Below, one piece after another: positions 1 through 61,446 of a stretch of DNA of 61,446 bases. The translations under genes and the position numbers were made by a program. The stretch comes from Chloroflexota bacterium (lineage in GTDB: Bacteria; Chloroflexota; Dehalococcoidia; JACPPY01), in NCBI GenBank assembly GCA_040754215.1, contig JBFMDE010000002.1, forward strand, positions 1-61,446, in the 5' to 3' direction. Under the pieces are notes generated by a model. That model made no database searches, was not told the origin of the DNA, and saw only the letters and a program-made list of their open reading frames with translations. How positions within the stretch are numbered: position 1 is the first letter of the stretch; each line of letters begins with the position of its first letter.

Positions 1-32
1 CCCTTGACGAGAGGGGGTCGGGGGTGACCTTG

Positions 33-1391
33 CTAGCCTGTCAAGAGGTGGTCCATGATCTTGTTCCTCAGGTCGTTTGAGGCTACAACACGGTAGTGGT
101 ATTCCATCTTCTCATCTTCGGAGAGGTTGCTCAACTTGATGGCCTTGTAGGCGTTGAATACCACCTCGCTCTGTTCCATCAGGCCGCGGTAAACGAGGTT
201 CACGTCCCACCATGGCCTCTTGCTGGCCCACCAGAACTGGTCGCTGTGCATTGCCCGGTCCAGGAGCGCTCTGGCGATGTCAGCATAACCCTTCGCCGGG
301 TCAGTGATGGCCGCCTCCTCTGCCTTTATGGTCATCTCAGTGGCTATTTTCATGTGTTGCCACTGTAACTGGTGGATGGGGTTGTCCCTGGATTTCCAGA
401 GGGGGTAGGGATTGTCAGCATAGATGTCCTCGAGGGACGTGCTCCAGGACGAAGGCCTTGGCTCTACGGGTTGACCGCTGGGTATGAGCCGCAGGAGCTT
501 GCTCAAGGTGACCACCCGTATATCAACCGTCTCGGCCAGCTCGACGGTACGCAGCATCTCGCCGTGTTCCTGTACCATGGTGCCAGGTCTGGGCGTGCTT
601 CTCGCACCGTTGCCCTCGCCCTGCAGGTCGCTTCGATAGACCCAGGGGTCCTCTGCGGGGGCCTCGGGGTTCAGCGCCTGGTAGACCTCCGAGAGGAACA
701 GCTCCTCCCAGTTCCGAATGTGGTGGCCAAAGGTCTCCGCGTCCATGGCCGTCACCACGTAGCTGTTCCTTCCTCTGCCGTTGTTGTGCACAAGGCTTCT
801 GATCTGGTCAATGAAGCCTCTGGCGTCGGTTTGCCTGAAGCTTATGCGGTTGCTCAGTATATCGTCGCGGAAAAATACGGCCAGTCCCTGGCCGTTGGAG
901 GATACCTGGTATATGACGTCGGTGGGCCAGGCCGTGGGGCAGGCGACCCCGGACAGGATCAGCCAGCGGTGCCCCGTGTCCATCACAGGCTTGAGGATGT
1001 TGCGGCCGTAGCACATCTCGGGCGGGAAGAATCCCTGAGGGGAGTAGACCTCGCCGAAGAACCTCCGGTTGGCCTGGTGGTTATGTACTATCTGCCGCAG
1101 CATCTCCTGCTGAGAGGTAAGAGGTAAGATGGCGTGGTATTTTGCCGAGCCGGTGAACTCCAGGCGTCCGGTCTCGGCAAGCCCCCTCAGCCCGGCAATC
1201 ACGTCGGACATCCCGTGTTCGGCCAGCATCTCGGTGAGCACCGCGTTGATATTCACGGTGACCTCGGCGTGGGAGCGTTGCTGGAGCACCTTCAACAGCG
1301 GCCGGTAGGACTCGTCGCACACCTTCCTCAACACCCAGTGGAGCTGGGTTGGTGGCTGATAGAAGTGCAGGAGCGGAGCCCAGTAGATCAT
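33..1391 (-). CDS. Glycoside hydrolase family 57 protein (alpha-glucan processing)
   Basis: 452-aa ORF. N-terminal APLLHFYQPP motif and length are typical of GH57 catalytic domains. Lies 27 nt downstream of the wHTH gene on the same strand. Confidence 0.75.
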   Translation of the reverse strand: MIYWAPLLHFYQPPTQLHWVLRKVCDESYRPLLKVLQQRSHAEVTVNINAVLTEMLAEHGMSDVIAGLRGLAETGRLEFTGSAKYHAILPLTSQQEMLRQIVHNHQANRRFFGEVYSPQGFFPPEMCYGRNILKPVMDTGHRWLILSGVACPTAWPTDVIYQVSSNGQGLAVFFRDDILSNRISFRQTDARGFIDQIRSLVHNNGRGRNSYVVTAMDAETFGHHIRNWEELFLSEVYQALNPEAPAEDPWVYRSDLQGEGNGARSTPRPGTMVQEHGEMLRTVELAETVDIRVVTLSKLLRLIPSGQPVEPRPSSWSTSLEDIYADNPYPLWKSRDNPIHQLQWQHMKIATEMTIKAEEAAITDPAKGYADIARALLDRAMHSDQFWWASKRPWWDVNLVYRGLMEQSEVVFNAYKAIKLSNLSEDEKMEYHYRVVASNDLRNKIMDHLLTG

Positions 1392-1418
1392 GTTATTCCC
1401 GGCTACCTCCAGAGCTGG

Positions 1419-1754
1419 TCATGCTGTTGTTCTCGCCCCTTCTTCTCCAGTCTGGGAAGCCTGTGACTGCCTGCGCCGACCTTTCCAGCCCAGTATCCTG
1501 AGGAAATCTCCGATGGCCGTGTCCTGATGTATTGTGTGACGCAATGGCAGGTCGGGATTGATGCGGTAGCGGATGCGCCGGCCCTCTCTCTTCTTCTTAA
1601 TGTATCCGGCGTCGTCGAGGTCGGCGATGATCTTGCGGGTAGCCCTCTCGGTGATCCCTATGGCCAGGGATACCTCACGGGCCGTGATCCGTGGGTGCCT
1701 GGCAAGGAAGCCCAGCACCAGGGCGTGATTGGTAAGAAAAGTCCACTCCGGCAT
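1419..1754 (-). CDS. Small winged-helix DNA-binding regulator (MarR/ArsR-like)
   Basis: 111 aa. LARHPRITAREVSLAIGITERATRKIIADLDDAGYI reads as a helix-turn-helix plus wing. Probable operon with the GH57 gene. Confidence 0.6.
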   Translation of the reverse strand: MPEWTFLTNHALVLGFLARHPRITAREVSLAIGITERATRKIIADLDDAGYIKKKREGRRIRYRINPDLPLRHTIHQDTAIGDFLRILGWKGRRRQSQASQTGEEGARTTA

Positions 1755-1801
1755 GGCACGTTACTCCTGAGAAAATCTCGGCACGGTTGCCGGAAAACCC
1801 C

Positions 1802-1830
1802 TTGACAATAGCAGAGAGTGGTGGTAAGGT
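1802..1830 (+). promoter_or_regulatory. Candidate sigma70-type promoter facing the KamA-like operon
   Basis: TTGACA (1802-1807), 17 nt spacer, TAAGGT (1825-1830). Perfect -35, weak -10. By eye only. Confidence 0.3.
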
Positions 1831-2186
1831 ATTCATGATGTCAAGTTCACTATACTGATGTCATGACTGAGAGTTCACAGTTGCCCCTTGTTTTATAGCA
1901 TAAGCGGAGGGGGGATTGCAACCCTCCGCTTGTTCATAGGAGGGACGAGCAGGAGCACAAGATGTCAGAACAGGGGGGGAGCCATCACAAGAGTCACAGG
2001 CCCGGCTCTCAGCGCTGGTGCAGGGAGGCCCCGCTGGCAGCGGAGGTTGTCCCCTCAAATATTCTCAGCCAGCCCCTTCAAGACCCTCTTGACTACTGGT
2101 TGTGTTAGTGGTATATCATTACACAACGGGATGTGTTTGTCAGGCACGGAGCTTGGGTGCAAAAGTAAAGGAGAAGTAAGCGGGAG

Positions 2187-3548
2187 ATGAGAGTGATAGC
2201 AGGAAGCAAAGGGCAAGGAGTTGGTGTGGTAGAAGAAGAGCCTCCCTCGGGGGCTGGGCTGGTGGTGAGAGAGGTAGAGGAAGAACCTCCGAGTACTGGC
2301 GCCACTTCCGTGAGGGGGAGGTGGTTTGGTGGGGTGAGTGATGTGGAGTGGTGTGACTGGAAGTGGCAATTTCGCAATCGGATCATGACGGTAGAAGGGC
2401 TAGCGAAGTACATACCTCTTAGTGTCAAGGAACAGACACGGCTGAAGCTGGTAACCTCCAAGTATCCCCTTTCGGTGACCCCCTATTATCTATCCCTCAT
2501 AGATGCATCTGACCCTGAGGACCCGATAAGGAAGCAGGCGGTACCCTCGTTTGCTGAGGTAGGGCTTTCTGGCGTAGGGCTGGAGGACCCGCTGGATGAG
2601 GAGAGAGAGTCGGTGGTACCGGGGCTGGTGCATCGGTATCCAGACCGGGTGTTGATGGTACTGACAGACATCTGTCCGGTATTGTGCCGGCACTGCACCC
2701 GGAAGAGAGAGTGGAGGAAGGGAAGGTGGATGAGGAACGAAGAAGAGGTAGAGACGATGCTGGCGTACATACGGGAGCATCGAGAGGTGAGGGATGCGAT
2801 CATCTCTGGCGGAGACCCGTTGACGCTGTCGACGAGGCGGTTGGAGGGGGTAATAAAGGGGTTGAGGGGGATAGGGCATGTGGAGGTGATACGGATAGGG
2901 ACCCGCTATCCGGTGGTGATGCCGCAGCGAGTGGATGACGAGCTATGCGGGATGCTCTCGAAGTACGGGCCGATATGGGTGAACACGCATTTCAATCACC
3001 CACGGGAGGTGACGGAGGAGGCTGCTGAGGCCTGTGAGCGGTTGTTGCGGGCGGGGGTGCCGGTGAACAATCAGTCTGTGCTGCTCCGTGGGGTAAACGA
3101 CAGTGTTGGGGTGATGAGGGAACTCTGTCACCGTTTGCTCAAGGCGAGGGTGAGGCCGTACTATCTGTTTCAGTGTGATGAGGTGAGGGGCACGGAACAT
3201 TTGAGGACGCCGGTAGAGGTGGGGATAAAGATAATAGAAGGAATGAGGGGGCACACTTCAGGGTTGGCGGTACCGGCGTTTGTGGTGGACCTGCCTCGTG
3301 GTGGTGGGAAGGTCTCGTTACAGCCGGAGTATGTGGTATCGTGGAGTGAGAGTGAGGTGGTGTTGAGGAACTATGAGGGACGGCTATTCCGCTACCGGAA
3401 TCCTCGTGGTGCCGGCGTGTCTAGGAACGGGCATCGCAATGGGAATGGGAATGGGAATGGGAATGGTATGGTAAGCCACAGGACTCAGGAGCATCGGGAA
3501 CCACAGCTTCACCTCAGACATGAAGATAGGGCTGGCGTACGACCTTAA
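2187..3548 (+). CDS. KamA-family radical SAM aminomutase (lysine 2,3-aminomutase-like)
   Basis: WCDWKWQFRNR N-terminal motif, CPVLCRHC (CxxxCxxC) cluster and GGGK PLP-lysine region. The start is uncertain: ATG 2187 has AAGGAG about 11 nt upstream, and in-frame GTG 2334 has GGAGGTG 10 nt upstream. Confidence 0.85.
   Translation: MRVIAGSKGQGVGVVEEEPPSGAGLVVREVEEEPPSTGATSVRGRWFGGVSDVEWCDWKWQFRNRIMTVEGLAKYIPLSVKEQTRLKLVTSKYPLSVTPYYLSLIDASDPEDPIRKQAVPSFAEVGLSGVGLEDPLDEERESVVPGLVHRYPDRVLMVLTDICPVLCRHCTRKREWRKGRWMRNEEEVETMLAYIREHREVRDAIISGGDPLTLSTRRLEGVIKGLRGIGHVEVIRIGTRYPVVMPQRVDDELCGMLSKYGPIWVNTHFNHPREVTEEAAEACERLLRAGVPVNNQSVLLRGVNDSVGVMRELCHRLLKARVRPYYLFQCDEVRGTEHLRTPVEVGIKIIEGMRGHTSGLAVPAFVVDLPRGGGKVSLQPEYVVSWSESEVVLRNYEGRLFRYRNPRGAGVSRNGHRNGNGNGNGNGMVSHRTQEHREPQLHLRHEDRAGVRP
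3438..3466 (+). repeat. Hexanucleotide microsatellite (AATGGG)x4 plus a partial unit, encoding an (NG)n run
   Basis: Direct reading: aatggg aatggg aatggg aatggg aatgg inside the 3' tail of the KamA-like ORF. Translated as NGNGNGNGNG. Confidence 0.9.
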
Positions 3549-4527
3549 GGGAGAGGTGCCCCTGGGCGAGGGCCAGCCCGACGATGCTCTGGAGGAGTAT
3601 GACTCACTGGAGACAGTGGATGGCTTGGCGATGGCCATTGAGGCCAGGGGTCATTCTGTGGTCAAGCTGGGGGGTGGCAAGGCCTTCCTCGTCAATATCC
3701 TGAAGGAAAGGGTAGACCTGGTATTCAATGTGGCCGAGGGCTGGGGGAGCTACCGCAGCAGAGAAGCCCAGGTGCCATCTGTCCTTGAGATGCTGGGGAT
3801 ACCGTATTCTGGGTCCGACCCCCAGTGTTTGACGGTGTGTCTGGATAAGTCCCTTACCAAGAAGCTGGTAAGTCTGACCGGTGTATGCACACCGCGTTGG
3901 GAGGTGGTGAGGAGTCTTGGGGACCTGCAAGAGATATGCTGGGACAGTTTTCCGTTCCCGGCCTTCGTGAAACCGGCATGTGAGGGGTCGAGCAAGGGCA
4001 TTCGCGCTGGCTCCCGTGTGGAGAACCGGGAGAGAATGGCCGATGTAGTTGGGGGGCTGTTGGATGTTTATCGGGAGTCGGTGATGGTTGAGGAGTTCAT
4101 CGCTGGTGACGAGGTCACGGTAGGGATTGTGGGCAACTCACCACCCAGGGTCCTGGGAATAATGCGTGTGCTGCCCAAGGGTTGTGCTGGCAACTTTGTC
4201 TATTCTCTGGAGGTTAAGCGGGATTGGGAGAACCTGGTCGAGTATGAGTGTCCTGCACAGCTCGAACCAGGAGTGCTGCGGAGAATCGTTGAATCGAGCC
4301 TGAAGGCCTTCGAAGCACTGGGGTGCAGGGACTTTGCGCGTTTGGACTTCAGGGTGAATGCTGAGGGCATTCCCTATTTTCTGGAGATAAACCCGCTGGC
4401 CGGGTTGAACCCGAGGAGCAGCGACCTGCCTATCATGGCACGTAAGCTGGGCTTGAGCTATGGGGACCTGGTCGCGGCCATACTTGATTCTGCCGTGGAG
4501 AGATATCCCGCATGCGCCCCAGGGTAG
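3520..4527 (+). CDS. ATP-grasp ligase, D-alanine--D-alanine ligase family (paralog 1)
   Basis: 335 aa. Ddl-family layout: N-terminal MKIGLAYDL start, central ATP-grasp and C-terminal EINPLAG motif. The start overlaps the KamA-like ORF by 29 nt. Confidence 0.8.
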   Translation: MKIGLAYDLKGEVPLGEGQPDDALEEYDSLETVDGLAMAIEARGHSVVKLGGGKAFLVNILKERVDLVFNVAEGWGSYRSREAQVPSVLEMLGIPYSGSDPQCLTVCLDKSLTKKLVSLTGVCTPRWEVVRSLGDLQEICWDSFPFPAFVKPACEGSSKGIRAGSRVENRERMADVVGGLLDVYRESVMVEEFIAGDEVTVGIVGNSPPRVLGIMRVLPKGCAGNFVYSLEVKRDWENLVEYECPAQLEPGVLRRIVESSLKAFEALGCRDFARLDFRVNAEGIPYFLEINPLAGLNPRSSDLPIMARKLGLSYGDLVAAILDSAVERYPACAPG

Positions 4528-5525
4528 CCACCATCTACAATCATCCAGAACCTGACCGCTATGGCGACATGGGCGAGGCCGAGGCGGTTCTTGGCATTAT
4601 GGAGACGGTGGAGGCAGTGGGTGGGGCATTGTCTGGCCTTGGCTACCCGGTGACACGAGTCCCATTGCAGCCACCGCTGGAGCACGCCCTGGGAGCGCTG
4701 AACTTCCTGAGCACTGATGTGGTCTTCAACCTCTTCGAGGGTTTCGACGGCCGTCCGGAGACGGAAGCCGTCGTGGCCGATGCCCTTTCGAGCCTGGGAT
4801 TGACCTTCACCGGCTGTCCCGGTAATGCACTGGCCCTGGCGCTGGACAAAGCTAGGGCCAAGTCACTGCTGAAGGCAGCAGGGATTAGTACACCCGCGTA
4901 CTGTGTCCTCAGCCCTGGAGCTATCTCCAGATTCAATCTGAACTATCCGTGTATCGTCAAGCCTCTGCGGGAAGACGCCAGCCATGGCCTCTCCGAAGAG
5001 AATGTGGTCCGCGACCAGGTCTCACTGGAGAGACAGGTGGCCAGGGTGAGCGAGTTCTTCGGTGGTGAGGCGCTGGTAGAGGAGTTCGTCGGGGGGCGGG
5101 AGTTTAACGTTACTGTGCTCGGTGACCGCGAGCTTTCTGTCCTCCCGGTCTCGGAGATAGTCTACTCGCTGCCGCCCGAGATGCCGCGCGTCCTCACTTT
5201 CGCTGCCAAGTGGGAACCAGGGAGCCTCTACTTTCGTCGTACCAAGCCCGTCTGCCCTGCGAGGATAGGTGCTGAAGAGAGGGAACGCATCGGCTCTATT
5301 GCCCGGGCGGCATTCACGCTGTTCGGTTGCCGTGGCTATGCCAGGATGGACATGAGGTTGGACCGGAATGGCGTGCTCAACGTCCTGGAGGTAAATCCCA
5401 ACCCGGACATATCGCCCGGGACCGGAGCGGCCCGACAGGCCGAGGCGTCCGGGCTGACCTATGCTCAATTTATGGAGAAGATACTGCTCCTAGCCTTGGA
5501 GAAAGATTTAGTTATGGCGGTATGA
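4512..5525 (+). CDS. ATP-grasp ligase, D-alanine--D-alanine ligase family (paralog 2)
   Basis: 337 aa, with the same architecture as the preceding ORF (EVNPNPD C-terminal motif). GGAGAG lies 9 nt upstream. Overlaps the upstream gene by 16 nt. Confidence 0.8.
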   Translation: MRPRVATIYNHPEPDRYGDMGEAEAVLGIMETVEAVGGALSGLGYPVTRVPLQPPLEHALGALNFLSTDVVFNLFEGFDGRPETEAVVADALSSLGLTFTGCPGNALALALDKARAKSLLKAAGISTPAYCVLSPGAISRFNLNYPCIVKPLREDASHGLSEENVVRDQVSLERQVARVSEFFGGEALVEEFVGGREFNVTVLGDRELSVLPVSEIVYSLPPEMPRVLTFAAKWEPGSLYFRRTKPVCPARIGAEERERIGSIARAAFTLFGCRGYARMDMRLDRNGVLNVLEVNPNPDISPGTGAARQAEASGLTYAQFMEKILLLALEKDLVMAV

Positions 5526-6001
5526 CAGTAGTGGTACGGGCTATGACGGCGGAGGACAAGCCAGCAGTGATGCGCATCCTGCGGGCTATACCTGAGTTTC
5601 TGTCCGTCGAGGTTGCGGTGGCCGAGGAGGTCATTGACTGCTATCTGGGTGACCCATCTGGGTCTGGTTACCTCGCGCTGGTAGCAGAGGCAGCCCTTGG
5701 GGTCGTGGGCTATGTTTGCTACGGCCCGACTCCATTGACCCAAGGCACCTGGGATATTTACTGGATTGCGGTGGCTCGAGAGCAGCAGGGGTATGGCATA
5801 GGGAAGAAGATGCTGGCGGTCGCTGAAGAAAGGATGAGCGAGGCTGACGCTCGGCTCCTCCTCGTCGAGACATCTTCGAAGCCGGAGTATGAGAAGACGT
5901 GGGGCTTCTACCGCTCTCAGGGCTACGAGGTTATCTGTCGTATCCCCGATTTCTATGCCCCGGGTGATGCCATGCTGGTCTTCCATAAGAGGCTGAGGTG
6001 A
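5522..6001 (+). CDS. GNAT-family N-acetyltransferase (159 aa)
   Basis: The internal ATG at 5522 forms an ATGA overlap with the stop of the preceding gene. QQGYGIGKKML acetyl-CoA-binding motif. The track ORF 5327..6001 extends upstream into the ATP-grasp gene in another frame. Confidence 0.8.
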   Translation: MTVVVRAMTAEDKPAVMRILRAIPEFLSVEVAVAEEVIDCYLGDPSGSGYLALVAEAALGVVGYVCYGPTPLTQGTWDIYWIAVAREQQGYGIGKKMLAVAEERMSEADARLLLVETSSKPEYEKTWGFYRSQGYEVICRIPDFYAPGDAMLVFHKRLR

Positions 6002-6041
6002 TCCCGGCATGGGGAACATGGGCCTAGTCTGGTGGGCCGGA

Positions 6042-7799
6042 TTATGCGCCTCTGACGTGGCCTTGCGGGTCAAGGTTTCGGAGTAACATCAGCTCCCTGG
6101 GAGTGGGTGGGGGGACGAGGGCGAGTGCGGGGGCGGCCCTCGGTTGCCAGCCACAGTTCTTCCTTATCCGTGCTAGGGCTGCTGTAGCATCGGCCTGTCC
6201 GTGGCCGGTGAAGTAGCGCACAAGCATGAACTCGGCGCCGCTGCCGTGCTTCTCGAAGATGCCCATGTCGGATACCAGGGTCTGTACCCTGACTCCCGGG
6301 GTGGTGATGTAAGGAAGGCGTTCCACGAAGCGTTCGGCGGACTGTGGTATGACCACCAGCACATCCGGGGCATTGGCGGCGTCGTTGGCGCCACCCGAGC
6401 CCACCAGCAGGGCACCCTCTGCGGTCAGGGAGGAGTTGAGGTTGCCGAACCTGTCCACCTGAGCTGCATTCAGGACTGTGAGGCACCTGCTGTTCCGTCC
6501 GCCCACGAACACGCCCTGACAGTCCACGATGTCAGTGACCATCTTGGAGGTGGCGAGGTTGGACATGCTGAGTGGCAGTGTGTCGCCGGGCCGTGGAGCA
6601 AAGCCGACGAACCCGGTCCCGGTCATGAGGTCTATGTCTATGCCCTTGTTTCGGAGTTGATAGTATGCCAGCCAGGAGACAAGGGACGGCAGCCCCAAGC
6701 CGCTGATTATCAAAGCGTACCCTCGCTCCATGACCAGCCTCTCGACCTCTCTGGCCGCTGCAACCAGCATCATCTCCGTGTCATTCCACCCCTCCTGGCG
6801 TGGTATCTGGGCCAGCGCGACTGAGCCCTGTGCCTGTCTTTGCAGTGCGGATATCCTCTCTGCTCCCAGTTTGCGAATGTAGTTTTCATGTGGACAGTCC
6901 AGGACCCACTCTCTTAACCAGGCATCCAGTGACCGGGGGTTGAGGCTCGCATTACGGCAGTCACGCAGGAATTCGAAGTCATGCTCATAGGCCCTGAGCC
7001 CCTCCACACCTACCCGGACCATGGCTTCAGGATGAGCCCCCATGCTTGCTTCGCATACTGCTGCCACCATGTGTCCAGGAATGGTCACCAGTGGTGCGTG
7101 TCTCCGTATGAAATCAGTGGATACCACCTTTTCTACGCTCACCACCGCACCGCCCTTGCTGGCCTTTGTGCCCCAGAGACAGTCACCACTCTCTATTGCT
7201 GGCGCGGTGATGGTGAAGCCATAGTGGTCGGCGGCCCAACCGTGTACTAGGGCGATGTCAGGATTCAATGCTTTCACCGCCCCCACCTCTATCCCGCTGC
7301 CGAAGGGGTCTTCTATCAGTGAGAAAGACCTCTGGTTCTCCTCAGCCATGCTGCTGCCCTGCAGGGAGCGGGTGGGCAAGAATGGCAGACCCAGTGCCCC
7401 GGCCATCAGCCTCTGTGTCAGGGAGAGAAGGCTCCAACTCTCGAGTTCTACCTTGCCCTTGCGATTGAGCTCCTGTATGACCGGGCTGGGCCCGGTGGTG
7501 GGGTAGTATCCGGCCCCATAGTATGCGGTGACTATCCTCTTGACCAGTCCGGCATGCAGCAAGTGGATGGCGGAGAGGGAGAGTGCTGGCATCACCAGAG
7601 TGAATTCCGGCTTGGTGCCATGAAACTGTCGCAGCAGGGCACGCAGAGCGGCGTTGGCACCACTGCCGATATACAGGACCATCCCGGGCTTCACTGTCTG
7701 CCTGATTGCCCTGTCCAGAGCGTTGACCTTGCTCCGCCCTTCGTGCTCCGGCAGCTGGAAGTCCTGTGTGCGCCAGGGCTTGGGCCTACGGCGTTCCAA
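6042..7799 (-). CDS. Family I CoA-transferase-like protein, fused GctA-like and GctB-like halves
   Basis: 585 aa. The N-half resembles the glutaconate CoA-transferase A subunit (GSGANA, PFLPTR, LVHGW). The C-half resembles the B subunit (AAQVDRFGNLNSS, GSGGANDAA). Confidence 0.7.
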   Translation of the reverse strand: MERRRPKPWRTQDFQLPEHEGRSKVNALDRAIRQTVKPGMVLYIGSGANAALRALLRQFHGTKPEFTLVMPALSLSAIHLLHAGLVKRIVTAYYGAGYYPTTGPSPVIQELNRKGKVELESWSLLSLTQRLMAGALGLPFLPTRSLQGSSMAEENQRSFSLIEDPFGSGIEVGAVKALNPDIALVHGWAADHYGFTITAPAIESGDCLWGTKASKGGAVVSVEKVVSTDFIRRHAPLVTIPGHMVAAVCEASMGAHPEAMVRVGVEGLRAYEHDFEFLRDCRNASLNPRSLDAWLREWVLDCPHENYIRKLGAERISALQRQAQGSVALAQIPRQEGWNDTEMMLVAAAREVERLVMERGYALIISGLGLPSLVSWLAYYQLRNKGIDIDLMTGTGFVGFAPRPGDTLPLSMSNLATSKMVTDIVDCQGVFVGGRNSRCLTVLNAAQVDRFGNLNSSLTAEGALLVGSGGANDAANAPDVLVVIPQSAERFVERLPYITTPGVRVQTLVSDMGIFEKHGSGAEFMLVRYFTGHGQADATAALARIRKNCGWQPRAAPALALVPPPTPRELMLLRNLDPQGHVRGA

Positions 7800-7812
7800 T
7801 CTGACCTCCGTA

Positions 7813-8976
7813 CTAGTAGGGGAGATAGTCGCGCCCCAGTAGCTCGCGGGTGATGACTACCTTCTGTATCTGGGCTGTACCATCTGCCAGTTCATGGCCG
7901 ACCACATCGCGCAGGCGTTGCTCCAGTCCGAATTCCTCGCTGTAGCCCGTGTGGCCGCAGACCAGGATACAATGGTGGATGATCCTGCCGGCGACCTGGG
8001 GTACCCACCACTTGGCCATCGCAGTCTCCTTGGAGTGACGCCTTCCCTGGTCACGCAGCCACAGCGGGCGGTAGGACATCATGCGTGCGGCTTCCAGTAA
8101 CGTGGCTGCTTCGGCGAGCTGGAAGGATACCCCCTCCCAGCGTGCTATGGGCTGTCCGAAGGCCCTGCGCTGTTTGGCATACTCGATGGCCTCCTCCAGG
8201 CTGACTGCGGCCGCGCCGAGGGTCATCAGGCACAGTATCACACGGGCGAAGTCGAAGAATTCCATGGCCAAGTAGAATGCCTGTCCTTCCTGTCCCAGCC
8301 GGTACCTTTCGTGAAGTCGCACGTTGTCCAGGATGAGGGAGGCTGAGCCGTACGACTTGCACCCGGAATAGGGGATGTGTGACCTCACCACCCCTGGCAT
8401 GTCGGCAGGCACCAGGAAAGCGGTTATTGTCTTCGGGCTCCTGCCGGTGGCAGTCTTGGCAGTTATGTAGAACGCCTTGGCCTGCATCCCCATGGTGACG
8501 GCGGTCTTTTCACCTTTGATCAGGTAGTGGTCGCCCTCTCGCACTGCTTTTGTCTCTATGGCTGCCGCGTCAGAGCCGCAGCCGGGCTCGGTGTTGCCGA
8601 AGGCGATTATGGTCTCTCCCCGGCAGACGGGCGTCAGCCACTCGTGAACGAAGTCTCCGGGGTTGGTCTTGATGGCAGCATGCAGCAGCGTGGGGTATGT
8701 GAAGAGGATGGACTCGCTCATGTTTCCGCGGGCTACCTCTTCGGCTGCTATGCCCGCTGATAGAGAGTCACCGGGCTGTCCCCCGTATTCCTCCGGCATG
8801 TTGATGCCCAGTAGGCCCATCTCTCCCAGCCTTCTCACTACCCACGGCTCCACGAAGTCCTGCTTGGCACGCTTCCTGGCTGTGGCAAGCAACTCGCGAC
8901 GGACAAACTGCCTCACGTTGTCGCGGAGCATCAGGTGCGCTTCGGAGAGGCCAAACTCTGCTGTTCTCTCGGTCAT
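7813..8976 (-). CDS. Acyl-CoA dehydrogenase
   Basis: 387 aa with the typical ACAD three-domain pattern (FGNTEPGCGSD, C-terminal IYEGT-like AQIQK region). Confidence 0.9.
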   Translation of the reverse strand: MTERTAEFGLSEAHLMLRDNVRQFVRRELLATARKRAKQDFVEPWVVRRLGEMGLLGINMPEEYGGQPGDSLSAGIAAEEVARGNMSESILFTYPTLLHAAIKTNPGDFVHEWLTPVCRGETIIAFGNTEPGCGSDAAAIETKAVREGDHYLIKGEKTAVTMGMQAKAFYITAKTATGRSPKTITAFLVPADMPGVVRSHIPYSGCKSYGSASLILDNVRLHERYRLGQEGQAFYLAMEFFDFARVILCLMTLGAAAVSLEEAIEYAKQRRAFGQPIARWEGVSFQLAEAATLLEAARMMSYRPLWLRDQGRRHSKETAMAKWWVPQVAGRIIHHCILVCGHTGYSEEFGLEQRLRDVVGHELADGTAQIQKVVITRELLGRDYLPY

Positions 8977-9027
8977 GCAGTCCGTTCCTTCCCTTCATTG
9001 GGTGTATGCCATGGCTAGCGAGACCCC

Positions 9028-10581
9028 TCACATCTGCAGGTTGCCGTGCTTTTTCTCTGGCCTGTGGTCCTGCTTATTCTGCAGTACCTCCAGAGTCGCG
9101 ATCAGCCTGGCGCGCGTCTCCTCTGGCTCGATGACATCGTCAATGTAGCCCCGTTCGGCGGCTACATATGGATTGACGTAATACTCAGCATACTCGGCTA
9201 TTCTTCTTGCTTTGACCTCCTCCGGGTTGGCCGCGGCGGCGATCTCCTTGGCGTAGAGCACGCTGGCGGCGGTAGCGGGGCCAACCAGGGCTATCTCTGC
9301 GGTGGGCCAGGCGAACATGAGGTCTGCCCCGATAGGCTTGTTGCACATGGAGAGCTGTGCCCCGGCATAGGAATGGCGGACCACCAGTGTAACCTTTGGC
9401 ACCGTGGCCTCGGTGTAGGCGTAGAGCATCTTGGAGCCGTGGCGTATGATCCCTTTGTACTCCTCGTCCCTCCCTATCATCACTGCTGGCGAGTCCTGGA
9501 ACTGGACCAACGGAACGTTGAAGGAGTCGCAAATACGGACGAACCTGGCCAGCTTGTCCGAAGCGTCAACATCTATGACGCCGCCTTTCACCGTTGACTG
9601 GTTGGCCACGATACCCACAGAATGCCCGCCGAGGCGGGCGAACCCGGTGATCATGTTGGGGGCGAAGTCGCGTTTGACCTGCAGCATGTGGCCGTTGTCC
9701 ACGACCTGGAGGATGAGCTTGCACATATCGAAAGGCGCACGTGAGTCGTCAGGCAGCAGCCCAAGGATGCCCTTGTTAGCACGTGGGGCTGTATCTCCTG
9801 TGTCCAGCCATTGGGGCCTCTCGCCGCTGTGTGAGGGCAGATAGGAGAGCAGTTCCTTAGTGAGTTCCATGGCATGGGCATCGTCCTCCGCCACCAGGTC
9901 GGCCAGCCCCGTGATCCTGCTGTGCACCTCAGCGCCACCCAGTTCATCGGCGGTGGCCTCGTAGCCGAGCATTGTTTTGACAAAAGCAGGCCCGCCCATA
10001 TACATAAAAGCTGTCCTCCTGGCCATGATGATGAAGTCGGTAAGCGCTGGCCCATAGGCTGCTCCACCACCACAGTGCCCTAGCAGCAGTGAGACCTGCG
10101 GGATCACCCCGTTGCATAGCGTATGACGCCGGAAGAGCAGGGCGTACCATTCGCTGGAGTCCTGTCCTTCCTGGAGTCTGGCGCCGCCGGAATCGATCAT
10201 CATGATGAAGGGACATCGGGCGGCGAGGGCGAGGTCAATCGCCTTACATGCCTTCTTACCGTGCATCTCTCCGTATGTGCCGGCGGCTACGGTGAAGTCC
10301 TCCGCAGCGACGAATACAGGCCGTCCCGACACCTTGCCATATCCAGTGACGATGGCATCTGCTGGTAGTTCCTTCCCCTCCATGCCGAAGGCCGAACACC
10401 GATGCTTCACCAGGGGGTCAATCTCCTGGAATGTCCCGGAATCCAGGAGCCTATCTATGCGCTCACGCGCGGTCAACTTTCCCATGGAGTGCTGTTGTTC
10501 AGTCTGTCTGGCTCCGCCCATCTGGAGTATCCGAGACTTCCGTCTTCTCAGCTCCTCCAGCTTTCGTAGATTTGAGTCCAC
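9028..10581 (-). CDS. Acyl-CoA carboxylase carboxyltransferase subunit (PccB / methylmalonyl-CoA decarboxylase alpha-like)
   Basis: The track ORF runs to 10884, but homology starts at LRKLEELRRR..GKLTARERI. GTG at 10581 follows AAGGAGAGGAG. The upstream extension overlaps the neighbouring ACAD gene. Confidence 0.85.
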   Translation of the reverse strand: MDSNLRKLEELRRRKSRILQMGGARQTEQQHSMGKLTARERIDRLLDSGTFQEIDPLVKHRCSAFGMEGKELPADAIVTGYGKVSGRPVFVAAEDFTVAAGTYGEMHGKKACKAIDLALAARCPFIMMIDSGGARLQEGQDSSEWYALLFRRHTLCNGVIPQVSLLLGHCGGGAAYGPALTDFIIMARRTAFMYMGGPAFVKTMLGYEATADELGGAEVHSRITGLADLVAEDDAHAMELTKELLSYLPSHSGERPQWLDTGDTAPRANKGILGLLPDDSRAPFDMCKLILQVVDNGHMLQVKRDFAPNMITGFARLGGHSVGIVANQSTVKGGVIDVDASDKLARFVRICDSFNVPLVQFQDSPAVMIGRDEEYKGIIRHGSKMLYAYTEATVPKVTLVVRHSYAGAQLSMCNKPIGADLMFAWPTAEIALVGPATAASVLYAKEIAAAANPEEVKARRIAEYAEYYVNPYVAAERGYIDDVIEPEETRARLIATLEVLQNKQDHRPEKKHGNLQM

Positions 10582-10616
10582 CAGTTGTCTCCTCTCCTTA
10601 CCGGGATTTGATATCC

Positions 10617-11828
10617 TTACTTTGAGGGCAACCCCAGTCCCCTGAGTGCCACGATGTTGCGGAGGATTTCCGACGTCCCTCCGCCGATGGTCTGCATTAC
10701 GGACCTCAGGTAGCAGGTAGCCGGTAGGCCATGGAACAGCCTGTGTTTCGACGAGGGTAGTAACTGCCCGTGAAGGCCAAGAATCCGGGTCGCTGTATTG
10801 GCCAGACGCTGCTGGAACTCCGCTCCGTATGTCTTGGCCATAGCCGCCTCGTAGGTGGGCACCTTTCCCTCCGTGAGTATCCATGCGACCCGGTAGATCA
10901 ACAAGCGTCCAACCTCCATCTCCACCGCAAGCTCCGACAGCTTGGCCCTGACAACTGCGTCCGCCACCGGCTGCTCCCGTTTGCCATGCGTTTTCAGGAC
11001 ATAGGCCATCACGTCGCCGAACAAGAGGTAGTTGCCCATCAGGCGTTCGATTCCGGCACGCTCGTAGTCGAGTTGTTTCACTATCTGGTTCCAGCCCTGG
11101 TTCCGCTGTCCCAGCAGCGTGCTGCCGGGAAGCCGCACGTTATCCAGGTACACTTCGTTGAAGTCGTGACCGCCGGCCATGTCTAACAGCGGACGGACGG
11201 TGATCCCTGGCAGTCCAAGTTCTACGATGAACTCGCTGAGGCCGCGGTGTTTTGGCACACTCGGGTCGGTGCGGGCCACCAGGTACATGAATGAGGCGCG
11301 GTGCGCGTTGGTGATGTACGTCTTCTGACCGTTGACTATGTAGCCGCTGCCATCCCATTGTGCGCGTGTGGTGAGTGAAGCCAGGTCCGAGCCTGCCCCT
11401 GGTTCGCTCATGCCGATGCAGAAGCTGACCTCTGCCTGACTTATGCGCGGCAGGAACCATTGTTTCTGGTCTTCGCTCCCATGGGCCAGGATGGCTGGGC
11501 CCACCTGACGGTCGGCATGCCAGTGGTATGCCACCGGGGCGCCCGCACGCATCATCTCCTCTGTCAGGACCAGCCGGTCTAGGTATGTACGTCCCTGTCC
11601 CCCGTACTGCGCCGGCCAGGTCATGCCGATCCAGCCTCTTGCAGCAAGCTTGTGTGAGAGTTCCGGCGACCATCCTATTAGCCAGCCATCGTACAATGGC
11701 GTGAAGGAGCCACGAGCGTGCTCGGCGCTGAGGAACCGCCTTGCTTCGTCGCGGAAGGTTTCTTGCTCGGGCGTGAGACCGAACCTCACGTTTACATGCT
11801 CCCCTTCCGGCTTGCTAGCTGTACACAT
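10617..11828 (-). CDS. Acyl-CoA dehydrogenase
   Basis: 403 aa with an ACAD pattern (GMSEPGAGSDLAS, GGTSEILRNI). The exact start is uncertain. Confidence 0.9.
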   Translation of the reverse strand: MCTASKPEGEHVNVRFGLTPEQETFRDEARRFLSAEHARGSFTPLYDGWLIGWSPELSHKLAARGWIGMTWPAQYGGQGRTYLDRLVLTEEMMRAGAPVAYHWHADRQVGPAILAHGSEDQKQWFLPRISQAEVSFCIGMSEPGAGSDLASLTTRAQWDGSGYIVNGQKTYITNAHRASFMYLVARTDPSVPKHRGLSEFIVELGLPGITVRPLLDMAGGHDFNEVYLDNVRLPGSTLLGQRNQGWNQIVKQLDYERAGIERLMGNYLLFGDVMAYVLKTHGKREQPVADAVVRAKLSELAVEMEVGRLLIYRVAWILTEGKVPTYEAAMAKTYGAEFQQRLANTATRILGLHGQLLPSSKHRLFHGLPATCYLRSVMQTIGGGTSEILRNIVALRGLGLPSK

Positions 11829-11914
11829 GTTGCCCCCGGCTCGCAGGGTGAGTGCCCCTGCTCTCCGAAAGGCAAGGTTGATTCCCCCTGTTGATACCTG
11901 TTACACTGTGCGCC

Positions 11915-12415
11915 ATGAATAAGTCAAAATTCGACGCATTAGATTGGGCCATAGCCTCCCAGTTGTCGGAAAACGCGAGGTTGTCCACGAGGAAGATTGC
12001 CGCTAAGTTGCCGCTCAGCGAGGCGACGGTGCGCAGAAGGTTGAAGCGCCTGGTAGATGCCGATGCTATCTGCCTGCGGGCCTTGATCGACCCGGTGTTC
12101 TTGGGTTTTAACATCTGTGCGCTGGTTGGACTGAGCGTGCGCATGGACAATGTAAGCAAAGTCGTCGAGTTCCTGCGCCGGTGTGACAACGTAGTCTATG
12201 TGGCCATCGTCTCTGGCCGCTTCGATGTTATGCTCATGGGTGTGTTCCAGTCGGTGGATGACCTGCTCAAGTTCATGGAGACCGAGGTCGGGACTCTGGA
12301 TGGAGTCAAGGGGACTGAGACTCTCATATCCCTCCGCATTGAGAAAGGAAAGCACATATACTTGGGCGCCCAGGCAAAGCGGCGCGCTCACCACCAGCCC
12401 GATTCCAAGGCCTGA
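11915..12415 (+). CDS. Lrp/AsnC-family transcriptional regulator
   Basis: Starts at ATG 11915 (MNKSKFDALD). N-terminal HTH (ARLSTRKIAAKLPLSEATVRRRL) plus a C-terminal RAM-like domain. Divergent from the ACAD gene. Confidence 0.85.
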   Translation: MNKSKFDALDWAIASQLSENARLSTRKIAAKLPLSEATVRRRLKRLVDADAICLRALIDPVFLGFNICALVGLSVRMDNVSKVVEFLRRCDNVVYVAIVSGRFDVMLMGVFQSVDDLLKFMETEVGTLDGVKGTETLISLRIEKGKHIYLGAQAKRRAHHQPDSKA

Positions 12416-12420
12416 TTCGC

Positions 12421-13650
12421 TCATGGAGCTCCTATTATGGTGACGCCGGCGACGAACTTGCCGGGGTGTCCACCCTGGTTGTGCGCCAGTCCCAGGCGGG
12501 GGTTCTTGAGCTGTCTTGATGGTTTCTCCGCCTTTCCCTGGTATTGCTTGTAGAACTCGTACACCTCCCGGCAGCCGCTGGCCCCTAGCGGATGGCCGAA
12601 GGACTTGAGGCCACCACTGATGTTGATCGGTATTTCTCCCTCCTGTGTCCAGGCCCCGGACTCAATGTCCTCCCGGCCGTGGCCCTTCTCGCAGATTCCC
12701 AGAGACTCCACGGCGATGACCTCGGCGATGGAGAAGCAGTCGTGTACCTCAGCCAGGTCCAGTTCTTTGCGGGGGTCCCTTATCCCGGCCTCCCGGTAGG
12801 CGTACCTGGCGGCATACTCTGTCTCCGGCCAGGAGGTGTAGTCGTAGTCAGTCCTCTCTTTGCCCCAGCCGGGCCCGGCGGCGATGCCGAGGCCTTTGAT
12901 GGTGATGTAGTCCTTGCGGAAGCTCTTGGCCTCTGAGGCGCGACAGAGCACGGCGGCGGCGGCGCCATCGGTGACGCCGCAGCAGTCGAACAGGCCTAGG
13001 GGCCAGGCGATGATGGGGGCACTCATGGCCTGCTCAACGGTTATCTCCCTCTGTAGGTGCGCACGCGGGTTCCTGGCGCCATTGTGGTGGCTTTTCACCG
13101 AGACCATGGCGAGCATCTTCTTCCCTTGCTCTGCGCTGAGGCCGTAGCGGGCGAAGTACCTTGTGGCTGCCATGGCATAGCGACCGGGTGCGGTGCCTCC
13201 CATGCCGTACACCGGGCTGTAGCGCCCGGGCTGGATGACGCCCAGGCCACCGAACCCGACGTCCTTGAGCTTCTCCACGCCGATGACCAGCACTACGTCA
13301 TAGGCCCCGGCCCCGATGGCGTAGGCAGCGCCCCTGATGGACTCGGCGCCGGTGCCACAGGCGTTCTCCACCCTGGTCACCGGCAAGTACTGAAGGGAGA
13401 GTGCCGCGGAGGCCAGGCTACCGGTGACGATGCCTCCGCCCTCTGCCGACTGGCTACCCCAGACCGACCCCAGCCATACCGCCTGGATGTCCTTGATGTC
13501 GGCCCCGGCATCCTCCAGGGCTTCAAAGGTCGCCTCATAGATGAGGTCGTTGATGTCCTTGTCCCAGTGCTCCCCGAACCTGGTGCAGCCCATGCCCACG
13601 ATAGCTACTTTATCTTTTGTGCTCTCGGCCATCTTCTGCTCCTTTCTCAC
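12421..13650 (-). CDS. SCP-x-type thiolase (acetyl-CoA C-acyltransferase family)
   Basis: 409 aa. VAIVGMGCTRFG, NACGTG (nucleophile Cys) and GHPLGASGC motifs. ATGA start/stop overlap with the upstream gene. Confidence 0.85.
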   Translation of the reverse strand: MRKEQKMAESTKDKVAIVGMGCTRFGEHWDKDINDLIYEATFEALEDAGADIKDIQAVWLGSVWGSQSAEGGGIVTGSLASAALSLQYLPVTRVENACGTGAESIRGAAYAIGAGAYDVVLVIGVEKLKDVGFGGLGVIQPGRYSPVYGMGGTAPGRYAMAATRYFARYGLSAEQGKKMLAMVSVKSHHNGARNPRAHLQREITVEQAMSAPIIAWPLGLFDCCGVTDGAAAAVLCRASEAKSFRKDYITIKGLGIAAGPGWGKERTDYDYTSWPETEYAARYAYREAGIRDPRKELDLAEVHDCFSIAEVIAVESLGICEKGHGREDIESGAWTQEGEIPINISGGLKSFGHPLGASGCREVYEFYKQYQGKAEKPSRQLKNPRLGLAHNQGGHPGKFVAGVTIIGAP

Positions 13651-15065
13651 TGTTCCCGGCAGGGGCGCAGCTTCCAGAAGTAGTTGTGGATGCCCAGGGC
13701 ATCGTGTATCCTGCGGAAGGTGGGCTCCATACGCATGCCCACCTTTATCTTCGCCGGGTCACGGTCGGTGACCTGACCATAGAGCCTGCCCCCTCCATCC
13801 AGGTCCACTGCCGCCAGTACGTTGGGCGGGTCTGGCACCGGCGTCCGCTCGTCCAGGCTGAAGGTGAACAGAGAGCCCTTCTTATCTGAGAGCCTGACCT
13901 CGTCGAAGTCCTTTCTCGCCTGGCAGTAGATACACACGTTCTGCATCGGGAACTGGATATTGCCGCACTGGCGACACCTGTGCCCTCTCAGACGGTACAC
14001 CATCTTGCGGTCCCGCCACAGTAGCGGCAGCGAGGTGCGAAAGCGGTACTCCAAGCTGGGTTCGGGCTCCATCAGGTTGCGGAAGCGGATGTACTTGCCG
14101 TAGTTGGTGAGGAGGTCTTTAGATGATAGATGACGCTTCACGCCACGGCGGTCGCGCACCGCTTCGACCTTCCCTGTAGTGCGGAAGGAGAAGGCAGCGG
14201 CCCCGTCCCCGTAGGTGCCGAAGAGCACCCTGTCCCCGGCCCTGGCCTCCTCCAGGGCGGCCACCAGAAGCATCGGGGCGAAGGCGGCCCCTGTGTTGCC
14301 CAGGACATCGAATAGGGGGTTCTGCACCTGTTTATTCGCATCCAGATTCAGCGTGCGGGCCATTGCGGTGTGCGTACGGGCGTCGGGCGCGTAGAAGACG
14401 GCTTTGGCGAAGTCTTGTGGACTGGCATTGAGCTTCTTCAGCAGGCCGGACACGGCCGCGGGCAGTAACCTGTTGTAGCCTTCCTCAATGATGAACCGTT
14501 CCTCCCAGGTGCGCGGGCCGGCATCGGTGTCCAACCGCCACACGTCTAGGAACTCACTGGAGAGGGCATGGCTGCCCTCGACCTCGGCTATGACGCCGTC
14601 CTTACCGACGATGAAAGCGGCGGCGCCGTCGCCGAAGAGGAGCTCCGATGCCGAGCCGGGGTGTGGCAGTCGCGAATCGGAGGCCACCACCAGCACCTGG
14701 CGTGCCGACCCCGCGGTGACGGCGTCTAGGGCTGCCTGCAGCGCGCTGGCTGCGGCGCGCAGGGAACTGGTGAAGTCCGCGCTGTGAAGGTCATCGCGCA
14801 GGTCGCAGGCAGCAGCCACTATGCTGGCGGAGAGCTTCTCCTTATAGGGCAGCGTGGTGGAGGCGAGGTAGAGGGCATCTATCTGAGTGCGGTCAATGCC
14901 GTTCAGGCAGTCGAGGGCTGCCTCCACCGCCATGGTGATGCTGTCCTCGTCTACGTTGGCCACCGCCCGCTCGCCCTTGCCCCTGCTGCCCCAGACCCGT
15001 GACAGCACCTCACCGCTGAGTCGGTATATCGGGACGTAGGCCCCGTAGCTGACTATGCCTGACAT
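13647..15065 (-). CDS. HMG-CoA-synthase-like domain fused to a DUF35-type zinc-ribbon/OB-fold domain
   Basis: ATG 15065 is preceded by AAAGGAGG. The N-terminus IVSYGAYVPIYRL..VWG is archaeal-HMGCS-like. The C-terminus has CRQCGN..CIYCQ plus an OB-like tail. The track ORF extends spuriously to 15341. Confidence 0.8.
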   Translation of the reverse strand: MSGIVSYGAYVPIYRLSGEVLSRVWGSRGKGERAVANVDEDSITMAVEAALDCLNGIDRTQIDALYLASTTLPYKEKLSASIVAAACDLRDDLHSADFTSSLRAAASALQAALDAVTAGSARQVLVVASDSRLPHPGSASELLFGDGAAAFIVGKDGVIAEVEGSHALSSEFLDVWRLDTDAGPRTWEERFIIEEGYNRLLPAAVSGLLKKLNASPQDFAKAVFYAPDARTHTAMARTLNLDANKQVQNPLFDVLGNTGAAFAPMLLVAALEEARAGDRVLFGTYGDGAAAFSFRTTGKVEAVRDRRGVKRHLSSKDLLTNYGKYIRFRNLMEPEPSLEYRFRTSLPLLWRDRKMVYRLRGHRCRQCGNIQFPMQNVCIYCQARKDFDEVRLSDKKGSLFTFSLDERTPVPDPPNVLAAVDLDGGGRLYGQVTDRDPAKIKVGMRMEPTFRRIHDALGIHNYFWKLRPCREQ

Positions 15066-15088
15066 TGTGATGCCTCCTTTTGTTAGGT

Positions 15089-16006
15089 TCAGTTGGCCTT
15101 CAGTTTGAACACCTTGAGGGCGTTCTCCCGCAAGACCTTCCTCTTGGTCTCGTCCTTGATGGGCAGCTCGAGGAACTCCTTCTTGCACCGCGTCAGGCCG
15201 AACCCGTTGCTGGCCCAGAGTACCTTGTCCTGGCCGCGGACGCTGTCCATGAACCGCACCTGTGCGGGGTCGAGGGAAGACGGATAGTAGGCGCCGATGT
15301 TGCCGTAGACATTGGGGTGCTTCCAGACCATTGACATCCACTCCTCGACCCAGGGCCAGCCGGTATGGGTGAGCACCAGGGTTAGCTCGGGAAAGTCCAG
15401 TGCAACCTCGTCTGCATACATGGGGCGCCCCGGTTCACTGGGCAGAGGCTCTGCCGACTGTCCCGACTGGTAGCAGCACGGTATCCCGAGTTCGATGCAC
15501 TTGGCGTAGAGCGGGTACATCTGCTTGTCGTTGGGCCTCAGGCCGAAGGTTATCGGATGAGCCCACACATACTTGAACCCATAGTCCTTGACCGCCCGTT
15601 CTACGGCCTCCAGGCTCTCCTTGATTCGGAACGGGTTGTACCCGGCACCTCCGACCACCCTGCCTTTCGTTTCCCTGCTTATCTCGGCTAGGGTTTCGAT
15701 GGTGTAGTTGCCCCATAGCCTGTGTTCACGGCGTGACCAGCCAATCATCTGGTCCATGAACACATACTCCACCCCGATGGCGTCCATCTCCTTGAGCATC
15801 TCCTGTACTGAGCCCTTGCCCATTGCGGCCAGCACCTTCCATTCCTCGCCAGGACCCGCACCGATGCGCTTCAGCACCCCGCCGAAGGTGCTCACCGCCA
15901 TGACCTGAAACTCATAGAAGTGGAACAGCTCCTTGGTCTTTTCCGGGGGCAGGCAGTAGAATGGGCGGCACATCGAGTCAATGGCCTTGATTTCACCTAG
16001 CTCCAT
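15089..16006 (-). CDS. Amidohydrolase-2 family metal-dependent hydrolase/decarboxylase
   Basis: 305 aa. TIM-barrel amidohydrolase_2-like pattern (VLTHTGWPW, HP near the centre). Family-level call only. Confidence 0.7.
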   Translation of the reverse strand: MELGEIKAIDSMCRPFYCLPPEKTKELFHFYEFQVMAVSTFGGVLKRIGAGPGEEWKVLAAMGKGSVQEMLKEMDAIGVEYVFMDQMIGWSRREHRLWGNYTIETLAEISRETKGRVVGGAGYNPFRIKESLEAVERAVKDYGFKYVWAHPITFGLRPNDKQMYPLYAKCIELGIPCCYQSGQSAEPLPSEPGRPMYADEVALDFPELTLVLTHTGWPWVEEWMSMVWKHPNVYGNIGAYYPSSLDPAQVRFMDSVRGQDKVLWASNGFGLTRCKKEFLELPIKDETKRKVLRENALKVFKLKAN

Positions 16007-16078
16007 GGTCGCACCTCCATACTTCGTGTTGACATCTGCTGGACAGCCTCGCGCTATGTCCCTTGTGGGCAGTGCACT

Positions 16079-17206
16079 CTACCTACCGGCTTCGTCCCGC
16101 AGCAGGCCCGACTTCTTGGGGTGGGGGTAGGGATGGCGCCATTTGGGAGCAGCGTAGAGGTCTTGCAGCCTGCGGATACTTCTCTTGTATGCTCTGATGA
16201 GCCGGTCCTCAGCCTCGTAGTCGAATGGGTCCCTGAGCCGCTGTTCTATCTCGCCACCGCGCTCCGGTTGGTTTTCAAGGTACCACTGGACTGTGCGCCT
16301 CAGCGCTTCTGCTGCGGGCACGATGTCCCTGTACCCCAGTTCCCTCTTGACCTTGGTGAGGTCCATGACGCGATGGTTTAGCGCGCCGGACTCGGTTATG
16401 CCGGGTCGGGCGAACATGGCGTAGGGGACAGCAGGCCGGGCCAGTATTGCCGGCATGCTGACCAACTCCCAGTCATGCCCCATGGCACGGGATATGAGCT
16501 GGACCCACTGCCTCACGCTGTGGGCCTGTTCGTCGGCTATGTTGTATATTTGGCCCGCTGACCGCGTTGGCTGTTCTACGCAGAGCAGCACTGCATGGGC
16601 CAGGTTCTCCGCGTAGCCCCTGCTCTCCATCACCAGGCCGCCATCAGGGATGATGATGTGTTTTCTGCCATCCAGGATGCGTCGCAGGATGCTCCACTCG
16701 CCAGGGATAAGCTGCCGCCCGCCATAGACCATGGGGAAGCGGAGTACGGTGGCGTTGTAGTGGCCTTCTTTGTGTCCCTCCATCACCGCCTGCTCTGCCT
16801 GGACCATGAGGCAGGCAAAGCTATCCATGGCGGGGTCGGTTACCAGTGGCGCATCCTCCGGGATGGAGTAAGGTAGGCCCTCGGGAGAATGATTCGGGGC
16901 AAACCAGTTCTGGTATACGGCGACTCCACCGGCGCCGATGAACCTCCTGGTCCTGCCACGCAAGGCCTCTGCCACGTGCCGCAGACGCCCGTACATGGCT
17001 ATCGCCAGGTCGAAGGTGTGAGAGCCCAGGGCTTCAGCGAGCGTTTCTGGGAAGTGGGCATCACCGTGGATGTGTGCTACCTCGGTGGGCAGGTCTATTT
17101 CATGCGTTCCACGGTGGAGGATCGTCACATGGTAGCCACGTTCAAGTAGCCCCCGGATGAGGAACGGACCGGTGGGACCGGTGCCACCGATCACCAGTGC
17201 CTTCAC
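16079..17206 (-). CDS. NAD-dependent epimerase/dehydratase (extended SDR)
   Basis: 375 aa with the N-terminal Rossmann motif MKALVIGGTGPTGPF. Confidence 0.8.
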   Translation of the reverse strand: MKALVIGGTGPTGPFLIRGLLERGYHVTILHRGTHEIDLPTEVAHIHGDAHFPETLAEALGSHTFDLAIAMYGRLRHVAEALRGRTRRFIGAGGVAVYQNWFAPNHSPEGLPYSIPEDAPLVTDPAMDSFACLMVQAEQAVMEGHKEGHYNATVLRFPMVYGGRQLIPGEWSILRRILDGRKHIIIPDGGLVMESRGYAENLAHAVLLCVEQPTRSAGQIYNIADEQAHSVRQWVQLISRAMGHDWELVSMPAILARPAVPYAMFARPGITESGALNHRVMDLTKVKRELGYRDIVPAAEALRRTVQWYLENQPERGGEIEQRLRDPFDYEAEDRLIRAYKRSIRRLQDLYAAPKWRHPYPHPKKSGLLRDEAGR

Positions 17207-17247
17207 TTCTCTTCCCTTTTTCTAGAGCAGGCGATGGGCATTATGAA

Positions 17248-17281
17248 GGGGTGGGTGTCGGACAACCTCGCCTCCCACCCC
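17248..17281 (-). terminator. GC-rich hairpin downstream of the lipoprotein gene
   Basis: GGGGTGGG (17248-17255) pairs with CCCACCCC (17274-17281) around an 18-nt loop. Only a weak T-rich tail follows on the minus strand. Confidence 0.3.
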
Positions 17282-17326
17282 TCGTTTGTCACATTCGCCG
17301 TGGTTGTGCAGAAGCCCCGGGTCGCC

Positions 17327-17887
17327 CTACCGTTTCAGGGAAAGGGTGAACCTGGCGTCCTGCTTCTGGCCGTCGCCCATCACATAGGCCGTCCCGGATA
17401 CGTTCCAGGTTACACCCGCCGGGACCTCGTCCCACACCGGTTTCAGCGCGTCGGCGGGGAGCACTCCCCCCATCTTCTTCCAGTAGGGCAGTACCGCTTT
17501 GGTGGCATCTCCTGAGGTCATCCCCTTGCCCATCAACAGCTCGGCGACCATGTTGGAGAAGGGGACCACGGTGACTCCGGAGACAGCTATCTCACCCCCT
17601 GCCGGGATGTAGTAGTCGTTCGGGTTCTGCACATAGCCCACGTTCTTGTCTTCGCAGGCCAGGGTGAACTCGAACGAGTCCAGCTTTACCTCGACATTGC
17701 TCGGGTTCTTGATGGTGAAGTCTGCCTGGATAGTCGTGCTCTCCTTGCCGCCGAAGACAGCATAGACCTCAGAGAGGGCTACCTGGGGGGCTTTGACCTC
17801 TACCGGTGTCGTGCCCCCGGCACATGCGGCCAGGACCAGTGTGGAAAGGGACAGTACCGCCATGGCTATCATGATGGCTCTTCGCAT
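17327..17887 (-). CDS. Lipoprotein of unknown function
   Basis: 186 aa. Signal peptide with lipobox LVLAAC. The mature part is beta-rich (FTIKNPSNVEVKLDSFEFTL, loosely LEA14-like). Confidence 0.6.
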   Translation of the reverse strand: MRRAIMIAMAVLSLSTLVLAACAGGTTPVEVKAPQVALSEVYAVFGGKESTTIQADFTIKNPSNVEVKLDSFEFTLACEDKNVGYVQNPNDYYIPAGGEIAVSGVTVVPFSNMVAELLMGKGMTSGDATKAVLPYWKKMGGVLPADALKPVWDEVPAGVTWNVSGTAYVMGDGQKQDARFTLSLKR

Positions 17888-17988
17888 CTCTGTACCTCCT
17901 CCAGTGAGTTACTACTAAAGACTCTTGCCACCGGCATGGTGCTGTATCGGACCAGCTTGCTCTACCGGTCTCTTGGGCGACCATGTCG

Positions 17989-19254
17989 CTACTTCACGAA
18001 CCTGAGCATGGCCTTGGAGACCTCGATCCAGTCACTGACAGGCTGTACCACACCTCCCTTGATAGTGCCTACCTTCACGTACCCAGAGCTTACCGGGTAC
18101 GCCGTGGTTGTGGTGATTGGCTTTGTCAGCCCCATGGGGTCGAAGTTAGTTAGACTGTGCAAGGCGTCGTTCACCGCGCTCGGCGTCAGCGCCTCTGCCC
18201 CCACCTTCCCTAGAGCCTGCCTGATGCCCTCGACTGCCACCATGGAGGTCAGGACACCCTGCACGTTGGTGGCGCTGGCCTTTCGAGCGTAGTACTTCTG
18301 CATGGCGTCGTGGGCCAGCTTGATCCCCGGGATCGTGGCCTCGGACGGATAGGACCAGCACAGTGCGCCATACAGCCCCTCGCTGAGGTCTCCTAGTACC
18401 GGGATGAGGTCCTCGCCGAAGACGTAGGTGATTGTGGCGAGGCGGGTCTTGGGCGTTATCCCCAACCTCTGTGCGTCCTTCGCGATGGTGCTAACGCCGC
18501 TGGTGACGTTAGCGATGTATATCCAGTCCGGGTTGCCAGCTTTAAGCCTGGTCATCTCTATGCTCGAGTCGGTTACCCCGGCGGGGACCCATTCCACTCC
18601 CACGAGCTCGCCGCCGAACTCCTTGACCAGCTCTGCTGATAGTCCACCACCGCCGCCCGATGCCCTGTGGGTGGGAAGGTCCATCAGTATGAAGCCGACC
18701 TTGGGTGGCGTTGCCTGCTGTTGGCTGGTCCACTTCACGAAGGTGAGCATCTGGTCCAGGTAGCTGCCGTAAAGGACGGTTATGTACCTGGGTTCGGGCT
18801 TTATCGAGGTCTCGGTGATGTTGCCCACGGACATGATGGGCACCTGGCTTCTGCTGGCGGTATCAGCGATCACGTCAGGGCTCATCACCAGTACCTGGAG
18901 CAGCATGCCCCAGTCCTTCTGTCTCTTGTAGATGGAGAGCGTCTTGGCCGCGCTGTAGGCGTTGTCCTCCCAGGCTATGTCCAGCAAGGCCTTTTCCGTC
19001 TTGCCGGTCTTGGGGTCACGGTATTCTATCCCCCCCTGGTCATTCACCCACTTCATGTAGGCCAGTGCTCCCTGTGAGATGGGCGCCACCGTGGAGGCGA
19101 GGGAGCCGGTGAGCCCGAGAGAAAGGCCGACCTTGACCTTTACTGCACCGGCTACCGGGCTCTGGGCTGCCGGGGCACATGCTGTGACAGCGCTCAGAGC
19201 CAAGAGCAACGATAAGATGCCGCAAATGATACGTACTGAGACCTTGACCTTCAT
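17989..19254 (-). CDS. ABC transporter substrate-binding lipoprotein (type 1 PBP, branched-chain amino acid-like)
   Basis: ATG 19254 is preceded by GGGAGGA. Signal peptide with lipobox VTAC. LivJ-like length and pattern. Confidence 0.8.
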   Translation of the reverse strand: MKVKVSVRIICGILSLLLALSAVTACAPAAQSPVAGAVKVKVGLSLGLTGSLASTVAPISQGALAYMKWVNDQGGIEYRDPKTGKTEKALLDIAWEDNAYSAAKTLSIYKRQKDWGMLLQVLVMSPDVIADTASRSQVPIMSVGNITETSIKPEPRYITVLYGSYLDQMLTFVKWTSQQQATPPKVGFILMDLPTHRASGGGGGLSAELVKEFGGELVGVEWVPAGVTDSSIEMTRLKAGNPDWIYIANVTSGVSTIAKDAQRLGITPKTRLATITYVFGEDLIPVLGDLSEGLYGALCWSYPSEATIPGIKLAHDAMQKYYARKASATNVQGVLTSMVAVEGIRQALGKVGAEALTPSAVNDALHSLTNFDPMGLTKPITTTTAYPVSSGYVKVGTIKGGVVQPVSDWIEVSKAMLRFVK

Positions 19255-19611
19255 CCGCAGTTCCTCCCTTCTTCTTAATTGGTGGTCAAGACGACTGTGG
19301 TCGGGCATGTTGGCTCTGCTGTACCGTGGCTATGTGTAGCTGCCGTGTACTCGGCCACGGCTGGCTTTGCGGGTATTGGATAGCACCACTGCTCACTGGC
19401 CGCCGCCCACCAACTGAGATTATACGTTGGGACGGTGGAAAGTCAATAGCCTGTCGTACCTCTGAGCATCATGTTGACGGATGGAGTCGCTGTCTTGGCG
19501 CTGTTGGTCAAAACTAACACGTCTCAGGACGCATTTGGCAAGCGCTGAGTGTGCTGTCTTTTGAGGTTGTGTCAGGAGGAAGTGGACAGCTGCTGTAACG
19601 GTGTGGCATGG

Positions 19612-19686
19612 TGGAGCCAGCGGTCGGATTCGAACCGACGGCCGGCGGTTTACGAAACCGCTGCTCTACCCCTGAGCTACGCTGGC
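19612..19686 (-). tRNA. tRNA-Thr (anticodon CGU) with encoded CCA
   Basis: The reverse complement folds as a cloverleaf: acceptor GCCAGCG/CGCUGGC, anticodon stem GCGGU/ACCGC with loop UUCGUAA, T-arm GUCGG-UUCGAAU-CCGAC. Confidence 0.9.
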
Positions 19687-19696
19687 CTGGCGCCAT

Positions 19697-19702
19697 ATTG
19701 TA
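19697..19702 (-). promoter_or_regulatory. Candidate -10 box (TACAAT) for the tRNA-Thr gene
   Basis: TACAAT on the minus strand ends 10 nt upstream of the mature tRNA 5' end. No convincing -35. Confidence 0.3.
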
Positions 19703-19766
19703 GCGCACTTCCCCCGACGCCTGCCAGCTTGTGAAAGGTGTGTCCTGGGAGCTGCAGACTTGATGA

Positions 19767-20198
19767 CTAGGCAGCGACCTCCGATGGTACCAGATAGTGG
19801 ACGATGTGCACTATCTCCTCTGCAGCCATCTCCTGGAAGTTAGTCAGCGCGCCGGGCAACCTCAGTGTCTTTATCAGGTCGACCACAATGCTGGGCGTCG
19901 TCCGGTTGACTATCTCTGCCACCCCGGGCTTGGCCAGAACCTTTACCAGTTCAACGAGCTGCGAGGAGGGCACGTCTTTCACGGAGGCGAGCACTCCAGG
20001 CTTGGCCAGTGCGGAGATGAGGGCATGAGTACCTGGAGAGAACCTCAGCAGCCCGGAGCGGGCCACCAGCCTCAGTACCGGTTCGGCGGCCGGGCGCAAG
20101 GGGCCTTTCACTAATGTCAGTAAGCCGGTGCTGGACATCATGCTGAATAGCTTCACGACCAGATTGGGGACCCCTGGAGCGCGTTGCTGGATAGACAT
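19767..20198 (-). CDS. Hypothetical protein with about five 17-18-aa helical repeats
   Basis: 143 aa. Recurring L-x-x-LAKPGV-like units (LISALAKPGVLASV, LVKVLAKPGVAEIV, LIKTLRLPGALTNF). No family recognised. Confidence 0.45.
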   Translation of the reverse strand: MSIQQRAPGVPNLVVKLFSMMSSTGLLTLVKGPLRPAAEPVLRLVARSGLLRFSPGTHALISALAKPGVLASVKDVPSSQLVELVKVLAKPGVAEIVNRTTPSIVVDLIKTLRLPGALTNFQEMAAEEIVHIVHYLVPSEVAA

Positions 20199-20216
20199 AG
20201 CTACCCCCCCCGCTAC

Positions 20217-21296
20217 TTACTTATAGAAATGCCTTCTGCCCCTCTCGTGGGCGATTATGGTCATCAGTTCGTCCCAGTCAACCGGTGGTTCCTTGACCTT
20301 GGACTCTGCCTTGCGCCTCATCAGGATGGCACCGCTGGAGCATGCGGTGGCACAGAGGCCACAGCCGATGCACTTGGTGCCATCCATTTTGGCCTTCCCC
20401 TGGACGAGCGAGAGGGCATGCATGGTGCAGGCCTTGACGCAGTCGGGGCATCCGTTGCAGGACTCCTTGTTGATGACGGGGACGTAGTTGGAGTGCTGGA
20501 TGGCTGTTGACTGGCCGAACTCCACCATGCCTCTCATTATGCCGCAGCAGCAGGAGCAGCACTGACACATGAAAAGGTGGTTCTGCCTGACGTTGGTGGC
20601 AAGACGTACCAGCCCTGCTTGTTCTGCCTGGTCAATGGCCTTGAGGGCCTCGTCAACGGTTGCCGCCTTGGCGATCCCTCTCTCGACGTAGAGCTCTGCC
20701 CAGGGACTGAAGATGAGGCATATCTCGTCCTTGGGCCTGTCGCAGACACGGCCTATGAGCTTCCTCTCCTTGCGGCAAATACACTCCGCGAGGGCGACCT
20801 TCTTGGTTCCCTTTACGATCTCGGAGGCCCTCTCGTAGGGGGCGACTTCTGTACTTACCGGCAGTGACCTCTCTGCGGGGATGACCCAGGCCCATGGCGG
20901 CTTGGTGCCGAAGAGCTCGGGTGCGTATTCGGGTAGGAAGACCTCGAAGAGGCGTGCCACGACCTCGTTATATATCCCGACCTGGAACTCGTACACACCA
21001 GGGACGAACAGCTCAATGGAATACACCTTCTCGCCATCCTTCTCCCTGCGTAGTATCAGGCCCTTGCGCACCATGGTCTCAAGCAGTTCGAGGACTTCCT
21101 TCTCGCTCCTTCCCAGCTTGCGGGCCACCTCTTGTGGGGCCTGTCCTTGGGGTGTCATGTGCAGGGCCGCGTGTGCCTCCTCTTCGGTGAACAGCACGTT
21201 GAGGAAGGCACGTTCCAGCCGGCTGGGCACCTCCGGCAGCCCTATGGGCAGCATGTTATAGTGTTGCCGCAGAGCGTTGAGGGTATGCTCGTGCAT
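20217..21296 (-). CDS. Winged-helix domain fused to a Cys-rich / 2x[4Fe-4S] ferredoxin domain protein
   Basis: 359 aa. wHTH-like EVARKLGRSEKEVLELLETMVRKGLILRRE. Cys clusters CICRKE..C, CQCCSCCC, CNGCPDCVKAC and CIGCGLCATAC. Confidence 0.7.
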   Translation of the reverse strand: MHEHTLNALRQHYNMLPIGLPEVPSRLERAFLNVLFTEEEAHAALHMTPQGQAPQEVARKLGRSEKEVLELLETMVRKGLILRREKDGEKVYSIELFVPGVYEFQVGIYNEVVARLFEVFLPEYAPELFGTKPPWAWVIPAERSLPVSTEVAPYERASEIVKGTKKVALAECICRKERKLIGRVCDRPKDEICLIFSPWAELYVERGIAKAATVDEALKAIDQAEQAGLVRLATNVRQNHLFMCQCCSCCCGIMRGMVEFGQSTAIQHSNYVPVINKESCNGCPDCVKACTMHALSLVQGKAKMDGTKCIGCGLCATACSSGAILMRRKAESKVKEPPVDWDELMTIIAHERGRRHFYK

Positions 21297-21449
21297 CCTG
21301 CCTCACCTCCTCCGTTGTTTCTCAGCACGAATCCCGAGGGGTACTGAGAACGAACGCTCGTTCGTTGGCTGCAGTATAGGGCCAGTGGGGGCACTTGTCA
21401 AGGCGCTGGTTTTGGCAACTGCTCGGTTGCGGTCTCCGCGAGAGGGACT

Positions 21450-22403
21450 TCAGGTGGAGATCGTCTTATGGGGCCTGTGGGGCTGGTGGTAGGGAGGAGT
21501 GGTCAACCATCCCGGGCTGTATTCGGAGTCCAGGCCCTGTCGGTCGAGGTCGGCGGTGAGGATGCGCTCAGCCGGGATATTGGAGAGTCCTTCGGTCTGG
21601 CGCAGGTCAATGGCCTTCACATAGTTTCGGCAGACGTCGCAGACGTATAGGCGGTATCGCTGAGAATCGTCGGTGAAGTAGGAAAGAGACTTGGGGTCCT
21701 GGTTCTCACAGAAGGGGCATTTGAGTCGCAGGAATAGCCACTGGCCATCGCATCTGGAGCACACCAGCCAGCGGTTGCCCACCTCCTTCTCAAGGAAGGC
21801 GAAATCTGCCCTGCCGCCACAGACCGGACAATAGTTGCGGCGCCATTTCTCCTGGACTATGAGTGGGGACAGTACCCCGGCCCAGGCATTGAGAAAGGGG
21901 TGCATGCTGATGCCGATGACGTCGGCCAGCACCTCTGAGGCGACCTTGCTGACCCTTGGAGTACTGGGCAATGAACCGCGTTCGTACCATCGTTTGGCAT
22001 ATCGGCGTAGGACGTTGATATTCCCGGCGATGGTGGCGAGAGTCGTTTCGGCACGGGGTGGCAGGATGGAGTACCTGTGGAGAATGGCAACGGATTTCTG
22101 TGACAGGTTGGAGAACAGTGGCCAGTCTGTCCCTATGTAGGAGAATAACACCAGCAGCGGAACGCCTCTGCTGAGGCGTTCCGCTGCTACCTTGGCATCT
22201 ATGGTGCTCGTTGCGGGGTGGAAACCGGCTCCTGCCTCGGACTGAGCGGTCAGCAGTTCCTCATGGAACTGGATGAACTTAGAAGGGCCTGCCTTCTCTT
22301 CCCAGCGGCGAAGCTCTTGAATGGTGTCAGCATACTTGCTTGCTATCTCAGCGCTCCCCTTATTTTCCGCCCGAGGGTTTCTCCTCTTTCGCCTTCTCCT
22401 CAT
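21450..22403 (-). CDS. fdhE: Formate dehydrogenase accessory protein FdhE
   Basis: 317 aa with four CxxC pairs (CPVCGG, CSRCDG, CPFCEN, CDVCRN) in FdhE spacing. Overlaps the end of the gamma-subunit gene by 44 nt. Confidence 0.8.
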   Translation of the reverse strand: MRRRRKRRNPRAENKGSAEIASKYADTIQELRRWEEKAGPSKFIQFHEELLTAQSEAGAGFHPATSTIDAKVAAERLSRGVPLLVLFSYIGTDWPLFSNLSQKSVAILHRYSILPPRAETTLATIAGNINVLRRYAKRWYERGSLPSTPRVSKVASEVLADVIGISMHPFLNAWAGVLSPLIVQEKWRRNYCPVCGGRADFAFLEKEVGNRWLVCSRCDGQWLFLRLKCPFCENQDPKSLSYFTDDSQRYRLYVCDVCRNYVKAIDLRQTEGLSNIPAERILTADLDRQGLDSEYSPGWLTTPPYHQPHRPHKTIST

Positions 22404-23022
22404 ACCACTTGGCGTAGTGGGCCTGGGCGAACTCCTTCGTTACCTTGCCGTTCGTCATCGAGCTGAACACGCCGGACATCAGTGGATGCAGTACCGAGAG
22501 GTAGATGTGCACGAAGAAGAAGCAGACGGTGGCGATGAAGGAGACATCGTGAGCGAAGACGCTCCACTGGAACACTGCACTGGGCAGCGTGTCCTGGAAG
22601 AACCACATCAGTATGCCTGTGATCACGAACACAGGACCCGTCAACATGAGTAGCAGGAACCAGAGTTTCTGTCCGGAGTTTACGCGCCCCTGTGGCGGCA
22701 TTGCCGCCTCATCGCCGAGGAAGTAGTATCGTGGGGCCGCAGCTACCCAACCGAAGTCCTCCTTACCCCAGGTAAGGCCTTCCTTAATCGTTTCGATGGC
22801 GCTGCGCGGCCGGACCAGGAAGAACAGTATGGGCATGCCCATGAAGAGCACTGCCCCGATACGGTGTATCACCCTGGTCCAGGAGTCTTGAGCAACGGCG
22901 CCTATCCAGGGTACATACAGGAAGATGCCGGTAACCACCAGAGTGATGAAGGCGGTGACGTGTACCCAGTGGAAGACACGTGCCATCACGCTATAGCGTT
23001 CTACTCTTTCTGTTTTCTTCAT
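22360..23022 (-). CDS. fdnI: Formate dehydrogenase gamma subunit (cytochrome b556-type)
   Basis: 220 aa with four hydrophobic helices carrying conserved His (FHWVHV, HRIGAV, AHDVSF, VHIYLSVLHP). Confidence 0.8.
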   Translation of the reverse strand: MKKTERVERYSVMARVFHWVHVTAFITLVVTGIFLYVPWIGAVAQDSWTRVIHRIGAVLFMGMPILFFLVRPRSAIETIKEGLTWGKEDFGWVAAAPRYYFLGDEAAMPPQGRVNSGQKLWFLLLMLTGPVFVITGILMWFFQDTLPSAVFQWSVFAHDVSFIATVCFFFVHIYLSVLHPLMSGVFSSMTNGKVTKEFAQAHYAKWYEEKAKEEKPSGGK

Positions 23023-23055
23023 TTCCAGTTCGCCCTCCTGAAGCCTTCTGGCGGA

Positions 23056-23844
23056 CTATCCTTTGCCATGGCTCTTGACGTTGGCCCGAGCAACAAGGTA
23101 GTTCAGACCCAGTCCCAGCACGGTGAGGCCTGCCAGGACGTAGCCCGCGGGTTGCAGGATGCCCTGCCATACGGTGGTGCTGGCGGGCAGCCTCGGGTCT
23201 GCTGGCAGGCCATGGACCGTGGGCTTGTGCGGGAGCACATACATCACGTGCAGGCCTCCCAGCTCATCCTCCCCGTAGAGGTAGGCGTCCGGGTACTTGG
23301 CCTTGAGTTCCTTCACGCGTTGTCTGCCTAGAAGGAGCATCTGGTCCTGGTCGCCGAACTGAAGCGCGTGTGGGGGACAGGTCTTGACGCAGGCGGGTAT
23401 CAGGTTATTGGTCACCCTGTCGGCGCAGAAGAGACACTTGGATGCCTTGCGGATGCCGGTGATGCTGCTGCCGCTCATCCTCGGCACCTGGAAGGGACAG
23501 AACTGGGAGCAGTAGCCGCAGCCGGAACAGAGGTCTTCGTTGTAGTCAATGAAGCCGAGGGGATGGTGTGACAGGGCCCCTGTGGGGCACACCTCCACGC
23601 AGGCCGCGTTCGTGCAGTGCATGCAAGACCGCCTGGTGAATAGCCATTCCAGAGACTTGTCGTACTCCAACTCCTTGAAGCGCATCTTGATGTAGGTGTT
23701 GGGCGAGAGGTCGGGGGGGTTCTCGTAGCTGCCAAGGTTGACAGTTGGCACAGCCTCGAGCTCGTTCCACTGCTTGCAGGCGACCTGACAGCCGCGGCAG
23801 GCGGTACACTTTGTTGGGTCGAAGAGGATCGCTTTTTCAGCCAT
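23056..23844 (-). CDS. fdnH: Formate dehydrogenase iron-sulfur (beta) subunit with C-terminal membrane anchor
   Basis: 262 aa. Several 4Fe-4S motifs (CTACRGCQVAC, CMHCTNAAC, CSGCGYC, CLFC..CVKTCP) and a hydrophobic C-terminal helix. Confidence 0.9.
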   Translation of the reverse strand: MAEKAILFDPTKCTACRGCQVACKQWNELEAVPTVNLGSYENPPDLSPNTYIKMRFKELEYDKSLEWLFTRRSCMHCTNAACVEVCPTGALSHHPLGFIDYNEDLCSGCGYCSQFCPFQVPRMSGSSITGIRKASKCLFCADRVTNNLIPACVKTCPPHALQFGDQDQMLLLGRQRVKELKAKYPDAYLYGEDELGGLHVMYVLPHKPTVHGLPADPRLPASTTVWQGILQPAGYVLAGLTVLGLGLNYLVARANVKSHGKG

Positions 23845-23875
23845 TAGTTACCTCCATTCTTGCTGTGCCATCGGA

Positions 23876-26800
23876 CTATGCCTTACGCACGTTGCACAGG
23901 AACGCCTTGTACTCGGGAATCATGGTGTTGGCATCGCCTATGTTTGGTGTCAGGACATTCGCACTGTCGCCGGTCGAGAGCCCGATGTAGCCCCAGTGCC
24001 AGGGCATGCCTATCTCGTGTATCACCTTGCCGTTCATGCGGAACGGCTTGAACCTCTTGGTGACCAATGCCTTGGCGGTCACCTTGCCGCGGGCCGTCTC
24101 GACCACTACCATGTCTTCGTTGGCGATGCCCTTCTCTGCCGCCAGCTCCTCGCTGAGCTCGATGAACATCTCGGGCATCAGCTCCACGGACCAGGGCAGG
24201 TTCCTGGTCATCTGCCCTGCCTGCCAGTGCTCCACGATGCGGTAGGTGGTACAGACGATGGGGTATTTGTCGGAGTCACCCTTGAAGTCCATTTCGCCTG
24301 CCCAGAGCTTGATGCACGGGTCGTTCTGGGTACCGGAGAGGGGGTTCTTCACCGGGCTCTCCCAGGGCTCGTAGTGCTCGGGGAATGTGCCGTCCGCCAT
24401 GCCCTTCGCAAGTAGTGGGCCGTTGGGGAGGGCCGCCGTGAAGAGGCGTGCCACGCCCTCCGCGGTCATGATGAAGGGGTACTTCCCGGCGTCGGCCGCC
24501 ATGGGCGGATATCCGCCGTCAGCGATGTCGCCCAGCCATTTCGCACCCGCGGCATCCCACTTGATCACCGGGTGTTCGCTATCCCAGGGGTTGCCGTTGG
24601 GGTCAACGGAGGCGCGGTTGTACACGATGCGCCTGTTGACCGGCCAGGACCAGGCCCACTTGGAGTACAGGCCGACGTTGAACGGGCTGTCGTCCAGGTC
24701 GCGGCGCGCCATCATGTTTCCGGCCTCAGTATAGGAGCCACTGAATAACCAGTTGCCGCAGGAGGTTGTGCCGTCACTCTTGAGTGCGGCGAAGCTGACC
24801 ATGAGCTTGCCCGTCGCCAGGTCGTAGCCGTTTATCTCCCTGGCCACCTTGTGCGGGTCGGCATGCGTGCCGTAGTCCCAGGTAAGCCTGGTGATTGCAT
24901 CGCGGTTGGGAGCGGCAGCATCGGCGTCGTAGAGTTTCTTTATCCTTATCATGAGGTCGTTTATGATGTCCAGGTCCGGTTTCGCCACACCGGGGGCGTC
25001 CGCGCCCTTATACCGCCACTGCGCCCAGCGACTGCTATTGGTGACGCTGCCCTCCTTCTCGAAGGAGGCAGCTGCCGGCAGCGCGAAGACCTCGGTCTTG
25101 ATGTCGGCGGGGTTCACCCTGGGGCGTTTCCAGAAGTTGCCAGTCTCGGTATGCCAGAGGTCCACCGAGACCAGCCAGTCCAGCTTTTCCAGGGCCTTGC
25201 GCGTCATGTTGGCGTTGGGGCCGCCGACGGCGGGGTTCATGCCCCAGACCATCAGACCCTTGATGATACCGTCGTACATGGCGTGGAACAGGGAGATGAA
25301 GGAGTAGTTATCGCTCCCCTTCGGCAGATACTGGTAGCCGAACTCGTTGTCCTTCGTGGCAGCGTCGCCGTACCATGCCTTGAGCATGCTCACCAGATAT
25401 TTGGGAAGGTTCTGCACCCAGTTCGCGCTTTTGGGGTCTGTCCACTTGGGCGTAGAGCGGTCCAGGTATTTCTGAAGCGTCTCGTCGGTGTTGAGTGGCC
25501 TCTCGAGGTAGCCGGGGAGAAGGTGGAAAAGCAGGGCGTGGTCGGTGGCGCCCTGGACATTGGACTCACCCCGCGCTGCGTTCACGCCGCCGCCGCAGAC
25601 GCCGATGTTGGCCAGCAACAGCTGCAAGACGCAATATGAACTGCACACCTGCGAGCCGTTAGTGTGCTGTGTGGTGCCCATGGCGTAGAGGATAGTCCCG
25701 GCCTTGCCCGGTGCGCCGGTGTCAGCGAAGGCGCGGCAGACCTCGAGGAACTTGTCTTTAGGTGTGCCGCACGTCTCCGACACCTTGTCAGCCGTGTAGC
25801 GGGCATACTGCTTCTTCAGCAACTGGAAGACGCAGTTGGGGTCGCTGAGGGTCATGTCCTTCTTGGGGATACCCTTGTCGTCTACCTGGTAGCTCCAGGT
25901 TGACTTGTCGTAGCTGCGCTTCGACGCGTCGTACCCCGAGAACAGGCCATCAAGGTCTGCCGGCCCTTTGAAGGCAGGGTTCACCAGATAAGAGGCGTTG
26001 GTGTACTCTTTGAGGTACACCATGTTGTAGTTCTGCGGATTGGCCAGCATGTCGTCAATGACGTATTTGATCATGCCACCAATGAAGGCGACATCGGTGC
26101 CCGACCTCATCGGGGCGTAGACGTCTGCCTTCGCGGCGCTGCGGCTGAACCGCGGGTCAACGACGATGAGCTTGCCGCCTCGCTCCTTCGCCTTCGTGAT
26201 GTGTCCGAAGGCCGCCGGGTGGTTCTCTGCGGGGTTGCCCCCGATGATAAACACGCAGTCGCTGTTGGCGATGTCGTTCCAGTGGTTGGTCATCACTCCT
26301 CGACCAAAGTTGTTGCCCAGACCGGCAACAGTGGAGGAATGTCATATGCGGGCCTGGGTCTCGATGTACACCATGCCCAGGCTCCGCAGCATCTTTATCA
26401 GGAGGTAGCACTCCTCGTTGTCCAGTGCTGAGCTCCCGACTTCGGCGATGGCCTCAGTGCGGTTGACCGTGTAGTTGCCGTCCTTGGCCTTCCAGTTGGC
26501 GTCGCGGGTCTGCTTGATGAGCTGGGCGATGCGGTTCAGGGACCAGTCCCAGTCTTTCGCCTCCCAGTCGGCGGCCCCCGGCGCGCGGTATAGCACCTTG
26601 CTCAGCCGCCTCGGGTTGTCGGCGGATAGTTGCCGCATCGAGGCCCCCTTGGAGCAGGCTGCGCCGCGGTTGACTGGGTGGTCCGGGTCGCCCTCGATGT
26701 TGACCACCTTGCCGTTGACCGCGGCCACCAGAAAGCCGCATCCGCTGCCATCGTACGGGCATATCGTCGGCGACTCCCCGACTTTCTTATGCAGGGGTAT

Positions 26801-26914
26801 CGTGCGGGGTGACGTGGCGCCGAGGGCGGCACCTCTGCTGGCAATACTGTACAGTAATGCGCCGCCGGCGCCGGCTCCAGATAGCTTGAGAAATTGCCTG
26901 CGATTCAGTTCCAC
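23876..26914 (-). CDS. fdnG: Selenocysteine-containing formate dehydrogenase alpha subunit (molybdopterin, Tat-exported)
   Basis: Track ORFs 26342..26914 and 23876..26296 are in frame across TGA 26342-26344. The read-through sequence is ARI-U-HSSTVAGLGNNFGRGVMTNHW. Twin-arginine signal RRQFLK. GTG start is preceded by AAAGGAGG. Confidence 0.9.
26298..26341 (-). promoter_or_regulatory. SECIS-like hairpin immediately 3' of the in-frame UGA
   Basis: On the minus strand GUUGCC (26329-26324) pairs with GGCAAC (26317-26312) around loop GGUCUG. An outer UCCUC/GAGGA pairing extends the structure. The hairpin starts about 12 nt after the UGA. Confidence 0.6.
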
Positions 26915-26984
26915 AAGCTACCTCCTTTCTCTGACCCTGGACTGGTTATGATGGATGCTAAGCCCAAAGGCTATCACAACCAAG

Positions 26985-27013
26985 TTGTATTATTGAATAA
27001 AAAAGGGTATCAA
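26985..27013 (-). promoter_or_regulatory. AT-rich candidate promoter region for the fdn operon
   Basis: Minus strand has TTGATA (27013-27008) followed 15-17 nt later by TAATAC/ATACAA. This is the only AT-rich patch upstream of fdnG. Weak -10. Confidence 0.25.
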
Positions 27014-27100
27014 TCCGGTTGATGACGCGTGTCAGTTTGCGATGCAGATGCCATTCTGGGCTCGCGTGGCTTGTGGGGGTACAGGGCACGCCTGGCGGAC

Positions 27101-27796
27101 TCAGGCAGGCGGTTTGGCAAAGCGGTAGCCGATGCCTCTCTCAGTAAGTATATGGATGGGATTGCTCGGGTCCTTCTCTATCTTCTGGCGCAGGCGGCGG
27201 ATGTATACTTTCAGCGAAATGAGGTCTGCACTGCTCTCATGGCCCCACACCTTTGTTACTAGGGTGTTGTGTGGCAACACCCTACCGGCGTTGCGTACCA
27301 GGTGGAACAGCATGTTGTATTCAATTGGCGTGAGCTTGACCGGTTTCCCACCTACGGCGACCTCGCGCGTGGTGAAGTTCATTGAGAGGTCGCCGCTGAT
27401 GAAGGAGGGGTATGCTGCTGGTGGTGGTGGCATCTCCGCGCGTCTCAGTATGGCTCGAATCCGTGCCATGAGTTCCAGTGAGCCGAAGGGCTTGGTGATG
27501 TAGTCGTCTGCGCCCATCTCCAGCGCCTTGACCTTGTCCATCTCCTCACTCTTGACCGTCAACATGAGTACCGGCACGTCCGATACCTCGCGAATCCGGC
27601 GCAGCACCTCATAACCGTCCATCTGTGGCATTGAGATGTCCAGAACCACGACATCCGGCGTCTCCCGATTGAAGATGGCGAGCCCTGTCTCGCCGTCTAG
27701 CGCCGTGAGCACCTCCCAGTTCTGCCATTGCAGGTTGAAGGCCAGTGCCAGCGCTTCTACTACATCGGGTTCGTCGTCAATGATGAGTACTTTCAT
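27101..27796 (-). CDS. OmpR-family response regulator
   Basis: 231 aa. Receiver domain (MKVLIIDDEPD, phospho-acceptor-like VVLDISMP) plus a winged-helix output domain (GIGYRF). Confidence 0.9.
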   Translation of the reverse strand: MKVLIIDDEPDVVEALALAFNLQWQNWEVLTALDGETGLAIFNRETPDVVVLDISMPQMDGYEVLRRIREVSDVPVLMLTVKSEEMDKVKALEMGADDYITKPFGSLELMARIRAILRRAEMPPPPAAYPSFISGDLSMNFTTREVAVGGKPVKLTPIEYNMLFHLVRNAGRVLPHNTLVTKVWGHESSADLISLKVYIRRLRQKIEKDPSNPIHILTERGIGYRFAKPPA

Positions 27797-30166
27797 CTAC
27801 GTCTCCTTAGCTAGAGGAATGGTAAAAGTGAACTCGCTGCCATGTCCGGGCTTGCTCTTGACCGATATCGCTCCGCCGTGCAACTCCACCAGCGCTTTAG
27901 CTATGGAAAGCCCCAGGCCCATCCCGCCTTTGGTCCTCCCCCTGGAGGACCTGTAAAAGCGGTCGAAGATGCGCCCTAGTTCCTCTTCTGGTATTCCGAT
28001 ACCGGTGTCCACAACACTCACCTGCACCAGACTGCCATTGGACGCTGCCGCCACTCTTATCGAGCCACTGTTCGGGGTGAAGTTGACGGCGTTGGTGAGG
28101 AGGTTTATGAGCACCTGCACCAGGCGCCCGCGGTCGGCCCGGACGAAGAGGACATCGGCGGGTATCGACGTGCTGACAGTAAGCTGTTTGGCCTCGGCCA
28201 GCGGGCGCACGGTCTCAATGCTCTCCCGTATTGCCTCCTGAAGGAGTATCGGCTCAAGGCTCAGCTTCATGGCCCCTGTCTGCAGTTGGGATATGTCGAG
28301 CAGGTCGCCAACCAGCTTGTTGAGGCGCTCGGAGTTGCGACGGATGTTCTGTAGCAGCTTCGCCCTCGCTCCGTCTCCTCCGGTATCGGCGGTGAGAAGC
28401 GAGTCCGTTGATATCATGATCGAGGTCAGAGGGGTCCGCAGTTCATGGGAGATGTTAGAGAGGAACTCTGTCTTCACCCTGTCCATCTCGCGGAGGCTTT
28501 CCGCTTGCCTCGCTTCCTCGACCAGACGGTGGTGCTCGAGCATGGTGGCGGCGATGGCAGCGAAGGAGGAGATGAACTGGGCCTCATCCGCAGAGAATGC
28601 CGATGGTTGCTGATAGCTGCTGAGCACCAGGCTACCCAGTGTGGTCCCCTTGAGCTCCAGCGGGACACCTATCATGCTCAACGGGTTCTTGCCTCCCCTT
28701 GCCTCCAGCAGGGATAGCCTGTTTGCCTCGTTCAGGGTCTTGAGCATCGTGATGGCCTCGTCCTCGGTGTTGCAGATGATAGGCCTTCCTGTGGTGAAGA
28801 CCATCCCTGCCAGGCCTTCGTTAGAGGCCAGCCTCACGTATGACAGCATCTCCCAGTCATATCCGATGGCAGACTTTGGCACCAGATGGCCAGAGTCCGG
28901 CTCGCGCAGGAACAGCACCCCGCTGTCAGCCTTCTCCAGTGTGTCCACGGCGGTAGCCACGACGCTGTTGAGCAGTTCCGTCAGGCCCAGCGTCGAGGTG
29001 AGGCTCTGCGAGGCCCGTACCAATGCTGCCAACTCGTGAGTTCTCTGACTGACCCTCCCTTGCAACTCCTGCCGCGACTGCTGGAGCTTCAGCCGCATCT
29101 CATCAAGGCTCTGGCTGAGGGCGCCTATCTCGCCATAGCCGGTCTGCGGGATGCCAGTCTCGAGGTCGCCGCGGGCAATCCTGCGAGAGGAGGCCTCGAG
29201 CGTCTGGAGTGGCTTGAGGATGCTCCTCAGGCCTACCCAGGAGAGAGGGACAGCGGTGACGAGCACGAGAAGGCCTGCCAGCAGCATTCTGGATTGGAGC
29301 TCCCGGAGCGGGGCTGTGGCCTCTTCCTCGGACTGGGCTATCATGATGCCCCAGCGTGCTGCGGAAAGTGGTGCGAAGGCCAACAACTCCTCGGTCCTGG
29401 CAGTTTCGCCTGCTCCCGAGACATGGCAGTCGTGGCACATGCCTTTCGTGGTCTGTCCTTGGGCGATGAGCACTGCGAAGCGTCCGCTGTGTGCACCTTT
29501 GGTGAACAGAGGTACGTCCTTCTTGGTGGCGGCCAGGATGACTCCGTTGCTGTCTACGACCTGCGCGTAGCCTGTCTCACCGAGGCGCAGGGGCTCGACG
29601 AACTCGGCTATATTGGTGGTACCCAGGTCAATCGTTGCCACGGCGAGTGCCTGGACAACTCCCTGCGCGTCTTTCATCGGGGCGCCTAAGTAGACTACGT
29701 AGCGGTCATAACCTACATCGCGCAGGACATCGCTCACAAATGGTTTCCCCGTCCTCAATGTGTAACCCAGTGACTCGATGGCAGACAGGTCTCTCCCCAC
29801 CAGGTCTGGAGAATATGGGCTCGTCCACAGTATTTTCCCGTAGACGCTGACCAGTGAGACATATGCTGGCGCGATAGCCAATGTGCGGTAGATGGAGTCA
29901 ATCAGACCCTTTCCAGCATCGGAGGGTTCTTCTGAAGGCGTGATGATAGGGCTCGGGGCAACCTGACCGAGCTGGAGCAGGGACTGGTTAATGGCGTCGT
30001 CCAGGTGTTCTCCTGCTAGCTGGCTCAGGATGACGCGCTCCTCCAGCATTCTCTCGGAATTCTGCCTTACCGTGGCTGTTGCCAGGAGGCTGAAGACACT
30101 TGCTAGGACGACGATGCCCACTGTGATGGCAAGGAAAAGCCTGAACTGGAGCGATGGTCTTCTCAT
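27797..30166 (-). CDS. Sensor histidine kinase (periplasmic sensor, HAMP, GAF, HisKA, HATPase)
   Basis: 789 aa with two TM segments flanking an extracytoplasmic domain. H-box SHELRTPLTSI, and N/G boxes NLLTNAVNF and GMGLGLSIAK. Abuts the response regulator start codon. Confidence 0.9.
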   Translation of the reverse strand: MRRPSLQFRLFLAITVGIVVLASVFSLLATATVRQNSERMLEERVILSQLAGEHLDDAINQSLLQLGQVAPSPIITPSEEPSDAGKGLIDSIYRTLAIAPAYVSLVSVYGKILWTSPYSPDLVGRDLSAIESLGYTLRTGKPFVSDVLRDVGYDRYVVYLGAPMKDAQGVVQALAVATIDLGTTNIAEFVEPLRLGETGYAQVVDSNGVILAATKKDVPLFTKGAHSGRFAVLIAQGQTTKGMCHDCHVSGAGETARTEELLAFAPLSAARWGIMIAQSEEEATAPLRELQSRMLLAGLLVLVTAVPLSWVGLRSILKPLQTLEASSRRIARGDLETGIPQTGYGEIGALSQSLDEMRLKLQQSRQELQGRVSQRTHELAALVRASQSLTSTLGLTELLNSVVATAVDTLEKADSGVLFLREPDSGHLVPKSAIGYDWEMLSYVRLASNEGLAGMVFTTGRPIICNTEDEAITMLKTLNEANRLSLLEARGGKNPLSMIGVPLELKGTTLGSLVLSSYQQPSAFSADEAQFISSFAAIAATMLEHHRLVEEARQAESLREMDRVKTEFLSNISHELRTPLTSIMISTDSLLTADTGGDGARAKLLQNIRRNSERLNKLVGDLLDISQLQTGAMKLSLEPILLQEAIRESIETVRPLAEAKQLTVSTSIPADVLFVRADRGRLVQVLINLLTNAVNFTPNSGSIRVAAASNGSLVQVSVVDTGIGIPEEELGRIFDRFYRSSRGRTKGGMGLGLSIAKALVELHGGAISVKSKPGHGSEFTFTIPLAKET

Positions 30167-30191
30167 ACACCGCCGACCTGAAGCGGATTGG

Positions 30192-30220
30192 AGTATAGCA
30201 CTGAGGAAGGAAAGTTACAA
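30192..30220 (-). promoter_or_regulatory. Candidate sigma70 promoter for the kinase/regulator operon
   Basis: Minus strand: TTGTAA (30220-30215), 17 nt spacer, TATACT (30197-30192), about 25 nt upstream of the kinase ATG. Confidence 0.4.
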
Positions 30221-30295
30221 ATGTGGTAAAAAGTGTAACCGACCTGCTGAAGGTCAGGGTAGTGCTCTATATCTCTATATGGGCGGTGTGGTTAA

Positions 30296-31339
30296 CTAGG
30301 GATATAGGGCGTGTGCTTCGAGGGAGGTGGTCTCGGGGAACCCTAGCATGAGGTTCATGTTCTGCACTGCCTGTCCTGCTCCGCCCTTCACCAGGTTGTC
30401 CAGGCAACTGACCACCATGAGCGTGCCCGTTCGCACGTCTATGGTCGGGTAGATGAGACAGAGGTTGGTGCCCAGAGTGTATTTTGTCTGCGGTGGGTAG
30501 TCCACGACCTTCGTGAAGGGGGCTTCTCTGTAGAAGTCCTTGTAGAGTGTCCTTACCTCCTGCTCTGCTTTGCCGGACGAAGGCAAGGCGCCTTCCTTCA
30601 ACCTGCCGTAGCATGAGCTCAGCAACCCCCGGGTCATGGGTATCAGGTGTGGCAGGAAAGTCACGGATATCCTGTCGCCTTTGCCAATAGCATTCAGTTC
30701 CTGCACCATCTCCGGGAGGTGTCGGTGCCCTTTGACAGAATAGGCTGAGACGTTTTCATTGGCTTCAGAGAAGTGCGTGGTAAGGCTTGGCGTCCTCCCT
30801 GCGCCAGATATCCCGGACTTGCTGTCAATGATGATATTGCCCTCGATGATGTGGCTCTTGACCGCCGGTGCTAAGGCCAGAATAGCAGAGGTGGCGTAGC
30901 AACCAGGGTTGGCGACCAGGCGTGCCCGTGGGATCAAAGTCCCGTGGAGCTCTGGAAGTCCGCATATCGCTTCGGTGAGCAATTCCGGCGCTGGGTGGGT
31001 GAACTCGTACCAGAGGGAGTATTCGGATGCGTCCTTGAGACGGAAGTCGGCGCTGGTATCCACGACCTTGATGCCACGGTCGAGCAGCGGCTTGACCGCC
31101 TCTGCACTTGCCTTGTGTGGGAGGGCGGAGAAGGCCAGGTCCACCTCTCCGAGGTCTGCCTCTATCTTTAGTGTCAAAGCAGAAAGGTGAGGGAACACCT
31201 CGCTCACCCTCTTCCCAACTGCGCCGCGTCCGGTGACTGACGTGATCTCCACCAGCGGATGTTGTAGCAGTATGCGGGCCAGCTCGGAGCCGACGTAGCC
31301 GGTCACATTGACAATGCCGACCTTTATTCGTGCCATCAT
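30296..31339 (-). CDS. argC: N-acetyl-gamma-glutamyl-phosphate reductase
   Basis: 347 aa. N-terminal VGIVNVTGYVGSEL and the active-site NPGCYATS motif. Confidence 0.9.
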   Translation of the reverse strand: MMARIKVGIVNVTGYVGSELARILLQHPLVEITSVTGRGAVGKRVSEVFPHLSALTLKIEADLGEVDLAFSALPHKASAEAVKPLLDRGIKVVDTSADFRLKDASEYSLWYEFTHPAPELLTEAICGLPELHGTLIPRARLVANPGCYATSAILALAPAVKSHIIEGNIIIDSKSGISGAGRTPSLTTHFSEANENVSAYSVKGHRHLPEMVQELNAIGKGDRISVTFLPHLIPMTRGLLSSCYGRLKEGALPSSGKAEQEVRTLYKDFYREAPFTKVVDYPPQTKYTLGTNLCLIYPTIDVRTGTLMVVSCLDNLVKGGAGQAVQNMNLMLGFPETTSLEAHALYP

Positions 31340-31375
31340 GGCCCTTTCCCTTCGTGTGCAGGTTGCGGTGAGATG

Positions 31376-31404
31376 TTGATAAACGCGGTCGCATTATATA
31401 CAAT
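31376..31404 (+). promoter_or_regulatory. Candidate sigma70 promoter for speH-speE
   Basis: TTGATA (31376-31381), 17 nt spacer, TACAAT (31399-31404), about 115 nt upstream of the speH start. Confidence 0.45.
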
Positions 31405-31518
31405 TTGCGCTGCGGTTTTAAAGGCCGCCTGGCGGTGTGGGTTCAGGAGGTGATGGTCGTACAGTGGGCCTTGTCCAGGGAAAGGGGTAAGGCTAGTCTC
31501 GCTAAGGAGGGAAGGTGA

Positions 31519-31875
31519 TTGAATGCGCTAGGATATCATGTGCTTCTGGAACTGAAGGGCTGTAACAAGGAGACCCTGAATGACCTGCAGAAGTTGGAGG
31601 CCATACTGGTAGGGGCAGCAAAAGAGGCGGGAACGGCCGTGGTGGAGAAGGCATTCCATCAGTTCAATCCTCATGGCGTCAGTGGTGTGGTCATAATCGC
31701 TGAGTCGCACCTGTTCATCCACACCTGGCCTGAGCATGGCTATGCCGCGGTGGATATCTTCACCTGTGGTGACTCCATCAGGGCTGATAGGGCGGTCGAA
31801 AGGCTGGCAAGGGAACTGGAATCGCCTAACTTCTCCATGATAGAGCTGAGGAGAGGAGTGCTGCCCGGAATCTGA
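31519..31875 (+). CDS. speH: S-adenosylmethionine decarboxylase proenzyme (pyruvoyl type, class 1)
   Basis: 118 aa. Self-cleavage/active-site motif AESHLFIHTWPEHGYAAVDIFTCG. TTG start follows AAGGAGGGAAGG. Confidence 0.85.
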   Translation: MNALGYHVLLELKGCNKETLNDLQKLEAILVGAAKEAGTAVVEKAFHQFNPHGVSGVVIIAESHLFIHTWPEHGYAAVDIFTCGDSIRADRAVERLARELESPNFSMIELRRGVLPGI

Positions 31876-31916
31876 TAAGGATGCCTCGTAAGGAGAAATG
31901 AAGCACCGCCGAGCTC

Positions 31917-32855
31917 ATGAGTATAGAATCAGGCGACCCAGACAATCCAGACAAAGCCAACTGGTTCAGAGACGCGCTCAGTCCCGACCTGGTGCAGTTT
32001 CACCGCGTCAGGGGCAGGCTGTATTCTGGCCGGACCAGATTTCAGTCCGTTGACGTCATTGAGACCGGCGGCTTTGGCCGGTGTCTTGTCCTCGATGGAC
32101 GGGTCCAGTCCACTGAGGGGGACGAGTTCATCTACCACGAGGCGCTGGTGCAGCCCGCGATGCTTGTGCACCCGGGACCTCGGTCTGTGCTCATCGCCGG
32201 TGGTGGTGAAGGAGCAACCCTGCGCCAGGTGCTTTTGCATTCGACAGTGACCAGGGCGGTCATGGTTGACATTGATGAGGAAGTGATCAGGGTCTCTCGT
32301 GAGTATCTCCCTAGTCTTCATGGTGGCTCATTCGATGACCCGCGGGCTGAACTGGTGATGGGCGATGCCAGGAAGTACATAGAGACAGGCAGGCGGAAGT
32401 TCGACGTGATTGTCCTTGACCTGCCGGAAGCGCTGGAGCAGGGGCCGGCTCGTCTTCTCTACACTCACGAGTTCTACAGCGTAGTGCAGAAGAGGCTGGA
32501 ACCCGGTGGCATCCTAGCATTGCAGGCGGACAATGCTTCGTGGGGTTGTCTCAATGGTTTCCCGGCTATCATCAATACTCTGAAAAGCGTATTTCCTGTT
32601 GTCCGCCCTTATCAGGCACACATACCTTCCTTCGGGGGCTCATGGGGTTTTGCCACTGCGTCTCAGGGCCTCGACCCATTGACTCTGTCCGCGGAGCGGG
32701 TTGACCGAGTTATCGCCGAGAGGAGAGTCAATGGCCTGAGGTTCTACGACGGGCTCACACACGTTCACCTCTTCTCACTGCCCAAACACCTGCGCAACCG
32801 CCTTGACCAGGAGCAGCGGGCCATCTCCGATGCTGCCCCTCTGTCTGTAGCGTAG
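31917..32855 (+). CDS. speE: Spermidine synthase (aminopropyltransferase)
   Basis: 312 aa. LVLDG..Q..E.DEFIYHE and GGGEGATLRQVL motifs. Adjacent to speH. Confidence 0.9.
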   Translation: MSIESGDPDNPDKANWFRDALSPDLVQFHRVRGRLYSGRTRFQSVDVIETGGFGRCLVLDGRVQSTEGDEFIYHEALVQPAMLVHPGPRSVLIAGGGEGATLRQVLLHSTVTRAVMVDIDEEVIRVSREYLPSLHGGSFDDPRAELVMGDARKYIETGRRKFDVIVLDLPEALEQGPARLLYTHEFYSVVQKRLEPGGILALQADNASWGCLNGFPAIINTLKSVFPVVRPYQAHIPSFGGSWGFATASQGLDPLTLSAERVDRVIAERRVNGLRFYDGLTHVHLFSLPKHLRNRLDQEQRAISDAAPLSVA

Positions 32856-32897
32856 TAGCCGCTCCACTGCCTGTCTTCGCCCCACCATACCCGCTGG

Positions 32898-32906
32898 TGC
32901 TATAAT
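32898..32906 (+). promoter_or_regulatory. Extended -10 promoter element upstream of pcrA
   Basis: TGcTATAAT (32898-32906) ends 13 nt before the pcrA ATG. No Shine-Dalgarno lies between them, so the leader may be very short or absent. Confidence 0.35.
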
Positions 32907-32919
32907 CTTCTACACTCGC

Positions 32920-35082
32920 ATGGATATTCTGTCAGGCCTCAATGTTGCCCAGAGAGAGGCCGTGGAGGCTATAGAGGGTCCTCTCCTGATCCTGGCAGGC
33001 CCCGGCAGTGGCAAGACCAGGGTCATCACACACCGCGTTGCCTATCTGGTAAAGGTCTGTGGCATTAAGCCGTACCGCATCATGGCTGTCACCTTCACCA
33101 ATAAGGCAGCCAGGGAGATGTCGGAGCGACTGGAGCAACTGCTGGGCGGCTCGGCGGGTGAGTTGACCCTGGGCACCTTCCATGCTATTTGCGCCCGCAT
33201 CCTGCGCCAACGGGGGCACGAGGTCGGTGTTGACCCACACTTCGTCATCTACGACGACGAGGATCAATTGAACTTGATGAAGCAGGCTGTGCTGGATGTG
33301 GGATTAGACCCGAGGCGGTACTCCCCACGCGTCTTCCTTGCTGCTGCTTCTGCCGCCAAGAGCCAGTTGACCACTGCCGCGCAATACGGGGAGCGGGCGC
33401 ACAGCTATTTCGAGAAGCTGGTGCATCAGGCCTACGGAAGGTATGAACAGCTTCTCAGCTACAGTAAGGCCCTGGATTTCGATGACCTGCTGGTAAAGAC
33501 GGTACAACTGTTCAATGAACGCCCTGAGACCCTCGCAAAGTACCAGTCCCGGTATATGCATCTGCTGGTGGACGAGTTTCAGGATACCAATGTGGCTCAA
33601 TATGCTTTGACCAAGCAACTGGCCGGGCGGTATCGCAATATCTGTGTGGTCGGGGACCCTGACCAGTCCATATACACCTGGAGACAGGCTGACATCCGCA
33701 ACATCCTCAGCTTTGAGAACGATTATCCTGATGCCAGGCTGGTGGTGCTTGAGCAGAGCTATCGCTCTACCAAGACCATTCTGGAGGCGGCACATCGGAT
33801 TATCTCGGTCAATGTTCAGCGCAAGCCCAAGAACCTCTGGACCGAAAATGAGGTGGGCGTTCCCATCTCCGTGGTGCAATGTTACGATGAGGACGAGGAG
33901 GCACAGTTCGTCGTCGCTGAGGTAGAGCGGCTGGTGAAAGAGGGGGAGGTTTCCTTGAAGGACTGCGCAGTGATGTACAGGGTGAACGCGCAGTCGCGCC
34001 CGCTGGAAGAAGCCCTCCTTCGCTACGGGGTCCCATACCGACTGGTGGGTGGGACGCGCTTCTACCAGAGGCGAGAGGTCAAGGACATCATAGCCTATAT
34101 GAGATTGGTCTATAATCCCTACGACGGGGTCAGCCTGCGCCGTGTGGTCAATGTTCCTCCCAGGGGCATCGGACCGCGGACTGTAGATGAGCTGTGGCAG
34201 TGGGCCAAGGGGAAGGATATAGCCGTTCTTGACGCGCTCGAGCTCATCGCTGGTAGGAAGGAGGGGGTGCCGTTTGCGGGGCGAAGCTGCCGGACTCTCG
34301 CTGACTTCTACTCCTTTGTGCAGCAACTCGTGGCCGAGGGCAGAGAGCTGAAGGCCAGTGATGTCATCGAGCTGGTGTTGGAACGTACGGGCTACCGAGA
34401 CTACATCCTGGGTGATGAAGAGGGGGAAGAACGCTGGGAGAACATCCTGGAGTTACGCACGGTTGCCCGGCAGCACGACCACCTTGAGAAGCGCGAGAGC
34501 CTTTCTGCCTTCTTGGAGGGCGTGACGCTGGTCTCTGACGTGGACAACTACGATGAGAGGGCCGATGCCGTGACCCTGATCACACTGCACCAGGCGAAGG
34601 GCCTGGAGTTTCCCGTGGTCTTCATCGTTGGAATGGAGGAAAAGGTATTCCCCCATGCCAGGTCCTTTGACGACCCGTCAGAGATGGAGGAGGAGCGGCG
34701 GCTGTGCTATGTGGGGGTGACACGGGCGAAGAAACGGGTATATCTGATACGTGCACTGCGCCGGAGCTTTCTGGGGAGTACCAGTCACAACGAGGAGTCG
34801 CGTTTCCTCAGGGATATCCCGTACGACCTTGTGAGTCGCGTTGATGCCTCTTCCCGATACGGGAGTAGTGGTGTGGCGTGGGCTTCTCAGGCGCGGGACC
34901 TGCCGCTGCCTGCGCAGCTCGACATCGGGCCGGGGAGCCGTGTACGTCATGCCAGGTTTGGATACGGGGTTGTACTAGGGCTGTCGCCTGCGGGTACGGA
35001 CCATGAGGTGACTGTGGCCTTCGCTGACGTAGGTCCGAGGAGGCTGCTTTTGAGCTATGCGCGACTGGAGAAGGTGGAGTAG
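32920..35082 (+). CDS. pcrA: ATP-dependent DNA helicase PcrA/UvrD (SF1)
   Basis: 720 aa. Walker A AGPGSGKT, DEFQDT, VGDPDQSIY, and YRS and VTRAK motifs in SF1 order. Confidence 0.9.
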   Translation: MDILSGLNVAQREAVEAIEGPLLILAGPGSGKTRVITHRVAYLVKVCGIKPYRIMAVTFTNKAAREMSERLEQLLGGSAGELTLGTFHAICARILRQRGHEVGVDPHFVIYDDEDQLNLMKQAVLDVGLDPRRYSPRVFLAAASAAKSQLTTAAQYGERAHSYFEKLVHQAYGRYEQLLSYSKALDFDDLLVKTVQLFNERPETLAKYQSRYMHLLVDEFQDTNVAQYALTKQLAGRYRNICVVGDPDQSIYTWRQADIRNILSFENDYPDARLVVLEQSYRSTKTILEAAHRIISVNVQRKPKNLWTENEVGVPISVVQCYDEDEEAQFVVAEVERLVKEGEVSLKDCAVMYRVNAQSRPLEEALLRYGVPYRLVGGTRFYQRREVKDIIAYMRLVYNPYDGVSLRRVVNVPPRGIGPRTVDELWQWAKGKDIAVLDALELIAGRKEGVPFAGRSCRTLADFYSFVQQLVAEGRELKASDVIELVLERTGYRDYILGDEEGEERWENILELRTVARQHDHLEKRESLSAFLEGVTLVSDVDNYDERADAVTLITLHQAKGLEFPVVFIVGMEEKVFPHARSFDDPSEMEEERRLCYVGVTRAKKRVYLIRALRRSFLGSTSHNEESRFLRDIPYDLVSRVDASSRYGSSGVAWASQARDLPLPAQLDIGPGSRVRHARFGYGVVLGLSPAGTDHEVTVAFADVGPRRLLLSYARLEKVE

Positions 35083-35327
35083 GTGGTGGAGCTGTCCGGT
35101 AGTGGCGGCCGGCATCGTCTGTTCTCAGTGTGCCCGGAAGGGCTTCCCAATTTCACCTGGAGCGTATATAATTGTTGTTGGTCGCACACCCCGTTTTTCC
35201 CGCCGACAAGACTGTCTGAATGAGTCAACGGCGATACCGCTTGCAAACCACGAGACTGGGCCCCTCTATATGGCTTTTTTGTCTCCTCTTACGCTTACGT
35301 GAAGCGTGCTCTGGGCTTTGTGTTATG

Positions 35328-35361
35328 AGACGACTGCCGGGAACTGCCAGCAGTCGTTTTT
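35328..35361 (+). terminator. Intrinsic-terminator-like hairpin with T-run
   Basis: ACGACTGC (35330-35337) pairs with GCAGTCGT (35350-35357) around a 12-nt loop, followed by TTTTT. It lies 55 nt upstream of the carboxyltransferase start. Confidence 0.45.
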
Positions 35362-35415
35362 CATATCTCAGGATTCCTATAGAGAGGTCGGGGCACTTCG
35401 CGAGAAGGAGGCGTT

Positions 35416-37035
35416 ATGACGGATAGACCAGCACTCGACCAGTTGTCGAAAGAGAACAGGGAACATTGGGAGAAGGAGGAGGCGGTACTGCTGGCCCATC
35501 GGCAGGAGGCCTATGATATCGGGGGCCAAAAGCAGATAGAAAGGCTTGCCAAGCAGGGTAAAAAGCCCGTCCGCCAGCTCATCGCACAACTGGTAGACCC
35601 GGGAGCCGAATTCTTTGAGCTGGGGCTGGATGCCGGCTACCACATTGGATATGAAGAGCAGCCCCACATACCTGGGGGGGCGGTGGTCACCGGCGTGGGC
35701 AAGATACATGGCAAGGACTGCATGATCATAGCCAATGAGAGCAGGATGACCGCTGGTACGTACTATCCCATCACGCTGAAGAAGCACCTGCGCGCACAGA
35801 CCATAGCCGATGAGTGTGGGTTGACCTGCGTCTACATAGCAGACTCGGGCGGTATCTTTCTCCCCATGCAGGCCCAGTGCTTCGCCGATGAAGGCATGTT
35901 CGGTTCGATGTTCTACAACATGTGCAACATGTCGGCCAAGGGCATGAAGCAGTACACCCTGAGCACAGGCGGCAACACCGCGGGCGGGGCGTACATCGTA
36001 TACCTGGCTTGCGAGTCCATAATGATAGAGAAGCTGGCTTTCGCCTTCCTTGCTGGGCCTCCCATGGTCAAGGCAGCTATCGGTGAAGACGTGAGCATGG
36101 AGGACCTTGGTGGTGCCTATGTCCACACCAAACACTCCGGCGGCTGCGACCACTTCGTGAGGACACAGGAGGAGGGGATAAAGAAACTGAGGGAGTTGAT
36201 CGAGTTCGACCCGCCTCAGAGATGTTACATAGAGCGCAGGGAGCCAAAGGAGCCGAAGGTCCCGCCGGAGAGACTTTACGAGGTCTTGCCCAGGGATACT
36301 TACAGGGGCATCAATGTTCGCGAGGTCATAAGGTGTATCGCTGACGATAGCTACTTCTCGGAGTACAAGAAGGAGTACGCCCCCGGAAGGGGAGAAACGA
36401 TCGTGTGTGGCAAGATGTGGCTGAAGGGTATTCCGGTGGGCGTGGTCGCCTCTAATAGCAACGGGGTGATATTCATCGAGGCGGCAAGGAAGGCGGCGGA
36501 GTGGATGATCCGGTGCGGCACCAGCCATATTCCTCTGCTGTTCATTCAGAACGCGCCGGGTTATATGGTGGGTAAGAACGAAGAGTGGGGTGGGATTGGC
36601 AAGTACGGGTCGGACATGGTGCGGACGTGCAGCACAGTCAAGGTGCCGAAGGTACAGTGGGTCATCGGGCCCGACCACGGGGCAGCAAACTACGGGATGT
36701 GTGGCAGGGGCTACAAGCCCAGGTTCTGTTTCCAGACGATGAGGGCAAGGACCTCTGTGATGTCGGGGCGGACGGCTGCCTTCATCCTGACCAGCATTGA
36801 GCGCAGGAAGGCGCAGGATGCAGGAAAGGAGATGGATGAGGAGGCAGTCAAGAAGTTCGAACAGAAGATGGTGGAGAAATACGAGCACGAAGCACATCCA
36901 TTCTACACCGGAGCGCGCTTGTTCCATGACGGCGTAATCACCTTCCGCGAGTCGCGGGATGCGCTGGCCAGGGCATTTGAACTGGCGTTACGCCAGCCGC
37001 TCGAGGACTCGGTGTTTGGGAACGTGAAGTTCTGA
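35416..37035 (+). CDS. Acyl-CoA carboxyltransferase (MccB / GcdA-like)
   Basis: 539 aa. GTYYPITLKKHLRAQ, VYIADSGG and AGGAY motifs resemble the methylcrotonyl-CoA carboxylase beta family. AGGAGG lies before the ATG. Confidence 0.85.
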   Translation: MTDRPALDQLSKENREHWEKEEAVLLAHRQEAYDIGGQKQIERLAKQGKKPVRQLIAQLVDPGAEFFELGLDAGYHIGYEEQPHIPGGAVVTGVGKIHGKDCMIIANESRMTAGTYYPITLKKHLRAQTIADECGLTCVYIADSGGIFLPMQAQCFADEGMFGSMFYNMCNMSAKGMKQYTLSTGGNTAGGAYIVYLACESIMIEKLAFAFLAGPPMVKAAIGEDVSMEDLGGAYVHTKHSGGCDHFVRTQEEGIKKLRELIEFDPPQRCYIERREPKEPKVPPERLYEVLPRDTYRGINVREVIRCIADDSYFSEYKKEYAPGRGETIVCGKMWLKGIPVGVVASNSNGVIFIEAARKAAEWMIRCGTSHIPLLFIQNAPGYMVGKNEEWGGIGKYGSDMVRTCSTVKVPKVQWVIGPDHGAANYGMCGRGYKPRFCFQTMRARTSVMSGRTAAFILTSIERRKAQDAGKEMDEEAVKKFEQKMVEKYEHEAHPFYTGARLFHDGVITFRESRDALARAFELALRQPLEDSVFGNVKF

Positions 37036-37097
37036 GGACTGCCGCGCCAGCTTGGCGTGTTACGACCGTTAGACAGCGATAAAGGAGGATATGCAAG

Positions 37098-37886
37098 ATG
37101 ACAGACGTATTGTTGACTGAACGCAAGGGCCATGTCCTGGTGCTGACACTGAACCGCCCCGAGGCCATGAACTGCTTCAACTTCGCGTTGCTGAATGCGC
37201 TCAGCAGTGCTGTCAAAGCAGCACATTTCGATGCAGAGGTCAGGGCGACGGTCATCACCGGGGCATCGGGGTCGTCGAAGCCGTCCTTCTGCACCGGGGC
37301 CGACCTCGCTGAGAGGAGGACGATGTCGGAGGACGACGTCCGCAGGTTCATATTCACCATAAGCTCGACGTTCGCGGAAGTGGAAAACCTCAGGATGCCC
37401 GTTATCTGTGCCATAAATGGTTTTGCCTTTGGCGGCGGCCTGGAGTTGGCCCTGGCCTGCGACATTCGTGTGGCGGCCTCCAACGCGGTGGTGGGTCTGA
37501 CAGAGACAAGCCTGGCGGTCATTCCAGGTGCCGGCGGCACGCAGCGACTGCCTCGCATAATCGGGGTTGCCAGAGCCAAGGAGATGATATTCATGGCCAA
37601 GCGCATCTCGGCCCAGGAGGCGTTGTCCTATGGGCTGGTGAGCTATGTGGTAGAGCCAGACCAGTTGATGCCGACGTGTCTCGACATGGCGAACAAGATA
37701 GCCAGGAACGGCCCCGTCGCTGTTCAACAGGCGAAGTTCGCCATTAACAAGGGGGCCGAATGCAGCCTGGACATCGGGTTGAAACTGGAGTCAAATGCAT
37801 ACTTCTTGACGATACCCACTGAGGACAGGCTCGAGGGACTCAATGCCTTTAAGGAGAAGCGTGAGCCGGTCTACAAAGGTAAATAG
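37098..37886 (+). CDS. Enoyl-CoA hydratase (crotonase family, methylglutaconyl-CoA hydratase-like)
   Basis: 262 aa. INGFAFGGGLELALACDIRVA and PGAGGTQRLPR motifs. Confidence 0.85.
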   Translation: MTDVLLTERKGHVLVLTLNRPEAMNCFNFALLNALSSAVKAAHFDAEVRATVITGASGSSKPSFCTGADLAERRTMSEDDVRRFIFTISSTFAEVENLRMPVICAINGFAFGGGLELALACDIRVAASNAVVGLTETSLAVIPGAGGTQRLPRIIGVARAKEMIFMAKRISAQEALSYGLVSYVVEPDQLMPTCLDMANKIARNGPVAVQQAKFAINKGAECSLDIGLKLESNAYFLTIPTEDRLEGLNAFKEKREPVYKGK

Positions 37887-37959
37887 TGGGCGTCTCGGAT
37901 GAGCCCGCTGTCACGGAACGAGTGGTCAGGAAGCAAAACCTAGGAGGTAATAAGAAGGA

Positions 37960-38982
37960 ATGGGTCTGAACTACCCGAAGAAGGTAAGACTGGCGGACAT
38001 CACTGTAAGGGATGGCCTCCAACACGAGGAGAAGACCATCCACACGCGAGCAAAGTTGTGGATAGTGGAGCAGGCGGTACTGGCTGGCTTCAAGCGCATT
38101 GAGGTGACGAATCTGGGCAATCCAGTTGGGATGCCACAGTTCGCCGATGCCGACCAGGTGCTGAAGGGGATCAGGCAGAGCAAGACGTTGAAGGACAAGC
38201 TGGCTGGTGTGGAGATCACCGCAGTCACCATAAGGGAACGGGCCATCGAGCGAGCCATAGAGGCGAGGAAAGAGGGCTGGGGCCCAGACCGCATCCTGTT
38301 GATGGTCTCCACGAGCCCATCCCACCACAAGACCAACAGCGGCCTGACGCTGGAAGAGTACTGGGCTATGGCTGAGAAGTACATCCCGCTGGCCCATGAT
38401 GCTGGCATGAAGGTCTGTGGCACGGTGAGCACCATCTGGGGATGCCCCATTGAGGGGCCCACGGAGCTGAAGAAGGCGGTGGAGTTCACCCAGCGCTGGC
38501 TGAAGATCGGAGCCGATGACATCGAACACGCCGACCACGACGGCTCCGCACCGCCCAACAAGGCCTATGAGTACTTCTCCATGGTCCTGGATGCGATGCC
38601 CAACACCGACCTGCACATCGCTCATTTCCATGTGAGCAGGGGCTGGGGTCTGGCCAACGTCCTGGCGGCGATGCATGCCGGCATAGACATCTTCGAGGGC
38701 ACCTTCGGTGGTATTGGCGGGCAGCCGGCGAACTTCGTTGACGGGTATCCGGTGGCCGGCACCGGCAAGTACTACTACGAGGACCCCAACAGGGTGGGGC
38801 TGACGGCGTTGGAAGACATGGTGGTGATGATGGACGAGATGGGAATAGAGCTTGGCCTGGACGTAGACAGGGTGCTGGACATCGGCCGCATGGTGGAGAA
38901 GATCGTGGGTAGGCAGCTCCGCTCTGAGTCCGTCTACCAGGGACGTATCCCGAAGAAGCCGCGGCCACAGTTTGCCAAATAG
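37960..38982 (+). CDS. HMG-CoA-lyase-like DRE-TIM metallolyase (atypical)
   Basis: 340 aa. VRDGLQHE and the HFH metal motif are present, but the usual GGCP signature reads GIGGQPA and is followed by an insertion. Confidence 0.75.
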   Translation: MGLNYPKKVRLADITVRDGLQHEEKTIHTRAKLWIVEQAVLAGFKRIEVTNLGNPVGMPQFADADQVLKGIRQSKTLKDKLAGVEITAVTIRERAIERAIEARKEGWGPDRILLMVSTSPSHHKTNSGLTLEEYWAMAEKYIPLAHDAGMKVCGTVSTIWGCPIEGPTELKKAVEFTQRWLKIGADDIEHADHDGSAPPNKAYEYFSMVLDAMPNTDLHIAHFHVSRGWGLANVLAAMHAGIDIFEGTFGGIGGQPANFVDGYPVAGTGKYYYEDPNRVGLTALEDMVVMMDEMGIELGLDVDRVLDIGRMVEKIVGRQLRSESVYQGRIPKKPRPQFAK

Positions 38983-39004
38983 CTTGAGCTGCAACGCGTA
39001 TGAA

Positions 39005-39035
39005 GGGGGCAGCCCGCCGAGCGCGGGCTGCCCCC
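39005..39035 (+). terminator. Perfect 13-bp GC-rich hairpin after the lyase-like gene (no U-tract)
   Basis: GGGGGCAGCCCGC, loop cgagc, GCGGGCTGCCCCC, located 22 nt after the stop codon. Confidence 0.5.
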
Positions 39036-39072
39036 ATTGACGTTCGGTGTATTGCTATGCCCCGCTCAATCC

Positions 39073-39101
39073 TTGTACCGCTCCTTCTACTTTGGTAACA
39101 T
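39073..39101 (+). promoter_or_regulatory. Candidate promoter for the M50 protease gene
   Basis: TTGTAC (39073-39078), 17 nt spacer including TGG, TAACAT (39096-39101). About 50 nt upstream of the start. Confidence 0.3.
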
Positions 39102-39151
39102 ACGAGAAAGGCGACATTTAACTCCGCTCGTCAGACATGTGAGGCAGGTCA

Positions 39152-40279
39152 ATGCTGGGAAGGTCATTCAGGCTCTTCAGGCTCCTTGGGTTTGAGGTCA
39201 AGGTTGACCTGAGCTGGCTTGTCATCGCAGTGCTCGTCGCATGGTCTCTGGCCCAGGGCCTGTTCCCCTTATGGGCAAAAGGCCTTTCAACAGCCGCATA
39301 CTGGTGGATGGGTGTGGCTGGAGCGCTGGGGCTTTTCGTCTCGATCGTCTTCCATGAGCTTGTCCACTCCCTTGTCGCCAGAAGGTATGGCATCCAGATG
39401 AAGGGGATCACCTTGTTCATCTTCGGTGGTGTTGCCGAGATGGGTGAAGAGCCCGCCAGCCCCAAGGCCGAGTTCATGATGGCTGTTGCCGGCCCGGTCT
39501 CGAGCGTGGCGCTCGGCCTCGTTTTTTGGGGATTCTATCTTATGGGTAGGGCAGTGGCCTGGCCGGTGCCGATAAACGGGGTGCTGGCATATCTTGGGAT
39601 GCTCAATGGCCTCCTGGCCGGGTTCAACCTGCTCCCCGCCTTCCCTCTGGACGGCGGGCGTGTGCTGCGAGCTGGGCTCTGGAAGTGGAAGAAGGACCTG
39701 CTCTCGGCTACCCGCATCGCCTCCTGGGTGGGGTCGGGGTTCGGCATCGTGCTGGTCGGGCTGGGCGTTTTGAGTGTGATCCAGGGGGACTTTATCGGTG
39801 GCATATGGTGGTTCCTGATCGGGATGTTCCTGCGTGGCGCGGCACAGTCCTCCTACCAGCAGGTCGTGATGCGCCATGGTCTGGAGGGCTTAAAGGTCAG
39901 GCGGTTCATGGAGCCGAATGCAGTTGCAGTGCCACCGCATACTACGGTGGCCCAGTTGGTGGACAACTACATCTACAGACACCACTTCAAGATGTTCCCC
40001 GTGGTGGACGATGGCAGGCTCGTAGGCTGTGTCACCCTGCGACAGGTAAAGGATATACCCCGTGCGGAGTGGGACCTTCGCACTGTGGGGGAGCTTGCCA
40101 GGAGTTGCTCTCCGGATAACGCCATCAGTCCGGACGCCGATGCCATCCAGGCCTTGTCCATGATGAGCCGTTCGCAGTCCAGCAGGCTCATGGTAGTGGA
40201 GGGCGACCGCCTTGTCGGCATAATCGCCCTCAAGGATATGCTGGGCTTCCTGTCCTTGAAGAAGGAACTTGAAACGTAA
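39152..40279 (+). CDS. Site-2 protease family (M50) zinc metalloprotease with a CBS-domain pair
   Basis: 375 aa. HELVHS (HExxH) in a membrane helix, a later LPAFPLDGGRV motif and two C-terminal CBS-like repeats. Confidence 0.85.
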   Translation: MLGRSFRLFRLLGFEVKVDLSWLVIAVLVAWSLAQGLFPLWAKGLSTAAYWWMGVAGALGLFVSIVFHELVHSLVARRYGIQMKGITLFIFGGVAEMGEEPASPKAEFMMAVAGPVSSVALGLVFWGFYLMGRAVAWPVPINGVLAYLGMLNGLLAGFNLLPAFPLDGGRVLRAGLWKWKKDLLSATRIASWVGSGFGIVLVGLGVLSVIQGDFIGGIWWFLIGMFLRGAAQSSYQQVVMRHGLEGLKVRRFMEPNAVAVPPHTTVAQLVDNYIYRHHFKMFPVVDDGRLVGCVTLRQVKDIPRAEWDLRTVGELARSCSPDNAISPDADAIQALSMMSRSQSSRLMVVEGDRLVGIIALKDMLGFLSLKKELET

Positions 40280-40332
40280 GACGGTTGGAATGGCTCCGGC
40301 CTGTTTTTGATGTTCGTTAGGAGGTCTTCAGA

Positions 40333-40512
40333 ATGACAACGGAGAAAGAGGATGTGAAGTGCCCTTGGTGCGGAACGGTTCAGCCAGTGGCTGAGTTCAA
40401 GGTCAACACCAAAGACCATGGACATGGGGCCATAACGGAGAGAAGGTGCGGCAGGTGCGGGAAGGTGATGGCGGCCTACCTGGAGTCAGAGGGAAGCTTC
40501 CTACCAAGATAA
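40333..40512 (+). CDS. Small zinc-ribbon protein (59 aa), absent from the ORF track
   Basis: ATG 40333 lies 10 nt after AGGAGG. Translation is MTTEKEDVKCPWCGTVQ...RRCGRCGKVMAAYLESEGSFLPR, with two CxxC pairs. It fills the gap between flanking genes. Confidence 0.55.
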   Translation: MTTEKEDVKCPWCGTVQPVAEFKVNTKDHGHGAITERRCGRCGKVMAAYLESEGSFLPR

Positions 40513-40540
40513 GGACGTTCTAGCGTTGAGAGGAGAGGCC

Positions 40541-41770
40541 ATGCCTGATTACACAGACATCCAGGCGGCAAGGGTCGCTGAGAGTGTAATTGACGATAAG
40601 ACGCTTGCCGAATGGCAAGAGAGGGTCGGGCTCGAGCTGCGGGTGAGCAATACCTGGAACCAGAACGTCTCGTATGAGTCGGTGAGGAGGTTCGCCGATG
40701 GCATTGGCGACGCCAACCCGTTGTACCGGGACGAGGCGTATGCCAGGGAGACGAGGTATGGGGCGCTGGTGGCATCGCCGGCGTGGACAGCCAGCGTGTT
40801 TCCCCACTGGGTGCTGCAGGGTCTGCCTGGCATTCATGCCGACCACTCGGCTTCAAACTGGGAGTTCCTCAGGCCGGTATACGTGAATGACAAGATCACG
40901 CCCAAGTGCTACTTCGTCGGCTTCGACGTCAAGACCAGCAGGTTCGCTGGCAAGACGGTGTTCGAATACCAGAGGTTTGAGTACTGGAACCAGCGAGACG
41001 AGTTGGTCAGCCGCGGACACAACCTCTTGGTGCGGTACGAGAGGCAGGCGGCTAGAGGCGCGTCAGACAAGGGTGCCGGCAAATATGACCACATCCAGTT
41101 GCCTCACCCCTGGACGGACGAGGAACTCGAAAAGGTAGACCGGGATACCCTGGCGGAGGAAATACGGGGTGCGAAGGAGCGTTACTGGGAGGATGTGAAG
41201 GTGGATGATGAACTCGTGCCTGTGGTGAAAGGACCGTACGGCATGACCGACATCATCGCCTACTGCGCCGGCGCCTCCCCGGTACAACTCGGGGCGCACG
41301 GCGTCCAGCTCCGGCTATACAAGAAACACCCAGCATGGGGCTTCCGCGACCCGGTGAGCCGTGCCTGGGAGCCCATCTATGGTGTCCACTACCTGCATTC
41401 GGCGGCCAGGGGGGTTGGCGCTCGATACGCTTATGATGTAGGCATCCAGAGGCACTGCTGGCTGGTCAACCTGCTCACCAACTGGGTTGGCGATGAGGGT
41501 TGGGTCAAGAAATGCTACGCGGAGTACCGCCAGTTCGTGTACCATTCGGACGTAGTGTGGCTCAAGGGCAAGGTAGTCCGCAAGTATGTGGACGAAGACG
41601 GAGAGCACTGCGTGGACATCGAGACGCACGGCATCAACCAGAGGGGAGATGACACCATGCCCGGCGAGGCTACAGTGGCTCTGCCTTCGAAGAAGGGTGA
41701 TAGTCCGGTGCAGCGGAGGTTGCCTTCATCCGAGTACCGGGGCACGGGCAAGGGCGTGTACTTCCCATAG
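40541..41770 (+). CDS. Double hot-dog fold MaoC-like acyl-CoA (de)hydratase
   Basis: ATG 40541 follows GAGAGGAGAGG. 409 aa. The N-half has a FAS1/MaoC-dehydratase-like motif (VRRFADGIGDANPLY) and the C-half resembles a second hot-dog domain. Confidence 0.65.
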   Translation: MPDYTDIQAARVAESVIDDKTLAEWQERVGLELRVSNTWNQNVSYESVRRFADGIGDANPLYRDEAYARETRYGALVASPAWTASVFPHWVLQGLPGIHADHSASNWEFLRPVYVNDKITPKCYFVGFDVKTSRFAGKTVFEYQRFEYWNQRDELVSRGHNLLVRYERQAARGASDKGAGKYDHIQLPHPWTDEELEKVDRDTLAEEIRGAKERYWEDVKVDDELVPVVKGPYGMTDIIAYCAGASPVQLGAHGVQLRLYKKHPAWGFRDPVSRAWEPIYGVHYLHSAARGVGARYAYDVGIQRHCWLVNLLTNWVGDEGWVKKCYAEYRQFVYHSDVVWLKGKVVRKYVDEDGEHCVDIETHGINQRGDDTMPGEATVALPSKKGDSPVQRRLPSSEYRGTGKGVYFP

Positions 41771-41960
41771 GGCCGATTGCCTGCCGACGAACGCATGCCG
41801 CGGGCATGAAGTTCAGTGAAGGCAATATCAGTCAACGGACTTTGAAGTGTCCGCTGCATGTCCTCGGTCTCCTCTTCACGACCTATGTCTGTCACCTGCG
41901 GTTTCATGAGGTTAATACCCCCTGTGGTCTTGGGACATCAAGACTTATGTCCAACAAGTA

Positions 41961-41989
41961 TTGACGCGTCCCTCCTGGAGTGGTAGTCT
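41961..41989 (+). promoter_or_regulatory. Candidate promoter for the Rhs gene
   Basis: TTGACG (41961-41966), 17 nt spacer ending in TGG, TAGTCT (41984-41989). GGCAGGAGGTGG lies before ATG 42056. Confidence 0.35.
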
Positions 41990-42055
41990 GATATGGTCTG
42001 CATCGGCTGACGCCCCCACAGACCACCCGACAGTGACTCGGCAGGAGGTGGTTCG

Positions 42056-45000
42056 ATGTCCAGGTGGTGTCCGCGGTGGTCGAAGTGTCTCTCTATCGTC
42101 CTGGTCTTAGCCCTGGTAGTCCAGCTCATCCCCTCTGTCGCAGGGGCATCTGTCGTATCCCGCGTTGCATCCTCGGTCCATTCCCTGCTGACCAGCGCCT
42201 CTGGAGATGGCCTCCAGCTTACCGACGGTCCTGCTAGCTCAGCCGGATTGGCGCGCCAGAGGCTACCCAAACCACCGAGCCCGCCAAAGCCACCGCAGCC
42301 AGCAATCCCGCCCGAACCCTCGGTCTCCGTGGAGGTGCTGCCCGACCAGCCCGCCGAGCTTGTCTCCACCACCGGACAGGTCAGGGTCTCCTTCCCCACC
42401 GGGGCGGTCGCCGAGAAAGTGACGGCTACATACACCCCCGTGCCATCCGAGTCCACGGCCGGCCCCGTACTCTTCAAGGTATTCAGGCTCGAGGCCATGT
42501 CGGCCAGCGGCGCCACCGCCGTCACCAGCTTCGGCAAGGAGCTGGAGATAAGCCTCAGCTACACCGACAAGGACATCGCCGGTCTCGACCCCAGGACGCT
42601 GATGCTCTACTACTTCGACGAGGTCAAGGCGGACTGGGTACAGCTGCCTTCCAAGGTAGACGCCTCGGCCCATAGGGTGACCGCCAGCACCGATCACTTC
42701 ACCGTCTATGGCGGAGGCGCCATACCTGCCTACTCCATCCCCGGCACCATCATGGACTTCCAGGCCGACCTGCATTCGGGGACCGCGACGGCCAGATACC
42801 CCATCGAGCTTCCACCGGGCCCCGGCACCTTCCAGCCCGAGCTGACGCTCACCTACAACTCCGGCTCTGTGGACGAGATGAAGAGCAAGCGGGACGTCGG
42901 CTCCTGGGTGGGCATGGGCTGGACGCTGCACTGGAGCCGCGTGTTCTACAACGAGGACGAGGACAAGTACTTCCTGGAGTTCAACGGTGCCTCCTACGAG
43001 CTGATACTGGGCACGGACGGCATATACCGGATGCAGGGCCAGTTCTGGAAGATGACCAAGCCAAATGGCACCACCTTTGAGCTGTGGGACACCGACGGCA
43101 CCTACTACCGCTTCGGCGGCACCACGGACTCCGTCCAGTACCGTGTTACCGATGGCAATACCGTCAACTATAGGTATGACCTGAGCCTGGCCGAGGACGT
43201 CCACGGCAACCAGATGACTGTCACCTACTCCCAGGACGTGTGGAACGGGGACGTGCGCTCGGCCTACCCCCTGGACATCCACTACGGCGTGGGCAGCGCG
43301 GTCAACGTGCACTTCAACTCCAGCTTCGACATCACCGGCGACCCCACCGACGGCAACCTGAGAGACGACAACCCCAGGAGCACCCCGGCCAACCCGGCGC
43401 CCGAGATAATGGAGAACAAGAAGCTGACCTCCATCGAGGTCAAGGTGAGCGGCAGCCAGGTGCGCAAGTACGAGTTCGCCTACAACACCACCGACAGCTA
43501 CTACTCCGCCGACTACGGCGGCATTTACTATGCCGGCACGCACACTCTCTCCTCCATCACGCAGAAGGGCACCGGCGCCGAGTCCCTTCCCGCCATGACC
43601 TTCTCCTACCAGAACAAGTACATCCGCTACTACAACTCCTCGGGCAGCGTCACCGCTTCGCTGAGCTGGCCTCACCTCTATCAGGCCAACAGCGGCTTCG
43701 GCGCCACGGTCAGCTACACCTATGCCGAGAGGCCGAGCGCCCCTGCCTACAGCATCTGGACGCGGGAGGTGGTGACCCAGAGGCAGCTGAACCCCGGCAT
43801 CGGCTCCACACAGATCACCGCCTATACCTACGTCGGCTACCCCAAGATATACCTCGACCCTGCCCTGCCCGACTACTCCAACATGGCATACCGTGGCTTC
43901 GACCAGGTGGAGGAGGCGGACGCCGCGGGCAACGTCACCAGGCACTTCTTCTACACCAACGGCTACTACTTGGTAAACAACCCCCTGGGCTGGCCGGAAG
44001 AGAAGTGGGCTTTCGACCTTCCAGGCCGGGAGTACCAGACCCACTGGCTGGAGAAGGGGCTGGTGGTGAGGACGTCCTTCCGCGACTGGACGACCGTCTG
44101 GGACGGCACTGTGGACCACCCCATCCTGCATGGCGTCGGAGAGGTCCAGGGAGACGAGGTGGCCTGGACCTACTACTGGTACGACGCCTATGGCAACGTC
44201 GTCCGGGAGCAGCGGTACGGCGACGCGGAGCAGAGCGGGGACGAGAGCACCGTCTTCCGCGTGTACTACCCCAACACCACCGACTGGGTCGTCAACAGGG
44301 TGGCCAGGGAGAGCATCTACAGCGGGGAGCTGTCCACCGAGCCGCCCGACGGCATCGGGCTGAAGCAGCGGACGTACTACTACTATGATGGCAACAACAG
44401 CGACCCGACCGTGCCGCCCACCAAGGGCGACCTCACCAGAGTCGCGCAGTGCCTCAGCGCCTCGATCCTGGGGCCCTCGTTCTACTATACCTACGACAGC
44501 TACGGGAACAGGACGAGCGAGCAGGACCCCAATGGCAACACCACCTCCTATACCATAGATACCACCTACTATACCTATGTCGCCAGGAAGACCTACCCCG
44601 CCGTGGGGGGCTCGCCGGCCATGTACGAGGACTACACCTGGGACTACGTGCTGGGCAGGCCGCTGAGCGTGACCGACGTCAACGGCCAGGTCACCTCCTA
44701 CGAGTACGACACCCTGGGCCGGAGGACCAAGGAGATACGGCCGGGCGACAGCTCCGCCAGCGCCACCGTGAAGTACACCTACGTCTCCTGGGGCACCATC
44801 AACTCGCAGCACGTCAAGTCGGAGCAGAAGGTGGCGGAGGGCGACTACCTGTGGCAGAAGACCTACTTCGACGGGGCGGGCCGCGTGGTGCAGGTGCAGG
44901 CCCGAGCCGAGGACAACAAGAGCATAGTCTCCTCCACCACCGCCTACAGCAACCGCGGCCTGGTGGAGAAGAGCTACGCCCCCTGGATGCTGGCCTCGGA

Positions 45001-48000
45001 GCAGAGCCAGTACCAGGCGCCCGGGAGTTCCCAGCCCTACGACTCGTACGAGTACGATGCCCTGGGCAGGGCCGTCTCGACGGAGAAAGCGGACGGCACC
45101 ATATCTGGCACCGACTACATGGGCCCCTGGGAACAGGCGGCCACCGACGAGAAGGGGGCCAGGAAGAGCTACAGCTACGACGCCTTCGGCCAACTGGCCC
45201 AGGTGAAGGAGTACGACCTGCCACCGACGTACCTCAGCCAGTTCGGCGGCCCGGCAGAGCTATCCGGCCCTCAAGGGATATCCGCGGTCAGGGGTGGGCT
45301 GACCTTCGTCGCCGACACCGGCAACCACCGCGTCCAGAAGTACTCCGGCGGCGTGCTCAAGGGGTCGGTGGGCAGCTATGGCAGTGGCGACGAGCAGTTC
45401 AAGTCACCCTACGATGTGGAGGTCACCGGCGACGGGCGGTACTTCTATGTCGCCGATACCACCAACAACCGGGTGGCCCAGTGGTCCAACGAGGTCTACG
45501 AGCTCCTCCAGTTCGGCAGCTACGGGGAGGCCTCCCGCCAGTTCAACACTCCCAGGGGCGTGGCGCTGAACTCGGCTGGGAATGTGGTGTTTGTTGCGGA
45601 TACCTACAACAACCGCGTTGTCAGGTATAACTCCGCCGGCACCTACTACACCAAGTGGGGCAGCTCTGGCGAGGGCGACGGGCAGTTCAACTGGCCCTAC
45701 GATGTCGCCGTGGACAGCTCCAGCTACGTGTACGTCGTTGACAACGGCAACAACCGCATCCAGAAGTTCAACGTCATAGGCGGCTTCATCGCCAAGTGGG
45801 GCGAGTACGGGAGCGGGGACGGCCAGTTCTGCTATCCCGAGGGCATCGCCTTCGGCAACAGCTACATCTACGTGGTCGACACTCAGAACTTCCGCGTGCA
45901 GTACTTCACCACCTCGGGCACGTATGTGGGCCAGTGGGGCAGCGAGGGCTATGGCGAGGGAGAGTTCGTATGGCCAACGGACGTCGCGGTGGCCCCCGAC
46001 GGCTATGTGTACGTGGCCGACTGGTGGGGCATACAGAAGTTCACCTCCACGGGCGGCTTCGTCGCCAGGTGGCTCAACGACACCCCCATTGACGGCGAGT
46101 ACTGGTACCCCCAGCACATCGCCGTGGACGGCAGCGGGAAGGTCTACGTGACGGACTACGGCAACCGGGCCCTGGTCTTCGACTCCAGCGGAAACTTCAT
46201 CGAGAAATGGGGCAGGCCGGGCTACGACGAGGGCGAATTCAACAGGCCCCTTGGCATCGCCTACGACCGGACGAACGACAAGGTCTGGGTGGCCGACAGC
46301 AACAACCACCGGGTGCAGAAGTTCGAGGCCGCCACCAGGTTCGTCAGGAAGTGGGGCAGCTATGGCACAGGCAACGGCTATTTCAGGTCTCCCAAGGGTA
46401 TCGGGGTAGACGATGCCGGCAACGTCTACATGGCCGATACCGACAACAACCGCATCCAGAAGTTCGATTCTGCGGGCACCTATGTCACCAAATGGGGCAC
46501 CCTGGGCTCCGGCAACGGGCAGTTCAACAAGCCCTGGGACGTGGCCGTGGACTACAGCGGCTACGTGTACGCGGTGGACAAGGACAACAACCGGGTGCAG
46601 AAGTTCACCTCAACGGGGACCTTCATCACCAAATGGGACGTCACCAACCCTACCAGGCTCGCCATTGATGGCGCGGGCTACGTCTACGTGTCCAGCGCCT
46701 CGGCGAACCAGGTGCAGAAGTTCACCCCGGAAGGGGGCCTGCTATTAACATGGGGCACCGGTGGCACTGGCAACGGCGAGTTCAACAGCCCGCAGGGCAT
46801 CACCCTGACCGGGGACAGCCTGAGCGAGCTCCAGGTGGTGGACAGCGGCAACAACCGCGTGCAGTGCTTCGACGGCATGGGTACGTCCTACTCCACAACG
46901 AGCTACTCCTACGATGTGCTGGGCAACCTCACCCAGGCGGTGGACAACGCCAGCAACACCACCACCATCAGCTACAACATGCTCTCCCGCAAGACGGGGA
47001 TGTCAGACCCCGACATGGGGAGTTGGAGCTACGCCTACGATGACAACGGCAACCTCACCAGCCAGACCGATGCCAGGAGTCAGACGCTCACCTTCGAATA
47101 CGATGCCCTGAACCGTTTGACAGCGAGGAAGAACGGTGCCAACACCCTGGCGAGCTACACCTATGACAGCACCACTGGCGGGAACATGGGCAAGGGTCGC
47201 CGCACCGGAATGACGGACGCCGGCGGCTCGGCCACCTACGTCTACGATGCACGCGGGCGCACGACCAAGGAGGACCGCGTCATAGATAGCGTCACCTACA
47301 CCACGGAGTACGCCTACGACCCGGCGGACCGCGTCTCCACTATTACCTACCCCACCAACGAGGTGGTGACGCAGGCCTACAACGCCCGCGGGCTGCCCTA
47401 CTCCCTGTCAGGCTCGGTGGCGGGGACGCTGGTGAGCGCCGCCTCCTACAACCAACTCGGCCAGACGGGCCAGGTAGACCTGGGCAACGGGCTGCGCACG
47501 GTGTTCAACTACCATGGGCTGGACACGCTGGACGGGGGCGACCCCTCCAGCTACTACGGCAAGCTCTACCGCATCAAGGCATACAAGGTCTCCGACAGCA
47601 CCGAGCGCCTGCACCTCAAGTACTGGTGGGACGCCGCAGGGAACCTGACTTCGCGCAAGGACGTGATGGCCTCCGAGACAGAGGGCTTCTCCTACGACTT
47701 CCTCGACCGGCTCACCGGCGCCAGCGGGCCGTACACGGAGTCGTACGCCTACAACGCCATAGGGAACATGACGAGCAAGAACGGCGTGAGCTACACCTAT
47801 GGCACAAAGCCCCACGCTGTGACCGGCGTGGGCAGCTACACGAATACCTATGATGCCAACGGCAACATGCTCACCCGCCAGAACGCCACCGGCAGTCAGG
47901 CGCTGACCTGGGACGTGGAGAGCCACCTCTCCCGGGTAGAGGGCACAGGCGGGGGCTACTCGGGCACCACCACCTTCGTCTACGACGGCGACGGCAACCG

Positions 48001-49042
48001 CATCAAGAAGACCGAGGGCGGCCAGACGGTGGTGTACGTCAACAGGTACTACGAGAAGAACACCACCACGGGCGAGGCCACCTCCCACTACTACCTGGGA
48101 GGCCAGGAGGTAGCGATAAAGAAGGGCGCCGTCCTCGAGTACCTGCACCAGGACCACCTGAGCAGCAACTCCCTGAGCACGGATACGGCCGGGGCGCAGG
48201 TGTCCACCCTGAAGTTTTATCCCTTCGGGGCCACGAGGTCATCGAGTGGCACCCTGGGCACCAACAAGATGTTCACCTCGCAGAGGCTGGACACGGGGGC
48301 CGACCTCTACTTCTACAACGCGAGGTACTACGACCAGGGGCTGGGGAGGTTCATCTCTGCGGACACCGTGATACCGGACTTCAGGAACCCCCAGGCCTTG
48401 AACCGCTACACATATGTGCTCAACAACCCCTTGAAGTACATTGACCCCACGGGGCACAAGTGGTTGGACGATGTTGATGAACCCACGCCGGTGTCTCCCG
48501 CGCCGCCTGCACCGCCCACCCCAGACCCCTTTACTGGTGCCCCCGATCCTACCCCACCCGGTGTGCCGGATGGCGGGGCTACTCAGCCATCGCCGATAGA
48601 GACGGTGCCGGGAGTGCCCGACGTTGGGGCTGGTGCTCCAGGTGGCCACCCGGTTGATGACCCGGGCTTGCCTGTCACGAACGCGCCGGATGCTGGCCAA
48701 GAAATAAACCTCGGCGTGGTCAGGATAACTCACGTGTCGGATCAAGCGGAGCTTTACTTAGACGCCGCCGCTGTCCTTGGCGATGTCGTATCTTTTATCC
48801 CGACTCCTTATACAGTTGTCGGAGGCTTTGTGGTGTCTCTCGTGAGCAGTTACGCTGGAATGATCCGTACAGGTGTTAAGTACGGCCGAGGGGAAGCCAC
48901 TGCAGAAGACCTCGACATTTCCGTTGCAACTAATTTCACCGGAATGTTACCCTGGGTTGGTGTCATACCGGCTCTCATACAGTTGAACCATGACGCAAAG
49001 AATCAGGGGGTCAAAGTACAATGGTTCTGGAGTAGCGACTGA
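42056..49042 (+). CDS. Giant secreted Rhs/YD-repeat protein (TcB/TcC- or teneurin-like) with an internal NHL block and a variable C-terminal tip
   Basis: 2328 aa. Signal peptide, proline-rich spacer, SpvB/TcB-like N-region (GTFQPELTLTYNSGS..GMGWTL), many YD repeats, 12 NHL repeats and an Rhs core ending in NNPLKYIDPTGH. Confidence 0.9.
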   Translation: MSRWCPRWSKCLSIVLVLALVVQLIPSVAGASVVSRVASSVHSLLTSASGDGLQLTDGPASSAGLARQRLPKPPSPPKPPQPAIPPEPSVSVEVLPDQPAELVSTTGQVRVSFPTGAVAEKVTATYTPVPSESTAGPVLFKVFRLEAMSASGATAVTSFGKELEISLSYTDKDIAGLDPRTLMLYYFDEVKADWVQLPSKVDASAHRVTASTDHFTVYGGGAIPAYSIPGTIMDFQADLHSGTATARYPIELPPGPGTFQPELTLTYNSGSVDEMKSKRDVGSWVGMGWTLHWSRVFYNEDEDKYFLEFNGASYELILGTDGIYRMQGQFWKMTKPNGTTFELWDTDGTYYRFGGTTDSVQYRVTDGNTVNYRYDLSLAEDVHGNQMTVTYSQDVWNGDVRSAYPLDIHYGVGSAVNVHFNSSFDITGDPTDGNLRDDNPRSTPANPAPEIMENKKLTSIEVKVSGSQVRKYEFAYNTTDSYYSADYGGIYYAGTHTLSSITQKGTGAESLPAMTFSYQNKYIRYYNSSGSVTASLSWPHLYQANSGFGATVSYTYAERPSAPAYSIWTREVVTQRQLNPGIGSTQITAYTYVGYPKIYLDPALPDYSNMAYRGFDQVEEADAAGNVTRHFFYTNGYYLVNNPLGWPEEKWAFDLPGREYQTHWLEKGLVVRTSFRDWTTVWDGTVDHPILHGVGEVQGDEVAWTYYWYDAYGNVVREQRYGDAEQSGDESTVFRVYYPNTTDWVVNRVARESIYSGELSTEPPDGIGLKQRTYYYYDGNNSDPTVPPTKGDLTRVAQCLSASILGPSFYYTYDSYGNRTSEQDPNGNTTSYTIDTTYYTYVARKTYPAVGGSPAMYEDYTWDYVLGRPLSVTDVNGQVTSYEYDTLGRRTKEIRPGDSSASATVKYTYVSWGTINSQHVKSEQKVAEGDYLWQKTYFDGAGRVVQVQARAEDNKSIVSSTTAYSNRGLVEKSYAPWMLASEQSQYQAPGSSQPYDSYEYDALGRAVSTEKADGTISGTDYMGPWEQAATDEKGARKSYSYDAFGQLAQVKEYDLPPTYLSQFGGPAELSGPQGISAVRGGLTFVADTGNHRVQKYSGGVLKGSVGSYGSGDEQFKSPYDVEVTGDGRYFYVADTTNNRVAQWSNEVYELLQFGSYGEASRQFNTPRGVALNSAGNVVFVADTYNNRVVRYNSAGTYYTKWGSSGEGDGQFNWPYDVAVDSSSYVYVVDNGNNRIQKFNVIGGFIAKWGEYGSGDGQFCYPEGIAFGNSYIYVVDTQNFRVQYFTTSGTYVGQWGSEGYGEGEFVWPTDVAVAPDGYVYVADWWGIQKFTSTGGFVARWLNDTPIDGEYWYPQHIAVDGSGKVYVTDYGNRALVFDSSGNFIEKWGRPGYDEGEFNRPLGIAYDRTNDKVWVADSNNHRVQKFEAATRFVRKWGSYGTGNGYFRSPKGIGVDDAGNVYMADTDNNRIQKFDSAGTYVTKWGTLGSGNGQFNKPWDVAVDYSGYVYAVDKDNNRVQKFTSTGTFITKWDVTNPTRLAIDGAGYVYVSSASANQVQKFTPEGGLLLTWGTGGTGNGEFNSPQGITLTGDSLSELQVVDSGNNRVQCFDGMGTSYSTTSYSYDVLGNLTQAVDNASNTTTISYNMLSRKTGMSDPDMGSWSYAYDDNGNLTSQTDARSQTLTFEYDALNRLTARKNGANTLASYTYDSTTGGNMGKGRRTGMTDAGGSATYVYDARGRTTKEDRVIDSVTYTTEYAYDPADRVSTITYPTNEVVTQAYNARGLPYSLSGSVAGTLVSAASYNQLGQTGQVDLGNGLRTVFNYHGLDTLDGGDPSSYYGKLYRIKAYKVSDSTERLHLKYWWDAAGNLTSRKDVMASETEGFSYDFLDRLTGASGPYTESYAYNAIGNMTSKNGVSYTYGTKPHAVTGVGSYTNTYDANGNMLTRQNATGSQALTWDVESHLSRVEGTGGGYSGTTTFVYDGDGNRIKKTEGGQTVVYVNRYYEKNTTTGEATSHYYLGGQEVAIKKGAVLEYLHQDHLSSNSLSTDTAGAQVSTLKFYPFGATRSSSGTLGTNKMFTSQRLDTGADLYFYNARYYDQGLGRFISADTVIPDFRNPQALNRYTYVLNNPLKYIDPTGHKWLDDVDEPTPVSPAPPAPPTPDPFTGAPDPTPPGVPDGGATQPSPIETVPGVPDVGAGAPGGHPVDDPGLPVTNAPDAGQEINLGVVRITHVSDQAELYLDAAAVLGDVVSFIPTPYTVVGGFVVSLVSSYAGMIRTGVKYGRGEATAEDLDISVATNFTGMLPWVGVIPALIQLNHDAKNQGVKVQWFWSSD
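45240..46875 (+). repeat. Twelve tandem NHL-type beta-propeller repeats (about 45 aa each) within the Rhs ORF
   Basis: F-x-x-P-x-G-[IV]-A-[VL]-D...[VY]-[VA]-D-x-x-N-[NH]-R-[VI]-Q-K-F recurs 12 times. The DNA-level 21-mer aacaaccgcatccagaagttc recurs. Confidence 0.85.
48443..48457 (+). other. Rhs core C-terminal DPxG motif (expected aspartyl autoproteolysis site)
   Basis: DPTGH follows YYNARYYDQGLGRFISADTV...NRYTYVLNNPLKYI, the canonical Rhs-associated core end. Confidence 0.6.
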
Positions 49043-49287
49043 TGAAAGTAGTGGGCATCATTTTTCTCGCAGCTTGGACCGTACTGGTGCTGTACCTGTC
49101 CCATGGTGCGTTCTTCAGGGATTTCGCGAGGAGGACCTATGAGATCGGCACTACCTACTTCCCCACCTTTCTCATATGGCCGAAAGGATTGCGGCTATTT
49201 TCGGTGGTGTACAAGGCACTGGTGCTGCTTTTCTTGCTGTCGACCGTCGCATTCTATGTGCTGATGCTCTTGGCAATCCTTTCATAA
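49042..49287 (+). CDS. Small polytopic membrane protein, putative immunity partner of the Rhs tip
   Basis: 81 aa with 2-3 hydrophobic helices. The ATG shares one base with the Rhs stop (TGATG), and GGAG lies 9 nt upstream. Same lower-GC composition as the Rhs tip. Confidence 0.55.
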   Translation: MKVVGIIFLAAWTVLVLYLSHGAFFRDFARRTYEIGTTYFPTFLIWPKGLRLFSVVYKALVLLFLLSTVAFYVLMLLAILS

Positions 49288-49512
49288 AAGGTGATAGACA
49301 TGGGTTAACGGGGCCGTGGCACACCGACCTTTGGTGTCGAGTTGCTGTTCCTGTCAGGCAGGCCGCTGTGGTGGTCATCAACGTTTACGACGTTTGTGGC
49401 GGTTCCCAGCCCATTTCTAAGTCAGCTCGTGCTCCAGTTTGCTAGCTCCGCCGGCATGATCTCCGGTGAATCCGGCCAGACGGGAGCGGAACGGGAATCT
49501 GGCCACGCGGCT

Positions 49513-50064
49513 TCATAAACTCAACAGCTGCTTCAGCGGACTCGCCTTTTCACGCATCCACACCGATGGCTCTTGCTCGGATCGCTCCCATCTTGCCAGC
49601 GTGCCCGGGTCGATGCCTGCCAACCTCGCAGCCTGTTCCTGTGTGAAACCCTTCATAAATCTCGCCTTCCTCAACCTTGCCCCGAAGCCTCTGAGGTCGT
49701 GGACCGACGGATGGCATAACCTCGCCACCAAGTCCCCATAGTCAACCCCAAGAAGTTCGCAGAGGGACTTCACCTTGAAATAACCCCTCTTGGGGAGTCC
49801 TCCCAACTTCTCCCAGTTCACGACAGTCATCTCGTCCACTCCAATGGCCTTCGCCACATCCACCTACCTCAGCCCTTTCTCCAACCTTGCTTTCCTGATA
49901 TACTCTCCGAAGGTAGAGGAAGGATAACGGGATGTGCTGAATGACAGTACAAGCGGTTTCACAAACGAATCTGGCTGGTGGTTGTGGATTGCGACTGCGT
50001 GGTTGCTCACTGTGTTTCCACAGCAGCCGGAACTCTGAGCGCTTGCCGACAGGAACGTTGACAC
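49513..50064 (-). pseudogene. Tandem XRE-family HTH regulator interrupted by an in-frame TAG
   Basis: Track ORFs 49864..50064 and 49513..49863 are contiguous and in frame. FGEYIRKARLEKGLR-TAG-VDVAKAIGVDEMTVVNWE reads as one XRE HTH. A second HTH follows (FGARLRKARFMKGFTQEQAARLAGIDPGTLARWE). Confidence 0.6.
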
Positions 50065-50085
50065 CTGTCAGTCGGTTTGCCTAGA

Positions 50086-51024
50086 ATGCGGCTGCTGGTG
50101 GCAGGAGGCCGTGCCACAGTAGTTATGTGCGGAGGACGGACTTTGAAGCACGAAAAGCACGACAGGGTCATCTATCAGGCAGGAGAACACATCGCGCATA
50201 TCACCCTCAACTACCCGGAACGTCTGAACGTGTGGGACTTCCCCGGGCAGGGAGGGCTCACTGACCAGTTCTTTGCAGCGTTGAAGAAGGCCGAGGATGA
50301 CGACGACGTCAAGGTGATAATAATCAAGGCGGCGGGGAGGGCCTTTTCCGCAGGCCATGACCTGAATACAGTGGGGTTCATCTACGGGATGGGGACGGGC
50401 AAGCCGGGGGAGCGCCGTGCCAGCGAACGGATTCGGTTACAGGTGGACAGGACGTGGATGGAGAACCAGAGGGGCCTTTTCCTTTGCCGTAAGATCACTA
50501 TCGCACAGGTACATGGCTATGCTGTGGGTGAAGGATTCTACACCGCACAGCTCTGCGACCTGGCCTATGCCGCTGAGGACGCTCAACTGGGACATGCTGA
50601 GCAGAGGCTGGGGTTCTCCGGCAGCGGCATCCCATCCATCCCTGTGCTCATCATGACGGTAGGTTTGAAGAGGGCGCTTGACCTCCTCCTCACAGGGAGG
50701 CTTATAAGTGGGAAAGAGGCGGAGCAGATGGGTCTGGTAAACAAGGCGTTCCCTGCCGAGAAGCTGGAGGCGGAAGTAGAGAAGGTGGCCAAAGCTGCCA
50801 CTCTGCTGCCCCGGGATGGCATAGCCATCGGCAAAGCGACGCGGCACCTCATCTACGATAGCCTGGGGCTGACCGCCGGCTTTGCCCAGGGCTACTACTC
50901 CCATACCATGTTCACCAACCTGCGATGGGAGGAGGACGAGTACAGTTTCTTCAAAGAGAGACGTGAAAAGGGCACCAAAGCCGGATTTCACGGTAGGGAC
51001 GAGCGCTTCGCTGGCTTGGTGTAG
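50086..51024 (+). CDS. Enoyl-CoA hydratase/isomerase family protein
   Basis: Crotonase fold pattern (ITLNYPERLN, GRAFSAGHDL, VHGYAVGEG). The start is uncertain: TTG 50077, ATG 50086 or ATG 50125. Confidence 0.8.
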   Translation: MRLLVAGGRATVVMCGGRTLKHEKHDRVIYQAGEHIAHITLNYPERLNVWDFPGQGGLTDQFFAALKKAEDDDDVKVIIIKAAGRAFSAGHDLNTVGFIYGMGTGKPGERRASERIRLQVDRTWMENQRGLFLCRKITIAQVHGYAVGEGFYTAQLCDLAYAAEDAQLGHAEQRLGFSGSGIPSIPVLIMTVGLKRALDLLLTGRLISGKEAEQMGLVNKAFPAEKLEAEVEKVAKAATLLPRDGIAIGKATRHLIYDSLGLTAGFAQGYYSHTMFTNLRWEEDEYSFFKERREKGTKAGFHGRDERFAGLV

Positions 51025-51049
51025 TACAGGTCACGGCGTCCAGTGAGGC

Positions 51050-51083
51050 AACAGGGCGGGTACAGGAACGTACTCGCCCTGTT
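51050..51083. terminator. Hairpin between convergent genes (possible bidirectional terminator)
   Basis: AACAGGGCG (51050-58) pairs with CGCCCTGTT (51075-83). It lies between the enoyl-CoA hydratase and stomatin-like genes. Confidence 0.4.
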
Positions 51084-51106
51084 CTGTTGCTGTGTGGACG
51101 GCGTAC

Positions 51107-51877
51107 CTATTCCTTGCTGCTAGCCTGCTGTCCCTTCTGCGCCAGGAAAGGCTTCAGGAGGTCTATGGGCAGAGGGAATACCACGACCGTGCTTCTTTCC
51201 GTGGCGATCTGGCTGATGGTCTGTAGATAGCGCAGTTGCAGGGCCTGCGGCTCGCCGGCGAGGACATGGGCAGCCTTGGTCAGCCGCTCTGAGGCCTGGA
51301 ACTCGCCATCGGCGTGCACGATCTTCGCCCTGCGGTCCCTCTCTGCCTCAGCCTGTGCCGCCATGGCCCGCTGCATGGTCTCGGGCAGCTCCACGTCCTT
51401 GATCTCCACTAGGCTGACCTTGATGCCCCAGGGGTTGGTGCCCTCGTCAATGATCTGCTGGAGTTTCAGGTTCAGTTTCTCCCTCTGCGACAGCAGCTCG
51501 TCCAGGTCGGACTGTCCGAGCACGTTCCGCAGCGAAGTCTGAGCGAGAAGGGAGGTGGCCCTGATGAAGTCTAGCACCTTGATCACGGCGTCTTCGGCCT
51601 GCATCACGCGGAAGTACACGACCGCATTCACCTTCACCGTCACGTTGTCCCGGGTGATGGCTTCCTGAGCGGGCACGTCCATGGTGATGACTCTGAGGTC
51701 TACCTTGACCATGCGTTCTACGAAGGGGATGAGGAAGATAAACCCCGGTCCTCTCACACCCACGTAGCGCCCCAGGCGGAATACGACGCCTCTCTCATAC
51801 TCCTGTACGATCCTGATAGCGGCGGCGGCAAGTATCAGCAGGATGACGACGATGACCACAATGGTATACAGCTCCAT
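51107..51877 (-). CDS. SPFH/band 7 (stomatin-like) membrane protein
   Basis: 256 aa. N-terminal TM helix followed by an SPFH domain ([20 protein letters not shown]) and a coiled-coil tail. Confidence 0.9.
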
Positions 51878-51886
51878 GCTTTCCTC

Positions 51887-53197
51887 CTACGACAGTTTTT
51901 GCTTCTTGGCTACGGTGACCTTCAGCCCTTTGACACCAGTGACTAGCACTTCTTCTCCCTGCTCGACCCCCTCCCCGATGGCTGTGGCTGCCCAGCGTTC
52001 CCCTTCGACCAACACTATCCCGTCGGGGTCCAGCCGTGTGACCGCCGTGCCTGTTTGCCCGACCATGCCCTCCCGTCCGGTCACCGCCCGGCGGCGCTGT
52101 GCCCTTACTACGGCTGCGATGACGAAGACAAAGAAGGCAGTTACGGCGATCACTACCCCTGCGATGAGCCCCCGGCTGACCTGGAGCGCTTGAGGATTGC
52201 CGCTGAAGAGTATGAGTGAGCCGATGCTGAGGGTGGCGACGCCTCCCACTGCGAGCAGTCCGTGGCTGGTAACGAAGAGCTCGGCGATGAAAAGCGCGAA
52301 GGCGAGTAGGATCAACAGCACCCCACCCCAGTAGGCGTTGAGCACGCCCAGCGAGTAGAAACCCAACAGGAGGCTCGTCCCTCCGATGACCCCCGGGAAG
52401 ACTGTGCCCGGGTTGTAGAGCTCGGCGATGATCCCGATGCTGCCTATGGAGAGCAGTACGTATGCGATGTTAGGATTGCTGACCACCTGCAAGAACCGTT
52501 CCACCCGGCTCATGCCGGTGTCATGGAGCACGGCACCTGAGATGTTCAGTATGACCTCCTGTCCTCCGGCCGTTGTCACCTTTCGCCCGTTGACCTGGGA
52601 GAGGAGGTCTTCCATGGTTTCGGCACGGATGTCAATCAGGTTGGCCTGGAGGGCCTCGGCGTCGGAGAACGACCTGCTCTGGCGCACTGCCGACTCGGCG
52701 CGTTCAGGGTCCCGGCCGCGCAGTTGGGCTATGCTTCGTATGAAGGCAGCAGCATCCTCGGTCACCTTCTCTTCCTGGGCCGTGGTGAGTTCGCCCCCAC
52801 CGGATACAGGGTGGGCGGCGCCGATGCGGCTGCCTGGAGCCATGGCAGCGACGTGTGCAGCGAGCGTTATGAATGTCCCTGCAGAGCCGGCCCAGCCACC
52901 GGCGGGGGATACGTATACGATGACCGGCACCCTGGCGTTGAGGATGCGCTCCACTATCCTCTGCGTGGTGTCGTACAGGCCTCCGGGGGTGCTCAGTTCA
53001 ATGACCACTGCTGCGTCGTGCCGGGATTCGGCAGCGCTGATGCCGCGTTCTATGTAGTCGGCGACCACGGGCACGATCGCTCCCTCCACGCGGAGCAATG
53101 TGATGGGGGGCGAAGCGCCTCCAGCACTGGACACGGGCGCCAGTGCGGCCAGGACGAGCCCGGCAAAGAACGTCAACAGCTTGAGGAGCCGGAACAT
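51887..53197 (-). CDS. NfeD-family membrane-bound ClpP-class serine protease
   Basis: ATG 53197 (MFRLLKLL signal peptide). ClpP-like domain, four TM helices and a C-terminal OB-like NfeD domain. Classic partner of the downstream stomatin gene. Confidence 0.85.
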   Translation of the reverse strand: MFRLLKLLTFFAGLVLAALAPVSSAGGASPPITLLRVEGAIVPVVADYIERGISAAESRHDAAVVIELSTPGGLYDTTQRIVERILNARVPVIVYVSPAGGWAGSAGTFITLAAHVAAMAPGSRIGAAHPVSGGGELTTAQEEKVTEDAAAFIRSIAQLRGRDPERAESAVRQSRSFSDAEALQANLIDIRAETMEDLLSQVNGRKVTTAGGQEVILNISGAVLHDTGMSRVERFLQVVSNPNIAYVLLSIGSIGIIAELYNPGTVFPGVIGGTSLLLGFYSLGVLNAYWGGVLLILLAFALFIAELFVTSHGLLAVGGVATLSIGSLILFSGNPQALQVSRGLIAGVVIAVTAFFVFVIAAVVRAQRRRAVTGREGMVGQTGTAVTRLDPDGIVLVEGERWAATAIGEGVEQGEEVLVTGVKGLKVTVAKKQKLS

Positions 53198-53349
53198 ATG
53201 GTTCGTTTTGTCATTTATTCGCGAGACCTTGGGGAACGCTCGCTCGCAGCAGCCATTATAGTGGAGGCATACCCGGCAATCAAACCTCCCGTACTTGAGG
53301 GACAATAGAAAAGGATGTAGAATTGGCCATCTTTGAATATGGTGAAGGT

Positions 53350-54603
53350 ATGAGTGATTCAGGACAGGACCAGGGTCGCAGGTGTCGGGGAATGCGTGAC
53401 ATGCTTCCCGCAGATATGGCCTTGTTCCGCCATGTAGAAGGGGTCTTCCGCGACTGTTGTCTGAAGTGGGGCTACCGAGAGGTCAAGACGCCCACCGTGG
53501 AGTACATGCACCTCTTTACCTCCACGGGCACGTTGACCCCCGGCATGCTGGGCAAAGTCTACTCCTTTCTCGACTGGGATGGGTGGAGTGGCGAGAGGGT
53601 CGTGCTTCGCCCTGATTGCACCATACCCGTGGCCCGGCTCTACATCGAAAGCAGCCAGGGCCGGAGCAGCCCTGCCAAGCTGTTCTACGTGACCAACGTG
53701 TTCGCCTTCGAGGAGACGGGGAGGGAGTCCCGGGAGAGGTGGCAGTGCGGTGCCGAGTTCTTGGGCGGCCGCGCGCCGGGCACAGACGCAGAGCTTGTGG
53801 CGCTGGCGCTGGAGGTCGCCCGTCTCCTGGGACTGTATGGAGCGGAGGTACGCCTGTCCCATGTGGGTGTGCTACGTGCCCTGCTCCGTCAACTGGCATT
53901 GACGGAAGAAGAGGAGAGCGAGGTGCTGGACCGGGTGCTGGACGGGAATGTGGAAGCCCTGTCGCGTCTCAGTTCCCAGAAGAGCGAGCTGGGCGGAGCA
54001 CTCTCGTTGTTGCTTGGGCAGAGCGGTGGCTCCAGAGGGTCGCTGAAGAACCTGCGCTCCCTGTGTGGTGCGGGGATGAAGGAGTTGGCCCGTGAACTGG
54101 ATGACTTCGTGGCACTGGTTGATGTCCTGGAGGCGGTGGGCTGTCCGTATCGGGTGGATATGGGTTCAGCGAGGGGTTTCGAGTACTACACCGGCGCCAC
54201 CTTCCAGTTCATGTGCCGTGGCAGGAGGATAGGGGCTGGGGGCAGGTATGATGCCCTCGTCCCGATGATGGGCGGGGGCGATGTCTCGGCTTGCGGGTTT
54301 GCCCTATATCTGGACTGCCTCATGCCGCTGCTTCAAGCAGGGGTGGGACAGGTCCCCTCCTGGAAGGGCATTTACATAACGTTGGCGGGAGACCCCGCGT
54401 CGCTCAAGGCGGCGTTCGGCGTGGCCAGGGTGCTGCGCGAGGCCGGGTTCGTGGCGGACGTTGACCTCTCGGGTGGGGGCAAGACGGGGTGGGACTGGAG
54501 GCTCGACGTTCAACCCTCGTCCTTTACCTTGAAGAACTCCAAAGGCGAAAGCTTCAGCGTGGCCTCGGTGGCAGAACTTCTGCGACTCCTGGAGGCTCGA
54601 TGA
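53350..54603 (+). CDS. hisZ: ATP phosphoribosyltransferase regulatory subunit (HisRS paralog)
   Basis: A GMRDMLP motif begins the HisRS-like class II core. There is no anticodon-binding domain. ATGA overlap with hisG. Confidence 0.85.
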   Translation: MSDSGQDQGRRCRGMRDMLPADMALFRHVEGVFRDCCLKWGYREVKTPTVEYMHLFTSTGTLTPGMLGKVYSFLDWDGWSGERVVLRPDCTIPVARLYIESSQGRSSPAKLFYVTNVFAFEETGRESRERWQCGAEFLGGRAPGTDAELVALALEVARLLGLYGAEVRLSHVGVLRALLRQLALTEEEESEVLDRVLDGNVEALSRLSSQKSELGGALSLLLGQSGGSRGSLKNLRSLCGAGMKELARELDDFVALVDVLEAVGCPYRVDMGSARGFEYYTGATFQFMCRGRRIGAGGRYDALVPMMGGGDVSACGFALYLDCLMPLLQAGVGQVPSWKGIYITLAGDPASLKAAFGVARVLREAGFVADVDLSGGGKTGWDWRLDVQPSSFTLKNSKGESFSVASVAELLRLLEAR

Positions 54604-56015
54604 GGCGTCTGAGGCTGGCGTTGCCCAAGGGCAGGTTGCTCCGGCCGACCAGAGTGTTGCTGGAGAAAGCCGGGCTTGGCCTTGATGGCTACACCGAGGG
54701 CAGCCGGCAGTACCGGCTGGAGTCGCAGAGGATACCAGGCCTCTGCGCCAAGGTGTTTCAGGAGAGGGACATCCCGGTCCAGGTAGCTATCGGCAACTAC
54801 GATATGGGTATATGCGGGCGGCAGTGGGTGGAGGAGCTACTGGTGCGGTACCCCCTCAGCGGGCTGGTGCTGGTGAGAGACCTGGGATATGCCAGAGGAA
54901 GGGTGGTCGCTGCAGTCGCCGGGTCCAGCGGCTTCAAGTCGGTGCGGGACCTGGCGCATGATAATGGCACACTGCGTATCGTCAGCGAGTACCCCAACCT
55001 GGCCGAGTCTCTGGCACTGGGGCTCCGGATAAGGAGGTTCAAGGTGTTCCCCGTGTGGGGCGCGGCGGAGGCCTACCCGCCGGAGAACTCCGAGGTTGCC
55101 GTCCTCTGGCGTGATTCGGAGCGGAACACTTTCTTTCCGGGCATCGTGCCGCTCAAGGTCGTCCTTGAGGGCGGTGCCTGCCTGGTGGCAAACAGGGAGA
55201 GCTGGGAAAGACTCGACATGGGGGAGGTGCTGGGACTGCTGTGCCAGGCGATTGGCCCTGGTGGGGAGGAAGTGGTCTCCACCATGCCCGAGCCCCCCGT
55301 GCAGACATCCTGTACGGTTGCCCCCTCGAAGTCCGGGGATGAGTGCGTCTGGCTGGCCCTGCCCGATGGGCACCAGCAGGCACATGTTGTGCGATTCCTC
55401 AGCAGGACGGGGGTCGCCGTTGAGGGCTACTCCGGCAGGGAGTCAGGCCGTTGTCCCAGCATCAGCCTGCCCGGTGTGAGGGTCAAGGTGGTCCGTCCGC
55501 AGGACATGCCGCAGCAGGTCGCCAGTGGCAACTTCGACCTGGCGGTCACGGGCCAAGACTGGCTGACCGACCACCTGTGTCGTTTCCCCTCGAGCCCGGT
55601 GGAGGAGGTGCTTGACCTGGGCTTCGGTCGGGTCAGGCTGGTGGCCGCGGTCAACGGTGATATGGGGGTTGAGAGCGTGTCACAACTGAAACAGTGGGGA
55701 CGTAACAGGTCGGCACTGCGGATAGCCTCCGAGTATGTCAACCTCGCGGACAGGTTTGGCCGTGAGCATCACCTGGCGCCCTACAGGGTGGTCCCCACGT
55801 GGGGTGCTACTGAGGCCTTTCTCCCGGAGGACGCAGACCTGCTCATAGAGAACACGGAGACAGGACGCACCCTCGCGGAGCATAACCTGAAGGTCATTGA
55901 TACCCTGGCGGTGTCAACGGCTTGCCTCATCGGCAACCGCCATGCCCTGGCCTCGCCGGCACGGCGGAAAAAGCTCCTGGCAGTAGCGGACGCGTTCAGG
56001 AAGGGGCTGGGCTAG
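54600..56015 (+). CDS. hisG: ATP phosphoribosyltransferase, tandem-duplicated short-form HisG (471 aa)
   Basis: Two HisG-S-like halves. Half 1 has LRLALPKGRL but no PRPP loop. Half 2 (from about 55347) has VRPQDMPQQV, RIASEY and the canonical ENTETGRTLAEHNL loop. Confidence 0.8.
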   Translation: MRRLRLALPKGRLLRPTRVLLEKAGLGLDGYTEGSRQYRLESQRIPGLCAKVFQERDIPVQVAIGNYDMGICGRQWVEELLVRYPLSGLVLVRDLGYARGRVVAAVAGSSGFKSVRDLAHDNGTLRIVSEYPNLAESLALGLRIRRFKVFPVWGAAEAYPPENSEVAVLWRDSERNTFFPGIVPLKVVLEGGACLVANRESWERLDMGEVLGLLCQAIGPGGEEVVSTMPEPPVQTSCTVAPSKSGDECVWLALPDGHQQAHVVRFLSRTGVAVEGYSGRESGRCPSISLPGVRVKVVRPQDMPQQVASGNFDLAVTGQDWLTDHLCRFPSSPVEEVLDLGFGRVRLVAAVNGDMGVESVSQLKQWGRNRSALRIASEYVNLADRFGREHHLAPYRVVPTWGATEAFLPEDADLLIENTETGRTLAEHNLKVIDTLAVSTACLIGNRHALASPARRKKLLAVADAFRKGLG

Positions 56016-56016
56016 G

Positions 56017-57348
56017 ATGAAGCTGGTGCGTGGCATGGATGCAGCCCGTGCAGCCCTGGCGAGAGAGCCCGGGAGCGAGCCGCTCGAGGTGCCTCCCGGT
56101 ATACGGGAGGGCATCAGGCGGGTTTTCGGCCAGGAGTTGACTGTTGAGCAGGTCGTGTTGCATGTCCTGGACGATGTCGGGCAGCGCGGAGATGCTGCCG
56201 TTATCGAGTACTGCAAGAAGTTCGACGGCGTGGACCTCACTTCACTGGAGGTAAGCGAAGTGGAGTTCGGGGCTGCACGCAGGGGAGTTTCGGATGAGTT
56301 GGTTGCAGCGCTCGAGTACGCCGCCAAACGCATCTACGATTTCCACCTGTCGCGCAAGGGCGAGGTGGGCCTTCGCCTGGATGCACAGGGGGTGGGTTAT
56401 ATGATACAGCCGCTGGGGCGGGTGGGGGTCTACGTCCCCGGTGGCCGTGCCTGCTATCCGTCCACGGTGCTCATGACCGCGCTCCCTGCGCATGCGGCAG
56501 GTGTGTCTGAAGTAGTCATGTGCACTCCGCCCGGCAGGGGTGGTCATGTTCCCGCCCCGACGCTGATGGCAGCCCGCATAGCCAGGGTGGACCGGGTCTT
56601 CAAGATAGGCGGTGCACAGGCCATCGCCGCCATGGCCTTCGGCACGGAGTCTGTACCGGGGGTGGACAAGGTCTGCGGCCCGGGCAACGTCTTCGTCACC
56701 CTGGCCAAGAAGGCTGTCTACGGCGTGGTGGATATTGATGGCCTTCAGGGGCCCAGTGAGCTGGTGGTGGTCGCTGACGACTCTGCCGAGCCGGCCTTCT
56801 GTGCCATTGACCTGTTGGCCCAGGGCGAGCACGACCCGATGGCCAGGGTGGTGCTGATAGCCACCTCTGAGGAGATGGCGCACCTGGTGGAAGGAGAGGT
56901 ACGGCGGCAGATGAAGGCGGTGGGCCGCCACAGCATTCTCGCCAGGTCGGTGGTGCAGAATGGCATGGTGGTGGTCGTTGATGGGCCTGAGCAGGCCATC
57001 GAGCTGGTCAACCTGTATGCCCCGGAGCATGTCCTGCTCATGGTGCGTGATGCCGATACCTATTTGCCTCGTATCCGGAACGCCGGGTGCATCTATGTTG
57101 GTGCGGGGACACCCCCGGCGATTGGTGACTTCGTGGCTGGTCCCAGCCATGTCCTGCCCACCGGCGGGACGGCCCGCTTCGGCTCGCCGCTGGGCACCAG
57201 CGCCTTTCTCAAGGTCACCAGCGTGGTGGCCATGTCCCAGGGTATTCCCCCGGAGATGGCCTCTGCGGCCCGTGCCGTTGCGGAGGCCGAGGGCTTTGAG
57301 GCGCACCGCCGCTCGGTGCAGTTGAGGACAGAGGGCCATGACAGGTAG
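56017..57348 (+). CDS. hisD: Histidinol dehydrogenase
   Basis: 443 aa with the YPSTVLM, GPGN.FV and QGEHDP motifs. Confidence 0.95.
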   Translation: MKLVRGMDAARAALAREPGSEPLEVPPGIREGIRRVFGQELTVEQVVLHVLDDVGQRGDAAVIEYCKKFDGVDLTSLEVSEVEFGAARRGVSDELVAALEYAAKRIYDFHLSRKGEVGLRLDAQGVGYMIQPLGRVGVYVPGGRACYPSTVLMTALPAHAAGVSEVVMCTPPGRGGHVPAPTLMAARIARVDRVFKIGGAQAIAAMAFGTESVPGVDKVCGPGNVFVTLAKKAVYGVVDIDGLQGPSELVVVADDSAEPAFCAIDLLAQGEHDPMARVVLIATSEEMAHLVEGEVRRQMKAVGRHSILARSVVQNGMVVVVDGPEQAIELVNLYAPEHVLLMVRDADTYLPRIRNAGCIYVGAGTPPAIGDFVAGPSHVLPTGGTARFGSPLGTSAFLKVTSVVAMSQGIPPEMASAARAVAEAEGFEAHRRSVQLRTEGHDR

Positions 57349-57355
57349 GTGGTAC

Positions 57356-58432
57356 ATGGAGAAGCTCATACGTCCAGACTTGGCCCGTGCCGGGGCTTAC
57401 ACCCCTATCCGACCGCTGGATGTGCTCAGCGAGCGCAGCGGCGTGCCGCTGTCCGAGGTCATCAAGCTGAATGGGAACGAGAACCCCTATGGGTGTTCGC
57501 CCCGGGTGCAGCGTGCCCTGGCTGCGTATGGCTACTATCACATCTACCCGGACCCTGAACAGCAGGAGCTGAGGCTGGCGCTGCAGAAGTATGTCGGCGT
57601 TGATGCGGAGCACATAGTCGCCGGCGCTGGCTCCGATGAGCTGATCGACCTCATCCTGAGGCTGCTCCTGGACCCGGGGGACGAGGTGGTGAGTTGCCCG
57701 CCCACCTTTGGCATGTACCAGTTCAGCACCGGCGTGTGTGCAGGCAAGGTGATAGATGTGCCCCGTGGCGGGGGGTTCGCCGTGGACGTTGCTGCGGTGA
57801 AAAGGGCCGTCACCCCGCGGACCAAGGCCGTCTTTCTGGCCTCGCCCAACAACCCCACGGGGAACATCGTCCCTGAGGGCACGGTAAGGGAACTGCTGAG
57901 ACTGGGCATAGCGGTGATAGTGGACGAGGCCTACTACGAGTTCAGCGGCGTGACGGTGGTGCCGCTGGTAGCGGAGCATGACAACCTCATGGTGCTGCGC
58001 ACCTTCAGCAAGTGGGCGGGGCTGGCGGGACTGCGCGTCGGCTACGGCATCTTCCAGCCTCAGCTTGTGGCCTACCTCATGAAGATAAAGCAGCCGTACA
58101 ATATCAGCTCGGCGGCGCAGGTCGCAGCCCTGGAGTCGCTGGCGGACCTCGATTATCTTCGGGGTACCGTCGGGGCGCTGGTACGGGAGCGGGAGCGGCT
58201 GCTCTCGCTTCTGCAGCGATTGGACTTCCTTTGTCCGTACCCTTCACAGGCCAACTTCATACTGTGTCGCGTGACCAACGGCAGGGCGAAGGAGATACAC
58301 CAGGAGCTGCAGCGGCGGGGCATATTCCTGCGCTACTTCGACACGCCCTTGCTCCAGGACTGCATACGTATCAGCGTGGGCAGGCCGGAGCATACCGATG
58401 CCCTCATGCGCACGCTTGAGGAGATGGGATGA
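57356..58432 (+). CDS. hisC: Histidinol-phosphate aminotransferase
   Basis: NGNENPYG, SPNNPTG and the SKWAGLAGLRVGY PLP-lysine motif. The alternative ATG 57338 overlaps the hisD stop. Confidence 0.9.
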   Translation: MEKLIRPDLARAGAYTPIRPLDVLSERSGVPLSEVIKLNGNENPYGCSPRVQRALAAYGYYHIYPDPEQQELRLALQKYVGVDAEHIVAGAGSDELIDLILRLLLDPGDEVVSCPPTFGMYQFSTGVCAGKVIDVPRGGGFAVDVAAVKRAVTPRTKAVFLASPNNPTGNIVPEGTVRELLRLGIAVIVDEAYYEFSGVTVVPLVAEHDNLMVLRTFSKWAGLAGLRVGYGIFQPQLVAYLMKIKQPYNISSAAQVAALESLADLDYLRGTVGALVRERERLLSLLQRLDFLCPYPSQANFILCRVTNGRAKEIHQELQRRGIFLRYFDTPLLQDCIRISVGRPEHTDALMRTLEEMG

Positions 58433-58456
58433 TACGAGTGGTGAGATTGCCACGTT

Positions 58457-58474
58457 GCCCCGACCAGTCGGGGC
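58457..58474 (+). other. Short GC hairpin in the hisC-hisB spacer
   Basis: GCCCCGAC-ca-GTCGGGGC within a 123-nt intergenic gap. No T-run. Confidence 0.3.
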
Positions 58475-58555
58475 TCCTCGCAATGACGAAAAGAATCGGA
58501 TTGCTGGGCACCCCTAAGTGGTGTCGAGAACTCTTGTGGACTAAAGGAGAGTGAC

Positions 58556-59146
58556 ATGGCCGGAAGGATAGCCACGGTAAAGCGCGAGACCAAGGAGACC
58601 ACCGTCAAGGCGGAGTGGAACCTGGACGGCAGCGGTGTTTTTGACATAAGTACTGGCATCAGGATGCTGGACCACCTGGTGTCGCAGCTTGCCCAGCACG
58701 GCGTGTTTGACATAAGACTGTCGGCCACCGGCAGTGACAGTCACCACGTGACGGAGGATGCGGCCATCTGCCTGGGGAAGGCCCTGAACCAGGCGCTGGG
58801 GGACAAGCGCGGGATAGCGCGCGCCGGACACTCGGTCGTCCCGATGGACGATGCCCTGGTGCTGGTGGCCGTGGACATCGGCGGCAGGCCGTACGCTGTG
58901 GTGGATGCCAGCTTCGGCGGCGCGGCCATCGGCGGCCTGCCGGTGGAGCTGTTGCGGCATTTCCTGGTCTCCCTGTCGAGTGAGGCCCGAATCAACCTCC
59001 AGGTGCGGGTGCTCGAGGGCGTTGACGACCATCACAAGGCGGAGGCGCTGTTCAAGGCCCTGGGCCGCGCCCTGGATGCCGCCACCCGCATTGACCCCCG
59101 GCTCTCCGGCCGTATCCCCAGCACCAAGGAGGTCATTGAGGGATAG
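58556..59146 (+). CDS. hisB: Imidazoleglycerol-phosphate dehydratase
   Basis: 196 aa with RETKET, HH..E and DDHH motifs. Confidence 0.95.
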   Translation: MAGRIATVKRETKETTVKAEWNLDGSGVFDISTGIRMLDHLVSQLAQHGVFDIRLSATGSDSHHVTEDAAICLGKALNQALGDKRGIARAGHSVVPMDDALVLVAVDIGGRPYAVVDASFGGAAIGGLPVELLRHFLVSLSSEARINLQVRVLEGVDDHHKAEALFKALGRALDAATRIDPRLSGRIPSTKEVIEG

Positions 59147-59214
59147 GCAGCCTCAATCCGTGCGTGCAGGTTCAAAAGGCTCATCCTCGGGATAGACCTT
59201 CGCCCTCACTCTGG

Positions 59215-59270
59215 CCCTCTCCCATCAAGGGAGAGGGAATGGCGTTTCTCCCTCCCCTGGCGGGAGGGAG
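59215..59270. repeat. Two adjacent 9-bp-stem/5-nt-loop hairpins built from CCCTC/GAGGG motifs
   Basis: CCCTCTCCC-atcaa-GGGAGAGGG (59215-59237) and CTCCCTCCC-ctggc-GGGAGGGAG (59248-59270), followed by a third G-rich tract. Confidence 0.6.
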
Positions 59271-59320
59271 TCAGAGGGAGGGGGAGAAACACGGGTCGAG
59301 ATGAAAGTGGGATAAGGTCT

Positions 59321-60151
59321 GTGGAGTTCAGGATAACCACCCTTAGCGAGAACACGGCGTCGTGGGGCCTCGTCGGCGAGTGGGGCCTGAGCATGCTGGT
59401 GGAGGCCGACGGCCTCAGGGTCTTGATGGACTGTGGCTTCAGCTTCTCCGCCGCCTACAATGCCAGGACTCTCGGCGTTGACCTCGCCTCCCTCGACCGC
59501 ATCGTGCTCAGCCACGGACACGCGGACCATACGGGAGGCCTGGACGTGGTGCTGAAGAGTACCGGCCGGAGAGAGGTCGTCGGGCACCCGGACATATGGG
59601 AGAAGAAGTACGCGCGCACCCAGGACGGTGGTGAGCGCTACGTGGGCATGCCGTCGGTACGGGAGGGGCTCGAGGCGCTGGGCGCCGGGTTCGTCCTGAC
59701 CAGGGAGCCGGTGAGGCTCTCCGACAGGGTGATGACCACCGGCGAGATACCGGTCACCGTGGACTACGAGGGTATCGAGCCGGAGCTGTACGTTCGTCGG
59801 GGCGCGGAGAGCATGCCGGACAGGCTTGCCGACGACCTGGCGCTGGTGATTGATGCCGACTTCGGCCTGGTGGTCGTTCTCGGCTGTGCCCACCGCGGCA
59901 TCGTGAACACGCTCCATCACGCCCTCAGGCTGACAGGCGGGGAGTCAATCTACGCCGTGGTCGGCGGCGCCCACCTGTTCCGCGCCTCGGAGGAGCGCCT
60001 GGAGAGGACGGTAGCGGACCTCCGTGAGATGGGTATCCAGAAGCTGGCTCTGTGCCACTGCACCGGATTCAAGGCCCTGTCGCGGCTGGCCCAGGAGTTC
60101 GGCGACGGGTCTCTACAGAACAACGCCGGCACCCGAATCGTCCTGCCCTAG
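59321..60151 (+). CDS. MBL-fold metallo-hydrolase (COG1237-like)
   Basis: 276 aa with a GTG start. SHGHADHTGG (HxHxDH) motif and the N-terminal ITTLSEN pattern of this subfamily. Confidence 0.8.
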   Translation: MEFRITTLSENTASWGLVGEWGLSMLVEADGLRVLMDCGFSFSAAYNARTLGVDLASLDRIVLSHGHADHTGGLDVVLKSTGRREVVGHPDIWEKKYARTQDGGERYVGMPSVREGLEALGAGFVLTREPVRLSDRVMTTGEIPVTVDYEGIEPELYVRRGAESMPDRLADDLALVIDADFGLVVVLGCAHRGIVNTLHHALRLTGGESIYAVVGGAHLFRASEERLERTVADLREMGIQKLALCHCTGFKALSRLAQEFGDGSLQNNAGTRIVLP

Positions 60152-60223
60152 AGACCGCTCGGTCGTAATTTCCAGCGTGTTGGCCCTTCCCCGTCCCTCT
60201 CAGGGTGCCGGGTGAACTACATC

Positions 60224-60252
60224 TTGCCTTTCCGTTCATCGCTCACTATAAT
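60224..60252 (+). promoter_or_regulatory. Candidate promoter of the nucleotidyltransferase/HEPN cassette
   Basis: TTGCCT (60224-60229), 17 nt spacer, TATAAT (60247-60252), 33 nt upstream of ATG 60286. Confidence 0.5.
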
Positions 60253-60285
60253 GAGCATATACTCAATCTTTGGAGCTATGTTTGA

Positions 60286-60852
60286 ATGCTGGGTTCACAT
60301 ATTACTACGACCATCAGTCAGAAGGTTCTGAGCTTCCTTGCCAAGTTCTCGGACAAAGAATTCTACGAGCGGCAAGTTGCTCGCAGGCTTGGTATAGCTT
60401 ACGGCTCGGCAAACCGGTCCTTGAATGAGCTGTATTCGACAGGCGCTATCACACGGAGGCGAGAAGGGAAGATGTACTTTTACTCCGTGAATGCTTCCAA
60501 TGCAGCCATAGCAGAGTACAAGAAGCTGGTAAACCTGATACTCGTTGAGCCATTAGTAGAGAAGTTGAAGGGCATAGCGGACCGCATAATACTCTATGGA
60601 AGCTGTGCCCAGGGCACGGATACTTCCCAAAGTGACCTTGACTTGTTTATCGTCGCGGATAACAGAGAGGATGTGGCTGGTGTGGTCGGCGAATTCAGCC
60701 TGCCGAAAGGCTATGAAGACCTGCATATCCAACCGGTAATCAAAACCCCTGTTGAGCTTCTGCAGATTGGGGAATTGGAACGCGCCTTCATTGAAGAAGT
60801 GGAGCGCGGGATCGTTCTCTGGGAGAGGGCTGCCAGTGAATCAAGAGTTTAA
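60286..60852 (+). CDS. wHTH-fused minimal nucleotidyltransferase (MNT-type antitoxin-like)
   Basis: 188 aa. N-terminal wHTH (RQVARRLGIAYGSANRSLNELYSTGAI) and the NTase motif LYGSCAQGTDTSQSDLDLFIV. Confidence 0.8.
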   Translation: MLGSHITTTISQKVLSFLAKFSDKEFYERQVARRLGIAYGSANRSLNELYSTGAITRRREGKMYFYSVNASNAAIAEYKKLVNLILVEPLVEKLKGIADRIILYGSCAQGTDTSQSDLDLFIVADNREDVAGVVGEFSLPKGYEDLHIQPVIKTPVELLQIGELERAFIEEVERGIVLWERAASESRV

Positions 60853-61267
60853 GCAGTGTCTTGAGAGCAAGAAAATAATCCCTTTTGAACGGGGCAAAGG
60901 ACTGATCAAGAAAGAACTCTCGACCGCTGAGAGCGACCTTTCCGATGCCAAAGCCGGCTATCAAGACAAACGCTTCAAGTGGTCAACCATCCAGGCCTAC
61001 TATTCCATGTTCCACGCAGCCAGGGCGCTCATCTATTCCAGAGGCTATCGCGAGAAGAGTCACTATTGTCTTGCCGTCGCATTGAGAGCCTTGTATGTGG
61101 AGGAAGGCAAGTTGGATGCTCAGGCAGCGCGAGACTTCCTCAGTGCTATGAACCTACGAGAGGCAGCGGACTATGAGGCCAAGTTTTCTGATTCTGGAGA
61201 TCGAGTAGTCATCGCTTCTGCCGAGAACTTCATAGGAAAAGCAAAGGTTGTCCTGGGTGTTGGCTGA
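60836..61267 (+). CDS. HEPN-domain protein (toxin-like partner)
   Basis: GTG 60836 follows GGGAGAGGG and overlaps the NTase end by 17 nt. All-helical, with YYSMFHAARALI and LREAADYE HEPN-family signatures. I did not see a canonical Rx4-6H motif. Confidence 0.7.
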   Translation: MNQEFKQCLESKKIIPFERGKGLIKKELSTAESDLSDAKAGYQDKRFKWSTIQAYYSMFHAARALIYSRGYREKSHYCLAVALRALYVEEGKLDAQAARDFLSAMNLREAADYEAKFSDSGDRVVIASAENFIGKAKVVLGVG

Positions 61268-61272
61268 CTGTT

Positions 61273-61371
61273 AACCACAAGGCCGGGTCCCGCGCCTCGG
61301 CGTGGCTGGCCCGGGAGTTCGGCGACGGATTCCTCCAGAACAACGCAGGCACCCGCATGGTCCTGCCCTAA
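61273..61371 (+). pseudogene. Orphan 3' fragment of an MBL-fold hydrolase gene
   Basis: Translates to NHKAGSRASAWLAREFGDGFLQNNAGTRMVLP-stop, colinear with the last 32 codons of the intact MBL gene (CHCTGFKALSRLAQEFGDGSLQNNAGTRIVLP-stop). No upstream coding sequence. Confidence 0.65.
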
Positions 61372-61446
61372 GGACTGCGGCACGCTCAGGTCTACCAGGC
61401 CGTGGCCCTGCTTGAACAAACCGTGAGCCTGTTTGGTAAACAGTGA

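Follow-up and report, generated by a model that had tools for sequence, protein, structure and literature searches.

What might a lysine 2,3-aminomutase-like enzyme, two ligases resembling D-Ala-D-Ala ligases and a small N-acyltransferase make together? The question is raised by four adjoining open reading frames (ORFs) in a 61,446-nucleotide stretch of DNA from a Chloroflexota bacterium (the window), which an earlier note had described from the sequence alone as a translationally coupled operon. In the ORF list of the window all four lie on the plus strand, in the order KamA-like enzyme (ORF1), AG1, AG2 and GNAT (ORF4), and base-by-base reading of the junctions reproduced the overlaps of 29, 16 and 4 nt on which that description was based: AG1 starts at ATG 3520, ahead of the aminomutase stop (TAA, 3546-3548); AG2 starts at ATG 4512, ahead of the AG1 stop (TAG, 4525-4527); and AG2 and the GNAT gene share an ATGA (5522-5525). 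The features of the locus are as follows, the GNAT being counted from ATG 5522 (the mechanical ORF begins at TTG 5327).

1419..1754, minus strand: MarR/ArsR-like small winged-helix regulator, 111 aa (Pfam MarR_2 and HTH_24; weak ArsR/SmtB)
1755..2186, plus strand: putative intergenic control region and long leader
2187..3548, plus strand: KamA-family radical-SAM/PLP lysine 2,3-aminomutase-like enzyme, 453 aa (TIGR00238; PDB 2A5H)
2232..2249, plus strand: copy 1 of the EEEPPS motif, aminomutase N-terminal extension
2277..2294, plus strand: EEEPPS motif, copy 2, in the same extension
3520..4527, plus strand: AG1, Ddl-fold ATP-grasp ligase, 335 aa (Pfam Dala_Dala_lig_C; AF2 fold)
4512..5525, plus strand: AG2, second Ddl-fold ATP-grasp ligase, 337 aa (AG1 paralogue)
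5522..6001, plus strand: small GNAT N-acyltransferase, 159 aa (Pfam Acetyltransf_1/7/10)

Conservation of the Operon

The gene order is conserved across Dehalococcoidia. We found KamA-AG1-AG2-GNAT in 71 of 83 fetched loci, and 11 of the 12 loci lacking the full order are cut by contig ends, so the adjacency reflects more than chance; at least 545 stretches with an AG1 relative are present in a one-genome-per-species genome collection. The genes also stay together where their arrangement differs: in a Syntrophales MAG they are still linked although rearranged and although KamA there belongs to another subfamily, and AG2::GNAT fusions adjoin KamA both in a Kiritimatiellia MAG, whose version has one ligase domain only, and in L086, an unclassified contig from a metagenome. 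Another locus, L088, carries AG1 and an AG2::GNAT fusion with no KamA within the ~11 kb fetched, so beta-lysine may not be a substrate of the ligase/GNAT module in every case. Double ATP-grasp fusions followed by a Peptidase_S58 (DmpA/BapA-type) gene occur in Myxococcota and Bdellovibrionota; each half of the Myxococcota fusion resembles AG1 rather than the two forming an AG1-AG2 pair, which marks it as a different family, and the Dehalococcoidia operon has no conserved peptidase. The fusions, the divergent regulator and the EEEPP[G/S] motif described below are points beyond the earlier note.

The Aminomutase Most Likely Makes Beta-Lysine

The KamA hallmarks noted previously in ORF1 (W-C-DWKWQ, CPVLCRHC and GGGK) are all present in its translation and align without gaps to KamA of C. 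subterminale (PDB 2A5H; E 1e-136). ORF1 scores well above the cut-off of the KamA family model TIGR00238 (342 bits; cut-off 199.2). Its best equivalog model is AblA (TIGR03820), at 487.3 bits against a cut-off of 525.4; it falls still further below the cut-offs of the glutamate and arginine aminomutase models and stays below that of EpmB (237.5 bits; cut-off 369.3).

Residues of 2A5H with assigned roles have counterparts in ORF1 that are invariant in 73 orthologues, namely the radical-SAM cluster cysteines C163/C167/C170 (C125/C129/C132 in 2A5H), the PLP lysine K375 (K337), the carboxylate-binding R172 (R134), and D331 and D368 (D293 and D330), which bind the epsilon-ammonium group of lysine. 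The D293/D330 equivalents are also kept in the KamA variant of locus L076, and glutamate 2,3-aminomutase has residues other than Asp at these positions. With its cluster cysteines, PLP lysine and pair of aspartates retained, ORF1 most likely makes beta-lysine; the conserved aspartates narrow the original proposal of "beta-lysine or another beta-amino acid" to its first part. The inter-subunit zinc site (C268 plus a C-terminal CxCxxC) has no counterpart in ORF1, where C268 is replaced by Ser (Ser or Thr across the family) and the tail is free of Cys, in agreement with the missing C-terminal Cys-rich motif that had been remarked on.

Two Ligases That Look Like Ddl

The paralogues AG1 and AG2 (27% identity, E 5e-29) are placed in the Ddl family by Pfam, NCBIfam and fold alike, as had been proposed. 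The AF2 model of AG1 (pLDDT 82) has Ddl structures as its top PDB folds (TM ~0.75, 22-27% identity); AG1 and AG2 are 22-28% identical to solved Ddl, and the sole non-Ddl PDB sequence match of the ligases is BL00235 (PDB 3VOT; E 1e-6 to 1e-8). Both contain the ATP-grasp fold, the Ddl domain arrangement and the ATP/Mg/acyl-phosphate residues, keeping K97, K144, E180, E187, R255, D257, E270 and N272 of DdlB (ATP, Mg and transition state). Neither reaches the 243-bit cut-off of the Ddl model NF002378 (AG1, 171 bits; AG2, 143 bits), and scores against the remaining Ddl and Van models and equivalogs are lower and far under cut-off.

We compared the D-Ala site with that of E. coli DdlB (H63, E68, S150, Y216 and S281/L282). 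With N-terminal and omega-loop registers that are uncertain, AG1 has H63 replaced by E, E68 by R and L282 by D, and, in a manual register, Y216 by R; AG2 has H63 replaced by E, S150 by A, Y216 by W and L282 by G. Cell-wall genes (mur, ftsQ) are absent from the recurrent neighbors of 80 loci, and no Mur, Fts or cell-wall gene is found among the ~45 window ORFs scanned, which bears out the reported absence of murein genes nearby. With scores below cut-off and D-Ala-site residues replaced while ATP/Mg residues are kept, AG1 and AG2 are, judging by their sequences, proteins that look like D-Ala-D-Ala ligases but are not. Public records label AG1 and its relatives "D-alanine--D-alanine ligase."

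The Acyltransferase

The assignment of ORF4 as a 159-aa GNAT is supported by both Pfam and NCBIfam. It lies above the Pfam cut-offs for Acetyltransf_1/7/10, contains the Q-x-x-G-x-G acyl-CoA motif as QQGYGIG, and is homologous to a structural-genomics GNAT (PDB 2R7H, E 8e-25). Its three weak NCBIfam hits (E<=1e-3) are RimI, AAC(6') and a generic GNAT; the AblB model is not among them.

A Duplicated Acidic Motif in the Aminomutase

ORF1 had been described as carrying low-complexity ends, a description that does not hold for the N-terminal end, where two conserved EEEPP[G/S] copies lie. The double [EA]EEEPP[GS] is present in 56 of 67 aminomutase orthologues with codons that vary synonymously, indicating selection at the protein level, and has no match in the rest of the ORFs of the same loci (244,497 aa). 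In metagenomes, 112 stretches leave room for a KamA-like gene after the double motif, and in 102 of them one follows directly. The pair therefore appears to be a selected motif, almost exclusive to this aminomutase family, and is new here. In L076, L086 and L087, where a KamA-like gene is also linked to AG/GNAT genes, that gene lacks the motif, so the chemistry can proceed without it, and no AG1/AG2 alignment column separates motif-bearing from motif-less clusters.

Regulator, Control Region and Neighbors

A homologue of the regulator is encoded upstream, in the opposite orientation, in ~35 fetched loci, as in L001-L003, and this divergent MarR-like protein probably controls the operon. The intergenic region with its leader contains a TTGACA box (1803-1808), a near-palindrome, TCATGATGTCA/TGATGTCATGA (1833-1866), as a candidate operator, and a perfect 10-bp hairpin (1902-1931); 14 orthologous operons also have the k-mer TATTGACAA upstream. 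Rfam gave no match to the intergenic region or leader even at E<=1.

Neighboring transporters differ between loci (MFS, CitMHS/ArsB, MarC). A GNAT-HDAC gene is carried by 17 loci, directly downstream and on the same strand in ~14 of them; in some Dehalococcoidales loci this amidohydrolase gene directly follows the operon. The divergent regulator, variable transporters and downstream GNAT-HDAC gene point to a small-molecule context. In the window, genes for CoA-transferase, acyl-CoA dehydrogenase, thiolase and carboxyltransferase (6042-15341) lie on the strand opposite to the operon and do not recur as neighbors in other loci. Known osmoprotection genes are not regular neighbors of the operon. 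Record titles give groundwater, lakes, peat and marine sites as host sources.

Proposed Pathway and Alternatives

On balance, we lean toward a cytoplasmic route, under the divergent MarR-like regulator, from lysine to a predicted N-acetylated beta-lysine di- or tripeptide. In the step we propose most strongly, the KamA-like enzyme would convert L-lysine to beta-lysine by a radical-SAM/PLP mechanism. AG1 and AG2 would then each form one amide bond with ATP through an acyl-phosphate, as in Ddl, their substrate pockets presumably remodelled for a substrate other than D-alanine, and the GNAT, probably working closely with AG2 (its fusion partner in other lineages), would acylate a free amine, most simply by acetylation. 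The expected product would be an N-acetylated di- or tripeptide-like amide containing beta-lysine, from which the GNAT-HDAC amidohydrolase of some Dehalococcoidales loci would strip the acetyl group during turnover. Its logic would parallel that of N-epsilon-acetyl-beta-lysine and of N-acetylglutaminylglutamine amide (NAGGN). The most likely role of the product is that of a compatible solute or other abundant metabolite; against an osmolyte role, nothing links the operon specifically to osmotic stress. The EEEPP[G/S] pair is left unexplained by a plain small-molecule pathway.

That pair would have a purpose if the ligases instead put beta-lysine, subsequently acetylated by the GNAT, on the glutamate side chains of a protein, much as LysX loads LysW or TTLL enzymes branch from glutamates in acidic tails; the obvious target would be the duplicated motif on the aminomutase's own N-terminal tail, with EF-P as an alternative. 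The recurrence of the motif with synonymous codon variation, its absence from all other ORFs of those loci, its position before the KamA-like gene in metagenomes, the match of two motifs to two ligases, and the fact that the KamA paralogue EpmB supplies beta-lysine for a protein modification all favor this idea. We nevertheless consider it unlikely, given that three linked KamA-like genes lack the motif, no ligase column tracks its presence, the conserved D293/D330 imply free lysine as substrate, efp and epmA are absent from the window, and a metabolite is the better fit to a context of regulator, transporter and deacetylase genes. More doubtful again is polymer synthesis, in which the two ligases would alternate like the active sites of cyanophycin synthetase to build a beta-lysine poly-amide capped by the GNAT: the operon has two distinct ligases, both with their catalytic residues conserved, and the Peptidase_S58 gene after the Myxococcota/Bdellovibrionota double fusions would suit the making and degrading of an unusual peptide, but the Dehalococcoidia operon lacks such a conserved peptidase, the Kiritimatiellia version contains just one ligase domain, the Myxococcota fusion, with both halves AG1-like, belongs to a different family, and polymerisation is not known for Ddl-type enzymes.

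An ordinary cell-wall function, with at least one ATP-grasp gene encoding a true D-Ala-D-Ala or D-Ala-D-X ligase and incidental neighbors, would agree with the public annotation and with top Pfam, PDB and fold matches that are all Ddl. It is very improbable in view of scores under every curated Ddl/Van cut-off, the low identity to solved Ddl, the replaced D-Ala-site residues, a window without mur or fts genes, and a fixed pairing and fusion with aminomutase and GNAT across phyla, which is no Ddl context. We give least credence of all to lysine fermentation, in which the aminomutase would open an anaerobic breakdown of lysine that leads on to the acyl-CoA genes at 6042-15341; these run on the opposite strand and are not recurrent, beta-lysine 5,6-aminomutase, 3,5-diaminohexanoate dehydrogenase and the 3-keto-5-aminohexanoate cleavage enzyme are not among the scanned ORFs, and that route has no catabolic step for ATP-consuming ligases or a GNAT.

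Relation to Known Systems

The proposed acetylated beta-lysine peptide pathway shares parts with several known systems. AblA/AblB, which produce N-epsilon-acetyl-beta-lysine in methanogens and some bacteria, likewise link a lysine 2,3-aminomutase to a GNAT in an operon, and AblA is the top-scoring equivalog model for ORF1. Here, however, two ATP-grasp ligases stand between the two genes, and the aminomutase differs at both ends, with EEEPP[G/S] in an N-terminal extension and no Cys motif at the C-terminus; its score under the AblA cut-off (487 vs. 525 bits) and the lack of an AblB match for the 159-aa GNAT speak against the pathway reading. In the AsnO-Ngg system, Ngg joins an N-acetyltransferase to an ATP-grasp peptide ligase, a pairing mirrored by the AG2::GNAT fusions, and makes the precursor of NAGGN, the N-acetylated dipeptide solute that the system yields; here the domain order is reversed, the ATP-grasp is of Ddl type, the operon has no amidotransferase gene and an aminomutase supplies a beta-amino acid. 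Small peptides are also made by carnosine synthase, an ATP-grasp ligase acting on a beta-amino acid, and by the bacterial L-amino-acid ligases (YwfE/BacD, BL00235), but the relationship is remote (E 1e-6 to 1e-8), and each of these is a stand-alone enzyme, not a member of a conserved, GNAT-linked pair.

With ligases of the Ddl/VanA type (D-Ala-D-Ala, D-Ala-D-Lac and D-Ala-D-Ser), AG1 and AG2 share the three-domain fold and the ATP/Mg/transition-state residues; they differ in subthreshold scores, replaced substrate residues, lack of cell-wall context and constant pairing as paralogues. EpmB/EpmA, which beta-lysylate EF-P, also feed beta-lysine from a KamA-family enzyme to an ATP-dependent ligase, but EpmA is no ATP-grasp enzyme, being a paralogue of lysyl-tRNA synthetase, and neither an aaRS-like EpmA nor EF-P/efp was found among the scanned window ORFs. 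Microviridin-type graspetide clusters resemble the operon in gene content (two ATP-grasp ligases and an acetyltransferase), and, as with LysW/LysX, an acidic peptide segment could be substrate or carrier; unlike in both, the ligases here belong to the Ddl clade, and the acidic motif is part of the aminomutase and absent from other lineages. Graspetide precursors are separate peptides whose core repeats contain Thr/Ser/Lys and Asp/Glu; no conserved small ORF that might encode a separate precursor or carrier was seen in the operon, where the sole repeat is EEEPP[G/S] inside the aminomutase.

A full-text literature search found no characterised pathway assigned to this operon or its orthologous clusters. 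Nothing that the earlier note had named as speaking against its overall reading was found, and that reading is supported: the operon probably makes an acetylated beta-lysine peptide of a kind without an assigned pathway in the literature found.

Operon Layout and Flanking Genes

The window belongs to a metagenome-assembled Chloroflexota genome. Reading the ORFs and their junctions base by base, we find the earlier note's sequence description of the operon to be correct: four forward-strand genes follow one another with successive overlaps of 29, 16, and 4 nt, the last of these being ATGA.

Features of the operon region
1419–1754, opposite strand, 111-aa MarR/ArsR-like winged-helix protein, upstream of the operon
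2187–3548, + strand, ORF1, KamA-like aminomutase
3520–4527, + strand, ORF2, Ddl-like ATP-grasp ligase AG1
4512–5525, + strand, ORF3, Ddl-like ATP-grasp ligase AG2
5522–6001, + strand, ORF4, GNAT (159 aa)

A GH57 glycoside hydrolase gene lies beyond the MarR/ArsR-like gene on the same upstream, opposite-strand side, and on the 3′ flank a CoA-transferase gene runs convergently, with genes of acyl-CoA metabolism beyond it. No murein or division genes were found among the ~45 ORFs scanned across the window. The 430-nt leader has no Rfam match to a riboswitch or other known RNA at the gathering score or at E ≤ 1, and its nucleotide conservation is limited to a promoter-like TATTGACAA box. At 1902–1931, ~255 nt 5′ of the aminomutase start, AAGCGGAGGG and CCCTCCGCTT form a perfect inverted repeat of 10 bp around a 10-nt loop, with no clear U-tract after it. 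At 2001–4000, the region of the aminomutase gene, GC skew (0.30) is unusually high for this window.

Elsewhere in the window, a formate-dehydrogenase-like molybdopterin oxidoreductase occupies 23876–26914 on the reverse strand as two adjacent ORFs, with the Fe4S4 domain at 26342–26914 and the catalytic domains at 23876–26296, a split such as an in-frame UGA codon for selenocysteine would be expected to produce; after it come genes of the 4Fe-4S, cytochrome b, and FdhE-like types. A 2,328-aa ORF with NHL and RHS repeats spans 42056–49042 on the forward strand, in a region of higher G+C (0.63–0.64) and strong positive AT skew, and is overlapped by several long opposite-strand ORFs. A spermidine-synthase-family gene (31917–32855) and a histidine-biosynthesis operon (hisZ-like, hisG, hisD, hisC, hisB; 53323–59146) look ordinary.

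Active-Site Residues of the Aminomutase and the Ligases

ORF1 scores 342 bits with the family model TIGR00238, above its cut-off of 199, and stays under the cut-offs of all the equivalogs: AblA (487/525), glutamate 2,3-aminomutase (443/650), arginine 2,3-aminomutase (412/600), and EpmB (237/369). Its alignment with KamA of Clostridium subterminale (PDB 2A5H; E 1e-136) is gap-free, and it has the cluster cysteines, Arg134, the PLP lysine, Asp293, and Asp330, each of which is invariant in 73 orthologues. Because it has Asp293 and Asp330, which grip the lysine epsilon-ammonium group in the KamA structure and are replaced by other residues in glutamate 2,3-aminomutase, ORF1 probably uses lysine as substrate and yields beta-lysine. 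The recurrent C-terminal sequence RDEDRAxVRS was rejected as a conserved aminomutase tail; we treat it as a by-product of the overlap, where the same DNA encodes the conserved N terminus of AG1 in another frame.

AG1 and AG2 are paralogues (27% identity, E 5e-29) that both carry the Ddl C-terminal domain. With the NCBIfam Ddl models, AG1 reaches 171 bits at best and AG2 143, short of the cut-off of 243. All equivalog and Van models score far lower, and the two ligases match solved structures at ~90–105 bits at most. AlphaFold models (pLDDT 82 for AG1 and 89 for AG2) match Ddl structures at TM 0.72–0.79 and 20–28% identity, confirming the Ddl fold while carrying no information on substrate.

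We compared active sites by aligning E. coli DdlB, checked against PDB 2DLN, with 82 AG1 and 78 AG2 sequences; residue registers are uncertain at the N terminus and the omega-loop. The DdlB residues for ATP, Mg, and the transition state (K97, K144, E180, E187, R255, D257, E270, and N272) are kept in both ligases. In the D-alanine site, both have Glu in place of H63; AG1 further has Arg for E68 and Asp for L282, and AG2 has Ala for S150, Trp for Y216, and Gly for L282. By a manual and uncertain register, the equivalent of Glu15, which binds the free amine of the donor in DdlB, is E25 in AG1 and Ala in AG2, and AG1 has Arg at Y216. Since the ATP and Mg residues are kept and those of the D-alanine site replaced, AG1 and AG2 are predicted to be competent ATP-grasp amide ligases with non-D-Ala pockets. 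A public entry identical to AG1 is named “MAG: D-alanine--D-alanine ligase,” a label that wrongly implies cell-wall synthesis, and placing the ligases in a beta-lysine pathway would correct a systematic misannotation.

Conservation, Rearrangement, and Fusion of the Operon

A scan for AG1 relatives, with one genome per species, matched at least 599 stretches, and in at least 545 of these a relative is encoded; nearly all of the best 80 come from Dehalococcoidia metagenome-assembled genomes (MAGs), and this set is biased toward close relatives. Neighborhood counts cover 15-kb loci, and taxon names are the labels of the MAG depositors. With three look-up loci added to the best 80, the order KamA-AG1-AG2-GNAT on a single strand is found in 71 of 83 loci, and a prefix or suffix of it, consistent with contig ends, in 11 more. 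In the last one (L076, a Syntrophales MAG), AG1-AG2-GNAT is followed by a shorter KamA-like gene that is only 42% identical, yet keeps both aspartates. A MarR-like gene lies divergently upstream in ~35 loci.

Relatives of AG2 outside this core form 1,218 clusters (50% identity, E ≤ 1e-30) and include AG2::GNAT fusions of ~500–540 aa.

Gene orders in three loci with fusions
L086: DUF3109, AG1, AG2::GNAT, KamA
L087 (Kiritimatiellia MAG): KamA, AG2::GNAT
L088: AG1, AG2::GNAT; KamA not found in the ~11 kb fetched

That the linkage survives gene reordering, fusion, and a swap of aminomutase subfamily is strong evidence, at the level of gene context, that the aminomutase, the Ddl-like ligase or ligases, and the GNAT act in one pathway.

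A DUF3109/Rv0495c-family gene lies 5′ of AG1 in L086 (2597–3223), and in one protein (P0246) a domain of this family is fused with a Ddl-like ATP-grasp unit, so the ligases may have an additional partner. We also find a more distant family of ~680–730-aa proteins with two Ddl-like ATP-grasp units in Myxococcota (Anaeromyxobacter) and Bdellovibrionota. The Myxococcota proteins were rejected as AG1-AG2 fusions, both halves being nearer AG1 (40% and 34% identity), and because of this resemblance we treat the Myxococcota/Bdellovibrionota family as related to, but different from, the AG1-AG2 pair. A Peptidase_S58 gene (DmpA/BapA-type aminopeptidase) follows the double ATP-grasp gene, forming a ligase-peptidase pair.

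Double ATP-grasp and Peptidase_S58 pairs
L084, 8001–11763
L085, 8001–11227

The GNAT and Its Neighbors

ORF4 is a GNAT with the acyl-CoA motif QQGYGIG, and its nearest solved relative is PDB 2R7H (E 8e-25), a structural-genomics entry called “putative D-alanine N-acetyltransferase” by annotation only. In 17 loci we find a gene of ~580 aa with a weak GNAT-like N terminus and a histone-deacetylase/acetylpolyamine-amidohydrolase domain (GNAT-HDAC), in ~14 of the 17 directly 3′ of the operon GNAT on the same strand; these represent a subset of Dehalococcoidales, and the gene does not occur in this window.

Examples of the GNAT-HDAC gene (with ~11 other loci)
L074, 9745–11484
L046, 9504–11243
L063, 9579–11357

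Transporters of the MFS, CitMHS/ArsB, and MarC types occur near the operon in 8–11 loci each. Regulator, transporters, and deacetylase together make a context typical of small-molecule metabolism, and this mix suggests that an acetyl-amine is first made and later removed.

A conserved protein of ~110 aa is encoded just 5′ of the aminomutase, on its strand, in nine loci.

Examples of the ~110-aa upstream protein, strand of the aminomutase
L081, 5288–5623
L074, 4960–5286
L063, 5227–5556

A Duplicated EEEPP[G/S] Motif in the Aminomutase N Terminus

The orthologue alignment confirms that ORF1 lacks the zinc-site cysteines of clostridial KamA, as the earlier note had stated, and corrects its reading of the ORF1 N terminus as low-complexity; the region is conserved, with two copies of [EA]-E-E-E-P-P-[GS], 11–17 residues apart, in 56 of 67 orthologues. 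The second copy lies 23–31 residues before the W-x-DW-x-WQ motif, the flanking residues vary freely, and the codons of the motif differ synonymously among orthologues.

EEEPP[G/S] copies in the window (the only occurrences in six frames)
2187–2340, + strand, N-terminal extension of ORF1, holding both copies
2232–2249, + strand, first copy
2277–2294, + strand, second copy

Other ORFs of the same loci gave no matches in 244,497 aa. A DNA-level scan of metagenomes for the double motif returned at least 120 stretches, where chance alone would give <1 by rough estimate. Of the stretches listed, 102 lie directly before a KamA-like gene, 8 leave no room for a gene, and the others consist of tandem (EEPPG)n linkers or unrelated short ORFs. 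The pair is almost exclusive to this aminomutase gene family in genomes and metagenomes alike. Because the KamA-like genes of L076, L086, and L087 lack it, the motif is an accessory of the Dehalococcoidia form. No AG1 or AG2 columns separate motif-bearing from motif-less clusters in a comparison with only three to four motif-less sequences.

The motif could dock the two ligases, serve as a scaffold or as an acceptor whose glutamates take part in ligation, or cause EF-P-dependent pausing, by which the PPG/PPS pairs could make translation of the beta-lysine-forming enzyme depend on EF-P. We consider it improbable that the motif is a built-in scaffold or acceptor on a disordered aminomutase N terminus, with the ligases loading beta-lysine or its peptide on the Glu side chains or docking one each. 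Such a scaffold would be akin to the LysW amino-group carrier and pearlin-type biosynthesis, with the carrier here on the aminomutase itself, and the first enzyme of the pathway would double as the carrier for product assembly. The pair poses a sharply defined puzzle: by what means the aminomutase is linked to its partner ligases or regulated together with them.

Proposed Pathway and Role

Building on the observed gene families, retained catalytic residues, lost D-alanine-site residues, and conserved coupling, we propose that the aminomutase would convert lysine to beta-lysine, AG1 and AG2 would make one amide bond apiece through an acyl-phosphate, and the GNAT would acetylate a free amine, giving an N-acetylated beta-lysine di- or tripeptide. 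A tentative reaction order can be read from the pattern of residues together with the fusions. AG1 seems to keep the donor-amine-binding Glu and to have acquired acidic residues at positions that could hold a cationic acceptor, and AG2 may take an N-acetylated donor, as in NAGGN synthesis, because it no longer has that Glu and occurs elsewhere as a fusion with the GNAT.

The operon resembles AblA/AblB in joining an aminomutase to a GNAT, Ngg-type N-acetyl-dipeptide synthesis in joining a GNAT to an ATP-grasp enzyme, and, as a third known system, the L-amino-acid ligases and carnosine synthase. Its proteins are predicted members of the KamA, ATP-grasp (Ddl-fold), and GNAT superfamilies, and the membership tests place them outside AblA, AblB, EpmB, and Ddl. 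We found no description of the operon in the full-text literature, a corpus holding a minority of subscription-journal papers, and regard it as novel in its widely conserved and so far unreported combination of enzyme chemistry that is itself known.

For the role of the product, a compatible solute would be the closest analogy. The recurrent neighbors of the loci include no consistent osmoprotection genes, and its hosts live in freshwater as well as in saline settings. Two candidates for such a context were rejected as not consistent: a GH57 gene beside the regulator recurs in only a few loci, and a K+ channel and glycosyltransferase lie beside the operon in L001, a similar glycosyltransferase being found in five.

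The mostly uncultured Dehalococcoidia abound in aquifers, in sediments, and in the deep ocean. In them, the operon would represent a testable orphan pathway in which three enzyme types, each well understood, form an unreported combination, and it suggests a new metabolite, a peptide containing a beta-amino acid.

Follow-up and report, generated by a model that had tools for sequence, protein, structure and literature searches.

The locus analysed here raises the question of what kind of protein is encoded when a YD/Rhs shell of toxin type is interrupted by a long block of NHL repeats, and how such a protein could leave the cell and find a target. The window, i.e., the whole stretch of DNA that was analysed (61,446 nucleotides), corresponds to an entire contig. 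A previous sequence-only reading described the gene product as a self-contained secreted toxin with a TcB-TcC-fusion or teneurin-like architecture, and these two descriptions were found to fare very differently.

Gene and domain organization

The gene was confirmed to be a single frame of 2328 codons without interruption, and the predicted protein is identical to the NCBI record MEW6033336.1, which is titled [quoted passage not shown]. The protein forms a singleton cluster and was found on one contig. Pfam, NCBIfam and reading of the sequence bore out the domain order proposed previously (leader, Pro-rich spacer, shell, NHL, shell, Rhs core, tail), which in full is signal peptide, Pro-rich spacer, beta-sandwich, ~820-aa shell half, 12 NHL blades, ~520-aa shell half with the Rhs core, and 194-aa tail (Table 1). 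The NHL match in Pfam/NCBIfam (5e-65, 10 stretches) was flanked on either side by RHS_repeat matches. The 81-aa ORF at 49042-49287, the N-terminal beta-sandwich ending in H-F-T and the hydrophobic character of the tail had been overlooked previously. Promoter and terminator scans around the gene gave nothing informative.

Table 1. Positions of the gene and its predicted parts in the window.
Feature	Position	Strand	Evidence
Whole gene, 2328-aa Rhs/BC-type cocoon toxin (putative)	42056..49042	+	Intact ORF; exact NCBI match MEW6033336.1
Predicted Sec signal peptide (aa 1-~31: MSRWCPRWSKC-LSIVLVLALVVQLIPSV-AGA/S)	42056..42148	+	Read from sequence; hydropathy maximum 3.33
Pro-rich spacer (LPKPPSPPKPPQPAIPPEP, aa 70-88)	42263..42319	+	Sequence
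Family-conserved N-terminal beta-sandwich (aa ~91-222), end motif D-H-F-T (H214, F215, T216)	42326..42721	+	Model A, alignment A6
TcB-like first shell half (aa 236-1054), SpvB-like start (..PGPGTFQPELTLTYNSGS..GMGWTL)	42761..45217	+	Model A, Foldseek, family HMM
Inserted NHL module (aa 1055-1612): 14-aa linker and 12 blades	45218..46891	+	P0032 comparison, cassette alignment
Putative first six-bladed propeller: blades 1-6 (aa 1069-1348)	45260..46099	+	Blade counts of relatives, model B
Putative second six-bladed propeller: blades 7-12 (aa 1349-1612)	46100..46891	+	P0006 alignment
TcC-like second shell half (aa 1613-2134) including Rhs core (aa 2054-2134)	46892..48457	+	RHS_repeat, TIGR03696, Foldseek
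194-aa variable tail: Pro/Gly/Asp-rich linker (aa ~2135-2221) and ~107-aa domain	48458..49039	+	Hydropathy
81-aa ORF (MEW6033337.1), candidate immunity protein	49042..49287	+	ATG overlaps toxin stop (TGATG); GGAG 9 nt upstream

The N-terminus contains R3, R7 and K10, followed by a 17-residue hydrophobic core and VAG-A. Judged by eye and by hydropathy, it is leader-like, in agreement with the Sec-type signal peptide claimed previously, and a signal-peptide-like N-terminus was found in 38 of 53 relatives. The proline-rich spacer was also recovered, at aa 70-88. The region that follows (aa ~91-222) was all-beta in model A (pLDDT 64-88) and carries an H-F-[ST] motif, of which H and F were invariant and the third position was S or T across the relatives in alignment A6. 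This beta-sandwich is possibly a ZU5-like autopeptidase or stalk domain. A ZU5 identity was not confirmed by Pfam (one member out of 10, with E=0.11) or by a PDB profile search, which was empty. No wall-binding domain was detected by Pfam within aa 1-250.

Predicted structure of the two shell halves

The shell halves were modelled separately, one at a time, model A covering aa 85-1060 (pLDDT 84.5, pTM 0.80). Alignment A4 was used for structure prediction; alignment A2 was unsuitable, the pre-insertion shell being mis-aligned there with the NHL block of the relatives lying upstream. In Foldseek comparisons, model A showed TMq values of 0.62-0.63 with the TcB/YenB chains 4o9x, 4igl_A and 6l7i_F, and matched the SpvB N-domain 6p0x (E 2e-6, TMt 0.51). 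Values were 0.14-0.30 (TMq) for T6SS Rhs proteins and 0.12-0.20 (TM) for teneurins and teneurin-like proteins (TLPs), including 9ifo (TMq 0.15). The TcB/SpvB-like N-region proposed previously thus stands as far as the predicted fold of aa 85-1060 is concerned, but not at the level of Pfam, where SpvB was not significant in the query and was present in more distant relatives. A PDB search with aa 229-1054 as a single sequence gave nothing, even at E=1, and the kinship to TcB is therefore visible only in the predicted fold.

The second shell half matched RHS_repeat in Pfam (4.5e-28) and was 55-60% identical to homologues. The shell of model B resembled TcC (4igl_B, 6l7i_G; TMt 0.64-0.65 in Foldseek); its first ~80 residues of the query were poorly modelled, probably from being spread over N-terminal alignment columns, as seen in alignment A3. 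Matches of a family-profile PDB search (A1) were confined to the C-terminal shells of Rhs proteins, TLPs and TcC, and the C-terminal shell matched T6SS Rhs effectors with profile E-values of 1e-35 to 1e-40. Rhs_assc_core (TIGR03696) was detected at aa 2054-2134 with 66.9 bits (cutoff 32.5). The catalytic R/D/D residues of this highly conserved core are intact (R2098, D2103, D2130), and the Asp pair is 27 residues apart; the canonical spacing in the Rhs-core protease is ~23. Cleavage is predicted after H2134, i.e., between H2134 and K2135.

The TcB-TcC-fusion architecture claimed previously was upheld for both halves, the N-terminal half being TcB-like (TM 0.63) and the C-terminal half TcC-like (TM 0.65). 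Because the halves resemble TcB and TcC, and neither teneurins nor TLPs, the protein is, as modelled, a natural single-chain cocoon of the BC-fusion type.

One element of TcB was not found. In TcB-like relatives, family-HMM positions 532 and 544 are separated by ~390-414 aa of inserted sequence that make up the propeller, as in P0076, where FG-GAP was located at 413-631 and TcdB_midN at 756-884. Query aa 9-1054 aligned with family-HMM 13-1065 contiguously through this site, and FG-GAP was not matched anywhere in the query by Pfam/NCBIfam. By this alignment, the FG-GAP gate propeller of TcB is missing from its canonical site.

The NHL module and its insertion site

Twelve blades of 41-48 aa were counted at aa 1069-1612; the number of repeats given previously was thus retained, and their bounds were moved from 45240-46875 to 45260-46891. 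Complete blade counts in relatives grouped at 6, 12, and 17-18, and model B fell on six-bladed NHL domains (6xg7, TMt 0.68 in Foldseek), with low pLDDT for blades 1 and 6-8. The module aligned colinearly with the cassettes of P0005, P0009 and P0003, which also have 12 blades (42-44% identity), and an isolated six-blade propeller of P0006 (1706-1978) aligned with aa 1346-1612 (43.8% identity). The 12 blades probably form two six-bladed propellers.

Comparison with the NHL-less relative P0032 by BLAST aligned query aa 12-1054 with aa 11-1084 and query aa 1610-2134 with aa 1090-1614. Since P0032 aligns across it, the NHL block is, on sequence grounds, a clean loop insertion near the seam between the B and C halves. 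The insertion was placed at family-HMM ~1062 (1060-1066), with both junctions inside one hairpin loop, by local alignments (HMM, BLAST) and by examining the loop itself, and a global hmmalign placement at HMM 1167 was rejected on this basis. The seam itself was placed by Foldseek alignment spans and equal TM scores (TcB, TcC, fusion), and not residue by residue, because the A1 search had matched C-terminal shells only. For each shell half, the TM scores with TcB alone and with the TcB-TcC fusion were equal, which puts the NHL block approximately at the seam. Locus L005 of a Dehalococcoidia MAG, with a "split" B/C pair, was dropped as a seam marker, as the pair looks like a frameshifted fusion. 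The analogy to the gate propeller of TcB did not hold, the NHL block lying at family-HMM ~1062 and the TcB propeller site at ~540.

An exhaustive HMMER search with the shell-NHL junction (aa 980-1130) was swamped by multi-NHL proteins and gave only the distant Rhs proteins P0146 and P0259, which contain NHL at yet another loop. A word-index search with the NHL-to-shell junction returned YD fragments only.

Insertion loops and tails in the family

The family to which the protein belongs is large, uncharacterised and, judging from the sequences retrieved, almost confined to Chloroflexota/Dehalococcoidia. Tails in the family follow a conserved NPLKYxDPxGH and include Tox-REase-7, Tox-REase-5, TNT, Colicin_E5, and one all-hydrophobic tail; by their predicted domains, the members are polymorphic toxins whose tails are nucleases, NADases or hydrophobic. 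About half of the relatives contain an NHL block, with blade numbers near 6, 12 or 18, and relatives with 40-60% identity in the shell had 0, about 6, about 12 or 17-18 blades; P0032, P0020, P0021, and P0024 are close relatives free of propellers. The usual NHL loop of the relatives lies ~365 aa upstream of that of the query, with blades at family-HMM ~672-699, where an insert of at least 80 aa was found in 42 of 53 proteins, and further blocks were found at ~1346 and ~1419. The loop occupied by NHL in the query holds a ~145-aa domain in P0029, P0048 and P0050. At least eight loops in the family take foreign domains, other loops carrying fn3-like and Laminin_G_3 lectin domains. Four paralogous loci were found in JACQUA01.

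The mid-shell NHL block had been regarded as unusual, which applies to the particular insertion loop but not to the presence of NHL within the shell, which is common in the family. The proposal that the block binds a target was sustained: with presence, number and loop of the blocks varying among homologues, accessory binding is the most economical view, and the NHL block is likely an accessory target-binding module that would project outward from the shell.

Tail, downstream ORF, and neighbouring genes

The 194-aa tail described previously begins after ..NNPLKYIDPTGH(2134), and hydropathy showed hydrophobic segments at aa ~2240-2265 and ~2290-2306 in its ~107-aa domain. No homologues of the tail were detected by Pfam, PADLOC, PDB or one weak word-index search, which missed the parent protein too, and the tail is provisionally an orphan. 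The product of the overlapping 81-aa ORF is strongly hydrophobic in two helices, at aa 1-20 and aa 50-81, and had no family match in Pfam and related searches. The TGATG overlap and the GGAG support translational coupling of this ORF to the toxin gene. As both the tail and the 81-aa ORF are without detectable homologues, toxin and immunity roles were assigned by position, hydropathy and analogy: the tail is predicted to be a membrane-active toxin, and the 81-aa membrane protein is likely the immunity gene product. Alternatively, the tail, being hydrophobic, could anchor the protein in a membrane.

The other ORFs of the window with a length of 150 aa or more were all metabolic or housekeeping, and none of them contained TcA, VgrG/PAAR, T6SS or T7SS domains, which confirms the absence of partners noted previously for ORFs of this size. 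Secretion partners (TcA, T6SS, T7SS) were also absent from the homologue loci L001, L003, L004 and L005. The Sec leader and the missing TcA/T6SS are thus not oddities of this gene, as had been thought, since most relatives examined have the leader and the four homologue loci also lack partners.

Proposed mechanism and alternative explanations

We consider it fairly probable that the gene encodes a Sec-exported polymorphic Rhs toxin of a Chloroflexota bacterium that is uncultured, consisting of a single-chain TcB-TcC capsule with a membrane-targeting tail and NHL propellers as an accessory binding module. The leader would route the protein through Sec. The envelope of Chloroflexota is generally held to be single-membrane, so that Sec alone would bring the protein to the cell surface or into the medium. 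More speculatively, the Pro-rich spacer and the H-F-T beta-sandwich may serve as a stalk, possibly with an autoproteolytic release point. Some 1340 aa of YD repeats would form one closed shell, the first ~820 aa of which are TcB-like and the last ~520 aa TcC-like, and the aspartyl protease whose motif is seen in the Rhs core would cut the tail, which would stay in the shell. The inserted blades, probably as two propellers on an outward loop near the seam, would bind the target surface. After release, the two hydrophobic segments of the tail would enter and permeabilise the cytoplasmic membrane of the target, and the coupled 81-aa membrane protein would shield the producer.

Both halves being closest in fold to TcB and TcC, the protein might also be a genuine BC subunit of a Tc toxin, docking on a TcA pentamer whose gene would lie in another part of the genome and which would inject the tail into cells, whether eukaryotic or not. 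We regard this as very improbable: the query is contiguous through family-HMM 532-544, where the TcA-binding FG-GAP propeller would be expected; no TcA was found beside any of the four homologue loci or in the 61-kb window; the coupled small membrane ORF suggests self-protection, typical of antibacterial toxins; and the Sec leader of the query contrasts with the release of Tc subunits by lysis/T10SS (PMC13018210). A TLP, i.e., a member of the bacterial family ancestral to animal teneurins, would share with BiTLP the combination of NHL, YD shell, Rhs-core motif, small hydrophobic C-terminal domain, and downstream small ORF (PMC13018210). In addition, the top Foldseek match of model B by E-value was 9ifo (1e-38), and a weak Pfam match to TEN_NHL was found. 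However, this E-value sums local NHL and YD matches (TMq 0.31, rmsd about 25 Å), and the N-terminal half scored a TMq of only 0.15 with 9ifo compared to 0.63 with TcB. TLPs are defined by FN-plug, NHL and YD-shell, adjacent and in this order (PMC13018210); here the NHL block comes only after ~820 aa of TcB-like shell, so this order is not present, and there are twelve blades instead of six. The description as teneurin-like was consequently abandoned, and we give membership of the TLPs only the slightest credence. Mis-assembly between paralogous Rhs genes, which would make the odd NHL position an artefact of the metagenome, is least of all credible. Several paralogues can occur per MAG (four loci in JACQUA01), YD repeats are prone to recombination, and the protein is a singleton from one contig; yet the frame is intact across both junctions within one hairpin loop, insertions at this hot-spot loop also occur in three other proteins, the GC content is even along the gene, and the nearest known cassettes are only 42-44% identical, which leaves no known source for a chimera.

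Two further explanations concern function. The protein could be a giant surface adhesin or S-layer-associated protein and not a toxin, with a hydrophobic hairpin as anchor, a Pro-rich stalk and NHL propellers binding substrate or neighbouring cells. With 86 aa of Pro-rich linker and two hydrophobic segments behind it, the tail looks like a stalk plus anchor, neither the tail nor the 81-aa ORF shows toxin or immunity homology, and a possible role in cell-cell contact has been discussed for TLPs as well (PMC13018210). We judge this unlikely, as the intact and conserved R/D/D of the Rhs core predicts cleavage and encapsulation of the tail, relatives hold bona fide nuclease/NADase domains at the tail position, and a Sec leader at the N-terminus combined with a C-terminal anchor would be an unusual topology. 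Within the toxin reading, the NHL module could have a structural role, substituting as a plug or gate for the TcB propeller that is missing or else mediating dimerisation, and not bind targets. A shell without the gate propeller needs some closure, an NHL module is present in most relatives, and in teneurins and TcB the propeller adjoins the shell opening. Against this, propeller-free close relatives (P0032, P0020, P0021, and P0024) show the propeller to be dispensable for completing the shell, at least four different loops are occupied across proteins, unlike what one fixed sealing role would give, and equivalent loops hold lectin-type and fn3 domains; a structural role is therefore considered quite unlikely.

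Implications

Rhs/YD cocoons are universal toxin packaging. On the toxin reading preferred here, the protein and its family represent a naturally occurring TcB-TcC cocoon made of one chain, in which the TcA-binding gate has been lost, export is by Sec, and swappable surface modules sit at defined loops. More tentatively, with doubt outweighing confidence, it can be proposed that the single-chain BC-type Rhs cocoon serves Dehalococcoidia and other Chloroflexota as a scaffold for modular display, in which at least eight surface loops take interchangeable binding domains (six-blade NHL units, ConA-like lectin pairs, fn3-like and unknown domains), and a conserved 12-blade NHL cassette has moved between loops, here to the TcB/TcC split seam. 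If so, cocoons would be delivered without TcA, T6SS or T7SS and retargeted solely via wall-mounted receptor-binding modules, the NHL-YD pairing of teneurins would be one outcome of recurrent mobile combination and not a single ancestral architecture, and the family would provide a natural map of permissive insertion sites for engineering of Tc/Rhs capsules.

NHL propellers and YD shells appear to have been joined repeatedly at differing positions, which bears on the origin of teneurins. The family offers a tractable comparative system for propeller ligands, and its loops may be seen as naturally validated sites for retargeting engineered capsules. The family further suggests antagonism between bacteria in Dehalococcoidia, a group in which, to our knowledge, little is known about contact-dependent competition.

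Comparison with known systems

T6SS Rhs effectors (RhsA 7Q97, Tse5 8CP6, Tse15 8UY4) share the YD cocoon and the Rhs core with the query, in which no PAAR, VgrG or clade domain was detected by Pfam/NCBIfam and beside which no T6SS genes were present in the window. The tail of Tse5 is a membrane pore-former. WapA-type YD toxins of Gram-positives resemble the query and its family in the Sec leader, the YD shell, the polymorphic C-terminal toxin, the cognate immunity gene (a candidate in the query) and the lack of a dedicated secretion system; compared to these, the query has no detected cell-wall-binding repeats, a much larger TcB-like shell, and inserted NHL propellers.

"TcdB/TcaC-type" polymorphic RHS toxins, which combine signal peptide, SpvB, integrin-like propeller, RHS and a variable toxin, often with an N-terminal ZU5, were catalogued in 2012 by comparative genomics, some of them in Chloroflexi (Zhang et al. 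2012, PMC3482391). They share with the query the signal peptide, the SpvB-like start, the RHS shell, polymorphic tails at the family level and occurrence in Chloroflexi, and the query has a beta-sandwich, ZU5 homology of which is unconfirmed, at the place expected for ZU5. They differ in that the propeller of the query is NHL-type, doubled and located at family-HMM ~1062 instead of ~540, about 820 aa past the shell start and not coupled to the SpvB domain.

TLPs (BiTLP 9IFO/9PT5) and teneurins share the NHL propeller with YD shell and the Rhs-core motif. TLPs have a small, sometimes hydrophobic and membrane-permeabilising C-terminal domain in the shell, and the hydrophobic C-terminal domain of BiTLP, when exported, permeabilises E. 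coli; they also have downstream immunity genes (PMC13018210), to which the hydrophobic tail and the candidate immunity ORF of the query may correspond. Sec SPI leaders in monoderms and the lack of a known delivery machine are further likenesses, and how cocoon toxins without an injection machine find targets and release cargo was called open for TLPs in 2026 (PMC13018210). TLPs consist of an FN-plug, one six-bladed NHL propeller and a ~880-aa shell, whereas the query has a TcB-like half, probably two NHL propellers (12 blades) and ~520 aa of shell, without an FN-plug; TLPs were found in six phyla, Chloroflexota not being among them (PMC13018210).

The TcB-TcC cocoon (TcdB2-TccC3, 4O9X; YenB-YenC2, 4IGL) shares the SpvB-like start, the continuous YD shell and the aspartyl autoprotease motif of the Rhs core, and the tail of the query (~20 kDa) is inside the cargo limit of this cocoon. 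Compared to it, the query is one chain instead of two, has a Sec leader, lacks the FG-GAP gate propeller and a nearby TcA, has a shell that is about 25% shorter, and contains a 558-aa NHL module near the B/C seam. The query also differs in the candidate immunity gene beside it, from which a bacterial target seems likely.

Composition and Genetic Context of the ORF

The ORF at 42056..49042 (+) was shown to be a single frame of 2328 aa without interruption. Its product showed a 100% match to MEW6033336.1 in NCBI, a protein from a Chloroflexota MAG recorded as "RHS repeat-associated core domain-containing protein". All parts that the sequence-only reading had listed, from the signal peptide to the variable tail, were present, essentially where it had placed them.

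Positions of features in the ORF product, in relatives and on the family HMM built from NHL-less homologues
Feature	Position	Remarks
Signal-peptide-like N-terminus	start of ORF product	three basic residues, 17-residue hydrophobic core, then VAG-A
Pro-rich spacer	aa 70-88
Conserved beta-sandwich	aa ~91-222	window 42326-42721
YD-repeat shell, first stretch	aa 236 to 1054
Twelve NHL blades	aa 1069-1612	41-48 aa each; Pfam NHL 5e-65
YD shell, second stretch	from aa 1613
Rhs core	aa 2054-2134	TIGR03696; end reads ..NNPLKYIDPTGH
C-terminal tail	after Rhs core	194 aa
Hydrophobic segments of tail	aa ~2240-2265 and ~2290-2306
Classical TcB FG-GAP propeller	family-HMM 532-544	in TcB-like relatives; FG-GAP at 413-631 in P0076
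Site A	family-HMM ~672-699	42 of the 53 close relatives have at least 80 aa inserted
12-blade NHL block of the ORF product	family-HMM ~1060-1066
Second NHL block of P0006	family-HMM ~1346	six blades
NHL blocks of distant P0146 and P0259	family-HMM ~1419	18 and 12 blades, respectively
~145-aa domain	P0029 aa 1612-1762, P0048 aa 1504-1646, P0050 aa 1707-1846	no Pfam match
Further hot spots	family-HMM 567, 911, 1167, 1303, 1419	fn3/purple-acid-phosphatase-N-like domains, Laminin_G_3 lectin pairs, uncharacterised repeats

The window is the entire 61,446-bp contig, and its remaining ORFs of at least 150 aa were all metabolic or housekeeping genes, including acyl-CoA metabolism, formate dehydrogenase, a two-component system, UvrD, an M50 protease, SPFH/NfeD and histidine biosynthesis. 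No TcA, VgrG/PAAR, T6SS or T7SS components were found among these ORFs, as had been claimed from the sequence alone. Mobile-element genes were also absent near the toxin gene, which speaks against a recent island. The GC content of the toxin gene (window 42001-48000) was 0.63-0.64 compared to 0.57-0.60 in the flanks, and the AT skew was strongly positive (+0.11 to +0.23); both may be an effect of the Y/D/N/T/G-rich repeats rather than of foreign origin.

Acyl-CoA metabolism genes were found around the toxin gene at 35416-38982 and 6042-15341 (carboxyltransferases, enoyl-CoA hydratases, an HMG-CoA-lyase-like gene, acyl-CoA dehydrogenases and a thiolase). Between an 81-aa ORF and the enoyl-CoA hydratase gene, one or two XRE-type helix-turn-helix ORFs (116 and 66 aa, adjacent in different frames; 49513-50064, -) may represent one split regulator gene. 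Further away, a formate-dehydrogenase-type molybdopterin oxidoreductase alpha subunit (23876-26914, -) was split between the ORFs 26342-26914 and 23876-26296 by a lone in-frame TGA (read-through translation ETQARI*HSSTVAGLG). Since this TGA lies at the classical selenocysteine site, the pair is probably a single selenoprotein gene.

A Predicted Single-Chain TcB-TcC Shell

In sequence searches, the C-terminal shell was about equidistant from T6SS Rhs proteins, teneurin-like proteins (TLPs) and TcC, and the searches were uninformative for aa 229-1054. Therefore, two overlapping pieces were predicted from homologue alignments: model A (aa 85-1060; pLDDT 84.5, pTM 0.80) and model B (aa 1030-2140; pLDDT 74). 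Model A was nearest to TcB (TcdB2-TccC3, 4O9X; YenB, 4IGL_A; TcdB1, 6L7I_F; TMq 0.62-0.63), with alignments covering essentially all of YenB, and also matched the isolated SpvB N-domain (6P0X). Its TMq was only 0.14-0.30 compared to T6SS Rhs proteins and only 0.12-0.20 compared to teneurins and the bacterial teneurin-like 9IFO. The shell of model B superposed on the TcC chains 4IGL_B and 6L7I_G (TMt 0.64-0.65, rmsd ~8 Å), and its NHL region could in part be fitted to six-bladed NHL domains (6XG7, TMt 0.68). Each half scored equally against the isolated subunit and against the TcB-TcC fusion, which indicates that the part before the NHL block corresponds to TcB and the part after it to TcC. On these models, the protein is predicted to be a natural single-chain BC cocoon (the TcB-TcC capsule of Tc toxins), and the alignment spans would place the NHL block at, or a few hairpins from, the B|C seam.

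In one homologue locus (L005, 10001-17270; Dehalococcoidia MAG JBBDXE010000032), a TcB-like gene of 1621 aa and a TcC-like gene of 809 aa were found with a 26-nt overlap. This pair was considered as a natural two-gene B/C system and rejected, as the B protein ends in ~80 Arg-rich residues that do not align; this suggests a frameshifted fused BC gene.

The beta-sandwich ahead of the shell is conserved in the family and ends, ~20 residues before the shell start, in H-F-[ST], of which H and F are invariant. The motif is similar to the HFS motif at which ZU5/Nup98-type domains undergo autoproteolysis, and ZU5 has been reported at the corresponding position in SpvB-RHS toxins (PMC3482391). No significant ZU5/Nup98-type homology was found for the beta-sandwich itself.

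Insertion and Variable Placement of the NHL Cassette

Comparison with P0032, an NHL-less homologue of 1790 aa, showed the NHL block to be an insertion. Residues 12-1054 aligned with 11-1084 of P0032 (39% identity) and 1610-2134 with 1090-1614 (60.5% identity). As P0032 thus aligns across both flanks, a block of 558 aa stands in for a short hairpin loop (..VQVEEFNDATPATVYATTRYSYNPLGNL.. in P0032 compared to ..AQVKEYD-[NHL]-TTSYSYDVLGNL.. in the ORF product).

Insertions of the relatives were mapped onto a family HMM built from nine NHL-less homologues. All NHL blocks detected in the 53 close relatives were located at site A, except for the second block of P0006, and the site-A blocks mostly contained ~6 or ~12 blades (17-18 in P0002). 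Exactly at the loop occupied by NHL in the ORF product, the relatives P0029, P0048 and P0050 carry a different domain of ~145 aa, and the loop is an insertion hot spot. In another relative, P0034, a shell-loop insert of 364 aa (aa 1610-1973) consists of about eight "QQTSDGGY" repeats without a Pfam match.

Throughout its 12 blades, the cassette aligned colinearly with those at site A in P0005, P0009 and P0003 (42-44% identity), and its divergence was about equal to that of the shells, which identifies it as the same module as at site A in a different loop. A second case of a 12-blade cassette at the B|C seam was not found among ~270 relatives inspected. Complete blade counts in the relatives cluster at 6, 12 and 17-18, and blades 7-12 can be aligned with the separate six-blade propeller of P0006; together with the model fit to six-bladed NHL structures, this points to an arrangement as two six-bladed propellers.

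Distribution in Chloroflexota

Nearly all relatives came from Chloroflexota/Dehalococcoidia MAGs, and a genome often carried multiple paralogues. Signal-peptide-like N-termini were present in 38 of the 53 relatives, and most of the others look N-terminally truncated. At four homologue loci, the neighbours were housekeeping or unrelated genes with small uncharacterised ORFs downstream, and neither TcA nor secretion machinery was found. The Sec leader and the missing partners are thus family traits; the features that the sequence-only reading had called unusual are present, but they are common in this large and undescribed family of Chloroflexota. The phylum is generally considered to have a single membrane, and if so, Sec export alone would place the protein outside the cell.

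The tails following the conserved NPLKYxDPxGH were mutually unrelated and included Tox-REase-7, Tox-REase-5, TNT, Colicin_E5 and one wholly hydrophobic tail, which is the signature of polymorphic toxins.

Tail, Candidate Immunity Gene and Proposed Mode of Action

The catalytic Arg and both Asp of the Rhs core are kept (R2098, D2103, D2130), and cleavage is expected after H2134. The tail opens with a Pro/Gly/Asp-rich linker of 86 aa, and the ~107 aa after it contain two hydrophobic segments. It had no match in Pfam, PADLOC or PDB, and no homologue was found by a word-index search, which missed even the parent protein. The ATG of the 81-aa ORF overlaps the toxin stop (TGATG), with GGAG 9 nt upstream, and its product, annotated as hypothetical protein MEW6033337.1, contains two strongly hydrophobic helices. 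In a Bacillus TLP, a hydrophobic C-terminal domain permeabilises E. coli only if exported, and TLP immunity genes lie directly downstream (PMC13018210). The pairing of a membrane-active tail with a small membrane immunity protein is familiar, and by analogy these roles are predicted for the tail and the 81-aa product.

We infer the following functional roles. The protein would be exported by Sec, possibly with a stalk or release at the N-terminal beta-sandwich, whose H-F-[ST] is likened to ZU5/Nup98-type autopeptidases. A single BC-type cocoon would fold round the auto-cleaved tail, and the wall-mounted NHL double propeller would recognise the target. Some trigger would then free the tail to enter the target membrane, while the 81-aa protein would protect the producer.

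Comparison with Known Systems

The sequence-only finding is confirmed, with more structure to it than the sequence alone could reveal. Unusual are the single-chain BC cocoon without a gate propeller and, family-wide, the permissive loops with exchangeable domains; a further peculiarity of this protein is the position of its 12-blade NHL cassette at the probable B|C seam and not in the usual upstream loop. In the literature searched, NHL-bearing BC-type cocoons were not described for Chloroflexota.

The closest structural class is the TcB-TcC cocoon. However, the protein lacks the gate propeller that defines a Tc toxin component, and TcA dependence probably fails too. Its Sec route is common to WapA-type toxins, from which it differs by the absence of wall-binding repeats and by shell type. 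Bacterial TLPs, characterised in 2026 (PMC13018210), have a similar working but a different architecture (FN-plug, one NHL, then shell), and the protein falls outside the TLP definition. The closest category is that of the SpvB/TcdB-type RHS polymorphic toxins, which were described by comparative genomics as "signal peptide + SpvB + integrin-like propeller + RHS" and listed for Chloroflexi (Zhang et al., 2012; PMC3482391); the protein differs from these in the type, number and position of its propellers.

Follow-up and report, generated by a model that had tools for sequence, protein, structure and literature searches.

What is encoded at the 3' end of the large Rhs gene of this Chloroflexota contig, where the C-terminal tip of the protein turns hydrophobic and a small membrane-protein gene overlaps its stop codon? 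An earlier note on this DNA had proposed a novel membrane-acting toxin and its immunity protein. Our analysis of the window (the whole stretch of 61,446 nt) suggests, with a probability that we put at roughly 0.6, that the tip represents a new Rhs toxin family whose domains are small (about 88 aa), hydrophobic and all-helical and would insert into membranes and depolarise them, and that the overlapping gene encodes the cognate two-transmembrane (two-TM) intramembrane immunity protein. The word "novel" is justified for the two sequence families and goes too far for the kind of system, since pore-forming Rhs toxins paired with two-TM immunity proteins have been described before. The features of the region are collected in Table 1.

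Table 1. Features of the Rhs gene and of the overlapping small gene, in positions of the window
Feature	Positions	Strand	Basis
Rhs/YD-repeat polymorphic toxin gene, 2328 aa	42056..49042	+	ORF list; GenBank MEW6033336.1 by exact protein look-up
Inserted NHL beta-propeller region of the Rhs protein	45170..46890 (approximate limits, aa ~1040-1610)	+	Pfam NHL 2.6e-57, 10 stretches
Rhs-associated core domain (aspartyl-protease plug)	48215..48457	+	TIGR03696 Rhs_assc_core, E=1.5e-19
Pro-rich low-complexity linker, 78 aa	48458..48691	+	translation
Short non-conserved lead-in between linker and tip core	48692..48739	+	translation
Conserved 90-aa tip core (DQAELYLD...DAKNQG), candidate membrane-inserting toxin domain	48740..49009	+	phmmer family, alignment
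Trp-rich short C-terminal tail VKVQWFWSSD and TGA stop (49040-49042)	49010..49042	+	homologue C-termini aligned
GGAG Shine-Dalgarno-like motif	49029..49032	+	sequence read
ORF81, 81-aa two-TM protein, candidate cognate immunity protein	49042..49287	+	GenBank locus tag AB1603_00610, "hypothetical"

The Rhs protein, whose database entry derives from a Chloroflexota bacterium MAG, comprises from N- to C-terminus a putative signal peptide, a weak SpvB-like region, an NHL propeller, a YD shell, an Rhs core, a linker and the tip. Its N-terminus, MSRWCPRWSKCLSIVLVLALVVQLIPSVAGAS, reads as a Sec-type signal peptide, and the SpvB match (aa 241-292, E=0.005) lies below threshold. Besides NHL, Pfam identified RHS_repeat in nine stretches (6.5e-41), TEN_NHL and DUF6443. 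The propeller region further matched SGL, DUF5128 and TEN_NHL in Pfam and, in the PDB, the NHL domains of TRIM71 and TRIM2 and the teneurin-like protein 9pt5; the propeller-plus-shell arrangement is similar to that of teneurins and TcB. No PAAR, VgrG or LXG domain was found in the protein (PAAR and VgrG were checked with Pfam), and the neighbours of the gene are metabolic genes, with no T6SS genes near it. A signal peptide without PAAR, VgrG or LXG fits the TcdB/TcaC-type class, a signal peptide-SpvB-propeller-RHS architecture that Zhang et al. (2012) list for Chloroflexi (PMC3482391). The window protein shares with this class the (putative) Sec signal peptide, the beta-propeller, the YD shell, the variable C-terminal toxin and the downstream immunity gene, but its propeller is of the teneurin-like NHL type and not integrin/FG-GAP-like.

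As in Rhs/YD polymorphic toxins generally, the RHS/YD repeats are followed by a core that ends in a DPxG[LHW]-type motif. The TIGR03696 match (aa 106-186 of the segment beginning at 47900) stops exactly with DPTGH (48443-48457), which is where the earlier note had placed the core end; the region that it singled out, starting at 48458, thus begins with the first codon past the core. The tip is presumably released by autoproteolysis at DPTGH, by analogy with Tse5 and other Rhs proteins (PMC10684867). Translation bore out both the proline-rich linker and the two hydrophobic stretches that had been quoted beyond it, although the domain of about 115 aa proposed to contain them has a conserved core of 90 aa. 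Similar Pro-, Ser- or Gly-rich linkers stand behind DPxGH in several homologues of the tip. Aromatic C-terminal tails also recur in the alignment of several homologue C-termini, and the Trp-rich tail may be an interfacial membrane anchor.

An exhaustive phmmer search of 1.84 billion representatives recovered 19 genuine distant relatives of the tip (31-42% identity, E-values from 9e-11 to 1e-3). All of them lie at protein C-termini and span about 88 aa, and most stand behind an Rhs core, after DPxG[HLRQ]. Various Rhs cores and various linkers precede the domain, which also occurs in the form of orphan cassettes and therefore behaves as a cassette. Four positions are invariant in the family alignment (D15, G74, Q81 and D85) and five are nearly so (D8, S33, T44, D57 and P71). 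Core positions 3-42 and 58-86 are uncharged except for the conserved Asp residues, and some 70 of the 90 positions of the core carry no charged residue in any member of the family. GRAVY is positive for all 20 members (+0.27 to +0.94), and the tip core of the window scores +0.40 against -0.57 +/- 0.24 for 90-aa windows of the Rhs body. Its best 19-residue Kyte-Doolittle mean, 1.62, is borderline for a transmembrane helix, and its hydrophobic arms are short (13-18 residues, helix 2 excepted). The glycine pattern is limited to a small-residue stripe, G29-S33-S37, with no canonical GxxxGxxxG glycine zipper in the family alignment. AlphaFold2 modelled helices at residues 2-18, 23-49, 55-68 and 75-89 of the core with moderate confidence (pLDDT 68, pTM 0.42); the core is thus predicted to form four helices arranged as two charge-free hydrophobic hairpins (positions 3-42 and 58-86).

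Neither the tip nor ORF81 matched anything in Pfam, NCBIfam, PDB, PHROGs or PADLOC. Pfam returned nothing at E<=1 for any of the 20 family members, the PDB nothing at E<=10 for the tip and its profile, and Foldseek no significant structural match for the tip model (all E>1). No nuclease, deaminase or ADP-ribosyltransferase motif had been recognised in the tip by eye, and in these searches it matched none of these families nor any other catalogued or enzymatic one. Many members of the family are short orphan Rhs C-terminal fragments, perhaps unexpressed, and many truncated orphan relatives sit among housekeeping genes.

The earlier note correctly placed the start of ORF81 on the final base of the Rhs stop: within TGATG, the Rhs TGA is followed, with a one-base overlap, by the ATG at 49042-49044, and the GGAG motif lies inside the end of the Rhs gene, 9 nt upstream of this ATG. 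The "2-3 TM helices" assigned to its product narrow to two; this and the shorter tip core are the only corrections needed among the sequence-level points of the earlier note, all of which were checked. Kyte-Doolittle means over 19 residues rise above 1.6 near residues 3-21 and 55-80, and AlphaFold2, run on the single sequence, predicted a hairpin of helices 2-39 and 46-80 (pLDDT 84). In the family alignment of ORF81 the loop carries the conserved motif F[RK]D[FW]A..K/R and TM2 opens with a Lys that is invariant; Pfam gave no match for any of the seven members.

A two-TM homologue of ORF81 (75-89 aa) lies directly downstream of the tip homologue in six of the seven homologue loci with DNA (L001, L002, L003, L005, L006 and L007), as expected of the co-inherited immunity gene of an Rhs/YD polymorphic toxin. 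In L004, a different membrane protein of 154 aa occupies the immunity position, and an 83-aa gene was found 9 nt downstream of the tip homologue P0016. A leave-one-out HMM of the partner family recovered ORF81 of the window with E=1.4e-18, the next best six-frame segment of the window scoring E=1.5. Each locus has exactly one tip and one partner, always adjacent. In L007 and L003 the module stands as an orphan cassette, a typical arrangement for rhs loci, and in L007 it belongs to an array of other toxin/immunity-like cassettes. This conserved pairing constitutes strong evidence for a toxin-immunity pair, in agreement with what had been proposed for the tip and the small ORF. The conserved motifs and intact ORFs of both proteins, at 31-42% identity across eight loci, indicate purifying selection.

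Among known systems, the pair resembles Tse5-CT/Tsi5 of Pseudomonas aeruginosa, in which the Rhs-encapsulated pore former Tse5 (PA2684) is accompanied by a two-TM immunity protein, and whose Tse5-CT forms cation-preferring pores and depolarises cells (PMC9637101, PMC10684867). Both combine an Rhs cocoon and an aspartyl-protease core with a C-terminal fragment that is small (149 aa in Tse5), hydrophobic and non-enzymatic and has predicted TM or amphipathic helices, and both encode a small two-TM membrane protein adjacently. The tip nevertheless showed no sequence similarity to Tse5-CT in the PDB at E<=10, in a search set that included 8cp6 but perhaps not its Tse5-CT chain, and comparing folds is uninformative because only 27 residues of Tse5-CT are resolved (PMC10684867). 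Delivery differs as well: Tse5 is a PAAR-like, T6SS/VgrG-delivered protein of a diderm, whereas the Chloroflexota protein carries a putative Sec signal peptide and an NHL propeller, with neither a PAAR-like N-terminus nor a VgrG partner.

The CDI ionophores are likewise small, helical, hydrophobic domains at the C-terminus of large polymorphic exoproteins, and their CdiI partners are two-TM hairpins of 72-100 aa whose start overlaps the toxin stop codon (PMC11630599), a description that ORF81 matches in length, helix number and gene layout. Cognate pairs are highly divergent in both cases (about 30% identity). The tip core is at least as hydrophobic as the proven ionophore CdiA-CT EC93 (GRAVY +0.40 vs +0.11; best 19-residue mean 1.62 vs 1.76), and ORF81 resembles CdiI EC93 in hydrophobicity (1.26 vs 1.09). 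Homology was rejected with hhalign, at probabilities of 0.3% for the tip and CdiA-CT EC93 (the Escherichia coli EC93 toxin, taken from NZ_CP061330) and 0.1% for ORF81 and CdiI EC93. Unlike the CDI ionophores, the tip lacks GxxxGxxxG, has four predicted helices (in a model of moderate confidence) rather than five, follows a disordered Pro-rich linker instead of a structured entry domain, and is carried by an Rhs protein and not by CdiA/CdiB (T5SS).

Tox-WTIP of Proteobacteria, a predicted pore former with RxxR in the first of its two TM helices and Wx[ST]IP in the second (PMC3482391), resembles the tip as a small, highly hydrophobic, non-catalytic RHS C-terminal domain predicted to insert into membranes. 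We rejected identity with it: the tip has four predicted helices, no alignment column with RxxR or Wx[ST]IP and no Pfam match, and the LPWVGVIP segment departs from Wx[ST]IP, with a Trp that is only 30% conserved. ORF81, for its part, is encoded directly after the toxin as a small two-TM protein, like Imm-CdiI and Imm17. Imm17 presents a WxW motif and an Arg between its two TM helices (PMC3482391), and was rejected for ORF81 on the absence of WxW from the partner alignment and of any Pfam match (seven members).

A membrane-acting mechanism is best inferred for the tip from the hydrophobic make-up of its family, its membrane-embedded partner and the analogy with Tse5-CT/Tsi5 and the CDI ionophores. 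The 2328-aa protein would be exported by Sec, its YD shell would enclose the tip, and the aspartyl protease of the core would cut after DPTGH. Upon contact with a competitor, the freed 194-aa fragment would enter the cytoplasmic membrane via its two hydrophobic helical hairpins and would oligomerise into, or act as, an ion-conducting pore, such that the membrane potential collapses. The conserved Asp and Gln residues at the hairpin ends may be interfacial or pore-lining, favouring cations or protons, but these invariant residues could equally be catalytic or metal-binding. The producer would be protected by the 81-aa hairpin protein, which would bind the toxin within the membrane.

It is conceivable, although doubtful, that the tip is a minimal, hitherto unrecognised, self-inserting ionophore fold of about 88 aa, built of two short hydrophobic helical hairpins, in which D8, D15, D57, Q81 and D85 conduct cations or protons, and that the partner neutralises it when its invariant Lys pairs with one of these Asp residues. 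The family would then be essentially confined to Chloroflexota, including Dehalococcoidales, and a Sec-secreted, teneurin-like Rhs protein could reach the cytoplasmic membrane of its target directly, since neither an outer membrane nor, in some lineages, a cell wall would block its way. Such a fold would imply a distinct Rhs route of delivery and killing in monoderm environmental bacteria.

To our knowledge, characterised polymorphic toxins that act on membranes and not as enzymes are very few, nearly all of them from Proteobacteria or Firmicutes, and interbacterial antagonism is essentially unstudied in Chloroflexota. Characterised examples are Tse5, the CDI ionophores, Ssp4/Ssp6, Tke5, TelE, EsxX and TspA. 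WapA of Bacillus subtilis is a Sec-dependent Rhs protein of a monoderm, and its tips are tRNases, not hydrophobic domains. Two uncatalogued families make up the module described here: a toxin domain of 88 aa and, tied to it by conserved linkage, a two-TM partner of ~80 aa, both present in Chloroflexota, Dehalococcoidales included. If the proposed function is true, the known set would gain a pore-forming or ionophore domain that is very small and easy to work with, about 20 metagenomic proteins now called "hypothetical" would be annotated along with their partners, and the module would show how monoderm environmental bacteria are armed by Sec-secreted Rhs proteins with a propeller. No concept would be overturned, because this type of system is already established.

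Several other readings of the pair were weighed. The tip might be the toxin of such a pair and sit in the membrane without forming a pore; it might then bind and block, or hijack, an integral membrane protein (the Sec machinery, for instance, or a respiratory complex or transporter), or use its Asp/Gln residues as an enzyme on a lipid or lipid-linked precursor. We regard this as unlikely, even though (nearly) invariant D8, D15, D57, Q81 and D85 amid charge-free segments are what a binding or catalytic site would lead one to expect. CDI ionophores depend on specific membrane-protein receptors (PMC11630599), and a Bacteroides T6SS pore toxin is reported to require Rnf (PMC12718326), which together suggest that dependence on a target protein is common. 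However, an all-helical domain of 88 aa is very small for an enzyme and has no enzymatic family match, and the composition of the tip resembles that of proven ionophores.

We consider it very unlikely that the tip is a soluble enzymatic toxin of unrecognised fold acting in the cytoplasm. The conserved acidic residues are compatible with such an enzyme, and the membrane location of the partner would then be uninformative about the target, since two-TM immunity proteins such as Imm-CdiI and Imm17 might prevent uptake (Zhang et al. 2012; PMC3482391). Yet positive GRAVY in 20 of 20 members, with most core positions never charged, is atypical of a soluble enzyme, and the tip is preceded by a disordered linker only, with no evident translocation or entry domain. 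It is more improbable still that the pair is no toxin system at all, be it a membrane anchor or an export/assembly element with an accessory membrane partner, or a decaying non-functional remnant: many relatives are truncated orphan fragments amid housekeeping genes, but the tip sits exactly where Rhs toxins sit, behind an autoproteolytic core, the cassette array of L007 and the selective constraint on both proteins across eight loci argue for function, and a compositional break marks the module as a swapped cassette.

This break sets the tip and the small ORF apart from the Rhs body as a module of its own base composition, a pattern expected for recombinational tip swapping. A drop in GC after the Rhs body had been seen by eye, and we measured it as 0.632 in the body against 0.514 in the tip and 0.504 in ORF81, with the highest value (0.679) in the linker. 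The sliding-window and codon-composition check that had been proposed located the breakpoint at the core/tip junction: GC3 drops from 0.92 in the sliding window that starts at 48281 to 0.64 in the one that starts at 48431, later reaching about 0.55, and the break lies at 48440-48460. By region, GC3 is 0.892 (Rhs body), 0.603 (linker), 0.526 (tip) and 0.683 (ORF81). The tip deviates with a z of about -12.7 (116 codons at 0.526 vs an expected 0.892), and tip and ORF81 together (GC 0.510) fall within the lowest 0.8% of the 600-nt windows of the contig. That the drop is a mere by-product of T-rich codons for hydrophobic residues, with no bearing on recombination, is scarcely credible: second-position GC is indeed low in the tip (0.414) and ORF81 (0.354), as expected for Val/Leu/Ile/Phe-rich proteins, but the largest change affects synonymous third positions and is thus not explained by amino-acid composition, it begins in the GC-rich linker, which is not hydrophobic, and the GC3 of the tip lies outside the range of neighbouring host genes (0.65-0.85). 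Because its GC3 has already dropped, the linker is part of the swapped module. The swapping of tip and immunity gene put forward in the earlier note is further supported by the orphan cassettes and by the homologue loci, the GC of the module being below that of its surroundings in all eight loci (the window and the seven homologue loci).

Comparative evidence argues strongly that the hydrophobic C-terminal domain of the window's Rhs protein (the tip) and the 81-aa ORF overlapping the Rhs stop codon (ORF81) form a toxin-immunity pair, a reading to which we give a probability of about 0.85. The module lies where an earlier note had placed it, after the DPTGH core end: the Rhs-associated core (TIGR03696, E=1.5e-19) has its C-terminal limit exactly at this motif, and nt 48458, the start proposed in that note, is therefore the first post-core codon. 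The start of ORF81 on the last base of the Rhs stop can likewise be read directly from the sequence, and a GGAG is located 9 nt upstream of its ATG.

Features of the window and of the loci of tip homologues (L001-L007, read as DNA; P0016 and P0004, from gene annotation only)
Locus	Feature	Position (nt)	Strand	Length	Remarks
Window	Rhs gene	42056-49042	+	2328 aa	MEW6033336.1, 'RHS repeat-associated core domain-containing protein'
Window	Rhs body	42056-48457	+
Window	NHL repeat region	~45170-46890	+		inside Rhs protein; ten-blade-equivalent
Window	DPTGH core end	48443-48457
Window	Pro-rich linker	48458-48691	+	78 aa
Window	Lead-in		+	16 aa	between linker and tip core
Window	Hydrophobic tip core	48740-49009	+	90 aa
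Window	Trp-rich tail		+		VKVQWFWSSD, after tip core
Window	Rhs stop	49040-49042	+		TGA
Window	ORF81	49042-49287	+	81 aa	ATG shares last base of Rhs TGA
Window	XRE-type regulator	49513-50064	-		two HTH motifs
Window	In-frame stop in regulator	49864-49866			TAG
Window	MNT-HEPN-like pair	60286-61267	+
L001	ORF downstream of tip P0019	1210-1437		75 aa
L002	ORF downstream of tip P0021	1042-1275		77 aa
L003	ORF downstream of tip P0010	4849-5097		82 aa	missing from depositors' gene calls
L003	Partial Rhs repeat	5175-5342			just past immunity gene
L004	ORF downstream of tip P0012	3392-3856		154 aa	multi-TM; no significant similarity
L005	ORF downstream of tip P0015	1994-2263		89 aa	overlaps toxin end
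L006	ORF downstream of tip P0003	4897-5031			cut by contig end; start overlaps toxin stop
L007	ORF downstream of tip P0007	1761-2006		81 aa
L007	Array of small gene pairs	360-4341
P0016	Gene downstream of tip			83 aa	9 nt downstream
P0004	Downstream of tip				no called gene in next ~400 nt

The N-terminus of the Rhs protein (MSRWCPRWSKCLSIVLVLALVVQLIPSVAGAS) resembles a Sec signal peptide on a reading of the sequence only, and is accompanied by a sub-threshold SpvB-like stretch, ten NHL repeats (a propeller) and nine RHS_repeat stretches (Pfam). Matches for the NHL region or the Rhs protein include Pfam TEN_NHL and the PDB 'teneurin-like protein' 9pt5. Together with the candidate signal peptide and the weak SpvB-like stretch, the NHL repeats give this Chloroflexota protein a 'propeller + YD shell' organisation like that of teneurins and TcB. 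This order of signal peptide, SpvB, propeller and RHS fits the 'TcdB/TcaC' trafficking class, which is listed for Chloroflexi by Zhang et al. (2012, PMC3482391), although the NHL-type, teneurin-like propeller of the window departs from that class. In the window, a 61,446-bp contig from a Chloroflexota MAG, the neighbours of the Rhs gene are metabolic genes and an XRE regulator, and no T6SS or T7SS genes were found around it.

Because ORF81 appeared orphan-like on its own, a word-indexed search having returned its own sequence alone, the contigs of nine tip homologues were examined. The proposed pairing stood up to this comparison: in six of the seven loci with DNA, a partner homologue of 75-89 aa adjoins the tip, starting 0-20 nt past its stop or overlapping it. 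These six ORFs and ORF81 share the motifs YG.FF[RK]D[FW]A.[RK] and YFP.F[LI].W as well as a Lys (K58 in ORF81) that opens helix 2. With the window left out, an HMM of the six partners recovered ORF81 with E=1.4e-18 among 1147 six-frame segments (next best E=1.5). Each locus presents exactly one tip and one partner, always adjacent, and the HMMs of the two families have one match each in the window. ORF81 is real and is linked to the tip. At L004, the protein downstream of the tip scored E=0.023 against the partner-family HMM and the tip itself presents a 40-aa C-terminal extension; this protein may represent an alternative or duplicated immunity type.

Two to three TM helices had been suggested for ORF81. 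Two are recovered, as strong TM segments and as a two-helix hairpin in an AlphaFold2 model made from the single sequence (pLDDT 84), but the third is not. Neither ORF81 nor its family (seven aligned members) matched Pfam (including Imm17) or PDB, and NCBIfam, PHROGs and PADLOC yielded no credible match.

The tip had no match in a word-indexed protein search of 5.8 billion clusters, and its relatives were found only by exhaustive phmmer against 1.84 billion representatives. This yielded 20 matches, 19 of which are genuine (E from 9e-11 to 1e-3); all 19 align through their C-terminal 85-95 residues and in most of them the end of an Rhs core (…NNPLKY.DP.G[HRLQ]) comes first, followed by a variable linker. 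The top-scoring protein of the exhaustive search, P0002 (1547 aa, granulin-like Cys-rich repeats), ranked above all true homologues and was rejected as a low-complexity/repeat artefact with nine short-stretch matches, all through 'PWLEKVPPLI'. The domain, initially described as ~115 aa long, is confirmed as hydrophobic, but its conserved extent is smaller and corresponds to the 90-aa core and the 85-95-residue matches. In the alignment of 20 sequences, identity to the window tip is 31-42%; D15, G74, Q81 and D85 (numbered in the 90-aa core) are invariant and D8, S33, T44, D57 and P71 nearly so. Per-column analysis indicates that positions 3-42 and 58-86 are essentially charge-free in all members except for the conserved Asp, and that variable charges are concentrated in loop 43-57. 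GRAVY ranges from +0.27 to +0.94 and every member is net acidic.

The earlier note recognized no nuclease, deaminase or ADP-ribosyltransferase motif in the tip, and in agreement with this claim neither the tip nor its 20-member family has a credible match in Pfam, NCBIfam, PDB sequences, PHROGs or PADLOC. Against Pfam, no family was matched consistently by the 20 members; no PDB chain matched the tip or its family profile, though the file contains a Tse5 entry. The catalogue searches for the tip and ORF81 families gave no more than scattered single-member matches (E>0.02). The same profile recovered P0019 and P0021 alone from the word-indexed database, and scans of genome_contigs and metagenome_contigs with two further alignments (A2 and A4) produced pattern matches but zero confirmed relatives. 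All of the tip-family clusters that were looked up are singletons or nearly so. The domain family to which the tip belongs is uncatalogued, and very few examples of it occur in current data.

The composition of the module changes sharply. GC and GC3 are 0.632 and 0.892 in the Rhs body, 0.679 and 0.603 in the linker, 0.514 and 0.526 in the tip and 0.504 and 0.683 in ORF81; the drop in GC and the breakpoint that had been predicted are both recovered. In 50-codon windows, GC3 is 0.92 for the one that starts at 48281 but 0.64 for the one that starts at 48431, so that the break coincides with the core/tip junction. The 596 nt of tip and ORF81 fall within the lowest 0.8% of the contig's 600-nt windows, and host genes have a GC3 of 0.65-0.85. 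The shift is not explained by amino-acid composition, since the largest change is synonymous and the GC-rich, non-hydrophobic linker is already affected. The compositional shift is real, and in all seven homologue loci the GC of the tip and partner module is 3-14 points below its flanks. The GC3 of the Rhs body (0.89) exceeds that of all neighbouring genes (0.65-0.85), so that the body is itself compositionally atypical for the contig, in the direction opposite to the tip.

Several tip homologues (L003, L004 and L005) are short 'orphan' genes of 277-368 aa among housekeeping genes, composed of the last YD repeats, the core, the linker and the tip. Their neighbours include tRNA synthetases, gyrB and tgt, and full-length rhs is absent from the examined flanks. 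The contigs of L003 and L004 belong to Dehalococcoidales, as judged from housekeeping proteins at least 90% identical, which brings the Chloroflexota carriers to at least three with the window. The L003 repeat duplicates part of the Rhs segment with which the orphan gene opens (…AEREASTLRYFHQDSLSSTSLMTDSSGGSLG…) and looks like a direct-repeat recombination scar of cassette insertion or displacement. A repeat search of the window downstream of ORF81 revealed neither a remnant of the Rhs core nor another cassette, and a promoter/terminator scan returned counts equal to the shuffle expectation. P0007 of L007 keeps only a remnant of the core end (NLYAYCSNNPTNLIDPWGL). In this low-GC (0.37) metagenomic contig, DUF6973 is accompanied by an ORF of 118 aa, the tip homologue by its 81-aa ORF and a YD-shell fragment by an ORF of 115 aa, and there is also a 185-aa ORF, an arrangement that resembles an orphan toxin/immunity cassette array.

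Tse5-CT/Tsi5 (PMC9637101, PMC10684867) and the CDI ionophores with CdiI (PMC11630599) are systems of the same kind as tip/ORF81. Sequences of CdiA-CT and CdiI of EC93, an experimentally proven pair used to test the physico-chemical analogy, were taken from plasmid NZ_CP061330. GRAVY and best 19-residue mean are +0.40 and 1.62 for the window tip core and +0.11 and 1.76 for CdiA-CT (last 160 aa), against a GRAVY of -0.57 +/- 0.24 (maximum 0.16) for 90-aa windows of the Rhs body; they are 1.26 and 2.74 for ORF81 and 1.09 and 2.26 for CdiI (79 aa). The start of cdiI overlaps the cdiA stop, as does ORF81 with the Rhs stop. By hhalign, the two families are nevertheless distinct from those of the CDI ionophores, with probabilities of 0.3% (tip family against CdiA-CT) and 0.1% (ORF81 family against CdiI); the tip lacks the GxxxGxxxG of CDI ionophores and presents only a G29-S33-S37 small-residue stripe. 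The Tox-WTIP motifs RxxR and Wx[ST]IP are absent from the tip family and the Imm17 motif WxW from the ORF81 family (Zhang et al. 2012, PMC3482391). The tip and ORF81 families are both absent from the catalogues, but they make up a system of an established type; the pair is novel in the former respect only.

Using the family alignment, AlphaFold2 predicted four helices in the tip (2-18, 23-49, 55-68 and 75-89) arranged as two hairpins with P-x-P and P-x-x-G turns, at moderate confidence (pLDDT 68, pTM 0.42). Foldseek of this model against PDB returned generic helical hairpins only (E>1). An internal duplication (hairpin 1 versus hairpin 2) was considered from an LD...IP pattern, but would need an indel. 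D8 and D15 are spaced by seven residues on predicted helix 1, and Q81 and D85 by four on predicted helix 4, which would place each pair on one helical face. The conserved Asp/Gln are predicted at hairpin ends; we speculate that they would be interfacial or pore-lining, with a cation/proton preference.

The tip follows an autoproteolytic Rhs core, is a conserved, hydrophobic, helical and non-enzymatic-looking domain, has an obligate two-TM neighbour and behaves as a cassette. On this computed basis, the mechanism that we moderately favour as the most likely is one in which the toxin inserts into and depolarises the membrane and is neutralised there by its two-TM partner, a pore or ionophore being the best interpretation by analogy. 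The Rhs shell would encapsulate the tip, with cleavage after DPTGH as in Tse5 (PMC10684867); the tip would partition spontaneously into the target membrane and conduct ions once inserted, and ORF81 would bind the toxin directly. The observation of the earlier note is confirmed, and its interpretation as a toxin/immunity pair with a putative membrane-acting mechanism is supported by pairing and hydrophobicity.

The XRE-type regulator, encoded on the opposite strand 226 nt downstream of ORF81, is interrupted by its TAG inside the first HTH (between ...FGEYIRKARLEKGLR and VDVAKAIGVDEMTVVNWEK...), and a 116-aa ORF past this codon retains an intact second HTH (Pfam HTH_31/HTH_3). This may reflect pseudogenisation, misassembly or a restart at the GTG. 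Only one other region of the contig has a GC as low as that of the tip (0.49-0.52). It codes for a nucleotidyltransferase (Polbeta/NTP_transf_2) whose N-terminus carries a wHTH, and the overlapping gene after it encodes a HEPN-domain protein. This is an MNT-HEPN toxin-antitoxin-like pair, which was probably also acquired horizontally.
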